Shown here piece by piece: positions 1 through 41,825 of a stretch of DNA of 41,825 bases. The number at the start of each line of letters is the position of its first letter. The stretch's first letter is position 1. This DNA is from a virus. The notes beneath the pieces were generated by a model, which was given only the letters and a program-made list of their open reading frames with translations, was not told the DNA's origin and made no database searches. The position numbers were made by a program, and so were the translations under genes. Location of the stretch: positions 1 through 41,825 of the IMG/VR virus record IMGVR_UViG_3300045974_000095, one strand, 5' to 3'.

Positions 1-6673: not shown

Positions 6674-8498
6674 CGTGTGGACTGTGGACTTCGAAACTGA
6701 GGGCATACAGCCCCGGCCTACCTACCCCCCCGCGCCTGTTGGAGTGGCCCTGAGGGGCCCGCAGGGCACGTCAGAGTACCTTTCTTGGGGTGCGCCCGGG
6801 GGCAATAATACGACCAAAGCGGTGGCAATCCGCAGACTGCAAGAGGTGTGGCGCAGCGGCATTCCACTCCTGTTCCACAACGCGAAGTTCGACCTAGACG
6901 TCGCGGAGACGCACCTGGGTCTGCCCGTGCCTCCGTGGCACCTCTTCCACGACACGCTGTTCCTACTCTTCCTGGCCGACCCCCACGCTCGCACGCTGAG
7001 CTTGAAGCCCGCCGCTGAGAAGTGGTTGGGGCTCCCGCCATCGGAGCGCGACGCGGTGCGTGACTGGGTCCTGGCTCACGTCAAGGGTGCTACCTCCAAG
7101 TCGTGGGGGGCGTACATCTGCAAGGCCCCCGGCGAGCTCGTAGGGAAGTACGCCATCGGTGACGTGGACCGCACCCACCAGCTCTTCGAGTTCCTCTACC
7201 CCGAAATCGTCGACCGGGAGATGCTGGCCCCGTACGACCGTGAGCGTCAGCTGCTGCCTATCCTGCTCGAGAATGAGCGGCAGGGGATGCGCCTCGACGT
7301 GGAGCGGCTCGAGGCGGACCTGCCCATCTACGAGGGGGCGCTCCTGGGGGCGGATGAGTGGTTGCGGGAGCGGCTCGGTGCCCCGCTGCTCAACTGTGAC
7401 AGCGACGCTGAGATAGCGCGGGCGCTCAAGGCCAACGGCATCGTCGAGAAGTTCGTGCTGACGCCCACTGGGCGCGACTCCACGAGCAAGAAGAACCTTA
7501 CCCCCGCCATGTTCAACGACCCGATAGTCGCCAGCGTCCTGGGCTATCGCAACCGAATCACCACCGTGCTGTCCAACAACATGAGGCCGTGGCTTGATCA
7601 GGCGCGGGAGAACAATGGCTATATCTTTACAGAGTGGAACCAGGTCCGCCAAGCCTCCGGAGATAGCGGTTCCAAGGGAACCCGCACGGGGCGTCTGTCC
7701 TGTTCACGGTTTCAGAATATCTCGAAGAGCTTCACCGACAAGGGGGACGGCTACGTCCATCCCGAAGGGCTACCAGACTTGCCTCTGGTGCGACGGTATA
7801 TCCTTGGAGATGAGGGCCAGCTATTCTGTCATCGAGATTACAATCAGCAGGAATTTCGTATCCTCGCTCATTACGAAAGCGGGAGGTTGATGCAGTCGTA
7901 CATCGACAACCCGCGGATGGACATGCACGACTGGATGAAGGCCACCATCACCAGGGTGTCCGGACTCGAGCTCGAACGGCGTGCGGTCAAGATCCTGAAC
8001 TTCGGCATCAACTACGGGATGGGCATCGGCAAGCTCGCGGCGGGGATGGGTGTCGATACCGGGACCGCCACGCGCCTGCGGAACGCGCAGCGGAACGCCG
8101 TGCCCGACGTCTACAACCTCGACAAGGAGCTCAAGCGGCGAGGGCAGAACGGGGAGCCCCTCCGCACCTGGGGTGGGCGGCTCTACTTCTGCGAGCCCCC
8201 GGCGCTCATCGCGGGGCACATGAAGACCTTCGAATACAAGCTCCTCAACTACCTGATTCAAGGTAGTGCGGCGGACTGTACCAAGGAGGCCGTCATACGG
8301 TATAATAGCGAGAAAAAGGATGGGCGCTTCCTGGTCACGGTACACGACGAGATCAACTTCAGTGCGGACGAAGGCGCGGCGGCGGGAGAACTGGCGTTAC
8401 TGAGCGACGTAATGGCTTCAATCGAGTTTGATGTTCCGATGCTGAGCGATGCTAAGGTAGGACTCAACTGGGGCGAGCTCCAGAAGCTAGGGGATTGA
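6663..8498 (+). CDS. Family A DNA polymerase with a 3'-5' exonuclease domain.
   Basis: Exo motifs are VDFETEG, FHNAKFDLDV and YAIGDVDRT. Pol motif A is RDYNQQEFRILAH, motif B is RRAVKILNFGINYGMG and motif C is VTVHDEINF. ATG 6663 follows GGAGGG. Upstream in-frame ATGs at 6630 and 6639 would overlap the HNH gene further. Confidence 0.95.
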   Translation: MLPNVWTVDFETEGIQPRPTYPPAPVGVALRGPQGTSEYLSWGAPGGNNTTKAVAIRRLQEVWRSGIPLLFHNAKFDLDVAETHLGLPVPPWHLFHDTLFLLFLADPHARTLSLKPAAEKWLGLPPSERDAVRDWVLAHVKGATSKSWGAYICKAPGELVGKYAIGDVDRTHQLFEFLYPEIVDREMLAPYDRERQLLPILLENERQGMRLDVERLEADLPIYEGALLGADEWLRERLGAPLLNCDSDAEIARALKANGIVEKFVLTPTGRDSTSKKNLTPAMFNDPIVASVLGYRNRITTVLSNNMRPWLDQARENNGYIFTEWNQVRQASGDSGSKGTRTGRLSCSRFQNISKSFTDKGDGYVHPEGLPDLPLVRRYILGDEGQLFCHRDYNQQEFRILAHYESGRLMQSYIDNPRMDMHDWMKATITRVSGLELERRAVKILNFGINYGMGIGKLAAGMGVDTGTATRLRNAQRNAVPDVYNLDKELKRRGQNGEPLRTWGGRLYFCEPPALIAGHMKTFEYKLLNYLIQGSAADCTKEAVIRYNSEKKDGRFLVTVHDEINFSADEGAAAGELALLSDVMASIEFDVPMLSDAKVGLNWGELQKLGD

Positions 8499-8499
8499 C

Positions 8500-9186
8500 A
8501 TGGGGAATGGGATCACAGCATGGTCGCCGAGCCGACTCTTCACGTACGAAGAGTGCCCGCGGAAGGCGCGGTACAAGTTCATCGAGAAGCTGCCGGACCC
8601 GGGGGGTCCGGCCATGACGCGCGGCACCGAGATCCACGGCTACGCGGAGGGGTATGTGAAGGGCGTGTTGCCCGACGTCCACCCCACGCTCGCCAAGGTG
8701 ACGAAGCTGCTCGAGGAGCTGAAGGCGGGGCACAAGAAGGGTGTCGTCAAGGCCGAGCTGGACCTCGCGGTGACCAAGGACTGGAAGGCCACCTCGTGGT
8801 TCGGCGCCGACGCCTGGGCCCGGTTCAAGATCGACATCCTCTACATGGTCACGCCCCAGCTCGCTCGGGTGATCGACTGGAAGACCGGCAAATACAAACC
8901 GGACGGTGAGTACTCGGACCAGCTGAACTCCTACGCCGTGGCCGCTCTGTCGGTCCTCCCCACCATCGAGGAGACCACCGCCCAGCTCGTGTTCACGGAC
9001 CACGGCTTCGAGCCGGTGGAGCGGCCGGAGGGCACCATCGACCGCCCGAACCTGAAGGCCGCGCAGGAGTACTGGACCGAGCGCGTGGAGCCGTTCTTCA
9101 AGGACGAAGTCTGGGTGACGCGCCCTGGCAACGGATGCCGCTGGTGTCCATACGGAAAGGCGAAGAATGGCCCCTGCGAATTCTGA
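8500..9186 (+). CDS. PD-(D/E)XK exonuclease, Cas4/RecB-like, with a 4-Cys cluster.
   Basis: There is an N-terminal Cys (YEECPRKARYKF), a nuclease core (FKIDILY...VIDWKTGK...QLNSYA) and a C-terminal CRWCPYGKAKNGPC. Confidence 0.8.
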   Translation: MGNGITAWSPSRLFTYEECPRKARYKFIEKLPDPGGPAMTRGTEIHGYAEGYVKGVLPDVHPTLAKVTKLLEELKAGHKKGVVKAELDLAVTKDWKATSWFGADAWARFKIDILYMVTPQLARVIDWKTGKYKPDGEYSDQLNSYAVAALSVLPTIEETTAQLVFTDHGFEPVERPEGTIDRPNLKAAQEYWTERVEPFFKDEVWVTRPGNGCRWCPYGKAKNGPCEF

Positions 9187-9323
9187 CGAGCGGGTGTTCT
9201 CGGTAGTCTTCCAGATCTCTGTGTCCGAGATGTTGCTCCCGGCAGCGCAGTTCAAGTCGCTGCTGACCAATCGGCTGCGGAACATCGAAACCAACGTCAA
9301 GATGGAACGATCGAGGCAACTCC

Positions 9324-9506
9324 ATGAGCAAGCGAAAAATCGGCACCTGTCCGTTGTGTCGGGGGGACGTGAGGGAGACCCACACGGCGGGTAGGTGGGA
9401 GTGTGACAAGTGTCACGCAACGCTGCTCGTAGGTCACGGCCCGCAGGAGGCTTGGCCCCATCTCGAAGAAGGAGAACCAAATGTCGATGCTGGAAAGAAC
9501 CATTGA
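9324..9506 (+). CDS. Small zinc-ribbon protein (tentative).
   Basis: The protein is 60 aa with CPLC...CDKC. A GAGG lies 7 nt upstream. It overlaps the VRR-NUC start by 26 nt. Confidence 0.35.
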   Translation: MSKRKIGTCPLCRGDVRETHTAGRWECDKCHATLLVGHGPQEAWPHLEEGEPNVDAGKNH

Positions 9507-9780
9507 GAACGCCGTGCTCGCGTACGCGAAGCGCAAGTACGACGCTGTCGTAGTCAAGATGAACTTGCAGGGGCGGCGCTCCTGGCCGGACCGCCTGTTC
9601 TTCCCGCCCGGTGGGGTTCCGTTCTTCATCGAGTTCAAGCGGGCGGGAACCAAGCCGACGCCTCTGCAGGACAACACCCACCGGAAGCTGGCGAACCTGG
9701 GCTACCGGGTCTGGGTCATCGACGACATCAGCCAGGGGAAGCAGGTCATCGATCACGCCTACGGGAACGTGACCCTGTGA
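9481..9780 (+). CDS. VRR-NUC domain nuclease.
   Basis: WPDRLFF..GGVPFFIEFKRAGTKPTPLQ....LANLGYRVWVI is the VRR-NUC signature. The RBS is AAGGAG. Confidence 0.8.
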   Translation: MSMLERTIENAVLAYAKRKYDAVVVKMNLQGRRSWPDRLFFPPGGVPFFIEFKRAGTKPTPLQDNTHRKLANLGYRVWVIDDISQGKQVIDHAYGNVTL

Positions 9781-11135
9781 AATACGTCCCCCACGAGTAC
9801 CAGAAGACCGCCATCAAGTGGATGGCGGGGCACGGCAGCGCCGCTCTATTCCAGGACCCTGGGATGGGCAAGACGTCCGAGACCTACGCCGCATTCAAGC
9901 TGCTCCGGCAGGCTGGAATGGTGAAGCGTATGCTCATCATCGCGCCGCTGCGCCCCGCCCACTCCGTCTGGCCCGCCGAGGCCCGCAAGTGGGACGACTT
10001 CAAGGACCTCAACGTCCACGTGCTCCATGGCCCGAACAAGCTGACCCTCCTGGACCAGCCCCACGACGTGAGCGTCATCAACCCCGAGGGTCTGGAGTGG
10101 CTGTTCCAGCAGATGAAGCTTCGGGGCTGGTGGTGGGACATGCTCGTGGTCGACGAGTCCACCAAGTTCAAGCACTCCAACACGAAGCGGTTCAAGACCC
10201 TGAAGTCCTTCCTTCCCAGGTTCAAGCGGCGGTACATCCTCACAGGGAGCCCTGCACCCAATGGCCTTCTCGACCTCTTCGGGCAAATCTACATCCTCGA
10301 CCTCGGGCACTCGCTCGGCAAGTTCGTCACGCACTACCGAACGTCATATTTTGACTCGGTGGGCTTTGGGGGCTTCACCTGGGTCCCCCGAGCCGGAGCC
10401 GCTGAAGTTATCACGGAGAAGCTCAAGCCTCTTGTACTCCGCATGGCGGGCAGCGATTACCTCAAGCTTCCACCTCTGATCAACAACACCGTCAAGATCG
10501 AGCTGCCCGACAAGGCCCGCAAGATCTACGACCAGATGGAGGCCCTGCTGCTCGCCACCATCGAGGACCAGATCATTACCGCCGCCAGCTCCGGGGCTGC
10601 GACAATGAAGTGCCGCCAAATCGCCAACGGGGGAATCTACCATGAGGGGGCCAAAGCCTGGGAGCACGTCCACAACGCCAAGACCGAGGCAGTCCAGGAT
10701 CTGGTCGAGGAACTGGGTGGTAAGCCCGCTCTCATCGCCTACGAGTTCCGCCACGATCTTGCGCGACTTCAGGCCGCGTTTCCTGACGCTCCGTACCTGG
10801 GGGGTGGCATCACTACTAAGCAGTCCTCGGATGTTCAGGCTGCTTGGAACGCTGGAATACTTCCTGTTCTTCTGGCCCAACCGCAGAGCGTCGCGCACGG
10901 CCTCAATCTCCAGGGAGTTGGGTCTGCGGTCATCTGGCACTCACTTACCTGGGACCTTGAACTTTACGAGCAGTTTGTTCGGCGAGTCTGGAGGCAAGGC
11001 CAGCGAGACAGAATTGTATGTCATCACATCGTTGCCACGAACACGGTCGACGAAGTGATCATGGCGGGGGTGGGGGCCAAGGACCGCACTCAGCAAGCCC
11101 TGCTCAACGCACTCAAGGCTTATCTGAAGGCATAG
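9777..11135 (+). CDS. SNF2-family (SF2) DNA helicase / translocase.
   Basis: Motifs are DPGMGKT (Walker A), VVDESTKFK (DExx), LTGSPAPNGLLDL and the C-terminal helicase motifs (QPQSVAHGLNLQ, VWRQGQ). The GTG start overlaps the VRR-NUC stop. Confidence 0.9.
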   Translation: MKYVPHEYQKTAIKWMAGHGSAALFQDPGMGKTSETYAAFKLLRQAGMVKRMLIIAPLRPAHSVWPAEARKWDDFKDLNVHVLHGPNKLTLLDQPHDVSVINPEGLEWLFQQMKLRGWWWDMLVVDESTKFKHSNTKRFKTLKSFLPRFKRRYILTGSPAPNGLLDLFGQIYILDLGHSLGKFVTHYRTSYFDSVGFGGFTWVPRAGAAEVITEKLKPLVLRMAGSDYLKLPPLINNTVKIELPDKARKIYDQMEALLLATIEDQIITAASSGAATMKCRQIANGGIYHEGAKAWEHVHNAKTEAVQDLVEELGGKPALIAYEFRHDLARLQAAFPDAPYLGGGITTKQSSDVQAAWNAGILPVLLAQPQSVAHGLNLQGVGSAVIWHSLTWDLELYEQFVRRVWRQGQRDRIVCHHIVATNTVDEVIMAGVGAKDRTQQALLNALKAYLKA

Positions 11136-11139
11136 AAAA

Positions 11140-11164
11140 GGCCCGGGGGGCTACCCCCCGGGCC
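11140..11164. terminator. Bidirectional hairpin at the convergence point of the two transcription arms.
   Basis: GGCCCGGGGGG-cta-CCCCCCGGGCC is an 11-bp perfect stem lying between the SNF2 stop (11135) and the last minus-strand gene (11282). Confidence 0.6.
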
Positions 11165-11281
11165 CGCCCTACGCCCCTTCAAAGTGGCCCCTCCCTGCTA
11201 TATCCGAGGGAGCCGGCTCGGCTAGGAGATCACCGCTCGGCAGCTAGTGAGCGATGTAGGGTAGCAGGGTTCCCGTGCGAA

Positions 11282-11617
11282 CTACCTCTTCCTGAGCTGG
11301 GGGTTGACTTCCGGTGCGATGGCCTGCCGGATCCAGCTTACGTCCTTCTTGACCTCGGCCACATCGACCTTGAGGTCGGACAGCGTGGCTGACGTACCGG
11401 CCTCCGCGGTGGCGTAGGACTTCTGCACCTCCTTGAGGGAGGCCATGTCTACCGCCTGCTGGGAGGCGTGGTTGGAGTACTCCACGCGGGACACGAAGGT
11501 GGACGTCGCCCACAGGAACATGGCGACGATGGTGGTCACTGTCGTACCTGTCACGGTGATGGCAAGCTTCGCCCACGGTGGCAGGTTGATCTGCCTATTC
11601 TCGTCAGTGTCCCTCAC
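11282..11617 (-). CDS. Type-II membrane protein with a coiled-coil ectodomain (i-spanin-like; last gene of the lysis cassette).
   Basis: An N-terminal TM segment (AKLAITVTGTTVTTIVAMFLWA) is followed by helical/charged sequence (DLKVDVAEVKKDVSWIRQ). Confidence 0.4.
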   Translation of the reverse strand: MRDTDENRQINLPPWAKLAITVTGTTVTTIVAMFLWATSTFVSRVEYSNHASQQAVDMASLKEVQKSYATAEAGTSATLSDLKVDVAEVKKDVSWIRQAIAPEVNPQLRKR

Positions 11618-11618
11618 G

Positions 11619-12125
11619 TTAGAACTCCCACCGAGCCGCTGGCCCGAAGTACCACGTATCCGCTTTGATGATGCCGACCCCGGCCCACAGCGGTCCGAAC
11701 ACTCGCATCGTGGCGGCTCCAGAGCCCGCCCATCGCCCCGTCCCTGGCGCTATCCCAGCCACCCCCTCCAGAGCCAGCCACGAGCGAGCATCTACAGTCT
11801 TCGAAGTCTTTTCGTCCATCTTGGTCGTGGTATCGACTCCACCCTGGTTCACGATGACGGTGGTGACCTTGTCCTTCTCGACCACCTTTTCCACCGTGAC
11901 CGTCGGGCCCGCTGGCCCTGGCACCGTCACAGTCTTGGTAGTGATCCGCACCGGCCCCTGCTCCTTCACGATGCGGTCCTGGTAGACGATCTTCTCCTGG
12001 ATCTGGATCTTGGTCTCCGTCTTGGTGACGGTCTTCGGGGGGAGGGTATACTTCGCGACGACCACGCCCCCGCAGAGCCCGGCCACCAGACAGATGGCGG
12101 GGATCTTGTATTGGGTCAGGGACAT
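11619..12125 (-). CDS. N-terminally anchored envelope protein with a beta-rich C-terminus ending in an aromatic residue (possible spanin or outer-membrane component).
   Basis: ATG 12125 follows GGAG. There is a TM/signal-anchor (IPAICLVAGLCGGVVVA) but no canonical lipobox. Repetitive TVTK/TKT beta-like segments are present, and the C-terminus is ...WYFGPAARWEF. Confidence 0.4.
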   Translation of the reverse strand: MSLTQYKIPAICLVAGLCGGVVVAKYTLPPKTVTKTETKIQIQEKIVYQDRIVKEQGPVRITTKTVTVPGPAGPTVTVEKVVEKDKVTTVIVNQGGVDTTTKMDEKTSKTVDARSWLALEGVAGIAPGTGRWAGSGAATMRVFGPLWAGVGIIKADTWYFGPAARWEF

Positions 12126-12292
12126 GGTAGCTCCAGACTGGGGATCTCGCGGATGTGCTTCTTCCCGTACTGCCATGCGACCTGCACGATCCAGGAGAGA
12201 CTACGGTCCAGCCTGCGGGCCTCGTGCTCGATCTCCCGCTGCATCTCTTCGGGGAAGTAGAGGGACTGCTTGCGCTTGTCGTGCCCGCTCAT
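12116..12292 (-). CDS. Small ribbon-helix-helix-like protein embedded in the lysis cassette.
   Basis: The sequence is MSGHDKRKQSLYFPEEMQREIEHEARRLDRSLSWIVQVAWQYG. The KQSLYFPEEM...RLDRSLSWIVQ pattern matches, from memory, a small Myxococcales-restricted RHH-type family. The start overlaps the upstream stop (ATGA). Confidence 0.5.
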   Translation of the reverse strand: MSGHDKRKQSLYFPEEMQREIEHEARRLDRSLSWIVQVAWQYGKKHIREIPSLELPCP

Positions 12293-12411
12293 GGCAGGTC
12301 CCGGGGAAGCTGCAAAGACTTCTCGGTGATCGACCGCTTGGCGACGAACCAGCCCTGGGCGAGCCACACCAGGAAGAGCACGATGGGCAGCGCAATGAGA
12401 ATGTAGGTCAT
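12289..12411 (-). CDS. 40-aa single-TM protein (antiholin or holin partner candidate).
   Basis: The sequence is MTYILIALPIVLFLVWLAQGWFVAKRS.... ATGA overlaps occur at both ends (with the holin stop at 12408 and the RHH start at 12292), which indicates translational coupling. Confidence 0.45.
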   Translation of the reverse strand: MTYILIALPIVLFLVWLAQGWFVAKRSITEKSLQLPRDLP

Positions 12412-12653
12412 GGCTCCCCCGGCTTCTTGTCCGTCATGAGCGTGGCGAAGCCGCCCTTGAGCCCAGCGCCCCCGACGGCTGCCGTGCCGACGGACTTCGC
12501 AGCGTAGGCGGAGGCCAAGCCGACCAGCCCGCCGGAGAAGAATACGTACACGTCCTTGCGATGCTCGTCCTTGACGAAGAACAGTCCCAGGACCAGCATG
12601 ATGATTGCAACCAAGACCACTACGAAGGTCCGCCACCCGTCGATCTTCTTCAC
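12408..12653 (-). CDS. Holin candidate (two TM segments).
   Basis: The protein is 81 aa with TM1 WRTFVVVLVAIIMLVLGLFFV and TM2 VYVFFSGGLVGLASAYAA. It lies immediately downstream of the wall-active enzyme gene, with a 4-nt overlap. Confidence 0.6.
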   Translation of the reverse strand: MKKIDGWRTFVVVLVAIIMLVLGLFFVKDEHRKDVYVFFSGGLVGLASAYAAKSVGTAAVGGAGLKGGFATLMTDKKPGEP

Positions 12654-13015
12654 GCCACCACCTCCAGATCAGTGTCCTCGCTGCGCCAGATATCTTCCCG
12701 CACGCGGCGGGGGAGGATGATGCAGCCCTGACTGGCCTCGCCGGGGAATTTCACGCTGTCGCCGTGGACCAGAAAGCCGTCACGCCCAAAGGTCTCGGTG
12801 GGCGGCTTCGGGGCCAGCCGGAGGCAGAAGGGGCCGTGGCCCCTAGAATCGAACACCGCGATGATGGCCCAGAGCCCCTGGGGGATGGGCCCTTCGCACT
12901 TGCGATCCTGGCACTCCGGGCGGTTCTTGGCTTCCCCACAGCCGGAGTAACCCGTGGCGTGGAACTGGCCCTCCGGGTTGGTCAGCGCCCCCGTGCTCTG
13001 TGAGAAGCGCCACAT
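12650..13015 (-). CDS. DUF2778 / Tlde1-like L,D-transpeptidase-fold (YkuD-like) enzyme; endolysin candidate.
   Basis: YSGCGEAKNRPECQDRKCEGPIPQGLW and LVHGDSVKFPGEASQGCIIL give the His...S-x-G-C catalytic signature of the YkuD/Tlde1 fold. There is no signal peptide and the holin gene is adjacent. Confidence 0.55.
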   Translation of the reverse strand: MWRFSQSTGALTNPEGQFHATGYSGCGEAKNRPECQDRKCEGPIPQGLWAIIAVFDSRGHGPFCLRLAPKPPTETFGRDGFLVHGDSVKFPGEASQGCIILPRRVREDIWRSEDTDLEVVA

Positions 13016-13954
13016 CTAGATCTCCTTCACGTAGAGCTTGGCGTAGCGGACGAAGGATCGCGAAGTGGCGACGACGGACTTCACCTGGAGCTTGAAGGTG
13101 TAGGTTCCAGCGACGGGCACGGTGAGCGCGAACATGGTCCCCGGGGGGAAGCTGGCGGAGCCGTCCGCCGCACCGTCGTTCTTGGGGCAGGGGAGCTGCG
13201 TGAACCCGACGACCGTGGCACCCTGGAGCACCTGGAACTCCACCCCCGCGAGCGTGGCAGCGGAGTTGCTGGCCCCGAGCTGGAAGTCGTTCACCCCGTT
13301 GCCGTCGTCCACCACGTAGATCTCGATGGGCCTGCCGGTGGCAACGAAGCCCGTCACCACCGCGTTCGTTACATCGGTCCACGCGAGGTTGGTGGTGTTG
13401 AAGGATCCCGTGCTCAGAGCGCTGAGCGCGTAGTTCGGGGCCGCGCCCACGACAATTTTGCCATCCTTGTCGAGAGCGAACTTCTCGACGCCAGCATTCT
13501 TGATGGAGAGCAGCTTCGCCCCCACAGTCGTCAGCGCCGCCGTCACGTCGAGGGTGTGGGCCACCGCCGAAGCTCCATCGGCCACGCCGGACTCGACCTT
13601 GCCAGTCGACAGACCGAGGTCACCATCGATCTGTACATCGGTGTAGAAGCGAGCGAGCGCCGCGGCGAAGAATGCCTTGACGGCACCCACGAATGTTACC
13701 CCCACGCCCAGAGCAGTTCGGTAGAACCCAGTACCAGTCTGGTTGGTGAATGTGATGCCCGGGTTCACGGACGTACCGTCGAGGTTCTGGAAGGGCACCA
13801 GCATCCCGCCCTTGCCCGACCGCGACAAGCTGTCCTGGATCTCGGCTGCGAGATCGGCCATCGTGGGGTTGGCCCAGGAGGTGTCAATCTCGGTGTCGGA
13901 CACCACCGGGTTTCCGGAGGGGAGGGTCATGTTACCGCTTGGGTCGCGAGGCAT
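13016..13954 (-). CDS. Tail fibre protein.
   Basis: The conserved fibre N-terminus is LPSGNPVVSDTEIDTSWANPTMADLAAEIQDSLSRSGKGGM...GTSVNPGITFTNQTGTGFYR. The C-terminal domain is beta-rich. Confidence 0.7.
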   Translation of the reverse strand: MPRDPSGNMTLPSGNPVVSDTEIDTSWANPTMADLAAEIQDSLSRSGKGGMLVPFQNLDGTSVNPGITFTNQTGTGFYRTALGVGVTFVGAVKAFFAAALARFYTDVQIDGDLGLSTGKVESGVADGASAVAHTLDVTAALTTVGAKLLSIKNAGVEKFALDKDGKIVVGAAPNYALSALSTGSFNTTNLAWTDVTNAVVTGFVATGRPIEIYVVDDGNGVNDFQLGASNSAATLAGVEFQVLQGATVVGFTQLPCPKNDGAADGSASFPPGTMFALTVPVAGTYTFKLQVKSVVATSRSFVRYAKLYVKEI

Positions 13955-15714
13955 TACTCATTCTCCTTCTGAACTGCGAGCAGGCGGATGAGTGCCTGGG
14001 TTTCGTCGGGGACACCACCCTGAGCCGCCCGCAGAGCGGGCTGCCAGAACGTCTCGCCCTTGAGGAAGTTCTGCCCCCAGGGAGTATAGGCTCCGCTGAG
14101 GCCACCCACAACCCCGAGGGCGCGCTTGCGGAGCGCTGCCAAGGCGAAGGGTCCACCGCCCGCCGCCTGGATGGCGCGAGCAGCTTCAGCCGACGGCGGA
14201 GGGGTGAGGGCGGAGTCCGCTGCCTCGATGAACTCCCGCTGCGGACCGCCTGCTCCGGTGGCCGTGCCCATCGTCCCCAGGCGTGCCTCCTTGGCCTGGG
14301 CGAGCGCATTGGGCTGGAAGTTCTTGGAGGTCTTCAGGCCCGAGCCAGCGGCGGAGGCGTCGGCGACCATGTGACCGTAGTTCCAGGACTTGTCCGTGGC
14401 GGTGAGGCGGGCGGCAGCGTCTGGCGGGAGATAGCCCGCCAGCTCGCCAGACAGATGCTTGTCGGCCTCCACCAGCGCCGCCTTCACGGACTGTCCGTCG
14501 AGGTCGGCGTTGGGGCCGATCTTGCGCATCAGGTCGCGGACGTTCGACCGCGCCTGATGCATGAGGTTCCAGCTGGGAGCTCCGTTGTGCATCGGACTGA
14601 GTGCTCCGTTGATGAGCTTCTTCGCGTTGGCGGACGCAGCATCCGTCATGGGGATAGCCTGCGTGATGTTGTCCGCCAGCGTGATCGAGTTCTGCGGAGC
14701 CCACTGAATCAGACCCGTTCCCTGTCCGGGGGCCAGCTTGCGGATGGACTCGTACTCATTGTCGAGTCGATCCAGCGCAGTCTTCAGAAACTTGTGGGTA
14801 TCGCCACCGGGGATGGGCTGCCCGCTGATGGGCGAAGTCCGGCCAGTGACCTGACCCAGGTTGGGGGCCATCTCCGCTTCGATGCGGTTGTCCAGGATGC
14901 CGAGACTCTTGTCGTACGCCCGCCGCATGATCGGGCCTGCGATGGGCACGTTGGCCGTCGCGTGCTCGAGCCGGTTGAGGAACTTCCCAGGTTGATACTG
15001 CCCTGCGGTCATCTCGCTGCCGTAGCCCTGATCCACGAGGACCTTGCCCGCGCCCTCGGGGGTGATGGGCCTGCCGAGCCAGTTGATGGCCTTCCCGGCA
15101 GCGCCCAGACCAAGGGCTGTGGAACCACCAGTTAGGGCGCTCTGGACCCTGTCACCGGGGTCGGAGAACACGCCGCCCTGCACCGCCCCGCCCCTGACCA
15201 GAGCGCCAAAGGTCTGCGGTCCTGGACGCACGGTCGCCAGGGCAGGAAGCATCCCACCGATCGTGCGCGGTACTCCACCCGACAGGGCGTGTCCCTTGGT
15301 CAGCCGGTTGAGGTCCTTGGACTCGTCCCTCACCTCTTCGTCAGACGCCCCCACAAGGCGACCATTGGTTGCCAGATTCTCGACTTGCCGAAGAGCGTGA
15401 GTCGTGCCGCCAGAGAACGAGGCAAGGCCCCGGTCCACCGGACCCAGCTTGTCAGCTTCAGCTTGACGTGCAGATTCCACCAGTCGAGCATTTTCCTCTC
15501 CCAGCTTCTCGTGGATCTTCGCGAGAGCTTCGGTATTGCCGTCAGCCCGTGCCCTGGATGCGGCGGAGAGCAGACGGTCCTGGTACGATCGCTGGTCCAC
15601 GCCCTTCATCTGGGCAGCGTAGATGCGCTTGTCAATCTCGGCCACGGCCTCGGCGTTGCCGTCGGCCTCTGCCGCCTTTCGAGCGCTGATCAGCTTGTCG
15701 AGATTCGCGGCCAT
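13954..15714 (-). CDS. Large internal virion / ejection protein (no enzymatic motif recognised).
   Basis: The protein is 586 aa with an Ala/Gly-rich helical N-terminus. It lies between the internal-protein block and the tail fibre, as in podoviruses. Confidence 0.4.
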   Translation of the reverse strand: MAANLDKLISARKAAEADGNAEAVAEIDKRIYAAQMKGVDQRSYQDRLLSAASRARADGNTEALAKIHEKLGEENARLVESARQAEADKLGPVDRGLASFSGGTTHALRQVENLATNGRLVGASDEEVRDESKDLNRLTKGHALSGGVPRTIGGMLPALATVRPGPQTFGALVRGGAVQGGVFSDPGDRVQSALTGGSTALGLGAAGKAINWLGRPITPEGAGKVLVDQGYGSEMTAGQYQPGKFLNRLEHATANVPIAGPIMRRAYDKSLGILDNRIEAEMAPNLGQVTGRTSPISGQPIPGGDTHKFLKTALDRLDNEYESIRKLAPGQGTGLIQWAPQNSITLADNITQAIPMTDAASANAKKLINGALSPMHNGAPSWNLMHQARSNVRDLMRKIGPNADLDGQSVKAALVEADKHLSGELAGYLPPDAAARLTATDKSWNYGHMVADASAAGSGLKTSKNFQPNALAQAKEARLGTMGTATGAGGPQREFIEAADSALTPPPSAEAARAIQAAGGGPFALAALRKRALGVVGGLSGAYTPWGQNFLKGETFWQPALRAAQGGVPDETQALIRLLAVQKENE

Positions 15715-16716
15715 TTACTCCTCGATCCCTGCTTCCTTCAGGTAGTCCGTGTGCGACTTGCGGGGGCCTGCGGCGGGGCTCGTCGGGTCCAGCCCGGGGA
15801 CAAGGTCGCTGCCCTGCATCCGGTTGATGTACTCGTTGCGGATCACGTTGGGCTGGCCTGCCGACAGGGAGCGCACGTTGTTCTCGAGGTCGGCCTGCAT
15901 CTTCTTCACCCCGAGCGCCACCGCACCCGGGGGCGACCAGGGCGAGATGCCGTACTGCCTCTGCATGTCCTTGACCATCGCGGTCGTGTACCGCTTGCCG
16001 TGCTTCATCACCGTCAGGTTGGTGGCGAGGCGGCGGGCAATCTGCCGGTTCTCGATACCCTCGTCCCCACCGCCGATGGCCTGCCCCACGACGGGCATGT
16101 CCAGCAGCACGTCGGGGATCCAGGCGTTCAGTGGGGACATGCCTGGGATCTTGCCACCCTTGCGCTGCGCCTCCTCCACGCTGGCCCCCAGTCGGTCCAG
16201 GTCGTCCTTGGCCTCGACAGCGGGCTGGAGGTCCTTCTTCAACTTGTCGACGCCACGCTCCACCTGGGGGCCAGACAGCCCGCCCGTCAGGGTGTTCTTC
16301 CCCACCGAACCGGGGACCTTGGTGATCGTGCCCTTGCGCTTGTCGTGGATGTAGAGTCCGTCGGCCGCGTTGATGACCTCCGAGTCCATGACGCGACTGG
16401 CCGCGCCCTGCTGCCGGATCTGCTCGCGGGTCAGGTCGTTGCGCTCCTTCTCCGAGGCCATGCGCTCGCGGTGCTGTCGCATCTCCGCACCGTACCTCTG
16501 GTTGGCGATGCCCGCCGCCAGCATCTGCTTTTCCTGCATGTCGGCATCGGCGCCCTGCTCCCGGCCGAGGAGCTGCTGCCTCTTGCCACCGCCGGAGTTG
16601 ATGAGGCTCTCGAGCTTGTCGCGCCGAAGCTGCTGCGCCATCGCCTGTGCGATGTCCCGCGCCTGCGGGTCGCCGCTGGCGGTGAGGAGGTCGATGATGC
16701 TGGGATCTGCGGGCAT
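15715..16716 (-). CDS. Internal virion protein (hypothetical).
   Basis: The protein is 333 aa with high third-position GC. The call rests on operon position only. Confidence 0.4.
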   Translation of the reverse strand: MPADPSIIDLLTASGDPQARDIAQAMAQQLRRDKLESLINSGGGKRQQLLGREQGADADMQEKQMLAAGIANQRYGAEMRQHRERMASEKERNDLTREQIRQQGAASRVMDSEVINAADGLYIHDKRKGTITKVPGSVGKNTLTGGLSGPQVERGVDKLKKDLQPAVEAKDDLDRLGASVEEAQRKGGKIPGMSPLNAWIPDVLLDMPVVGQAIGGGDEGIENRQIARRLATNLTVMKHGKRYTTAMVKDMQRQYGISPWSPPGAVALGVKKMQADLENNVRSLSAGQPNVIRNEYINRMQGSDLVPGLDPTSPAAGPRKSHTDYLKEAGIEE

Positions 16717-16719
16717 GGA

Positions 16720-17202
16720 CTATCCTCCAAGACCGGGCAGCGGGCCCTGGGGCTGCTGGAAGGGGTTGTCCAGCGCGCTGAAGCCCCCCTGAGGGCTCTG
16801 GAATGGCGCCTGGGGGGTAGGGGCCGCGCCCCGGTTGCCGTACTCTCGCAGCAGCCTCTGCAAGATCCCGGCTTTCCAGCCCTGCTGGGACTTCGCGAGG
16901 TTGCTGTAGACGTCCACGCCCTCGGGGCGCTGCCCCGTGACGTCGTTCATCTGCTGGTTTCCGCGGTACTGCTTGATCGCGGCAGCAGCAACCTCCATCG
17001 CGTTGGGAGCCACGACGTGGTTGTCGCCGTAGCGCCGCATCTCGGGCATCGGCGTGTCGCGCAGATGCTGAGCCGCCTTGTACTGAGCGGCCAGCGGGTC
17101 GAGCTGGTCCTGTGCGAGTCCTCCCTGCGTGGCCTCCTCGAGAAGGGCCAGGAGCTCGGGCGGGATGTTCATCTGCGAGGGATCGATCGGAGGGGTTGCC
17201 AT
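16720..17202 (-). CDS. Virion-module protein (hypothetical).
   Basis: ATG 17202 lies just after the upstream stop (TGAccATG). The C-terminus is Gln/Pro-rich. Confidence 0.4.
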   Translation of the reverse strand: MATPPIDPSQMNIPPELLALLEEATQGGLAQDQLDPLAAQYKAAQHLRDTPMPEMRRYGDNHVVAPNAMEVAAAAIKQYRGNQQMNDVTGQRPEGVDVYSNLAKSQQGWKAGILQRLLREYGNRGAAPTPQAPFQSPQGGFSALDNPFQQPQGPLPGLGG

Positions 17203-17204
17203 GG

Positions 17205-18026
17205 TCAGACCCACGTTCCTGCGCTGTAGTCGTTGTTCGGCGCGGCCTTCTTGTCCCCGCCGCCCTTCTTGCCACCAGCTCCGCCGATGAGGCTACCCGC
17301 CCCGCCCTTCTTCCCCGCGTTCTGGGAGGCAGCCCTATCAGCTGCGTTGTCGCTGGCCTTCTGGGTCATGCCCGCCGCCACGAGCGGCGAGTTGAGGTTG
17401 TTCCCCTGGCCCTGCTGGAGCATCTGCATCATGGACCCGGCCTGGGTGAATGGCTGGTTCATCTGGTTCATCTGTGTCTGCTGCGTGGCGTTCCCCTGCT
17501 GGATGGAGTTCGCCATGAGGCTGTTGAACTGATCGGCCTCGCCGCGCTGGAGGTTGCCCTGTCCAGCCTGATACGCCTGCTGGCCGGGATCGAGCCCCAT
17601 GTTCGCAGCGCCGGAGTTGAAGCCCTGCCGAGCCTGGGCCTGCATCGGTGCGAGCCGGCTCCAGCCCTGGTCGAAGTTGGACTTGATGGCCTCGTTGCGG
17701 GCCTGGGTAGGATCGTAGTTCGCGGCCTTGTTCATTCCACCCTGGAGGGCGTTGAATGTGTTTCCGGCCTGCCCGGTGAATCCCAGGTTGGACGACCACT
17801 GACCATTTGCGTCCTTGCTCCAGGTCTGCCCTCCCATGGGGCCGGAGGTATTGGGGACGGCCCCGTAGAAGTTCTCCTGCGGTGGTGTCTCCTTGTCACC
17901 ACCCTTGAGCCCGCCCATCGCTCCGCCAAGGACGCCGCCTGCGGCAGCTCCCCAGGGGCCGAACATCGCGCCCGTGCTCGCGCCGCCCATCGCGCCGCTG
18001 CCTACGCCCTTCCAGTCCCAGCCCAT
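17205..18026 (-). CDS. Gly/Gln/Asn-rich low-complexity internal virion protein.
   Basis: The protein is 273 aa with Gly-rich ends (GGAMGGLKGG, GGAGGKKGGGDKK) and a Q/N-rich centre (QQTQMNQMNQPFTQAGSMMQMLQQGQGNN). Confidence 0.45.
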   Translation of the reverse strand: MGWDWKGVGSGAMGGASTGAMFGPWGAAAGGVLGGAMGGLKGGDKETPPQENFYGAVPNTSGPMGGQTWSKDANGQWSSNLGFTGQAGNTFNALQGGMNKAANYDPTQARNEAIKSNFDQGWSRLAPMQAQARQGFNSGAANMGLDPGQQAYQAGQGNLQRGEADQFNSLMANSIQQGNATQQTQMNQMNQPFTQAGSMMQMLQQGQGNNLNSPLVAAGMTQKASDNAADRAASQNAGKKGGAGSLIGGAGGKKGGGDKKAAPNNDYSAGTWV

Positions 18027-18027
18027 C

Positions 18028-18444
18028 TCACGCCGCCTTTCGCTGCTGGATCCACCGGCAGTCTTCCCGGCGCATCTCGTAGATCATCTGGTCCACGCCA
18101 CCACCGAAGCAGTTCTTGATTCTGTAGACTTCCTTGAAGCCAACGTGCTCGGTCAGCTTGATGGACTTCACGTTGTCGCCACGAATGGCGCAGAGCGCAA
18201 TCCCCAGGTTGAGCTGGAGGAATGGGTACTCGAAGGCGGGGCGCAGAAGATGCTTCAGCGCGATGGGCGTGTCCAGCGCAACGTGCATGACGACCGCGTT
18301 GGGGGTCCAGCCATCGTACCCGAACATCCCGTGTACGGTGGTCTGGTCCACCGCCTCGATGGCCTTGAACAGCGGGGAGGGGTAGACCCCGGCCCGGTCG
18401 ACCAGATACTGGAAGTGCTCTGTGGGGGCCGCGCGAACGATCAC
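18028..18444 (-). CDS. GNAT-fold acetyltransferase-like protein inside the tail/ejection module.
   Basis: NVKSIKLTEHVGFKEVYRIKNCFGGGVDQMIYEMRREDC is a typical GNAT C-terminal beta-alpha-beta pattern. It overlaps the upstream gene by 4 nt. Confidence 0.5.
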   Translation of the reverse strand: MIVRAAPTEHFQYLVDRAGVYPSPLFKAIEAVDQTTVHGMFGYDGWTPNAVVMHVALDTPIALKHLLRPAFEYPFLQLNLGIALCAIRGDNVKSIKLTEHVGFKEVYRIKNCFGGGVDQMIYEMRREDCRWIQQRKAA

Positions 18445-20225
18445 AGGATGCCTCCCTGATCGAAAGCGATGTCGAAGCCCACGAGCGTGGTCGTCACGGC
18501 GGCGGAACCCTTCAGGATGATGGCGGCGTGCGTCCCCATGCCAGATGCACCGTAGAACGCTCCCGCCTTGTCGATCCCGTCATCCCACTTGCTCTTGTCC
18601 CAAGTGCCCTGGTTCCACACCGACGTCTCGAGAAGGTCGGCAGGAATGGGAGTGGCGTCGACGGCGGTGATGTCGAAGTCCCACCGGCTCTGGACTTCGT
18701 ACCCGGGCACCGTGCCGTCTGTCATGAACAGGGGCTTCGCCATGTGCAGTCGCTTCTTGCGTGCGGATCCCATGTTGCTGAAAGAACTCAGCAGCGAGAA
18801 GTCGATCGGCCACGAGGTGGCGTTGTCCAGGGTCAGTCCGTCGACCGTGCCGTCGTTGATGCAGACCCGCGAGTCCGCGGTGCCGAAGTAGAGCTTTCCG
18901 CGCCACGTCTCCATGGTCGTCATGGGGATGCCCGTGGCCCGGGACCAACCCTTGGACGCCATGCTCATGAGGAGCTGCTCCTGCACCTTCCCGGGCGTGG
19001 CCGGAACCATGATCACGAGCAGGTTGTCGGTGGGATGCATATTGATCTCCCACCCAGGATACAGCCCACGCTCCGTCATGAACACGTTGAACAGGTTGGC
19101 GATCTTGCCAGTCGCGTAGATGTTAGGGTCTCGGATCATGTAGCCCGCGACCAACTTGGACAGCGGCACGCAGCCGATGAGCGCCAGGATGAAGAGGTCT
19201 CCACCGAACTGCGAGGCGATCTTGCGCCCCGGCGGAACGGGGCCCACCCACCAGACGCCCTTGAGCCCGAAAGCTCCCGGCAGCGCGGGGTCGGTGCCCG
19301 TGTAGATCACCACGTCCCCGGCGCTGGAGATGCCCACGAGGTGGTCGTCGATTCCGACGCCGCCGTCGACGGTCCAGTTCCATAGCCCGACGAGGTTGCC
19401 GCCGTAGCGGAACCTCGAGCCGAAGTTGATGGTGCCGCCCGCCTCGACATCGTTGTTGTCCACGACTCCGGCGAACTGGCCCACCGGAAGGTAGACTGCC
19501 GTGGCGGAGCTGGCGGTGGCGAACCAGAGCCTGTTCTTCCAAGCCATGACGAATCTGAAGGACGCGGGGTTGGCACCCTTGATGGATACGCCGTCGATGC
19601 CGCTGCCCTCGACGATCTTGGTCCAGGTCTGGGTGCTCTCCCGGTACAGGATGTATCCGTTGGCTTCGTCGGTGTAGGCGTAGAAGTGCTCGCCCGCGAC
19701 GTTGGTGAATGCCGTGCCGATGCCCTTGCCGGAGTACAGGTTCTGCTCCTCGAAGGTGTAGACCTGTACCGGGGACGAAGTCGGCTTCGACACGTCCCAG
19801 ATACCTTCCTTCGTACAGGCGAACAGGCGGTCCTGCAGACCCCGATCGTCGCTGCCGGAGAAGGACAAAATGCTACGGACGCCGGGGTTGCCCGTACCGG
19901 TCCACGCACCGATGCGAGCGCCGCCCAAGATCCCCGCCAGCTTGAACATCATTGGCGACGAATCTTGGTACAGGTCTGGGATGGGAACTGGGGTGCCGAC
20001 GCTGGTGGCCTGCTCGTGCCAGCCCGAGCGCGTACGGAGCCCGTACTGGAAGGGAATCATGTTGTACAGATACAGGCAGTCGGAGGGGTCCATCTTGGAC
20101 GCCACATCGACGGTGTTGATTCCGCCCACGGGGGCTGGCAGATGAAAGGCGTTCGTGTTCTGCTTCTGCGGCACGCCCATCATGCCGGAAAGCGGTCGTG
20201 GCCAGGATGCCTGCCGCCGCGCCAT
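18441..20225 (-). CDS. Tail tubular protein B / nozzle-like protein.
   Basis: The protein is 594 aa. The N-terminal PAPVGGINTVDVASKMDPSDCLYLYNMIPFQYGLRTRSGW resembles podoviral gp12-like nozzle proteins. It follows the adaptor-like gene. Confidence 0.5.
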   Translation of the reverse strand: MARRQASWPRPLSGMMGVPQKQNTNAFHLPAPVGGINTVDVASKMDPSDCLYLYNMIPFQYGLRTRSGWHEQATSVGTPVPIPDLYQDSSPMMFKLAGILGGARIGAWTGTGNPGVRSILSFSGSDDRGLQDRLFACTKEGIWDVSKPTSSPVQVYTFEEQNLYSGKGIGTAFTNVAGEHFYAYTDEANGYILYRESTQTWTKIVEGSGIDGVSIKGANPASFRFVMAWKNRLWFATASSATAVYLPVGQFAGVVDNNDVEAGGTINFGSRFRYGGNLVGLWNWTVDGGVGIDDHLVGISSAGDVVIYTGTDPALPGAFGLKGVWWVGPVPPGRKIASQFGGDLFILALIGCVPLSKLVAGYMIRDPNIYATGKIANLFNVFMTERGLYPGWEINMHPTDNLLVIMVPATPGKVQEQLLMSMASKGWSRATGIPMTTMETWRGKLYFGTADSRVCINDGTVDGLTLDNATSWPIDFSLLSSFSNMGSARKKRLHMAKPLFMTDGTVPGYEVQSRWDFDITAVDATPIPADLLETSVWNQGTWDKSKWDDGIDKAGAFYGASGMGTHAAIILKGSAAVTTTLVGFDIAFDQGGIL

Positions 20226-20228
20226 CGT

Positions 20229-20966
20229 CTAGCTCCCGTACCCCGTGATGGGGATCGACTGCCCGCCGATGAGCGGGTCGACGATTCCGATGGGCCCACC
20301 GCGCGTCGCGTTGAGCTTGGGGCTCCAGGCGTCGGTGCCCTTGATGGCCTCCAGCGTGTTGATGTATTCGAACTTCGCAGCCGAGGTGTCGAAGCCCTTG
20401 GCCTGGAGCATCTTGAACTTGAGGCCCTGCGTCAGCAGGAGCTCGTCGAACCAGACGAGGTCGTCGCTGTTGCGCGGGGCGTCGTACGCGAGTACGGCGG
20501 GCGTCGCTGCGCTGGACACCCAATACTTCGTCTCGTACTCGAAGGCGATCTGGTATCCGCCCGGGGTATTGACGTCGGGGTAGAGCTCGATCTGGCCGTC
20601 CTGCGGGCGGAACAGCACGTTGAAGACCACGCCCACCAGTCGTGCCTTGAGGTACTGCCACTCTTGGGGGGACAACGGTCCGCCCACCGGGAGGCGGTTG
20701 GTGCGGTTCCACCACGTCTGGTCCAGCATCCTGCGGAAGTCGGTGGGGAGCGAGTAGTTCGGCGTGCCCTGGACGGTCGTGAAAAGATGCGTCTTGAGGA
20801 GGTATGTCCAGTTCCTCGAGAGCACCAGTTCACGGCCCAGGGACTTCAGAAGCTGGCACATCTGCACGATGTTGGGGTCGTTCGACGCGTACGGATCGGC
20901 ATTGGCGTTGAGGCCAATCTCGACCGCTGCGTCGCTGACGATCTTCCCTGCGGTGGGCCAGCTCAT
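20229..20966 (-). CDS. Tail tubular protein A / head-tail adaptor-like protein.
   Basis: The protein is 245 aa with the pattern NYSLPTDFRRMLDQTWWNRTNRLPVGGPLSPQEWQYLK. The call also rests on its position between the head and nozzle genes. Confidence 0.45.
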   Translation of the reverse strand: MSWPTAGKIVSDAAVEIGLNANADPYASNDPNIVQMCQLLKSLGRELVLSRNWTYLLKTHLFTTVQGTPNYSLPTDFRRMLDQTWWNRTNRLPVGGPLSPQEWQYLKARLVGVVFNVLFRPQDGQIELYPDVNTPGGYQIAFEYETKYWVSSAATPAVLAYDAPRNSDDLVWFDELLLTQGLKFKMLQAKGFDTSAAKFEYINTLEAIKGTDAWSPKLNATRGGPIGIVDPLIGGQSIPITGYGS

Positions 20967-20975
20967 GAACTCCTC

Positions 20976-21548
20976 CTACTTCCGCTTGGTGAGCTCTTCG
21001 ATCTTCTTTCCCTGGTCGTCCAGGGCCTTCTGCAGCGTGGCGATGGTGGTGTCCCGCTTCTCGAGCTCGGCCTGGAGCTTCAGCGCGGGGGCGGCTCCGG
21101 CGGCGGCAGCGAGGAAGTCGCCCACCTGCTTCTTCAGCAGGTTGATCCCCATGAACTGCTGGGACAGCACGTCGCTCATGTCGCGGAGCTGCTCGGCGGT
21201 CTTGACGTTGACGGCGTTGAGCTCGGCGACCTGGACCTTGGTGAGGAACGGCAGCGAGGCCAGGGGCGTGCCCTCGGTGGGCTGCTCCATCCCGGCCTTG
21301 AAGGCGTTGTACTGAACCGAGAACTCCTGCTTGTCCACGTTGCGAACCGGGCGCGAGATGAAGTCGCGGTCACCGGGCACCATGATGGTGATGAACTCCT
21401 CGTCCTTGAAGATGGGCCTTCCGGCCTCGTTGCTCTTCTCGGTGTCCTGGATGGCCTCGAGGGAGAACTTCACGTAGACGCGGGAATCCTGGCCCTTCGA
21501 GCCCATTCCCGGGGCGGCGTAGTCGGCTGCGGTGGCAATCTGCGGCAT
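20976..21548 (-). CDS. Conserved virion-module protein of unknown function.
   Basis: The protein is 190 aa. Motifs are EAGRPIFKDEEFITIMVPGDRDFISRPV and GTPLASLPFLTKVQVAELNAVNVKTAEQLRDMSD, with a C-terminal coiled coil. Confidence 0.4.
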   Translation of the reverse strand: MPQIATAADYAAPGMGSKGQDSRVYVKFSLEAIQDTEKSNEAGRPIFKDEEFITIMVPGDRDFISRPVRNVDKQEFSVQYNAFKAGMEQPTEGTPLASLPFLTKVQVAELNAVNVKTAEQLRDMSDVLSQQFMGINLLKKQVGDFLAAAAGAAPALKLQAELEKRDTTIATLQKALDDQGKKIEELTKRK

Positions 21549-21576
21549 TGGTATCTCCTAGATCTTTTACGGAAAT

Positions 21577-21605
21577 GCCCGCCCCAGGACCATCCCAGGG
21601 CGGGC
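21577..21605 (-). terminator. Hairpin after the capsid/decoration genes (possible attenuator or mRNA stabiliser).
   Basis: GCCCGCCC-N13-GGGCGGGC lies immediately downstream of the stop at 21620 on the minus strand. There is only a weak U-tract. Confidence 0.3.
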
Positions 21606-21619
21606 TCCCGTTCGTGGGA

Positions 21620-22150
21620 CTACGCGTTGTCGGCGTCGGTGCTGGCCGGGTACGACAGGGTGATCATCGCGAGGCCCGCGGAGGGCGTGCCGTCGGCGGT
21701 GGCGAACATCGCCCCCACCACGAAGTCGCCGGCCACGATGGCGTCGTCCACCGTTCCCGCCGTGGCGGTGAGGTAGACCTGCGCGTTCGCGACGACGGTG
21801 GCCGCCTTCACGGGAACGGTCCCGTAGACGGCGTACCAGCCCCACTGATTCGCCACGTTGGCGGACATCGCCACGCCGAGGCGACCCTTGGTGCGAGCGG
21901 CGGCGACGCGGGCGGTGGTGCCGTCGCCGTTGAGGACGCAGAGGTCCCCGACGACGGTGGACGCCACGCCCTTGGCGTAGATGAACTCGGCCTCGCCGTA
22001 GGTCGGGTCGATCGCGCGGACGCGGGACCCGGTGGCGAGACGCTGGACGGTGGAGGTCTCCTCGATGTTCTGCCCGCCGGAGGCGAAGGCCGTCTGGCCC
22101 GTGCCGCCCATGAGCTTCCCACCGATGCTGTCGAAGATGACGTATGCCAT
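21620..22150 (-). CDS. Head decoration / cement-like protein (DUF2190-like).
   Basis: The protein is 176 aa and Gly/Ala/Val-rich beta (GDLCVLNGDGTTARVAAARTKGRLGVAMSANVANQWGWYAVYGTVPVKA). It lies directly after the major capsid gene. Confidence 0.45.
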   Translation of the reverse strand: MAYVIFDSIGGKLMGGTGQTAFASGGQNIEETSTVQRLATGSRVRAIDPTYGEAEFIYAKGVASTVVGDLCVLNGDGTTARVAAARTKGRLGVAMSANVANQWGWYAVYGTVPVKAATVVANAQVYLTATAGTVDDAIVAGDFVVGAMFATADGTPSAGLAMITLSYPASTDADNA

Positions 22151-22174
22151 GGTCGTTTTCCTTTCAGTCCGGGA

Positions 22175-23170
22175 CTAGGTCGTGAAGACGCGGCCCTGGA
22201 ACTGCGCCCCGTTGCAGGTCAGGTTTCCGGCCCAGGCCAGGATCGCGACCTCGGCGTCCTGGTTGACCGCGTACCGGCGGTTCGGGGACAGCGACACCAT
22301 GTTGCGGTCCTTGTGGGGGCGGAGGCGGATGTACTTCGTGTTGAGGAAGAACATCGTGCCGCCCGTGGTCGAGTTCGTGTAGATGAACCCGCCGATGCCG
22401 CCGTCGAGCACGACGTCGGCGTCCATGAACTTCACCGAGGGGAAGCCCAGGTTCGCCGAGTTCGGATCGGTGAAGCGCTGGATGGCCTGGAGCGACTGCA
22501 TGTAGATCGCCCAGTAGTTGTTGTCGGCGATGACCAGGTCGGGCCGGTCGGAACCGCGGACCAGCTTCGCCCAGGTGCCGTTCATCGTCTGCTGGATGTT
22601 GGCGGCGGTCGGGAGGGTGATGGACCCGCTCGAGTAGTTCCGCCAGAACGCCCACGTCGTGCGGGAGATGCCCGCGTAGGTGGAGGTCTGGGACGCGGTG
22701 ACGGTGGACTCCACCGCAGCGTCGAGGCCCGTGAGGGTCTTGCCGCCGTAGGTGGTCCCGGCCGAGTACACGCCCTCGGCCATCAGGTTGGCCATCGTTG
22801 CCTCGGCCACGCCGATGCGGGCCTCCATCAGGTCGATCTGCTGCTCGCGACCCGAGTTCTGGAGCTGCTCGAGGCCGGAGATGACCACCGGGCACGCGAG
22901 CTGCTTGAAGTTGAACTGCGCGGCCGAGATGACGTCCTGCGCCGCGACGGGCAGCAGGTCGTACCCCGAGTACCAGCCGCCGTTCCCGTTCTGCTGGAAG
23001 CTGAGCTCCTCGAGGATCACCGAGCCGCCGGAGACGGTCTTGATGTTGCCCCGCTGATTCAGCCGCGCGAGCAGCGCGTTGTTCTTGGTGACGTTGTCCG
23101 CGATCTTCCTGCTGCGGCTCTCGATCGTGGTCGAGATGATGTCCGTGTAGGACGTGTTGGCGAATGCCAC
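22175..23170 (-). CDS. Major capsid protein (HK97 fold).
   Basis: KNNALLARLNQRGNIKTVSGGSVILEELSFQQNGNGGWYSGYDLLPVAAQDVISAAQFNFKQLACPVVISGLEQLQNSGREQQIDLMEARI is a typical podoviral capsid family pattern. It follows the scaffold gene. Confidence 0.85.
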   Translation of the reverse strand: MAFANTSYTDIISTTIESRSRKIADNVTKNNALLARLNQRGNIKTVSGGSVILEELSFQQNGNGGWYSGYDLLPVAAQDVISAAQFNFKQLACPVVISGLEQLQNSGREQQIDLMEARIGVAEATMANLMAEGVYSAGTTYGGKTLTGLDAAVESTVTASQTSTYAGISRTTWAFWRNYSSGSITLPTAANIQQTMNGTWAKLVRGSDRPDLVIADNNYWAIYMQSLQAIQRFTDPNSANLGFPSVKFMDADVVLDGGIGGFIYTNSTTGGTMFFLNTKYIRLRPHKDRNMVSLSPNRRYAVNQDAEVAILAWAGNLTCNGAQFQGRVFTT

Positions 23171-23274
23171 GGTTTACTCCTTTGGGATGTGAGGTTGACT
23201 GCGCTGGTTAGCGTGGACGGCCCAGCCGTTCGCCTTCACTTCCGCGCCGATGAGCCCGTAGGCTTCGTCGCACT

Positions 23275-24426
23275 TCACCTGGCACTCCGACTCATCGCAG
23301 CTTCCAGGAGGCTGCGAATGTCATCCGACTGGGCTCCCTCGAGACTGAGAGCTGCCGGTTCCGCCTTGACGCTGCTTGCCGCTGCTCTTGCTCGCTGCGT
23401 GGACCCGTTGGGGTTCGCTGCGGACTGTGCTTCCCTGCGCTGGGTGAGGACCTCCGAAACCTGAGGATTCGCCCAGATAGCCTTATTGTACGCGTCTTTC
23501 GCGCTGATTGCAACCCCCTTTTTTGCATAGATGTCGAGGATGTCGGCCATGTCATCCTTGACGTCCATGAAGAACTCGAGGCCTTCCACCTCGGTCAGTC
23601 CAGCCCGCGCCTGCTCCATGGCGGACTGTTCGCGCTGGTACTTCGCCTGCTCCACCTGCTGGAGCAACTGATCCACTCGGGGGTCCTGGTAGACCGGCGG
23701 CTGGCCGGGCTGGCCCTGGACTGGCGCTCCTCGCAAGTGCCCGTCGATCTGCTCGACGTCCACCCCGTAGTGCGTGATCAGGTTTGCGACCACCGCAGCC
23801 TTCGCACCCGGCGCTCCGCTGGTGAGCGTTGCCACGCTCTGGAACAGCGAGTTGATCGCCGTGTACGGGTCGACGTTCTGCGCCCGCAGCATCGGCTCGT
23901 ACGGAGCCACCACGTCGCGAAGCCGCTGGTAGTTCTGCCGCGCTTCGGAAGACTCCTGCATCGCGATGTTCACGTCCTTCTCGCGGCGCAGAACTTCCTG
24001 CTGGATCTCTGCCGGGATGCTGGCCCACTTCTCCCTGGCGATGGGCTTCCAGGACTGCGGGGCCTTGGCCTGCTCAGCGCCCGCCTGAGGGGCAGCGGGG
24101 GGTACCGGGCCACCAGGGGGCACCGGGGCGGTCTTGGGGGCTGTGACGGGCTCTGAGGGCGTTACAGGGGCCTTCTCCGAGGTGGGCGCGGGCGGGGCCG
24201 GCTCGCCAGCCTTGGCAAAGCGCCCCTTCTCGTCCCGCGCCCTGGCGGCGGTCTGCTCCGCCGTCTCGACCACCGGCTCTGCGGGGGTCTCGGGAGTTAC
24301 GTCCGGAGCAGGCGGAGTCGGCTCCGCCGAGGGGGGTGATGGAGTTACCGACTCCGCCTGCTCGAACGCCGCGGAAAGATCGCTGCGAAGGTCACTTTCC
24401 TGCGGAACTTCTGTGTCAGCTGCCAT
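23275..24426 (-). CDS. Scaffolding protein.
   Basis: The protein is 383 aa with a Pro/Ala/Glu-rich N-terminal half and a helical C-terminal half. It lies between the portal and capsid genes. Confidence 0.6.
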   Translation of the reverse strand: MAADTEVPQESDLRSDLSAAFEQAESVTPSPPSAEPTPPAPDVTPETPAEPVVETAEQTAARARDEKGRFAKAGEPAPPAPTSEKAPVTPSEPVTAPKTAPVPPGGPVPPAAPQAGAEQAKAPQSWKPIAREKWASIPAEIQQEVLRREKDVNIAMQESSEARQNYQRLRDVVAPYEPMLRAQNVDPYTAINSLFQSVATLTSGAPGAKAAVVANLITHYGVDVEQIDGHLRGAPVQGQPGQPPVYQDPRVDQLLQQVEQAKYQREQSAMEQARAGLTEVEGLEFFMDVKDDMADILDIYAKKGVAISAKDAYNKAIWANPQVSEVLTQRREAQSAANPNGSTQRARAAASSVKAEPAALSLEGAQSDDIRSLLEAAMSRSAR

Positions 24427-24435
24427 GGTGATCTC

Positions 24436-24777
24436 CTAGGGCTTGTGGATCTGGTGGATGGTTCGCTCGATGGCTTCACGCCGCTCACGTCTGTCGTTCT
24501 GCCCCTTCCTGATCGCTTCCCTGTTACGGGCGTCCTGGCCCCAGGTCTGCTTGAAGTCGTCGGCCATCGCGAGCCCTCGGGACTTCATGTACTCGCGGTG
24601 CTTCTTCCTCGAACCGATGTCGACGCCGTCGGTGGCGGCGGTGTTCTCGTAGAAGCGCCCTGCCAGGATTGGCGCGTGGAGGGCCTGCTTCTCCTCCAGG
24701 GCGTAGTCCAGGTCGACGACCGCCACGAATCCGAACTGCGAGGCCTTCGGGTGCCCCGGCTTGTAGACGTATCTCAC
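24436..24777 (-). CDS. Hypothetical head-module protein.
   Basis: The protein is 113 aa. The GTG start overlaps the portal stop (GTGA). The C-terminus is basic. Confidence 0.45.
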   Translation of the reverse strand: MRYVYKPGHPKASQFGFVAVVDLDYALEEKQALHAPILAGRFYENTAATDGVDIGSRKKHREYMKSRGLAMADDFKQTWGQDARNREAIRKGQNDRRERREAIERTIHQIHKP

Positions 24778-26933
24778 TTGTCCCCCTTCTTGGCAGGCTT
24801 CTCCTTCGCCTGCTGGAGCTTCTGCTTGTGCTGCGCGTCGGCCTGCTCGAGCGCCATGTCGCCCTTCTTCTCGTCGAGGGCAGACTGCCGCGCCTGCCCC
24901 TGGATGTCAGCCTCCATCTGCCGCACGCTGAGTTCGTGATCCGCCTGCGCTTTGGCGATGTCGATCTGCGCCTTCTGCTGCGCGACGGCCAGGGTGAGCT
25001 CGCCCTTCTGCTTGTCAATCTCGAGCCCGAACCTCTGGGCCAGCAGGTTCATCTGGTTCTCCTGCTGCTTCATCTGCAGTTCCATCTGCTTGATCTGCAT
25101 GTCCATCTGCGCCTGCTGCTGCGCGATCTGCATCTCCATCTTGGCCTTCTCGATCTCCGGGTTGGGCGGAGGCGGAGCGTTGGCGGCTTGCTGCTGAGCC
25201 TGATCCGCCTGCACCACCATCTGGTCAAGCACCCCTTCGATCGACGCCCCGCCCCGGAATCCCGCCATGGACCACTGGAGCATCTGCAAGAGGTAGCGTG
25301 CCGACCAGGGAGCGCCCTGGATGATGGGGGCGCTGCTCTGGAGGAACTGCGCCACCGCCAGGAGGAACTCGGCCCGTTCCTGCTTAACCGACGCCATGTC
25401 GGCCATCGCCACCGACTCGGGCTTCACCTCGATGCGGTACTGGTAGAAGTCCGACTTGATCAGCTGGACCGCCTGCATCGCCGAGTTCTGGTCTGCGCCC
25501 ATCATGTACTGGACGTTGGACTGCTTGACGATGGTCTCCGGGTCGTAGTGCTTCGAGATGATCTCCGCCTTGATGGACTGGGCGTCGCTGGCGAACCGCG
25601 CGAACTCGTTCTGAAACTCCTGCACGCGGGTGGAAGCGAACTTGGCCTTGAGGGCCTGCTCGGTGGCAGTCGCCCCTGCGGTGCTCTGGCCGCGCATGAT
25701 ATCGCTCATGCCCGTGACCTGGAAGAGCAGCGCCATCAGCTCCGTACGGTACTCGCGGAGCTTGTCGAGCGCGTTGACGAACATCTCGAGCGGGAGCCAG
25801 TCGATGACCGCCGCCAGCCCACCCTTCTCCTTGAACATGGCGAAGTTGTCGGTGGGGATGAGTTCGTTCTGGATGGCCTCGGACAGCACCCGCTTGATCT
25901 CGTCGCTATTCTTGTCGTACACGCCGCGAGCTGCGATGGCGCGCTCGAGGTTGGTGATACGCGACGACACGTTGTCGACCTCGTCGTAGAGGTCCTGGGC
26001 CAGCGTGAAGTCCGGCGTGGGGATGAGCTTGGCGGTGGTGAGGTTGGCGAACATCGGCCGGGGGATGGGCCAGAAGCCCTCGAGGCCGAGCGTGTCCTTC
26101 TTCTCGTCGAGGATACGATCGTAGCCCTCGACCCACCAGTAGATCTTCTTCTCCTCCTTCGACCAGATCTCCCATACCTCGGCTCGCTGCCAGGGCTGGT
26201 TCTTCTCGTCCTCCATGACGGCGGTGCTGGCCTTGGAGTGATCCCGGTTGGCCGTCATCGGCACGAGCTTGTAGTGCTCCGGGAACCGCTTCTTCAGCTG
26301 GTCCTGCGTCATGGGGTTGCGGAAGGCCACCCACCGGACCTCTTCCCAGGTGCGGCACGGGCTCCAGCGGAAGTCGCGCCAGTTGACGTAGTCGGTGTCG
26401 ACGCACTCGTACTTCTTCACCGTCTTCGTGTACTTCGGCGCCAGCTCCTGGCCGGTCACAGGATGCGTGATAGCCGGGATCTCCTTGTCCTCGAACTCCG
26501 CCTCGTAGCGGCAGCGAACCACGCCTAGTCCGGGAAGCAGTCGGTCGGACAGGGCGTTCTCGAGCGCCTCGGCGTAGGTGTCGTCGTCCTTCTCGATATC
26601 GGTGTTCAGGAGACGCTGGAGCATCTCGCCAGCGTACCGGGCTACGTCGTCGTTCGGATCAGCGAAGCGCCGCTTGACGTCCACCTGTGGGGTCTTCCCG
26701 TAGAGGAGCGCCCGCAGCGTCTGGACATTGGCGGTGAAGAGGTTGACGCGCGTGTTGAGCATCGGCATGCTCTCGCCGTCACGGTCATCGATGAACCGCT
26801 TGATGATCCGGTCACCCCGCTCGGTCCAGCGCTCCTGGCCCTTCTTCGCGGCCTGCATCTCGATGTTCCAGAGCTGCGCCTTGCCGACAGGAGTGTTGGC
26901 GAACTGTGCTTTGTTTTCGATCATTTCGGCCAT
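24774..26933 (-). CDS. Portal protein with a long C-terminal coiled-coil extension.
   Basis: The protein is 719 aa from ATG 26933, which overlaps the TerL stop by 1 nt (TGATG). The position and size fit a portal, and there is a conserved central region. The last ~150 aa are Q/K/E/A-rich heptad-like sequence. Confidence 0.85.
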   Translation of the reverse strand: MAEMIENKAQFANTPVGKAQLWNIEMQAAKKGQERWTERGDRIIKRFIDDRDGESMPMLNTRVNLFTANVQTLRALLYGKTPQVDVKRRFADPNDDVARYAGEMLQRLLNTDIEKDDDTYAEALENALSDRLLPGLGVVRCRYEAEFEDKEIPAITHPVTGQELAPKYTKTVKKYECVDTDYVNWRDFRWSPCRTWEEVRWVAFRNPMTQDQLKKRFPEHYKLVPMTANRDHSKASTAVMEDEKNQPWQRAEVWEIWSKEEKKIYWWVEGYDRILDEKKDTLGLEGFWPIPRPMFANLTTAKLIPTPDFTLAQDLYDEVDNVSSRITNLERAIAARGVYDKNSDEIKRVLSEAIQNELIPTDNFAMFKEKGGLAAVIDWLPLEMFVNALDKLREYRTELMALLFQVTGMSDIMRGQSTAGATATEQALKAKFASTRVQEFQNEFARFASDAQSIKAEIISKHYDPETIVKQSNVQYMMGADQNSAMQAVQLIKSDFYQYRIEVKPESVAMADMASVKQERAEFLLAVAQFLQSSAPIIQGAPWSARYLLQMLQWSMAGFRGGASIEGVLDQMVVQADQAQQQAANAPPPPNPEIEKAKMEMQIAQQQAQMDMQIKQMELQMKQQENQMNLLAQRFGLEIDKQKGELTLAVAQQKAQIDIAKAQADHELSVRQMEADIQGQARQSALDEKKGDMALEQADAQHKQKLQQAKEKPAKKGDK

Positions 26934-28369
26934 CAGATTCTCCTGCGCTGCTGCATTCTGCGCGAGTGATCCTCGAAGAGCTGCTCGAGGTGGAAGGAAT
27001 GGTGCAGAGGCTTGGCAATCGGCTCGACAACCTTGGGGGTACGGTTCTTCTTGATCTTGTCCTGGAAGATTTCCGAGACGCGTACGACGCACGCCAAGTA
27101 GCGGAATGAGTCAGCTGCGTGCGACGCCCAGTCGTGCTCAGGCTGCGATGAAAAGGTCTTGGCTTCCTCGTCGTAGTCGTAGTGATACTGGCGGAGTGCC
27201 TCGAGGCCCTCGTTGACGCGGGGGTGGAATCGTATCGGCTGTTGGAGCAGCCAGCGTCCAGCCTGGATGCCGTCTAGCAGAGGCATGTTCGGACCGACGA
27301 CCACCTGCCCCGGCCACTTCCTCAGCATCTGGTTCAGGATGGACTGACCGGACGAAAGTGTCACCTGCCGTGCGTCGTGCGGAAGCCAATGCTTGACGTA
27401 CTTGTACGGCTTCGAGTCGATCAGGTCGAAGTAGTGGGATAGGGGCTTTCCGGTTTCCTCGTAGTAATCGATGATGTCCACGCCCCCGTCACGGAACTGC
27501 CAGAACCAGATGGCGGTTGAGTCGGTGATGCCGAGGTCCCATGACGTGAACACGTCGGAGAAGTCGTGGTCGAACTCCGGCATTCCGTCGACTTCGATGA
27601 GCCGGTTGATGAGGTCACCCCAGATAGCTCCGACCAGCGCCGCGTTCCAGTCACAGTCGTACTCCTGCGCCACAAGGGCGTCGGGCATACCGTCGGACTT
27701 CTCTTCGTCCATCACTTCATCGGCGGACTTGTAGTATTCCCCCTTGGCGTTCTGCCACTCCGCATACGCACCAGTATCCCGCAGGCGCTGGACTTCGCAG
27801 AACCACATCGGATCCTTGACCGCTGCGTCGTACAACTCCTTGGCGTGGTTCCGTCCTCGAGGCGTGGTGATGTACGACTCCCAGCCACCGTTCTCGCGGA
27901 GCATTGGGCGGATAAGGTTGCGGGCCCTCGGGTTGGAGATGGCGTACTCGGAGTAGACCACACCGACAGGGCCAGCGCCCACCACTTCGATCTTGTCCGA
28001 ACCCAGGAGGCGCCAGATCGAGCCGCACTTGAGCTCGAGCATCATCTGGGACTCGTCCTTCTTCTTGATGATCGAGCCAGCCCGCTTGATGTCCGAGAAC
28101 CCGGGGAACACGTTCTCCATGATGCGCTTGCCGTCGCGCCTGAACCCTTCCCAGATCGCCTTGCGTGCCTGGGTGAACGAGGGGTAGATGTGCCAGTAGA
28201 CTCCCTTGCGCTGATGGGCCAGCTTGACAGTCTGGTGCATGGCCGTCAGGTCCTTGCCGCCTCGGCGGTGGACCACCCACAGGGCCTTCTTACCTCCCGC
28301 GTCGAAATACCTCATGTATCGGGACTGGTAGTCCCGAGGCGTGAAGTCGTTGGGGAGGGAAACCTTCAT
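26933..28369 (-). CDS. Terminase large subunit.
   Basis: DYQSRYMRYFDAGGKKALWVVHRRGGKDL is a Walker A-like motif, and a nuclease domain follows (DLGITDSTAIWFWQ...HWLPHDA...). ATG 28369 lies just after the upstream stop. The listed ORF start at 28396 is a TTG. Confidence 0.9.
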   Translation of the reverse strand: MKVSLPNDFTPRDYQSRYMRYFDAGGKKALWVVHRRGGKDLTAMHQTVKLAHQRKGVYWHIYPSFTQARKAIWEGFRRDGKRIMENVFPGFSDIKRAGSIIKKKDESQMMLELKCGSIWRLLGSDKIEVVGAGPVGVVYSEYAISNPRARNLIRPMLRENGGWESYITTPRGRNHAKELYDAAVKDPMWFCEVQRLRDTGAYAEWQNAKGEYYKSADEVMDEEKSDGMPDALVAQEYDCDWNAALVGAIWGDLINRLIEVDGMPEFDHDFSDVFTSWDLGITDSTAIWFWQFRDGGVDIIDYYEETGKPLSHYFDLIDSKPYKYVKHWLPHDARQVTLSSGQSILNQMLRKWPGQVVVGPNMPLLDGIQAGRWLLQQPIRFHPRVNEGLEALRQYHYDYDEEAKTFSSQPEHDWASHAADSFRYLACVVRVSEIFQDKIKKNRTPKVVEPIAKPLHHSFHLEQLFEDHSRRMQQRRRI

Positions 28370-28370
28370 G

Positions 28371-29702
28371 TTAGTACCAGATGCAGTACGAGCCAATCTG
28401 CGCCGTGTGAGCTGCGGCGGCAGATGGGGCCATGACGAGACTAATCGTGCCCGTGGCGTTCATCACGCCACCGATCTGGATGGTGTCGATAAACACGCGG
28501 GCGGCTCCGCCCGTGATGACGTTGGCCGTGCATCCCGCCGCGCACGTCGCGGTGGCGAGGGCGTTCGTGGACTGAAGTGCCTCGGTGCGGGCGGGGAGCG
28601 TACCAGCGAGCCCGATGACTGCGTAGGTGTTCGCAGTCGTTACCGTGCCACTAGACTGAATCCCGTAGCGCGGCTGATTCACCGCAGAGGGCCGCGTCAT
28701 CAGGATGGCGCAGCGCCCGCTGTACGGAGCCCCTGCGGCGTAAGTCCCCGAGGTCATCGGTACTCCGCCAGCCCCCACGATTCCGAGTGTGTTCGCCACG
28801 GCAGACGACGCCCAGGTGGCAGTGAGTTCGGTGGTGGTCCCGACTCCCGCCGCACCAGTAGGTCCTGTCGGTCCAGTCGGCCCTGTCGCGCCAGTCGGCC
28901 CCGTCGGACCAGTCGCGCCTACATCTCCCCTGGGAATAGTGAAGTTGAACGTGGCCGCAGACGAACTACCGCTGTTGGTTACGGAAGCGGAAGTGCCCGG
29001 TGCTCCGGTGGTGGTTGTTCCTACAGTGATCGTCGCTGCCGCACCGTTGGTCCCGTTCGATCCCGCAGGCCCGGTAGGTCCGGTCGGACCGGCGGGGCCG
29101 GTCGCCCCGGCTGCTCCCGCAGCCCCTGGAGTTCCTGCCGCTCCGTCTGCGCCTGCTGGACCAGTAGGGCCCGTCGCTCCGGCGGCCCCTGGCGCTCCAT
29201 TCGTCCCATTCGTACCCGCTGGACCTGTAGGCCCTGTCGCGCCTGTCGCACCTGGGGAGCCTGGAGCTCCCGGAGTTCCTGCGGCTCCTGCAGGACCCGT
29301 AGGGCCTGTCGGTCCGGTTGGGCCTGGAGCTCCGGCCGCTGCGGCGCATGTCGGCACTCCGGTCGCGGAGATCCCCGTGGCGAATAGCCCCGGAGTGCAG
29401 GCAGATCCGGCGTAGGCGCCGAGCGTCGTGGCCGTTCCGTAAGTCTGCAGGACTCCCGCCGAACCAGCGGGGGCGCTTCCTCCGCCACCGCCGGTCCCCG
29501 GAGGTCCCTGCGGACCAGGAGGCCCTTGGGGGCCGACCTGCATCGGCACCGTGATGGTGCCGTAGGTTCCCTGGACCTTGCAGTCGATCCCAGTTCCCGC
29601 GCAGTTGAGCGTGTTGACCACGCCCTTGTTCTGCCCCTCCTTCTGGATGGTCAGCTGCGCGGGATACTGCGAGAGCAGCAGAGCCAGGATGAGTGCGTTC
29701 AC
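28371..29702 (-). CDS. Collagen-like (G-X-Y repeat) fibre protein with a hydrophobic N-terminus.
   Basis: GTG 29702 overlaps the upstream stop (GTGA), with an AGGAA RBS. The N-terminus is [15 protein letters not shown]. Long [34 protein letters not shown]... tracts are present. The C-terminal domain is globular and Ala/Thr-rich. Confidence 0.7.
28851..29535. repeat. Interrupted 9-bp-periodic G-X-Y coding repeats (collagen-like tracts).
   Basis: GGNCCNGTN / GGNCCNGCN-type triplet-of-triplets repeats are visible at 28851-28930, 29041-29340 and about 29490-29535. Confidence 0.8.
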
Positions 29703-30745
29703 TTGCAGTTCCTGTAGTTGGCCGTCGCCGCGCAGATATTCAGGTCCTTGATGTATCCGGTGAACTGGAACCCCGCACCTTGGGTCTGTCCGATGCCCAT
29801 ATCTGAGGGAGATGCAGTCCACAACCCTGTACCCGCCCCGGATGTCGCACCAGAAACGACCACGCCGTTTATGCTCATGGTCAGCGTCCCGCTGGCGTTG
29901 CAGATCACGATACGCTGCGCGGAACCGTCCGCAAGCGTGCCCGTGATGCCCGAAGCCGCCACCTGCTTCGCTCCTGCCGCAGAGTCGTACACTTCGAAGA
30001 TCAGATCGGGCGGCGACTGGCGCAGTCGGAATGAGTTGATCCCACCATCGGGCCCGCCCTGCATCATACGGAATCCGCCGCCAATCGTGGTGGCCCAAGA
30101 TCGACCATCTGCGGGCTGGTATGTCGCAGCGAGACACCAGTTTGGCGTGAGGGTTGGGAACCCCAACGAGTTCATGTTGTCGGAAGACCGTGCCACCGCT
30201 CCAGCGGTGGTCGGGATGTAGGACGTGCGGAATGCCAGAGGTTCAACTTGCGCTCGTGTCGTGCCCGCGCTCGTGGTGACGAGTACCGTGCCCCCCACAG
30301 TCACCGTGAAGGGACAGACCACCCCAGACGCTACACCGGAGCAGGCCAGTCCGGTGACGGTAGCGGTTCCGGCCACCACGGTCAGCGTTCCACCGACCTG
30401 CCATGCGACGTGGCTGCCCGCGGACAGGGCGGCAGTTGCTTCCGTGGTCTTGGGGTGCGTGCCGGAGTTGAGCAGGTAGTTGGTGCTTCCGAACTCCACC
30501 AGATACCCCTGCGAGGCCACTCGGTAGAGCCCCGTCGCGCACGTCTGTACCGTCCCAGAGCCGTCGACGTAGGTCGCTGTCGACGCCCGCCCGAAGCCCA
30601 CCGTTCCGCCGGTAGGGTAGCATCCCGGCGTGTTGAATGCCCATCGGCGCGTGACGCGCTCCTGACTCGCACCGGGGGGCCCGTTGGCCCACCCCTGACC
30701 AAAGGCCAGGGATGGTAGGAGCAGAAGTAGTGCAAGGATCTTCAT
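29699..30745 (-). CDS. Predicted secreted protein with a lectin/LamG-like beta-sandwich character.
   Basis: The Sec-type signal peptide is [18 protein letters not shown], with an AGGAG RBS. The body is beta-rich and Gly/Thr/Ala-rich. The fold assignment is only an impression. Confidence 0.45.
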
Positions 30746-30753
30746 GTTGGCTC

Positions 30754-33045
30754 CTAGGTCGTACCGTCGGTGATGAGGCCGAGGTTGGCAAGCGCGGTGA
30801 GTAGGTTCTTCACCGACGCCTTGAGGTCCGCGACCGTCGCGGCGCTGTTGACGAGCCCGGTGACGGTGGGGCGCAGAATGGCGGTGGCCCCGATGAATCC
30901 GAGTTTGTTCCCCGCGATGCCAACATTCACCGAGCCGACGCCACCAGGACCGTTGCCCGCCGCGAGATTGATGTTGCCGCCCCGCGCCGGAGTCGCACCG
31001 TTCTTCCCGTCGCCCGCCGTGACCGAGAAGTCACCTCCGCGACCTGCGGCGGTGCCCGATGCCGACTGCCCACCGTTACCCAGGACGATGATGCCGTCGG
31101 CACCAGCTCCGGCATCTCCGGTCGTGCCCGTGAAGATGGTGTTGGCGTTCTGCCCCCGGAAGATGAACGCGGCAGGCGCGTCCACGCCGGGACCGTCGAA
31201 CTGTAGGTAGTTCGGTCCGCGAGCGTCGATGTGAAGGTGCGCCTTGATCTCATGCTCGCCACCGACCTCGGTGTCCACGCCAATGCCGAACATCGGCTGG
31301 AAGGAGGTATACTGCACCGGGAGCCCGCCCTGGACACCGTAGGGTTTGGAAACGAGGATCTTCGCCCCACCATTCCCGTACTGATGGTCGAACACCTCCA
31401 CCATGCGGAGCACGTCGGAGTTGGGCCAGTCGACGTAGGGCGTCAGGACGGCGTTGTTCTCCTGCCCCCCGTTGAGCATGTCGGGCCCAATCTTCGCGCC
31501 GCGAAGACCGCCGAGCCGGTAGTATCCCTTGTTCGCCCCGCCCATCGAGTTCGAGTGGCTGACGACGCCCTGATTCGACTGGCCCAACCACGCCGTGACA
31601 CCGTTCTCGTCGGCCTCACCGGGGCGGAAGTCGATGCCGTAGTCCAGAGCGCGACCGCCGACCATGTTGGTCGTCAGGTGATGCGCTCCCGCATTTGATC
31701 CCTGGCTGGTGAACAGGATGGGCGTTGCGGCGTAGTAGTATCCCGCGCCGTGCCCGTAGTATCCCGCCGCCGAGTACGTCCCGCCAGCCCAATACGTCGG
31801 ATGCGTGTCCGGCTGCTTGTTCAGGTTGCCGTCGCGGATCGAGATGTAGACCTTGCCTCCGTAGGTCACGAAGGCGCGGCGTCGGTAGGTGGTCCCCGCG
31901 CTGTACGCAGCGGCTCCGGGTTGCAGCCATTGAGCAGGCTGTTCGAAGTACGTCCCGGCCATGAAGATGCCGCGCGCGGGATCGCCATAGAAGGGCTCCG
32001 CGACGTGGCCCTGGAGGTCGCTGCCGATGATGGTCAGGTTGCCGATGGAGTTCTGGCGATTGATGATGTTGTTCTTGAAGTCGCCCGAGTTCCCCATGAA
32101 TCGTCCATCGATCCAGATGGCGTGACCCGCCGCGCCTGCCACCTCGCAGCCGATGATCAGAGAGTCGGTGGTGCCGCCGGTCTTGTCGCCAGAGAACCTG
32201 AATCCGTGGCTCTCTCCGTCGCCGCCGATAAAGATATTCGTGAAGCGGTGCCCGAAGGAGTTCCCACCACCACCCCCGGCTCCACCGCCTGCGATCGTGA
32301 TGGCCGCATCGTCCGCGCTCAGCGAGCGCGACAGGATGGTCAGGTCGTTGAACCAGTACCGCAGTCCGTTCCAGATGTTGATCGCCCCGACACCGCTCGC
32401 ATTGGCGGTCTTCAGGGTCAGATCTCGCATCGAGAAGTAGCCCGGATACGGACCCGGAGCGGCGGAGAGGTCGGAGTCGAAGTCGAACATCACTCCGGGG
32501 TTGACCTGGGTGATGAGCGAGCCGTGTCGGGAAGCGCCTCGCACGCTGTACCACCCCGTCCACTTCCCCGGACCGCCCGCCATCGCTTCGACAGGCGTGA
32601 CGAGCAGGTTTGCCCCGTCGGGGACTACGACGACGCGCCCGCCTTTCGTGGTGTCCGATCCCGGCGGCATCACGAGCTGCGCCGCGTTGATCGCCGCGCC
32701 GATGTCGGTGGTGGGGCTCCCGTAGTCCTCCGCGTGCATCACGTCGTTGGCACGGTCCGCGAGCGTGTGCGGAACACTCGAGCCGGTGGCCGTGACGAAG
32801 GACGACCCTGATGTTGCGATGGGCACGCCCGCCGCCACCAGAGCCGCATCCGCCGCGATGCGCGCTGCGGTCTCCGCTGCGATGACCTGAGCGTTGGCGA
32901 TCTCGGACGTCCGCAGGTCGAGCAGCGCCTCTCGAGTCTTGTTGGCGTCCCCCGCCGCCCACTCTGTGTTGGCACCGCTCGGGGGCCTGCTGTCCTGCTT
33001 TACGGGCGGAAGGACACTCGCCCCATCGGGAATGAAGGAGCCCAT
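30754..33045 (-). CDS. Tailspike with a right-handed beta-helix (pectate-lyase-like) domain; depolymerase candidate.
   Basis: The protein is 763 aa from ATG 33045. Evidence:
- N-terminal coiled segment (EIANAQVIAAETAARIAADAALVAAG).
- TLADRANDVMHAEDYGSPTTDIGAAINAAQ is typical of pectate-lyase-superfamily tailspikes.
- Gly/Asn-rich repeats are present.
- The C-terminal NKLGFIGATAILRPTVTG...LGLITDG motif is common in phage fibres. Confidence 0.7.
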   Translation of the reverse strand: MGSFIPDGASVLPPVKQDSRPPSGANTEWAAGDANKTREALLDLRTSEIANAQVIAAETAARIAADAALVAAGVPIATSGSSFVTATGSSVPHTLADRANDVMHAEDYGSPTTDIGAAINAAQLVMPPGSDTTKGGRVVVVPDGANLLVTPVEAMAGGPGKWTGWYSVRGASRHGSLITQVNPGVMFDFDSDLSAAPGPYPGYFSMRDLTLKTANASGVGAINIWNGLRYWFNDLTILSRSLSADDAAITIAGGGAGGGGGNSFGHRFTNIFIGGDGESHGFRFSGDKTGGTTDSLIIGCEVAGAAGHAIWIDGRFMGNSGDFKNNIINRQNSIGNLTIIGSDLQGHVAEPFYGDPARGIFMAGTYFEQPAQWLQPGAAAYSAGTTYRRRAFVTYGGKVYISIRDGNLNKQPDTHPTYWAGGTYSAAGYYGHGAGYYYAATPILFTSQGSNAGAHHLTTNMVGGRALDYGIDFRPGEADENGVTAWLGQSNQGVVSHSNSMGGANKGYYRLGGLRGAKIGPDMLNGGQENNAVLTPYVDWPNSDVLRMVEVFDHQYGNGGAKILVSKPYGVQGGLPVQYTSFQPMFGIGVDTEVGGEHEIKAHLHIDARGPNYLQFDGPGVDAPAAFIFRGQNANTIFTGTTGDAGAGADGIIVLGNGGQSASGTAAGRGGDFSVTAGDGKNGATPARGGNINLAAGNGPGGVGSVNVGIAGNKLGFIGATAILRPTVTGLVNSAATVADLKASVKNLLTALANLGLITDGTT

Positions 33046-33052
33046 TCGGACC

Positions 33053-33493
33053 TCAGTTGCAGGCGAAGTAGATCGTGAACGACCCGCCGGACACCGTACC
33101 CGCTGTCGGTAGCACCGCGATCCTTCCACTCGGCACGACGATCCACTTCCCGTCGAAGTGCTGGCATCGCTGGCCGGTGGTCGAGACCAAGGTCTGGTCG
33201 GGGTAGACGCCCCAGAGCTTGGCGGTCGCGTCCCAGGCGTACACGCTCAGCGTCACCGCACCGGTCACGGTGTTGGACGCAGCGGCGCAGGCGAAGATGT
33301 CGATGCCTCGCGGGCACTGATTCAGCTGCCACCCGAGCGCGGCGCTCGTGGCGTCCGTGAAGGGCGTTTCGGTCACGGTCGTGCAGACCACGTTCCCCGT
33401 GACGTTGTCGGCGTTGGTGGTCCACGTGCAAGTCGCCTGCGCCAGCGAGGCGGGGGCGAGGAGGAACAGCGCGAGCATCAGGAACTTCTTCAT
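33053..33493 (-). CDS. Predicted secreted Cys-rich small protein.
   Basis: The signal peptide is MKKFLMLALFLLAPASLAQA, with a GGAGGTGG RBS. The mature part has 8 Cys. The start overlaps the upstream stop (ATGA). Confidence 0.5.
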   Translation of the reverse strand: MKKFLMLALFLLAPASLAQATCTWTTNADNVTGNVVCTTVTETPFTDATSAALGWQLNQCPRGIDIFACAAASNTVTGAVTLSVYAWDATAKLWGVYPDQTLVSTTGQRCQHFDGKWIVVPSGRIAVLPTAGTVSGGSFTIYFACN

Positions 33494-33714
33494 GTGCCAC
33501 CTCCGACGGAAGCGGTGGCGCTCCCGGTCTTCGAGAACTTCGTGTCATCGGAGTCCATGTCGGGCTCCTTCAGATCGGGCTCCTTGTGGGACTTCCCTCT
33601 CAGCATCTTCGCCATCACCTTCTGGGCGGCGAGGCCCCCGCGCTTCACGGCACCCTTCACCATGTCGATGTCTCCTTGTACGGACTTCGCGTGCAGCTCG
33701 TCGATGTCGGCCAC
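33490..33714 (-). CDS. Small charged protein (hypothetical).
   Basis: GTG 33714 is preceded by AAGGGGGA and lies directly after the terS-candidate stop. The protein is 74 aa. Confidence 0.4.
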   Translation of the reverse strand: MADIDELHAKSVQGDIDMVKGAVKRGGLAAQKVMAKMLRGKSHKEPDLKEPDMDSDDTKFSKTGSATASVGGGT

Positions 33715-33715
33715 G

Positions 33716-34048
33716 CTAGTCCCCCTTGATGGTTGTGATCTCGATCTGCAGCCCACCATCCACGCCGACTTCCTGCTTGGGCTTGGCGATCGTGTGCTCC
33801 GCCTTGAACTTCAGCGCGCCCAGGATCGCAGTCGCGTTGCGGGGGGCCTGTCCCTGAGCGAGGCGCTGAATCATGGCAGCGTCCCCTGCGGTCAGGGTGA
33901 GGGCGTTCTTGGCTTCCTGATCCGTGAGCAGCGTGGCAAGCTCCTCCGCGGTCTGCTTCTGCTTTCTGACTCGCCGCTGTCGTGAGGCTTGGAGGAAGCG
34001 CTGCGTGTCGTCGAGCTTGCGCTTCTTCCTCGGCTTGTAGTCCTTCAT
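33716..34048 (-). CDS. First gene of the late operon; terminase small subunit candidate.
   Basis: The protein is 110 aa with a highly basic N-terminus (KPRKKRKLDDTQRFLQASRQRRVRKQKQ) followed by a helical segment. No other terS candidate is present. It is separated from TerL by four genes. Confidence 0.35.
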   Translation of the reverse strand: MKDYKPRKKRKLDDTQRFLQASRQRRVRKQKQTAEELATLLTDQEAKNALTLTAGDAAMIQRLAQGQAPRNATAILGALKFKAEHTIAKPKQEVGVDGGLQIEITTIKGD

Positions 34049-34174
34049 GTCCTGGTCATCTTTCACGTGGCTCTCCGTGTCCCAGACCGTTGAAATCGTT
34101 CGCGGCCCTCGGGACTTGGGGCCCACCGCCCGGGTCGCGCGAGCAGAGCGGGGTGAACCGGGGGGTGGGTGCTC

Positions 34175-34427
34175 TGGCCCGAGGCTTGCAGGCCTCAGCA
34201 CTCGGCACGATGTTTGCATGGCTCTGCACTCTGGCTCGCTCCTTGCATGTCCGTACTCTGGCTTGGGTCTTGCAGGGGATGCAAGGACCGGACCGACGCA
34301 CCCGGCCCCAAACTCGGCACGGACCTTGCACCCGGATCCGCGGGCTGGGAGCTTGGCACGGACCTTGCTAGCGCTCCCAGTCTGGCCTAACCCTTGCATC
34401 CCTCTGGGGTCGGCTTGATACTTGCAT
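34175..34427 (+). repeat. Tandem array (~28-bp period, 8 good units plus 1 degenerate) of sigma54-promoter-like units YGGCNN-N5-TTGCW.
   Basis: GG dinucleotides occur at 34176, 34204, 34233, 34260, 34316, 34355, 34384 and 34412. Each has a GC exactly 12 nt downstream, within TTGC(A/T). Units usually end in (A/G)CTC or AGTC before the next TGGC/CGGC. Confidence 0.75.
34354..34369 (+). promoter_or_regulatory. Best sigma54 (-24/-12) consensus match within the array: TGGCACG-gacc-TTGCT.
   Basis: It is an exact match to TGGCACG-N4-TTGCW. Near-identical copies are at 34315..34330 (CGGCACGGACCTTGCA) and 34203..34219 (CGGCACGATGTTTGCAT). Confidence 0.4.
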
Positions 34428-34440
34428 GGTACAACGGTCA

Positions 34441-34460
34441 GTGCGTAGAGCGCTACGCAC
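34441..34460. promoter_or_regulatory. Inverted repeat GTGCGTAG-agcg-CTACGCAC (candidate operator or activator site).
   Basis: It has 8-bp perfect arms. The half-site TACGCAC recurs in TTACGCACGG at 34595..34604 and 34684..34693. Confidence 0.5.
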
Positions 34461-34594
34461 TTTTCAAGTGTTACAAGTTACAGAGTTACATAGGGTAGAG
34501 CGGCTATAAGGCATTAATAAGATTAGACTATTTGTTACCATATACTAAGCGCTCTAGGCTGCCTAACTGTGCAACTGAGTAACTGCGCAGGGAT

Positions 34595-34693
34595 TTACGC
34601 ACGGCTAACCTACCGGAAAGACTAGCAAATACCCGAGAAGGGCGTATAGATCGCTACACGCCCCATCCGGGCAAACCTAGTGATTACGCACGG
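34595..34693. promoter_or_regulatory. Two direct copies of GAT(T)TACGCACGG, 89 bp apart, in the low-GC control region.
   Basis: TTACGCACGG occurs at 34595-34604 and 34684-34693. Nearby repeats are three GTTACA copies at 34470, 34477 and 34485, and TAACTG(T/C)GCA at 34564 and 34580. Confidence 0.45.
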
Positions 34694-34701
34694 ATAGAGT
34701 T

Positions 34702-34717
34702 TGGCATGGCCGCTGCA
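34702..34717 (+). promoter_or_regulatory. Sigma54-like promoter candidate for the early operon: TGGCATG-gccg-CTGCA.
   Basis: GG is at 34703-4 and GC at 34715-6 (12-nt spacing). The predicted start is about 34728, 57 nt upstream of ATG 34785. There are two mismatches to the consensus. Confidence 0.35.
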
Positions 34718-34784
34718 CTAGTCCCATCACACGCTGCCTGGCAGCAAGGGTCGCCCTGAGGCACCCTACCCAAAGGAGTCACAC

Positions 34785-35087
34785 ATGGCCACGAAGCCCG
34801 TTGTCCCCGCCACGACCGCCACCCCCGCCGTTGCCGCGAAGCCCGCCCGCAAGGGTATGACCAAGGAGCAGAGGGCCGCCTACGTCGCCAAGTCCTACGT
34901 CAACTTCTCGCCCACCACCCAGGCCACCATCAAGGTCCTGTCGGCCACCAACCCCAAGCGGGGCGACAGCGCCGCCCGGTTCGCGCTCTACACCAACGGC
35001 ATGACGGTGGCCCAGGCCATCGCGGCGGGCGTGTGGATGGCCGATATCCGGTGGGACGTGGCCCACAAGTTCATCGAGGTCGCGTAG
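34785..35087 (+). CDS. Early protein, paralog A, with the conserved C-terminal NPKR...RWDV domain.
   Basis: The RBS is AAAGGAG. The C-terminal TNPKRGDSAARFALYTNGMTVAQAIAAGVWMADIRWDVAHKFIEV is paralogous to the C-terminus of 35914..36435. Confidence 0.6.
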   Translation: MATKPVVPATTATPAVAAKPARKGMTKEQRAAYVAKSYVNFSPTTQATIKVLSATNPKRGDSAARFALYTNGMTVAQAIAAGVWMADIRWDVAHKFIEVA

Positions 35088-35093
35088 CACCCA

Positions 35094-35156
35094 GGCCGAA
35101 ACCCTAGCCCCCTCACGGGGGCGGGGTCGGTGGGTTCCGCCCACCCTGACGAGGCC
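35094..35156 (+). ncRNA. Type II hammerhead ribozyme, copy 1 (predicted cleavage after C35128).
   Basis: The elements, in order, are:
- GGCC-GAAA (35094-35101).
- Stem III, ACCC...GGGU, with inner CCCCC/GGGGG.
- GUC cleavage site.
- Stem I, GGUGGG-uuccg-CCCACC.
- CUGACGA (35146-52).
- GGCC pairing back to 35094-97. Confidence 0.8.
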
Positions 35157-35173
35157 AGACCGCCCCCAAGGAG

Positions 35174-35401
35174 ATGGTGATGGTATACGCGAAGCTGGTT
35201 GACGGCATTACGGCCCGGAGCGCGAACAGCGTGAAGCCCGGGATGCAGCTGAAAATCGGCAGCGACTGGTTCAAGGTGACCCGGGTATGGAGCGGCGTGG
35301 CCTCCCAGCGAAACCTGTTCTGCGTCGAGGTGGCCCTGCCCTCGGGCGACCACTACACGAACACCTACCCCGACTTCATGAAGGAGGTGTTCACCAAGTA
35401 G
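35174..35401 (+). CDS. Small early protein (hypothetical), flanked by hammerheads 1 and 2.
   Basis: The protein is 75 aa. AAGGAG lies at 35168-73, so ATG 35180 may be the true start. Third-position GC is high. Confidence 0.55.
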   Translation: MVMVYAKLVDGITARSANSVKPGMQLKIGSDWFKVTRVWSGVASQRNLFCVEVALPSGDHYTNTYPDFMKEVFTK

Positions 35402-35407
35402 CACCCA

Positions 35408-35462
35408 GGCCGAAAGGGGGGTCTAGCCCCCCTCCGCCCGTGATGCGGGCGCTGATGAGGCC
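35408..35462 (+). ncRNA. Type II hammerhead ribozyme, copy 2 (predicted cleavage after C35434).
   Basis: The elements, in order, are:
- GGCC-GAAA (35408-15).
- Stem III, AGGGGGG-ucuag-CCCCCCU.
- C17.
- Stem I, CGCCCG-ugaug-CGGGCG.
- CUGAUGA (35452-58).
- GGCC (35459-62). Confidence 0.85.
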
Positions 35463-35486
35463 AGACCGCCTACCGAGGAGATACCG

Positions 35487-35690
35487 ATGGCAGCCCGCCT
35501 GTATTCGCTGTTCGAGCGCCGAGATGGCCGTTGGGTGCGCATCTCGCCCCTGGCCTTTACGAAGGCCAACGCCGTGAGCATCTACCAGAACCTGCTGCTC
35601 GCCTACCCCCTGGGTGCCGCGAAGCACGAGCGAAGCCTGAGGGTGGTGAAGAGCTGCGACGAGCCCCCGGCGCAGCCCCGCATCGACTAG
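35487..35690 (+). CDS. Small early protein (hypothetical), flanked by hammerheads 2 and 3.
   Basis: The protein is 67 aa, with a GAGGAG RBS 7 nt upstream. Confidence 0.55.
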   Translation: MAARLYSLFERRDGRWVRISPLAFTKANAVSIYQNLLLAYPLGAAKHERSLRVVKSCDEPPAQPRID

Positions 35691-35697
35691 AACCGTA

Positions 35698-35796
35698 GGC
35701 CGAAACTCCACCTTACACGCACGGGCGCGCGAGCCCGACGGGGCAGCCCGAACAGGGCGGGTGGAGTCGGGGTGTGAGGCACCCCCTGATGAGGCC
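35698..35796 (+). ncRNA. Type II hammerhead ribozyme, copy 3, with a ~47-nt insertion in stem III (predicted cleavage after C35768).
   Basis: The elements, in order, are:
- GGCC-GAAA (35698-705).
- Stem III, ACUCCACC...GGUGGAGU.
- GUC cleavage site.
- Stem I, GGGGUG-ugagg-CACCCC.
- CUGAUGA (35786-92).
- GGCC (35793-96). Confidence 0.75.
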
Positions 35797-35840
35797 AATG
35801 ATAGCCGAACTCACGCCCCAAAAGGTACGCCTGACATCGC

Positions 35841-35868
35841 TTGCGTATGCTGTAGATCCGTGTATAAT
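35841..35868 (+). promoter_or_regulatory. Sigma70-type promoter with extended -10 (TTGCGT-N16-gTGtATAAT).
   Basis: It shares the upstream CATCGCTTGCG and the GTGTATAAT with the promoter at 37053. It lies inside the listed ORF 35761..36435, which argues for the downstream start at 35914. Confidence 0.5.
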
Positions 35869-35913
35869 GAGGTCATACTGGCAGGGTTGTTGTCCTGTCA
35901 AGGGAGCCGAAAG

Positions 35914-36435
35914 ATGGCCGAGTTGTGTCTGCTCTGTAACAAAGCGTTCCGAGATGGTCAGGCCATCGTGGCCCTTCCGACCGGACATGCTGCTCACCAA
36001 ACCTGCATCCAGGAGAGAAAAGCCATGGCATCTGCCAAGCCCGTCGTCGCCAAGCCCGTCGTCGCCAAGCCCGTCGCCCCCGCCGCCAAGCCGGTCGCCC
36101 CGGTGAAGCCGGTGGCCCCCGTGAAGCCCGCCGCCCCGGTCGCCACCGAGGCCACCCCCGTGGAGCCGAAGGAGAAGAAGGAGCGCGTCAAGCTGAGCGA
36201 CGAGGAGAAGGCCGCCCGCAAGGCGAGCCGGTTCGCCGCCATCAACGTCGAGGAGTTCCTCGGCAACACCATCACCCTCGCGGTCAGCGAGAACCCCAAG
36301 CGGGCCGGGTCCACCTCCGCCGCCCGCTTCGACCTCTACGTGAACGGCATGACGGTCGCCGCCGCGCTCGAGGCCGGCGTCACCGCCGCCGACGTCCGCT
36401 GGGACGTGGGGCACGGCTTCATCACCCTGGGCTAG
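35914..36435 (+). CDS. Early protein, paralog B: N-terminal Cys/His zinc-finger-like segment, Pro-rich AKPV repeat linker and C-terminal NPKR...RWDV domain.
   Basis: The RBS is AGGGAG. The N-terminus is CLLCNKAFRDGQAIVALPTGHAAHQTC. The linker is AKPVVAKPVVAKPVAPAAKPVAPVKPVAPVKP. The C-terminal ENPKRAGSTSAARFDLYVNGMTVAAALEAGVTAADVRWDVGHGFITL is paralogous to 34785..35087. Confidence 0.6.
   Translation: MAELCLLCNKAFRDGQAIVALPTGHAAHQTCIQERKAMASAKPVVAKPVVAKPVAPAAKPVAPVKPVAPVKPAAPVATEATPVEPKEKKERVKLSDEEKAARKASRFAAINVEEFLGNTITLAVSENPKRAGSTSAARFDLYVNGMTVAAALEAGVTAADVRWDVGHGFITLG
36034..36141 (+). repeat. Imperfect 15-bp / 12-bp tandem coding repeats (GCCAAGCCCGTCGTC and variants).
   Basis: GCCAAGCCCGTCGTC occurs at 36034 and 36049, followed by degenerate copies encoding AKPV/APVKPV. 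Confidence 0.7.
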
Positions 36436-36443
36436 TCCCACTC

Positions 36444-36477
36444 GCCCGAGCCTCGCAAGGGGTTCGGGCTTTCTTTT
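36444..36477 (+). terminator. Intrinsic terminator ending the hammerhead-containing early operon.
   Basis: The stem GCCCGAGCC / GGGUUCGGGC is followed by TTTCTTTT. Confidence 0.7.
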
Positions 36478-36540
36478 CAGCTAGCTCACCCCCAGAAGGG
36501 TGGTTGGCTGAAAAGGAAGCGTGGGGCTTCCTACAAGGAG

Positions 36541-36816
36541 ATGGCCATGGGAAAGATCTTCAGCAAGAATTGGGCTGGCAAGGAGTGCGCTCTGGTCGAC
36601 ACGAAGACCGGGGTGGCCGTGGACGTCGGTGAGAAGCGGGTCACCAGCCGGAACGAGACGGTCATGGTCACCGGAGGCAAGGCCCCCCACAAGGAGGCGA
36701 GCTCGGGCCGGGTCTGGTGCGACATCATCGTCGACGAGGAAGGTAACGAGCTGATCAAGTTCATCAGCACCGAGTGGTTCCCCAGCGTCATCGGTTGTCA
36801 CTGGGAGGAGCCGTGA
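36541..36816 (+). CDS. Hypothetical early/middle protein (the ATG at 36547 is better spaced from AAGGAG).
   Basis: The protein is 91 aa with high third-position GC. Its stop overlaps the next gene's start. Confidence 0.5.
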   Translation: MAMGKIFSKNWAGKECALVDTKTGVAVDVGEKRVTSRNETVMVTGGKAPHKEASSGRVWCDIIVDEEGNELIKFISTEWFPSVIGCHWEEP

Positions 36817-37046
36817 TCCTCATCGTCAAGGGTAGCAGGGAAGTCGCGCTCGCCGAAGCGGCCAAGCGCGACATCGCAGTCAGCGACAACGTCGAAGAAA
36901 CGTCCATGGGGGACACAATGCTGTTCGCGCTCGACCCCGACATGATGGACATCATGGCGTGGTACAACGAGCCGCCGATGAGCGCCCCCTTCCCCGAGGG
37001 CGCTCTGCTGTTCTACAACGAAGAGCCTCGATTCAAGGGCCGTTAG
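36813..37046 (+). CDS. Hypothetical acidic small protein.
   Basis: The GTG start overlaps the upstream stop (GTGA), with a GGGAGGAG RBS. The protein is 77 aa. Confidence 0.5.
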   Translation: MILIVKGSREVALAEAAKRDIAVSDNVEETSMGDTMLFALDPDMMDIMAWYNEPPMSAPFPEGALLFYNEEPRFKGR

Positions 37047-37052
37047 CATCGC

Positions 37053-37081
37053 TTGCGCTCGCACCCTTCAGGGTGTATAAT
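37053..37081 (+). promoter_or_regulatory. Sigma70-type promoter with extended -10 (TTGCGC-N17-gTGtATAAT).
   Basis: The -35 element is at 37053-58 and the -10 at 37076-81. It shares the upstream CATCGCTTGCG box with the promoter at 35841. Confidence 0.55.
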
Positions 37082-37114
37082 GCAGTATCAAGGTGGGCAC
37101 AGGAGGCCCAGGTC

Positions 37115-37297
37115 ATGAAGCGACTTCTGCTGGCAGTTCTTCTCGTAGCTGGGATGTGCGTGGACCCGTGGCCCGCGGAGGAGCCGTCTGTCGACGAGTG
37201 CGTCGATGGCACCCCGGGGTGTCTGTGTGACGGGGCTCAGGGCGAGTGTCGGGTGGGGCCGTGGACGCAGGAGGAACTGGCGGAGGACACCGAATGA
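37115..37297 (+). CDS. Small exported, Cys-rich protein (signal peptide; lipobox not canonical).
   Basis: The RBS is AGGAGG. The sequence is MKRLLLAVLLVAGMCVDPW..., 60 aa with 5 Cys. Confidence 0.5.
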   Translation: MKRLLLAVLLVAGMCVDPWPAEEPSVDECVDGTPGCLCDGAQGECRVGPWTQEELAEDTE

Positions 37298-37369
37298 TGT
37301 CATGGTTCATGTGGCAACTTCCAATCACATTCATTGGTGGGTGCATCATACTCACCGCGGAGGCATAAC

Positions 37370-37585
37370 GTGGGCAACTGGGAAGACGACAACGGTTACG
37401 AAGACGACGGTCCTGACTTCGCGGACCCAGGTGGCAGGAGCGCCCTTCGCGCCGCCACCAAGACCAACCCCCGAAACCTGTCCTGCCCGAACTGCAAGAG
37501 GCGGAACGTCCTGACCCCGGCCGACCGGGCGCGGGGCTATCAGTGCGACGCCTGCGCCGACGCCCTCGAGAGAGGCGGGCCGTGA
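37370..37585 (+). CDS. Small zinc-ribbon protein.
   Basis: The GTG start follows GGAGG. The motif is CPNC...CDAC, and the N-terminus is acidic. Confidence 0.45.
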   Translation: MGNWEDDNGYEDDGPDFADPGGRSALRAATKTNPRNLSCPNCKRRNVLTPADRARGYQCDACADALERGGP

Positions 37586-37833
37586 GCCGGAAGCCCTATC
37601 AGTACCCCAGTCAAGTCGACGAGCCCCTCGAGGTGGACGACCGACGCAGGGGCCCGGGGTGCCTGATGCTCTACGGGCGCGACCTCCGCTGTTCCATCTG
37701 CGACGCGCCTGCCGCTGACGTGTCGCCCGACTTCTCATTCGACGCCATCAGGGGGGCCATCACGTGGATGTGCATGGACGGACACAGGAACATGACTGGC
37801 CGACGTGGTGGCCTGGACGTTGTGGGCGACTAG
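37582..37833 (+). CDS. Hypothetical small Cys-containing protein.
   Basis: The GTG start overlaps the upstream stop (GTGA). The protein is 83 aa. Confidence 0.4.
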   Translation: MSRKPYQYPSQVDEPLEVDDRRRGPGCLMLYGRDLRCSICDAPAADVSPDFSFDAIRGAITWMCMDGHRNMTGRRGGLDVVGD

Positions 37834-37946
37834 GACTGCGGCCCGGGGACGGGTTCGCCAAGATCAGGGAGGTGCTCTACAACGAGCGCAAGCGCGTTCT
37901 CGATGAGCAGTTCAACGTCGTACATTTCGTAATTCAGGAGAGTTCG

Positions 37947-38351
37947 ATGTCTTACCAGATGCAGGCCGGTGAGGTCTACCGGTTCTACCGCTCACAGCGG
38001 TCCCCCGACATGATCGCCCTGGCCCCCGGTAGCCGCGAGGCCGAGGTCGTGGCTGTCGACGAGGAGACCGCTGGCCAGATGCAGCACAAGGGTCAGCTCG
38101 TCTATGTCGATAGCAACGTGGTGCTCGTGTTCAAGCACCCCGACGACCCCGACTTCATCCTGGGGCAGATCGCCACCGACCCCGATGTCGTACTGAACCC
38201 ACCCCTCACCGCCGTGACCGAAGAGCAGATGGTCGAGTGGGGGTGGGAAGCAGAGGCCATCTGCGAGTGCGGCTACTACATCCGCGATCACCAGGTCAGC
38301 GTTCAAGAGGGCGAAACGGTCCTGGTCTGCCCGGAGGAGGTGCCCTCGTGA
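37947..38351 (+). CDS. Hypothetical protein.
   Basis: ATG lies 6 nt after AGGAG. The protein is 134 aa with very high third-position GC. Confidence 0.55.
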   Translation: MSYQMQAGEVYRFYRSQRSPDMIALAPGSREAEVVAVDEETAGQMQHKGQLVYVDSNVVLVFKHPDDPDFILGQIATDPDVVLNPPLTAVTEEQMVEWGWEAEAICECGYYIRDHQVSVQEGETVLVCPEEVPS

Positions 38352-38491
38352 GCGACCAGGAACTTCGCGCTGAGCTGGGCGTGGTGCATCACGACCCAGC
38401 TTGCGAGTTCCTCGGCGGTGTGCCGATTGTGAGTGTCCACCTTCACCACGATGTTCCGGTCTTTGTGAGAGACAACGATGTGGTATGTCAT
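38303..38491 (-). CDS. Antisense-oriented, probably leaderless 62-aa gene inside the plus-strand arm.
   Basis: By-eye third-position G/C is about four in five codons here, against roughly half for the competing plus ORF 38348..38551. ATG lies 7 nt after a TTGCAT-N17-TACAAT promoter. Its 3' end overlaps 37947..38351 antisense by 49 nt. Confidence 0.4.
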   Translation of the reverse strand: MTYHIVVSHKDRNIVVKVDTHNRHTAEELASWVVMHHAQLSAKFLVAHEGTSSGQTRTVSPS

Positions 38492-38527
38492 GCCTACATT
38501 GTAGGCTCGTGTACGCCCCGATGCAAT
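38492..38527. promoter_or_regulatory. 15-bp palindrome plus two fully overlapping divergent promoters.
   Basis: The palindrome GCCTACA-T-TGTAGGC is at 38492-38506. The minus promoter has -35 TTGCAT (38526-21) and -10 TACAAT (38503-498). The plus promoter has -35 TTGTAG (38499-504) and -10 TGCAAT (38522-27). Each -35 overlies the -10 of the other. Confidence 0.45.
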
Positions 38528-38552
38528 ACAGGTAAACCCCTAGGAGATTAGG

Positions 38553-38768
38553 ATGGAAATCTACGCAGAGGGAATCTGCAGCATGTCGGTCTGCGTGCTG
38601 AAGGGCTGGGACCGAAGCAGAATCGAAGGCGAGGCTAATCGGCGACGCCCCACGGGCATCAAGTCCAGGTGGAAGATCTCTGAGGACCTCATGTTCAGGA
38701 CGGGCCAGCCCAACCCCAATCCGTGCGAGCACGACTGCGCCCGCTTGCACTATCTGCTCGCATGCTGA
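38553..38768 (+). CDS. Hypothetical Cys-rich small protein.
   Basis: A TAGGAG RBS lies at 38541-46. The protein is 71 aa. Confidence 0.5.
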   Translation: MEIYAEGICSMSVCVLKGWDRSRIEGEANRRRPTGIKSRWKISEDLMFRTGQPNPNPCEHDCARLHYLLAC

Positions 38769-39124
38769 TACCTTCGAGTCAGCGAAGTCTGTACCCGGGG
38801 TTCGCCTATCGGCTCCCCAACTACGACGAGGTGGGCGTGGCTCACGTCGTTCGCATCTCACCCGAAGTCGCGGAGCGTGCCGTATGGATGAGGGCTCGGT
38901 ATCACAACAATCGCCCGTGCAACACGTTTCGGGATCCGCTTACGGCGGAGGTCTACGTTCAGGAACCGGACGGCCAATGTCCGCCGACGAAACTGAGGCC
39001 ATGCTGCGTCACTTCCGCAGCACTCGCGATGCAGATACCGCTGGTCGAGCTCACTGCTGGTTCTGCGGTCACCGATACGCAGACCACTCGTGGGCCTACT
39101 GCGTCCGGGAGGGAGCAGGCCTGA
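38762..39124 (+). CDS. Hypothetical protein (3' extent uncertain; competes with 38977..39207).
   Basis: The ATG overlaps the upstream stop. Codon bias is good only in the first ~70 codons. Confidence 0.3.
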   Translation: MLIPSSQRSLYPGFAYRLPNYDEVGVAHVVRISPEVAERAVWMRARYHNNRPCNTFRDPLTAEVYVQEPDGQCPPTKLRPCCVTSAALAMQIPLVELTAGSAVTDTQTTRGPTASGREQA

Positions 39125-39207
39125 AGTTCGATCCCACGAAGCCCCAGGTCATCAGGCGCCTCCCCCCGCCCACCATCCTGGCATTAGAGCTTGTGCCAGC
39201 CCGGTGA
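38977..39207 (+). CDS. Hypothetical small zinc-binding protein (competes with 38762..39124).
   Basis: It contains a CWFCGH...H...C motif. Third-position GC is good but the RBS is weak. Confidence 0.3.
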   Translation: MSADETEAMLRHFRSTRDADTAGRAHCWFCGHRYADHSWAYCVREGAGLKFDPTKPQVIRRLPPPTILALELVPAR

Positions 39208-39219
39208 TTGTGGTAAACT
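39191..39219 (+). promoter_or_regulatory. Sigma70-type promoter (TTGTGC-N17-TGgTAAACT) upstream of the primase-helicase.
   Basis: The -35 element is at 39191-96 and the -10 at 39214-19, with an upstream TG. It is followed by GGAGGG and ATG 39257. Confidence 0.45.
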
Positions 39220-39256
39220 CAGGTTTTTCTGTAACGGGTAACTCTCTGGAGGGTGA

Positions 39257-41269
39257 ATGATCGAGGCGTTGGCGCGGGAGAAGTGGGAAAGTAGTGGGCT
39301 CGACGAGAACCAAGCGAGGGCACTCAAGCTGAAAGGGCTCACGGGAGACCAAGTCGCGAAGCTGGCACCGAACTTCCACAGGGTAGGGGCGCTCCACATT
39401 CCCTACTTCGACCCGAAAGGCACCCCCACCAAGTTCTTTCGTATCCGCTACCTCGAGAAGCTGAACGGCTTCGCGGGAGTAGTCGGCAAGCCGCAGAGGT
39501 ACGCGCAGCCGAAGGGCAGCCTGAACGAAGTCTACATGCCTCCGCTGCTCACCATGTCCTGGGCCGAAGTGCTCCAAGATGTGAACATCCCCATCTACAT
39601 CACGGAGGGCGAGCTGAAAGCGGCAGCCGGATGCTCGTGCGGGCTCGCTACCATAGGGCTCGGGGGCGTGGACGTGTGGCGAGCAGCCAAGCGGGGCATC
39701 GTGCTCCTGCCTGCGCTCGCCCAGGCCAAGTGGACCAAGAGAACGGTGGTGATCGTATATGACAGCGACGCGGCGACCAACCCCAACGTTGTCCGAGCTC
39801 AGCGACAACTGGCCGCCGAGCTCATGGCGCTTGGAGCCCTGGCAGCGGTCTGTTCTATCTCGCCTGGACCGCATGGCGAAAAGGTCGGGCTCGATGATTA
39901 TCTTATGGCCCAGGGGGCGGAGTCCCTCATCACGCTACTCAACTCTGCTCCGCTCTTTCCAGAAGCGGACGCGCTCTGGGGAATGAACGAAGAAGTGCTC
40001 TACGTCAAGTACCCTGGACTCGTGGTCACGCGCGCAGAGGGCGAGCGTATCAGCGCCCATGCCTTCGTGCATCACGTGTACGCGAATCACCACTACCAAG
40101 AGTCCAAGCCCACCAAGTCCGGGGGCATCGCCCTGGTGAACAAGCCGCTCGCCAAGCGGTGGATCGAATGGGAGCACAGGTTCGAAGTCAAGCGCATCAC
40201 CTACGCCCCCGGGAAGCCGCAGATCACTGACGATGCCTGGAACACTTGGCCAGGGATGGGCGTCGAGCCCGCTAAGGGTGATATCATGCCCTGGCAGAGC
40301 CTCCTGGACTACGTGTTCGCCTCGGCGGGGCCGGAGGAGCGGGAGTGGTTCGAAAAGTGGTGCGCCTACCCCATCCAGTACCCTGGCACGAAGTTGTTCA
40401 CGGCGGCGGTCATCTGGGGCCGATACCAGGGCACCGGCAAGACGCTCATCGCGTACACTCTCCGCAACATCTACGGTAAGAACTTCGTAGAGATCAAGTC
40501 GAACAACCTCGTAGGCAGCTTCAACTCCTGGGCGGAGAACCGACAGCTCGTGTACGGGGACGAAATCACCGGGTCGGACAGCCGCATCGACGCCGACAGG
40601 CTGAAGGGCATGATCACGAACGAAGAGCTCATGATCAACGCCAAGTTCCTGCCCGAATACGTCATCCCCGACTGCATCAACTACTACTTCACGTCTAACC
40701 ACCCGGACGCTTTCTTCATCGAGGACAGTGACCGCCGGTTCTTCGTACACGAGCTGGTGGGGCCGCCGATGGCTCGGGAGTTCTACACGAAGTACGATGC
40801 GTGGATGAAGGGGCCAGGGCCCGCAGCTCTGTATCACTACCTGCTGAGCCTGGACCTGAGCGACTTCGACCCCCGGGCACCTGCGATGATCACCAAGTCC
40901 AAGGCCAGCATGATCGTGGACGCCAAGAGTGACGTGGCGATGTGGGTGGTGCAGCTTCGGGAAGACCCCGATGCGGCGCTGCGTACTCTTGGGGAGCACA
41001 TCGCACAGAACGCCGAACTGCTCACTGCCACCATGCTCCTGCGGGCGTACGATCCCGAGGGCAAGGGGCGCGTCACCGTCAATGGCCTCTCGAGGGAGCT
41101 CAAGCGCAGCGGCTTCGTTCAGTGCAACTACGGCTCACCCATCCGTACCGCGACTGGACTTCAGCGCGTGTACGCCATCCGCAACATCGACAAATGGGAG
41201 GAAGCTTCACCAAGTGCCCTCGCTCAAGAGTACAACCGCGTATTCCCACCGCCCACGCAGAAGTTCTAG
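39257..41269 (+). CDS. Primase-helicase: N-terminal Toprim domain fused to a superfamily 3 (D5/P4-type) helicase.
   Basis: Toprim motifs are IYITEGELKAAA and VVIVYDSDAATNPNV. The SF3 NTPase has Walker A GRYQGTGKT, Walker B QLVYGDEI and motif C-like INYYFTSN. Confidence 0.85.
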   Translation: MIEALAREKWESSGLDENQARALKLKGLTGDQVAKLAPNFHRVGALHIPYFDPKGTPTKFFRIRYLEKLNGFAGVVGKPQRYAQPKGSLNEVYMPPLLTMSWAEVLQDVNIPIYITEGELKAAAGCSCGLATIGLGGVDVWRAAKRGIVLLPALAQAKWTKRTVVIVYDSDAATNPNVVRAQRQLAAELMALGALAAVCSISPGPHGEKVGLDDYLMAQGAESLITLLNSAPLFPEADALWGMNEEVLYVKYPGLVVTRAEGERISAHAFVHHVYANHHYQESKPTKSGGIALVNKPLAKRWIEWEHRFEVKRITYAPGKPQITDDAWNTWPGMGVEPAKGDIMPWQSLLDYVFASAGPEEREWFEKWCAYPIQYPGTKLFTAAVIWGRYQGTGKTLIAYTLRNIYGKNFVEIKSNNLVGSFNSWAENRQLVYGDEITGSDSRIDADRLKGMITNEELMINAKFLPEYVIPDCINYYFTSNHPDAFFIEDSDRRFFVHELVGPPMAREFYTKYDAWMKGPGPAALYHYLLSLDLSDFDPRAPAMITKSKASMIVDAKSDVAMWVVQLREDPDAALRTLGEHIAQNAELLTATMLLRAYDPEGKGRVTVNGLSRELKRSGFVQCNYGSPIRTATGLQRVYAIRNIDKWEEASPSALAQEYNRVFPPPTQKF

Positions 41270-41276
41270 GAGGCGT

Positions 41277-41825
41277 ATGTTCACCGAAGAAAGAGTGTTG
41301 GCGTTCTTCAACTACATCTACCAGCGCGAGCTGATTCGACAGGCCAAGGTCAACCTCGACCCGTGGCCCTGGACCGACGACCCCATCCTGCAGAAGTTCA
41401 AGTTCACCAACGTCAAGCGGAAGAACGACCGCACCACTCAGCACTTCATCAAGATATACAACGAGCACCTGGGGGCCGACCCGTCGGTCGCCCTCTACAA
41501 CTGCGGAGTGTTCCGGTACTTCGGCACGATGGAGTGGGCCAACGAGTTCGGGTGGTCCGACGCGCACCGGGGCTCGAAGATGATCGCCACCGCCGCCGAG
41601 ATGCTGAAGCACGGACACAAGGTGTTCACCGGCGCCTACGTCATCACGAACAGCGGGCGGACTGGGCCGAAGCACGTCGTGGTGGAGGAGTACCTCCGGG
41701 CGCTGTGGAAGAAAGCCGATCAGGTGGTGGGGATGATGCACCTGAACCACGCCTGGGAGGCCGGGTTCAACGAGCTGAAGAAGCTGCCGGGGTTCGCGGG
41801 CACCGGCTTCATGGCCAAGGAGGTC
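41277..41825 (+). CDS. 5' part of the wrap-around aGPT-Pplase-like hypermodification gene (continues into 128..445).
   Basis: ATG 41277 follows TAGGAGG and is open to the window end. The translation begins MFTEERVLAFFNYIYQRELIRQAKVNLDPWPWTDDPILQKFKFTNVKRKNDRTTQHF... Confidence 0.5.
   Translation, partial: MFTEERVLAFFNYIYQRELIRQAKVNLDPWPWTDDPILQKFKFTNVKRKNDRTTQHFIKIYNEHLGADPSVALYNCGVFRYFGTMEWANEFGWSDAHRGSKMIATAAEMLKHGHKVFTGAYVITNSGRTGPKHVVVEEYLRALWKKADQVVGMMHLNHAWEAGFNELKKLPGFAGTGFMAKEV
41699..41825. repeat. Second copy of the 127-nt terminal overlap.
   Basis: It is identical to 1..127. Confidence 0.95.

Follow-up and report, generated by a model that had tools for sequence, protein, structure and literature searches.

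We propose that a dense tandem array in the control region of the phage genome studied here (IMG/VR record IMGVR_UViG_3300045974_000095) consists of clustered sites for binding the host sigma-54 holoenzyme, E-sigma54 (RpoN), and acts as an early promoter battery, a role that we predict from the sequences and hold with somewhat better than even confidence. The firmer part of this proposal is the identity of the units, which are very likely sigma-54 recognition sites because their two elements keep an exact spacing, because the positions left free in our searches carry the extended sigma-54 consensus, because selection is limited to the core, and because the arrangement recurs in unrelated phages.

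The window, by which we mean the whole stretch of DNA analyzed (41,825 nucleotides), is a circularly closed assembly, with its first 127 bases recurring at 41698-41825, and represents a complete circular phage genome of ~41.7 kb with 63% GC. Across 6.3 kb it is identical to a contig assembled from SRR35489233. Gene calling based on GC3 resolved two opposed arms, one on the plus strand running from 34785 to the end and on from position 1 to 11135, the other on the minus strand running from 34066 to 11282; the genome therefore has a single divergent control region, the 718-bp gap between them (34067-34784). The features of this region and of the two arms are as follows.

6630-8498, plus strand: family A DNA polymerase
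22175-23170, minus strand: major head protein
24774-27092, minus strand: portal (PHROG E = 3.5e-180; 51% identity to Myxococcus phages Mx8 and Mx9)
26933-28396, minus strand: TerL, 5.3 kb from the array, with tail-fiber genes between
28371-33129, minus strand: tail-fiber genes
33716..34066, minus strand: first leftward (structural) gene, a basic helical protein of 116 aa, start fixed by homologues
34105..34172, no strand: GC-rich imperfect inverted repeat, directly 5' of unit 1
34175..34190, plus strand: unit 1, TGGCCCGAGGCTTGCA, 1 mismatch to TGGCACG-N4-TTGCW
34203..34218, plus strand: unit 2, CGGCACGATGTTTGCA, 1 mismatch
34232..34247, plus strand: unit 3, TGGCTCGCTCCTTGCA, 1 mismatch
34259..34274, plus strand: unit 4, TGGCTTGGGTCTTGCA, 2 mismatches
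34280..34295, minus strand: inverted ninth unit, CGGTCCGGTCCTTGCA, facing the leftward structural operon, GG/GC spacing correct
34315..34330, plus strand: unit 5, CGGCACGGACCTTGCA, 1 mismatch
34354..34369, plus strand: unit 6, TGGCACGGACCTTGCT, perfect match (0 mismatches)
34383..34398, plus strand: unit 7, TGGCCTAACCCTTGCA, 3 mismatches, GG and GC kept
34411..34426, plus strand: unit 8, CGGCTTGATACTTGCA, 3 mismatches, GG and GC kept
34441..34460, no strand: operator-like palindrome GTGCGTAG-AGCG-CTACGCAC, directly 3' of the array
34450..34549, no strand: GC trough, 37% compared with a genome mean of ~63%, with GTTACA three times
34555..34700, plus strand: conserved noncoding stretch, better kept in comparison to the contig L164 than the adjacent protein
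34702-34717, plus strand: proximal sigma-54-like box (the tenth), TGGCATGGCCGCTGCA, ~70 nt 5' of the first early start codon
34785..35087, plus strand: first rightward (early/replication) gene, 100 aa, C-terminal domain conserved
39257-41269, plus strand: primase-helicase, 4.8 kb from the array
Elsewhere in the plus-strand arm: PD-(D/E)XK nuclease, SNF2 helicase, and a thymidine-hypermodification cassette

The eight-copy motif is present as an earlier note on this DNA had described it. All on the plus strand, GGC-N7-TTGC starts at 34176, 34204, 34233, 34260, 34316, 34355, 34384, and 34412, at successive distances of 28, 29, 27, 56, 39, 29, and 28 bp, and on both strands of the 41.8 kb there are just two matches outside the array, at 13256 and 15646. 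The spacing control GGC-N8-TTGC has no match inside the array, and all ten boxes (eight forward, one inverted, one proximal) have the fixed GG-N10-GC spacing. Scoring the consensus against shuffled sequence, a check that the note had proposed, returned five sites genome-wide with at most one mismatch to TGGCACG-N4-TTGCW, 5/5 of them inside the array, compared with an expected mean of 0.52 and a largest value of 3 in 100 shuffles. The perfect unit at 34354 was correctly reported, but four units (34175, 34203, 34232, and 34315) rather than two miss by a single base. What had been taken for a degenerate copy near 34289 is a ninth unit in inverted orientation, read on the minus strand (34295..34280), that occupies the 56-bp gap between units 4 and 5 and pairs with unit 5 as an inverted repeat, so that the units do not all point toward the early genes. 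Other details also required revision, since the leftward operon starts at 34066 rather than 34048, giving a product of 116 aa whose start is conserved in homologues, and since a further forward box at 34702-34717 lies beyond the limits first given to the array (34175-34427).

When the eight units were placed in a fixed 28-column register, just seven columns were invariant, those of GGC and TTGC, and the other 21 had a mean pairwise identity of 0.38. An invariant bipartite motif set in sequence that is 38% identical elsewhere therefore points to selection on that motif and not to recent duplication; the comparison shows that selection acts on GG(C) and (TT)GC and on the exact distance between them, and that the rest of the unit is free of it. 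Neutral tandem duplication, or a chance cluster without function, would be in line with how common tandem repeats are in phage intergenic regions and with the 28-bp period that TRF reported at 34172-34263. However, once the seven core columns are set aside, the units resemble one another about as little as random sequences do, no shuffle attained the observed count, the N8 and N6 spacing controls remove the signal, and the cores are kept in relatives while the spacers change. On these sequence comparisons we regard the neutral explanation as extremely improbable and effectively refuted.

Homologues of both flanking proteins were found on short contigs only. The neighboring 116-aa protein is 87% identical in contig L167 and 72% identical in L168, both of which end inside the array, and L164, which comes from the same sample as L168, begins 253 nt 5' of the early gene; breaks of this kind are what repeat arrays cause in short-read assemblies. 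A search of related phages, also among the proposed checks, showed that L167 and L168 keep the boxes while the spacers diverge. In the orthologous units of L167 and the window, 27/28 box positions are identical, compared with 15/28 positions in the N7 spacers and 35/56 in the linkers. Whole units were gained or lost between the window and its relatives as indels: unit 1 has an orthologue in L167 (GGCACGAAGCTTGCA) and is missing in L168, unit 4 is likewise missing there as a whole-unit indel, and the inverted unit is kept in L168 as CGGCATGGTTCATGCA and missing in L167. Unit 2 is identical in L168, and its boxes are kept in L167 save for one T-to-A change; unit 5 reads GGCACGACCCTTGCA in L168. 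The proximal box is TGGCACGGGCGCTGCA in L164, where the adjacent early protein is 69% identical, and TGGCACGGCCTATGCA in L002, where it lies 55 nt 5' of the homologous gene and the early protein is 40% identical. Upstream of that gene, L002 has 4-5 rightward sigma-54-like boxes spread across 320 bp, and the 15-mer GCCTAACCCTTGCAT of unit 7 is identical there. An array is lacking in the nearest phages by primase, L003 (which has just two leftward boxes in tandem) and L004, and in the portal relative Mx8, and a DNA comparison of 33900-34900 and two other arrays with 50,697 cultured phage records gave no match. We also considered whether the array travels with the early-protein family and rejected this idea: 29 metagenome loci that encode the C-terminal domain have no upstream sigma-54 clusters, and the matches at +83 and +182 in those loci are codons for NGMT(I/V)A. 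In the window, two early proteins have an NPKR...NGMT domain.

We searched IMG/VR for three consecutive (T)GGC-N7-TTGCA boxes with 8-20 nt between them and found this pattern in 90 stretches. At the unconstrained positions the units (91 loci, 359 unique units) read rTTGGCAYGr...TTGCAt, with A at +3 in 92%, C or T at +4 in 95%, and G at +5 in 70% of the 359; that is, the free positions equal the extended sigma-54 consensus. Units are most often spaced 25-29 bp apart, as in the window, and almost never less than 24 bp; the largest arrays have 14 units, and the contigs range from 28 to 66% GC. Arrays with diverged linkers numbered 84 for N7, 5 for N8, and 0 for N6, and none of the N8 arrays with diverged linkers was sigma-54-like. 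The need for the exact spacing, the conservation of the core only, and the extended consensus in arrays of other phages bear out the -24/-12 sigma-54 architecture that the earlier note had recognized. Many IMG/VR arrays have more canonical units than the window, where just 3/8 have the full GGCAYG, compared with 63% of units in the viral set.

Applied to bacterial and archaeal genomes (596 Gb), the same N7 triple pattern yielded 71 arrays, all but 2 of them near-perfect tandem repeats, and GGCAYG was found in 2.4% of units in this cellular set. Both of the sigma-54-like exceptions were in Bacteroidota MAGs, and one of them, L098, is a 44.8-kb contig with proteins common to viral loci. Sigma-54-like arrays number at least 53 in IMG/VR as against 2 in the cellular genomes. 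They fall into ~10 locus groups without a common protein within 4 kb, spanning 33-66% GC, and include one large uncultivated group of 43 loci with a common TerL. Their recurrence in unrelated phages over so wide a GC range suggests recognition by a universal host factor, which is the only ready explanation.

The arrays also share a layout. In 42/45 arrays, coding in the 2 kb upstream is mostly on the opposite strand, and in 26/31 coding in the 2 kb downstream is mostly on the motif strand, typically in a series of small ORFs. The counts lack phylogenetic independence, as 43 loci belong to one TerL family, but the trend persists across small independent groups. This divergent layout matches that of the window, and the way the units point and their placement where the early arm begins favor a promoter function.

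Sigma-54 closed complexes remain silent until an ATP-dependent activator (EBP) acts on them. In the mechanism that we favor, the eight rightward -24/-12 cores at ~28 bp, with one leftward core within them and one rightward core ~70 nt before the early gene, would be bound by E-sigma54 as stable closed complexes, and the many high-affinity sites would raise the odds that an incoming genome captures scarce holoenzyme. A host EBP, bound at a site upstream or acting from solution, would then fire the closed complexes, and transcription would proceed rightward through the early/replication arm; the leftward structural arm may be served by the inverted unit. EBPs that lack DNA-binding domains have been documented to activate from solution, for example in the approach of PMC3844500.

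Two features of the array speak against simultaneous use of its units as promoters: a start fired by one unit would fall inside the next unit, and an open complex would occlude neighboring units. Dense packing would therefore add binding registers, not simultaneous initiation, and it fits capture or a sponge at least as well as a battery. Sigma-54 closed complexes are reported to protect ~27-30 bp, close to the unit period of 25-29 bp, so that the array may have the tightest packing compatible with binding.

If the array were a sponge or decoy, the units would hold sigma-54 or E-sigma54 in non-productive closed complexes, and the replicating sites would titrate a scarce factor and shut host regulons (stress, surface structures, myxobacterial development). 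The bound complexes could also form a protein barrier between the divergent arms, and early transcription would start at the proximal box, whose place a sigma-70 promoter would take in other phages. The evidence for the identity of the sites serves this reading equally, and it gains from the packing of units near the minimal footprint distance, from the size of the largest arrays, from their near exclusivity to viral contigs, and from the separate candidate promoter that the window has in its proximal box. A good sigma-70 promoter (at least 10/12) lies within 250 nt downstream of 12/40 arrays (~30%) compared with 5% of control windows, and the array is therefore not the sole early promoter in those phages; at the locus L057, a perfect TTGACA-16-TATAAT lies 27 nt 3' of the ninth unit. 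Some loci have arrays on each of the two strands, and where these face one another the layout is hard to reconcile with promoters. A phage-encoded activator was also not found: Pfam and PHROGs detected no EBP, sigma-54, sigma-70-family, or RNA polymerase domain in any sizeable ORF, and a regular-expression search found no GAFTGA motif in 850 kb of array loci. However, a pure decoy needs no orientation, whereas the arrays face the downstream arm and point away from the upstream arm in the proportions given above; they always stand at the head of an operon and not anywhere in noncoding DNA; and 8-14 sites per genome would be a modest sink unless copy number is high. We therefore consider a pure sponge an unlikely though serious account of the window. 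For phages at large, we put forward only tentatively, as a possibility that we rate a little higher, that dense tandem sigma-54 arrays are a widespread phage-specific element whose primary job is to hold sigma-54 or E-sigma54 on phage DNA. The promoter and sponge readings are not mutually exclusive, and it was the two together, as a promoter battery or a sink for sigma-54, that the earlier note had listed first among three options; this is the option that our results favor.

The other two options in that list, iterons of a replication origin and a pac site, belong to a broader explanation in which the units bind a phage-encoded protein (early-regulator operators being a third form of it) and their likeness to sigma-54 promoters is coincidental. 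Like iterons and the pac boxes of SPP1 and P22, the units are short direct repeats with regular spacing in noncoding DNA, beside an AT-rich stretch and a structural/packaging arm; they occupy the only large noncoding region, with the 37% GC trough and more repeats and palindromes directly downstream. In 37 IMG/VR loci, moreover, a gene for a small basic AT-hook protein (possibly a TerS) and then TerL adjoin the array, and the neighbor of the array in the window is an uncharacterized basic helical protein of 116 aa. Iterons and pac boxes are normally conserved over their full length, however, whereas here the conserved 7/28 columns are exactly the sigma-54 core, and the A, Y, and G that follow GGC recur across the ~10 groups. 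Iterons and a pac site are thus disfavored because the same consensus occurs in unrelated contigs without common flanking proteins, at 33-66% GC. No initiator or recognizable TerS gene adjoins the array of the window, where the primase-helicase is 4.8 kb and TerL 5.3 kb away, and the profile of the 37 small AT-hook proteins matches no ORF in the window. Nor are such boxes associated with the wider family to which the downstream early protein belongs. We judge the whole explanation to be improbable.

The terS label that had been given to the neighboring gene accordingly found no support. Family searches assigned the 116-aa protein to no family, TerS families included, BLASTP showed no similarity to the protein upstream of the Mx8 TerL, and the AT-hook profile was likewise negative, so we rejected the gene as a common TerS. 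Its AF2 model (pLDDT 61, pTM 0.24) was too poor for use. The 37 small AT-hook proteins themselves had no identity in cultured phages or Pfam, and neither of the genes flanking the array in the window could be assigned to a family.

The array resembles bacterial sigma-54 promoters (YTGGCACGrNNNTTGCW) in the GG and GC placed exactly 12 nt apart, in the extended consensus (one perfect unit and four with a single mismatch), in selection on those elements only, and in the orientation of all units but one toward a downstream operon. It differs from them in number and setting: cellular sigma-54 promoters are single or occasionally double and have a dedicated EBP site, whereas the array has 8-9 cores at ~28 bp in a viral context in which we found no EBP gene or recognized EBP site. 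Tandem promoters for the host polymerase stand at the head of the early region in T7 (A1/A2/A3) and similar phages, where they are presumed to allow rapid polymerase capture. These T7-type promoters are likewise several in series and all point into early genes, but they are sigma-70 promoters, spaced ~100 bp or more apart, and independent of an activator. If the array is a sponge, it would resemble 6S RNA, a decoy of the sigma-70 holoenzyme, in sequestering one form of holoenzyme in an inactive state; unlike 6S RNA, it would be a decoy made of DNA, borne by a phage, and targeting sigma-54.

To our knowledge, the hijacking of an alternative sigma factor by a DNA array has not been described. 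A search of the full-text literature, in which few subscription journals are represented, turned up neither tandem sigma-54 arrays in phages nor sigma-54 decoys, in agreement with the earlier note, which knew of no such phage element. The sole precedent that we found for phage promoters of the sigma-54 type is the set of single sites in Pseudomonas phage YuA, for which three -24/-12 promoters were annotated and promoter-trap activity was reported (Ceyssens et al. 2008, as cited in PMC10914365). In PMC3391216, sigma-54 appears only as a regulator gene annotation. Like the phage of the window, YuA has no RNA polymerase of its own and carries a gene of the dUMP-hydroxymethylase type; its sites are single, weak matches in the structural region, whereas the window has an array. 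Our scan of YuA found no array and, on the coding strand, no site within 2 mismatches.

Gene content provides some context for the host and for the state of the DNA. In addition to Mx8 and Mx9, the portal has weaker matches to phages of Proteobacteria, and we infer the host from portal similarity only. The rpoN gene is known from all host groups that these matches suggest (Myxococcus, Proteobacteria), and in Myxococcota sigma-54 is essential and EBPs number in the dozens. The phage probably hypermodifies thymidine, and this modification could change how the T-rich -12 element is recognized on virion DNA. A tRNA scan found no tRNA genes.

Sigma-54 transcription is normally regarded as a tightly gated host system, in which the polymerase waits silently on one promoter for its dedicated ATPase activator, and the classical view of phages is that they use sigma-70 promoters, their own polymerases, or sigma-70 appropriators. 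A control region with 8-10 sigma-54 cores would imply early expression via sigma-54, titration of sigma-54, or both. If early expression depends on sigma-54 and on active host activators, infection would be coupled to host physiology; if the array has a holding role, it would be a landing pad or sponge made of DNA, either putting host sigma-54 regulons out of action or keeping poised polymerase in store. That dozens of uncultivated phages have such arrays, with as many as 14 near-consensus cores, makes this more than a single oddity. Sigma-54 promoters themselves are textbook material, and what appears to be new here is their dense tandem arrangement in phages. Such arrays could serve as strong, compact sigma-54 binding modules, and they may provide a sequence signature for the boundaries of early regions, and possibly for sigma-54-bearing hosts, in metagenomic phage contigs.

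Several elements around the array have candidate roles of their own. The proximal box at 34702-34717 is a candidate early-operon promoter, and in the scan for sigma-70 promoters (33900-34900) and terminators none passed in the control region, with looser sigma-70 rules giving 8/12 matches at best in the window. The inverted repeat at 34105-34172 is a candidate enhancer (EBP site) for the array or, alternatively, a candidate 5' leader hairpin of the leftward operon; across 34100-34172, 63/73 positions (86%) are identical in both L167 and L168, and an exact 22-mer of this conserved GC-rich element had no match in metagenome or viral collections. The half-site of the palindrome, TTACGCAC, is found again at 34595 and 34684, and the palindromes at 34441-34460 are candidates for the upstream activating sequence of an EBP. 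The GC trough at 34450-34549 may be a DNA-unwinding or origin region or an operator region, and the conserved stretch at 34555-34700 could be a structured leader or else the region upstream of the proximal box. Folding of 34430-34784 gave z = -3.1. Rfam, applied to 33500-35500, found nothing inside the array and identified a hammerhead downstream of it.

We found sigma-54-like arrays on both strands of one contig in several IMG/VR loci, back to back in L012 and face to face in L067, while L039, L049 and L058 carried convergent arrays approximately 1 kb apart. The convergent arrangement is hard to explain if the arrays serve simply as promoters. In L057 and L047, a consensus sigma-70 promoter lay 30–120 nt past the sigma-54 array and was followed by the first gene:

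L057, ~5712–6060, minus-strand orientation: region of array, sigma-70 promoter (TTGACA-16-TATAAT) and first gene
L047, 1831–2230: region of array, sigma-70 promoter (TTGACA-17-TATGAT) and first gene

Sigma-70 matches of at least 10/12 within 250 nt downstream were present for 30% of 40 arrays, compared with 5% of control windows. L003, a relative of the window phage through its primase, has two strong sigma-54-like boxes, TGGCACAGCGCTTGCA and TGGCACGCGCATTGCT, at 1565–1625 (−), which are 40 bp apart and point leftward inside a noncoding region of ~2.3 kb.

Forty-three of the array-bearing IMG/VR loci among L006–L094 form one large uncultivated phage group, for which no close cultured relative was found. 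Its members share a gene layout comprising a portal (~680 aa), TerL (~418 aa), an M15-like peptidase and, adjoining the array, a small AT-hook protein (~130 aa); in many of them the array is the contig end. A contig resembling members of this group, L098, was binned with a Sphingobacteriales MAG. Sigma-54-like arrays were also present within large cellular contigs (L110, 342–580; L121, 5670–5731; L103/L136): a 383-kb Chitinophagales contig has seven units, a Ca. Puniceispirillum chromosome three that are spaced at 24 bp, and Macromonas three. The arrays within large cellular contigs may mark prophages, in which case they would supply host assignments. The closest relative is represented by a Logan contig, L167, in which the Illumina adapter sequence AGATCGGAAGAGCACACGTCTGA occupies positions 1–23 of the retrieved stretch at the contig end, directly after an array unit; this end is an artefact that arose where the assembly met the repeat.

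Two noncoding elements flank the array of the window phage:

34105–34172: GC-rich imperfect inverted repeat, abutting unit 1 on the upstream side
34430–34700: noncoding stretch separating the proximal box (the sigma-54-like box nearest the early genes) from the array

By sequence comparison, the inverted repeat is 86% identical in relatives, and their neighbouring protein 72–87%; it is a candidate for either an enhancer or a leader hairpin of the leftward operon. The noncoding stretch contains a perfect 8-4-8 palindrome at 34441–34460, whose half-site TTACGCAC is present again at 34595 and 34684, three copies each of GTTACA and TAACTG, and a GC trough of 37%. Its RNA fold z-score is −3.1, and conservation of 34555–34700 in the close relative L164 exceeds that of the adjacent protein. 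This stretch may serve as operator/enhancer region, as origin or as structured leader.

The rightward arm also encodes a thymidine-hypermodification cassette:

26–4498 (+): whole cassette
26–445 (+): 5-hmdU DNA kinase helical domain
442–1203 and 2983–3987 (+): two TET-associated glycosyltransferases
1196–2152 (+): radical SAM/SPASM enzyme
2270–3283 (+): thymidylate-synthase-like enzyme
3881–4498 (+): HD/YfbR-like phosphohydrolase

The phage DNA probably carries a modification at T, which could alter recognition of the T-rich −12 element.

Among the early genes, the 85-nt gap separating ORFs 35174–35401 and 35487–35690 holds a ribozyme candidate:

35408–35470 (+): candidate type II hammerhead ribozyme (Rfam, 30.2 bits)

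The score is below the Rfam gathering score of 37, and the E-value for the short stretch is 1e-4. The core, with CUGAUGA and CGAAA, is intact, as are both GC-rich stems. The early proteins 34785–35087 (+) and 35761–36435 (+) share a C-terminal domain of ~50 aa with the pattern NPKR..F.LY.NGMT...D.RWD..H.FI, and the latter also matches PF10367, a RING-like zinc finger, at 25.6 bits. The shared domain has no family in Pfam or PHROG and occurs in 29 metagenome loci of 28–66% GC.

The structural arm holds the following:

12650–13015 (−): Tlde1-domain protein (L,D-transpeptidase-like effector domain)
20229–20966 (−): SU10-type adaptor
28371–30137 (−): collagen-repeat tail fibre

Follow-up and report, generated by a model that had tools for sequence, protein, structure and literature searches.

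A short region at the start of the early gene block of an uncultured phage raises the question of why each of three consecutive small genes should be followed, within a few nucleotides of its stop codon, by an element with the appearance of a hammerhead ribozyme, and of what such elements might do to the transcript that carries them. The window, i.e. the whole stretch of DNA analyzed (41,825 nucleotides), comes from a complete phage contig of about 41.7-41.8 kb with a 127-bp terminal repeat; its phage identity is given by PolA, SNF2, primase and collagen-like fibre genes. The phage is virulent-looking, and all three ribozymes lie at the very start of its early/replication gene block. The answer that we favor, and hold to be probable, is that these are genuine type II self-cleaving ribozymes which occupy the 3' spacers of small early genes and split the early transcript into single-gene RNAs.

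Features of the locus

The region is read on the plus strand and comprises the following features.

34702..34717, plus strand: promoter-like sequence TGGCATGGCCGCTGCA of sigma-54 type, lying 68 nt ahead of the start of gene 1
34785..35087, plus strand: gene 1, 100 aa, from the open reading frame list, without family assignment
35094..35156, plus strand: HH1, type II hammerhead, GUC triplet, predicted cut after C17 at 35128
35180..35401, plus strand: gene 2, 73 aa (75 aa if the start is 35174), an ORFan
35408..35462, plus strand: HH2, type II hammerhead, CUC triplet, predicted cut after C17 at 35434
35487..35690, plus strand: gene 3, 67 aa, without family assignment
35698..35796, plus strand: HH3, type II hammerhead, GUC triplet, predicted cut after C17 at 35768
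35841..35868, plus strand: promoter-like TTGCGT-16 nt-TATAAT between HH3 and gene 4, a candidate with a weak -35 hexamer
35914..36435, plus strand: gene 4, 173 aa, with a RING-like zinc finger at the N terminus and, at the C terminus, a domain in common with gene 1
36444..36479, plus strand: intrinsic terminator, 11-bp stem and T-run, the first terminator-like site 3' of the ribozymes

Gene 1 (GC3 0.96) has no Pfam or PHROG match; its homologues in the related metagenome contigs L123 and L124 are 83% and 69% identical, respectively, and its C-terminal ~45 residues are paralogous to the C terminus of gene 4 (47% identity). Gene 2 (GC3 0.92) has no homologue among 5.8 billion proteins other than itself, and alignments reveal that it is not present in L124 or in a further related contig, L133. 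An earlier note on this DNA had placed gene 2 at 35174..35401; its stop is retained, but the most likely start is the ATG at 35180, because the Shine-Dalgarno (SD) sequence AAGGAG at 35168-73 then has a 6-nt spacer, the length also seen for genes 1 and 3. Gene 3 (GC3 0.88) has homologues in L124 and L133 (88% identity) and remoter ones elsewhere. Gene 4 matches Pfam PF10367 (zf-Vps39_C) with 25.6 bits against a cutoff of 24.7 and carries a low-complexity AKPV repeat, which swamped the metagenome and viral scans.

The sigma-54-type sequence TGGCATGGCCGCTGCA is a candidate for the start of the ribozyme-carrying transcript: the pattern TGGCAYG-N4-YTGCW has two matches in the window (34702-34717 and 34354-34369) versus 0.05 expected, and the sequence is kept in L124 as TGGCACGGGCGCTGCA. 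The TTGCGT-16 nt-TATAAT element has one match in the window with 0 expected and is identical in L124, although a scan of the window with a stricter promoter consensus did not call it. The stem of the terminator at 36444..36479 differs from that of L124 by compensatory changes, and no terminator was found between the ribozymes and 36444. The window contains no tRNAs and no other ribozyme classes (Rfam to E ≤ 1 for the ribozymes).

Structures of the three elements

The claim of the earlier note, that three type II hammerheads follow three consecutive genes, was confirmed to the nucleotide by the sequence, by a descriptor search and by MFE folds; the order of core elements, the triplets (GUC, CUC and GUC) and the cut positions that it gave all match as well. 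The three copies lie within 703 nt on the coding strand, one 3' of each of genes 1-3. Each has the type II permutation, running GGCC-GAAA-hairpin III-C17-hairpin I-CUGANGA-GGCC with both ends in stem II, and in each the MFE fold is the hammerhead three-way junction. All invariant core positions (C3-A9, G10.1-C11.1, G12-A14, A15.1-U16.1 and C17) are present in all three: GAAA follows directly after GGCC, the A15.1-U16.1 pairs are 35101-35127, 35415-35433 and 35705-35767, and nucleotide 17 is an unpaired C, which fits the NUH rule (not G).

HH1 has a stem III of ACCC(U)/(G)GGGU with an apical hairpin GCCCCC-UCAC-GGGGGC, a stem I of GGUGGG-UUCCG-CCCACC, the core strand CUGACGA at 35146-52 and flanking adenines at -1 (35093) and +1 (35157). 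HH2 combines stem III AGGGGGG/CCCCCCU, stem I CGCCCG-UGAUG-CGGGCG and the core strand CUGAUGA at 35452-58; its CUC triplet is less common, and the G15.2-C16.2 pair that it contains is found in 1 of the 70 seeds of the covariance model described below. In HH3, stem III is branched and unusually long (ACUCCACC/GGUGGAGU, apical insert ~49 nt), stem I is GGGGUG-UGAGG-CACCCC and the core strand CUGAUGA lies at 35786-92. Whereas both hairpins thus change completely and compensatorily from copy to copy, as the earlier note had described, conservation is confined to the catalytic bases and to stem II, the latter being an identical, palindromic 4-bp helix in all three (GA-G(10.1)GCC with GGC-C(11.1)-GAAA, with A/A flanks). 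A conserved core with compensatory change in the hairpins is the pattern that selection for the fold of a ribozyme leaves behind.

Most, but not all, type II hammerheads have a pseudoknot in which loop I pairs over at least 4 bp with nucleotides just 3' of stem II (PMC3088659). In the window copies the complementarity of loop I to the 3' tail amounts to 4 bp in HH1 (to the SD GGAG), 2 bp in HH2 and 4 bp, 13 nt away, in HH3; none of these is significant against shuffled tails (P 0.5, 1.0 and 0.36, respectively). The HH1 orthologue of L123 has a perfect, adjacent 5-bp match (UAUCG/CGAUA, P 0.06). Fast cleavage of the window copies at physiological Mg2+ would therefore rest on another tertiary contact, for which the conserved A(-1)/A(+1) flanks and the U-N-A-N-G loop I are candidates.

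Significance and covariance models

A strict type II descriptor, applied to both strands of the window, returned exactly three sites, HH1, HH2 and HH3, and 0 matches in 300 dinucleotide-preserving shuffles; the window contains no type I or III hammerhead arrangement. The literal pattern GGCCGAAA-N20-50-CTGAYGAGGCC has an expectation of 0.00. The CTGANGA heptamer by itself is at chance level in the window (26 observed versus 25.8 expected), so that the signal is the full arrangement.

The Rfam type II model, which the earlier note had put forward as a check, gave a less favorable result. HH2 aligns end to end with Hammerhead_II (RF02276) and is the sole type II match in the window, with 30.2 bits against a gathering threshold of 37 (E 6e-4 locally, 0.027 window-wide); HH1 has no match and HH3 none of type II, and the whole window has none at gathering thresholds. 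In a control, the same model recognizes 3 of the 9 descriptor-perfect copies of one locus (L010) and none in nine other loci carrying them. Since it overlooks most descriptor-perfect relatives in the IMG/VR loci, the sub-threshold score is a limit of the model's sensitivity, the threshold being a curation convenience and not a biological criterion. We also considered, and rejected, a type III reading of HH3 (35761-35814, stem II GGC-CAAUGAUA-GCC): it needs a deletion in GAAA, with loss of A15.1, and scores 23.2 bits versus a gathering threshold of 48.5, whereas the type II structure agrees with the MFE fold and leaves the core perfect.

With a covariance model, R1, built from 70 elements of other viral contigs (IMG/VR), HH2, HH1 and HH3 score 64.7, 55.3 (E 4e-13) and 53.3 bits, respectively, and the next best site in the genome 11.5; the seeds were gathered with a window-derived pattern, so that core and stem II match by construction and the independent evidence in these scores is restricted to stems I and III, the loops and the flanks. 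Among the 70 seeds, 94.6% of cells are paired and covariation is 0.60, versus 0.15 when shuffled. Stem II, invariant in the window, covaries in the wider family (GGUC/GACC, AGCC/GGCU and GCGC/GCGC).

These data bear on whether the elements are catalytic at all, as opposed to chance matches, decayed relics or GC-rich hairpin repeats that serve as RNA stabilizers or terminators. The Rfam scores below threshold would be consistent with such an origin, as would the plain long hairpin that a distant gene 1 homologue (L125) has at the ribozyme position and a decayed hammerhead copy with a C3U change in another viral contig (L001 8896-8947). Against this, the descriptor finds nothing in the shuffles, conservation is limited to the catalytic bases and stem II while the hairpins change compensatorily, and a T-run follows none of the three copies; we consider a non-catalytic nature extremely unlikely. 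A reading of the ribozymes as intrinsic terminators was likewise rejected, there being no T-run 3' of any copy and the only terminator lying at 36444.

Proposed consequences for the early transcript

Self-cleavage of the three elements is likely, judging from the published behavior of the family. In the processing that we propose, stems III and I would form as local hairpins while RNA polymerase passes each element, and the 4-bp GGCC/GGCC stem II would close the junction; the 2'-OH of C17 would then attack the neighboring phosphate, with cuts after 35128, 35434 and 35768 that divide the early transcript into single-gene RNAs. Each upstream RNA would extend ~40-80 nt past the stop codon and finish in the stem III hairpin, its last nucleotide carrying a 2',3'-cyclic phosphate; each downstream RNA would open with the stem I hairpin, whose first nucleotide would bear the 5'-OH. 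In the RNAs of genes 2 and 3, this hairpin would lie 51-52 nt before the start codon and be followed by an SD sequence with a 6-nt spacer. The earlier note had the downstream RNA begin just ahead of its ribosome-binding site each time, which holds after HH1 and HH2 but not after HH3, where 145 nt separate the cut from the next start codon (35914) and the -10/-35-like element at 35841-35868 lies between.

The routes by which RNA decay usually begins in bacteria, i.e. 3' exonucleases together with polyadenylation and 5'-monophosphate-stimulated RNase E, act poorly on cyclic-phosphate 3' ends and 5'-OH hairpin ends. From such general knowledge of RNA decay, and purely on that basis, we infer a stabilizing or insulating benefit; the likely pay-off would be small-gene expression that is insulated from its neighbors.

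The position of the elements relative to the stop codons raises the possibility that cleavage is conditional. The first GGCC starts 7, 7 and 8 nt past the last base of the stop codons (35085-87, 35399-401 and 35688-90), in agreement with the 7-8 nt of the earlier note, which leaves 6, 6 and 7 nt between stop codon and GGCC; in the wider family 115 of 128 ribozymes lie directly 3' of an open reading frame of at least 50 codons, versus 20% of random positions; in 60 of these 115 cases the stop codon overlaps or abuts GGCC. A terminating ribosome might thus cover and melt the 5' strand of stem II and make the ribozyme a translation-sensitive switch for the downstream message, with cutting dependent on the timing or level of upstream-gene translation. 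The fixed, very short distance, set beside the known ribosome footprint, is suggestive of such a link to termination. Hammerheads, however, usually cut co-transcriptionally within seconds, and the first bacterial ribosome trails the polymerase, such that the cut may come before any ribosome; the tight spacing may also reflect genome economy only. Conditional cleavage is, in our view, unlikely.

The stem II common to all three copies invites a different extension of the processing model, in which cleavage is followed by ligation, through the reverse reaction or an RtcB-type ligase, to yield circular single-gene RNAs or a spliced transcript. An excised segment (35129-35434, 306 nt, or 35435-35768, 334 nt) would end in two hammerhead halves with a common GGCC/GGCC stem II. 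In the type II permutation stems I and III are self-contained and stem II alone joins the halves, so that, with an identical palindromic stem II and A/A flanks in all three copies, hybrid ribozymes are structurally possible; the idea has already been raised (PMC3088659). Perreault et al., however, detected neither splicing nor circles when they looked for such products in clusters of this kind (PMC3088659), and a 4-bp helix of intermolecular type is weak. In addition, neighboring copies elsewhere differ in stem II (GCGC, GGCC and GCGC in L078; GGUC-GACC and GGCC in L099), which implies that a common stem II is not a requirement of the family. Ligation accordingly appears very improbable to us, and simple processing into linear single-gene RNAs remains the reading that we prefer.

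Related contigs and possible gene cassettes

Six orthologous copies in the related contigs L123, L124 and L133 keep the core, while their stems change compensatorily. Those assigned to individual window copies are as follows.

L124 566-628: HH1 orthologue
L123 550-618: HH1 orthologue, whose 13-bp stem III differs and which has A17 and stem I GGCGGG/CCCGCC
L133 93-148: HH2 orthologue, with the stem III strands swapped (G for C and C for G)
L124 866-936: HH3 orthologue, with a shorter stem III tip
L133 640-711: HH3 orthologue, with a shorter stem III tip

Across the nine copies of this lineage (window, L123, L124 and L133), 97.9% of positions are paired, 9 pairs have changed on both sides and the covariation score is 0.58, versus 0.12 when shuffled.

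What the present analysis adds is that the differences among the related contigs comprise entire units of a gene and its ribozyme, the breakpoints lying within conserved ribozyme sequence. The four contigs have four layouts: g1-HH1-g2-HH2-g3-HH3-g4 in the window, g1-HH1-g3-HH3-g4 in L124, g1-HH2'-g3-HHnew-g5-HH3-g4 in L133 and g1-HH1' followed by another gene in L123. The 306-nt indel that contains gene 2 breaks within the ribozyme; in L124, which retains the stems of HH1, the break is on the 3' side, and in L133, which retains those of HH2, it is on the 5' side. The flanks of HH1 and HH2 are identical although every stem differs, and the window and L124, whose gene 1 sequences are only 69% identical, are near-identical from HH1 onward. 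The L001/L006 pair, two viral contigs unrelated to the window, also differs by one gene-plus-hammerhead unit, and its homology ends at the ribozyme edge.

Such observations would be accounted for if the ribozymes were above all junctions of mobile gene cassettes, each accessory gene traveling with its own 3' hammerhead. The joint, ~25-35 nt of near-identical core and flanks (cacccaGGCCGAAA ... CTGAYGAGGCCagaccgcc), would provide short homology for the gain, loss or swap of cassettes between related phages, and cleavage would free the expression of an arriving gene from its new context; this complements the processing model. Although the layouts and the breakpoints inside the ribozyme point in this direction, they come from a handful of comparisons limited to hammerhead-bearing spacers, and phage mosaic joints generally sit at gene boundaries. 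The conserved stretch is, moreover, short for homologous recombination, and the common flanks could reflect a structural requirement or recent duplication. We therefore advance a primary role as cassette junctions only tentatively, as a possibility less probable than transcript processing. If it is correct, self-cleavage would make any arriving cassette expressible whatever its context.

Remoter relatives have no hammerheads. None was found by the descriptor, Rfam or R1 in two primase relatives (L121 and L122, 51-54% identity), and there is none in Stenotrophomonas phage AXL3, the closest cultured relative by PolA (43.5% identity), or in the contigs with distant gene 1 or gene 3 homologues (L125, L129-L132 and L134; 50-57% identity for gene 3). 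The elements are thus dispensable for this type of phage. A blastn search of the region against 50,697 phage records gave no match.

Comparison with known systems

The biological role of bacterial and phage hammerheads has been described as largely elusive (PMC6765202, PMC6155905). The window copies share with the type II hammerheads of bacteria, archaea and phages (RF02276; PMC3088659) the core, the coding strand and the location in phage intergenic spacers. They differ in having a 4-bp GGCC stem II with A/A flanks, where the Rfam consensus has 2-3 bp, in their sub-gathering scores, in the lack of a convincing loop I-tail pseudoknot and in the long, branched stem III of HH3.

The closest parallels are the clusters that Perreault et al. 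(2011) described in prophages, in which hammerheads flank single genes and for which processing into single-gene mRNAs was proposed (PMC3088659). Three such clusters cleaved during in vitro transcription, and that of A. tumefaciens did so also in vivo, in E. coli (PMC3088659). As in the window, the clusters (the Agrobacterium tumefaciens ardA triple, Clostridium scindens and Azorhizobium caulinodans; PMC3088659) have several ribozymes in 1-2 kb, every one of them at the border of a single small gene whose identity varies. They come from cultured bacteria and mix ribozyme types, whereas the present locus belongs to an uncultured phage genome, is all type II, has each copy immediately 3' of a stop codon and lies at the start of a replication-gene block. 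The HHphage element of haloviruses HF1/HF2 is likewise a hammerhead that belongs to the early region of a dsDNA virus and sits just before an early gene, and there a mapped transcript 5' end falls within 3 nt of the ribozyme cut (PMC3088659). It differs from the window copies in being solitary, in having a variant core, in preceding a helicase and in coming from an archaeal virus. Twister, pistol and hatchet ribozymes also occur near phage-like small genes and hammerheads, and processing of polycistronic RNA has been suggested for them, although what they do is again described as largely elusive (PMC6765202); their folds are different, and none is present in the window by Rfam at E ≤ 1.

The gene-ribozyme-gene layout has thus been known in phages and prophages since 2011, and the locus is a clean new example of it that reveals no new ribozyme, topology or arrangement. 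Its value lies in being compact and unusually regular, with three perfect-core type II ribozymes in a complete genome, and in its natural variants, i.e. relatives that lack one gene-plus-ribozyme unit, have swapped stems or carry an extra unit; together these offer a ready design for asking if ribozyme cuts insulate or stabilize single-gene messages. As the phage is uncultured, the cultured prophage examples remain the more practical systems for such work, but the locus also yields a computable hypothesis, that ribozymes mark cassette boundaries.

In functional logic, a close counterpart is synthetic. In the RiboJ insulator (Lou et al. 2012, Nat Biotechnol), a hammerhead reportedly stands between the promoter or upstream sequence and the ribosome-binding site, where it removes upstream RNA, so that the message begins with a 5'-OH hairpin and is expressed independently of its context; RiboJ reportedly combines a type III ribozyme of satellite-RNA origin with an extra hairpin. 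The logic is that proposed here for the window ribozymes, although the two are not evolutionarily homologous. With respect to gene mobility, the integron attC sites would be loosely comparable, with the difference that the phage ribozyme joints would act at both the DNA and the RNA level.

Results

Reading of 34700-36000 matches, base for base, the earlier claim of three + strand elements with the type II hammerhead order. The three are:

35094-35156, + strand: HH1, predicted to be cut after 35128 (sequence read)
35408-35462, + strand: HH2, predicted to be cut after 35434 (sequence read)
35698-35796, + strand: HH3, predicted to be cut after 35768 (sequence read)

Each comprises GGCC, GAAA, an A-U-closed hairpin, an unpaired C, a 6-bp hairpin with a 5-nt loop, CUGA(C/U)GA and GGCC, in that order (3/3). 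The gap from stop codon to GGCC, put at 7-8 nt in the earlier note, measures 7, 7 and 8 nt from the last stop base. The ORFs upstream of HH1, HH2 and HH3 (34785-35087, 35174-35401 and 35487-35690; genes 1-3) are real coding regions, because their third-position GC is 0.88-0.96 in a genome of 62-65% GC. Gene 2 probably starts at the ATG at 35180, since its AAGGAG and 6-nt spacing then equal those of genes 1 and 3. Genes 1 (34785-35087) and 4 (35914-36435) have a common C-terminal domain of ~45 aa (47% identity over the aligned region; consensus NPKR..AARF.LY.NGMTVA.A..AGV..AD.RWDV.H.FI), and the gene 4 N-terminus has a RING-like zinc finger (PF10367, 25.6 bits versus a cutoff of 24.7).

The CTGANGA heptamer alone is at chance level in the window (26 found versus 25.8 expected); the literal two-part pattern has an expectation of 0.00. 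A type II descriptor (stem II of >=3 bp, GAAA, A..U-closed stem III hairpin, H17, stem I hairpin of >=4 bp, CUGANGA) matched only HH1, HH2 and HH3 across both strands of the window and gave 0 matches on 300 dinucleotide-preserving shuffles. No type I or type III half-motifs were found in the window, and the minimum-energy fold of all three elements is the hammerhead three-way junction.

Rfam at gathering thresholds reported nothing in the window. With its type II model (RF02276, Hammerhead_II), which the earlier note had proposed as a check, no copy reached the gathering score of 37; the best, HH2, aligned end-to-end at 30.2 bits (E 6e-4 for a 901-nt region, 0.027 for the window), and HH1 had no match in the E-value search. 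Assignment of HH3 to type III (23 bits, alternative stem II) was rejected, as that pairing works only if part of the essential GAAA is deleted. The shortfall reflects limited sensitivity of the type II model, since it misses most descriptor-perfect copies in ten viral loci: at threshold, it called 3/9 in L010, an IMG/VR contig, and none in the other nine loci.

At least 120 IMG/VR contigs (L001-L120) contain the pattern GGCCGAAA-N20-50-CTGAYGAGGCC, several of them in arrays, with up to 9 copies (L010). From 70 non-redundant copies we built a covariance model, R1; hammerhead pairing is satisfied at 94.6% in this alignment, with a covariation score of 0.60, versus 0.15 shuffled and about 0.1 for slid partners. 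R1 scores HH2 at 64.7, HH1 at 55.3 and HH3 at 53.3 bits (E about 1e-12 to 1e-15), where agreement in the core and stem II is built in, because the seeds were gathered with a window-derived pattern, and the independent information lies in stems I and III, loops and flanks. Over the rest of the genome R1 found nothing above 11.5 bits.

Among the viral-family copies 90% lie directly 3' of an ORF; 60 of 115 ORF-following copies have the stop codon of that ORF either overlapping the first G of stem II (TAG-GCC) or immediately next to it, and the ribozyme start is thus locked to the stop. In L001-L120 an A precedes stem II in 147 of 149 copies and a U never follows it, and the loop I consensus is U-N-A-N-G family-wide. 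Of 140 distinct type II hammerheads of the GGCC type, 53 have RUCAG as the tail right after stem II (e.g. in L002, L007, L021, L022 and L024). This tail is complementary to the CUGAY of the core and covaries with N7 without exception (C7 with GUCAG 38, AUCAG 0; U7 with AUCAG 15, GUCAG 0); the pairing amounts to a conserved alternative hairpin in which the catalytic core would be sequestered. We found no mention of this hairpin in PMC3088659, and the tail is absent from HH1, HH2 and HH3.

Protein searches with genes 1 and 3 yielded three short metagenome contigs of close relatives: L123, L124 and L133. L124, the gene 1 protein of which is 69% identical to that of the window (DNA alignment 83% overall), has HH1 and HH3 at equivalent positions. 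In L123 (gene 1 83% identical), the GGCC of the HH1 orthologue overlaps the TAG stop; this copy also differs in its stem III (13 bp), carries A17 and has GGCGGG/CCCGCC as stem I. L133 has three copies; its HH2 orthologue has stem III strands swapped G<->C versus the window, and its HH3 orthologue a shorter tip. When the nine lineage copies are aligned to R1, pairing reaches 97.9%, with both sides changed in nine pairs, whilst the core, stem II, A(-1) and A(+1) are invariant; an invariant core with compensatory stems is what selection on a ribozyme fold would be expected to leave. The hairpin at the apex of HH1 stem III (window 35107-35122, GCCCCC-UCAC-GGGGGC; L124 579-594, GCCCCC-GUGA-GGGGGC) shows an exact inversion of a palindromic hairpin, as its loop is reverse-complemented between the two. 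Elsewhere, the copy at L001 8896-8947 (-) has C3 mutated to U (UUGACGA) and is otherwise 94% identical to an intact L006 copy; it is probably a decayed ribozyme and provides a natural inactive control.

Gene order among the four close contigs differs by whole gene-plus-ribozyme units.

Layouts of the four close contigs (g, gene; HH, hammerhead)
Window: g1-HH1-g2-HH2-g3-HH3-g4
L124: g1-HH1-g3-HH3-g4
L133: g1-HH2'-g3-HHnew-g5-HH3-g4
L123: g1-HH1'-another gene

The breakpoints of the 306-nt gene 2 difference lie within conserved ribozyme sequence: L124 breaks on the 3' side, L133 on the 5' side. The flanks cacccaGGCCGAAA and GAGGCCagaccgcc are identical between HH1 and HH2, the stems of which are wholly different. 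The same kind of difference separates L001 and L006, an unrelated viral contig pair. Together, these observations suggest that the ribozymes may double as cassette junctions. In L123, the 99-aa gene after HH1 has an internal direct repeat (CCATGGaCCGCCTGAACCTG...) at 826-850 and 963-990; the 61-aa version (L133 600-640) looks as if a deletion between the repeats had joined the ORF to TAG-GCC, where HH3 starts. Directly 3' of HH3, window 35797-35814 (AATGATAGCCGAACTCAC) resembles a degenerate hammerhead 5' half (cf. cgTAGGCCGAAACTCCAC) and may be what remains of a lost cassette; a sub-threshold Rfam type III match came from this sequence, and its tail, GAUAGCC, is also present in the L123 HH1 orthologue.

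An exact 127-bp direct repeat occupies the window ends (1-127 and 41699-41825), and the window is a complete phage genome (about 41.7 kb, either circularly closed or with terminal redundancy), with HH1-HH3 as its only hammerheads. It encodes a family A DNA polymerase, SNF2 helicase and DUF3854/DUF5906 primase-helicase. A DNA search of 50,697 phage records gave no match to it; the PolA-nearest cultured relatives are Pseudoxanthomonas phage PW916 and Stenotrophomonas phage AXL3 (both 43.5% identity). No ribozymes were found in more distant relatives (L121 and L122, identified via the primase; AXL3; distant gene 1 and gene 3 homologues). HH1-HH3 follow the first three genes of a rightward block running into the replication genes. 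Other features are:

2983-3987, + strand: TET-associated glycosyltransferase ORF (PF20691, E 1.5e-17), which suggests a DNA base hypermodification module
28371-30137, - strand: collagen-like fibre ORF, 588 aa (collagen triple-helix repeats PF01391, E 1.5e-18), presumably a tail fibre
34354-34369 and 34702-34717, + strand: promoter-like sequences of sigma-54 type (TGGCAYG-N4-YTGCW), both within the divergent intergenic region
Between HH3 and gene 4: promoter-like TTGCGT-16-TATAAT (pattern search)

The sigma-54-type pattern has two matches versus 0.05 expected in the window; the one at 34702-34717, also conserved in L124, is found 68 nt ahead of gene 1. An RpoN-dependent start, if real, would be unusual for a phage early operon. 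No terminator-like sites were found before 36444-36469.

Discussion

The processing role proposed in the earlier note is the best-supported reading, backed by the core, the folds, the R1 scores and the compensatory orthologue stems. Co-transcriptional self-cleavage would cut the early RNA after each of genes 1-3, giving upstream products ending in a stem III hairpin with a cyclic phosphate and downstream products with a 5'-OH on a stem I hairpin, 51-52 nt ahead of the gene 2 and gene 3 start codons. Both kinds of end would be expected to withstand the usual initiating steps of bacterial RNA decay, and the units may thus be insulated from one another, much as with engineered ribozyme insulators. 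Our inference of cleavage at the three sites draws on the perfect core and on tests that have been published for similar clusters (PMC3088659). The weak point is that HH1, HH2 and HH3 show no loop I to 3'-tail pseudoknot, which most type II members use, and speed at low Mg2+ needs a tertiary contact; the A(-1), the avoidance of U(+1) and the U-N-A-N-G loop I may point to a contact of a different sort and to a stem II of strictly 4 bp.

Natural type II hammerheads were discovered by Perreault et al. 2011 (PMC3088659), who described prophages in which individual genes of variable identity are often flanked by multiple hammerheads, proposed processing into single-gene mRNAs, demonstrated cleavage for three such arrangements in vitro and one in vivo, and sought spliced or circular products, finding none. 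Later reviews (including PMC6765202) note that phage-context hammerheads flank small non-conserved ORFs and describe their role as open. Because both the layout and the proposed processing were described in 2011, the window locus is a further example of a known arrangement and is not novel in kind; what is new here is that gene order in relatives varies by whole gene-plus-ribozyme units. The phage being uncultured is a drawback of the locus, which otherwise provides a neat natural system whose variants already exist in nature.
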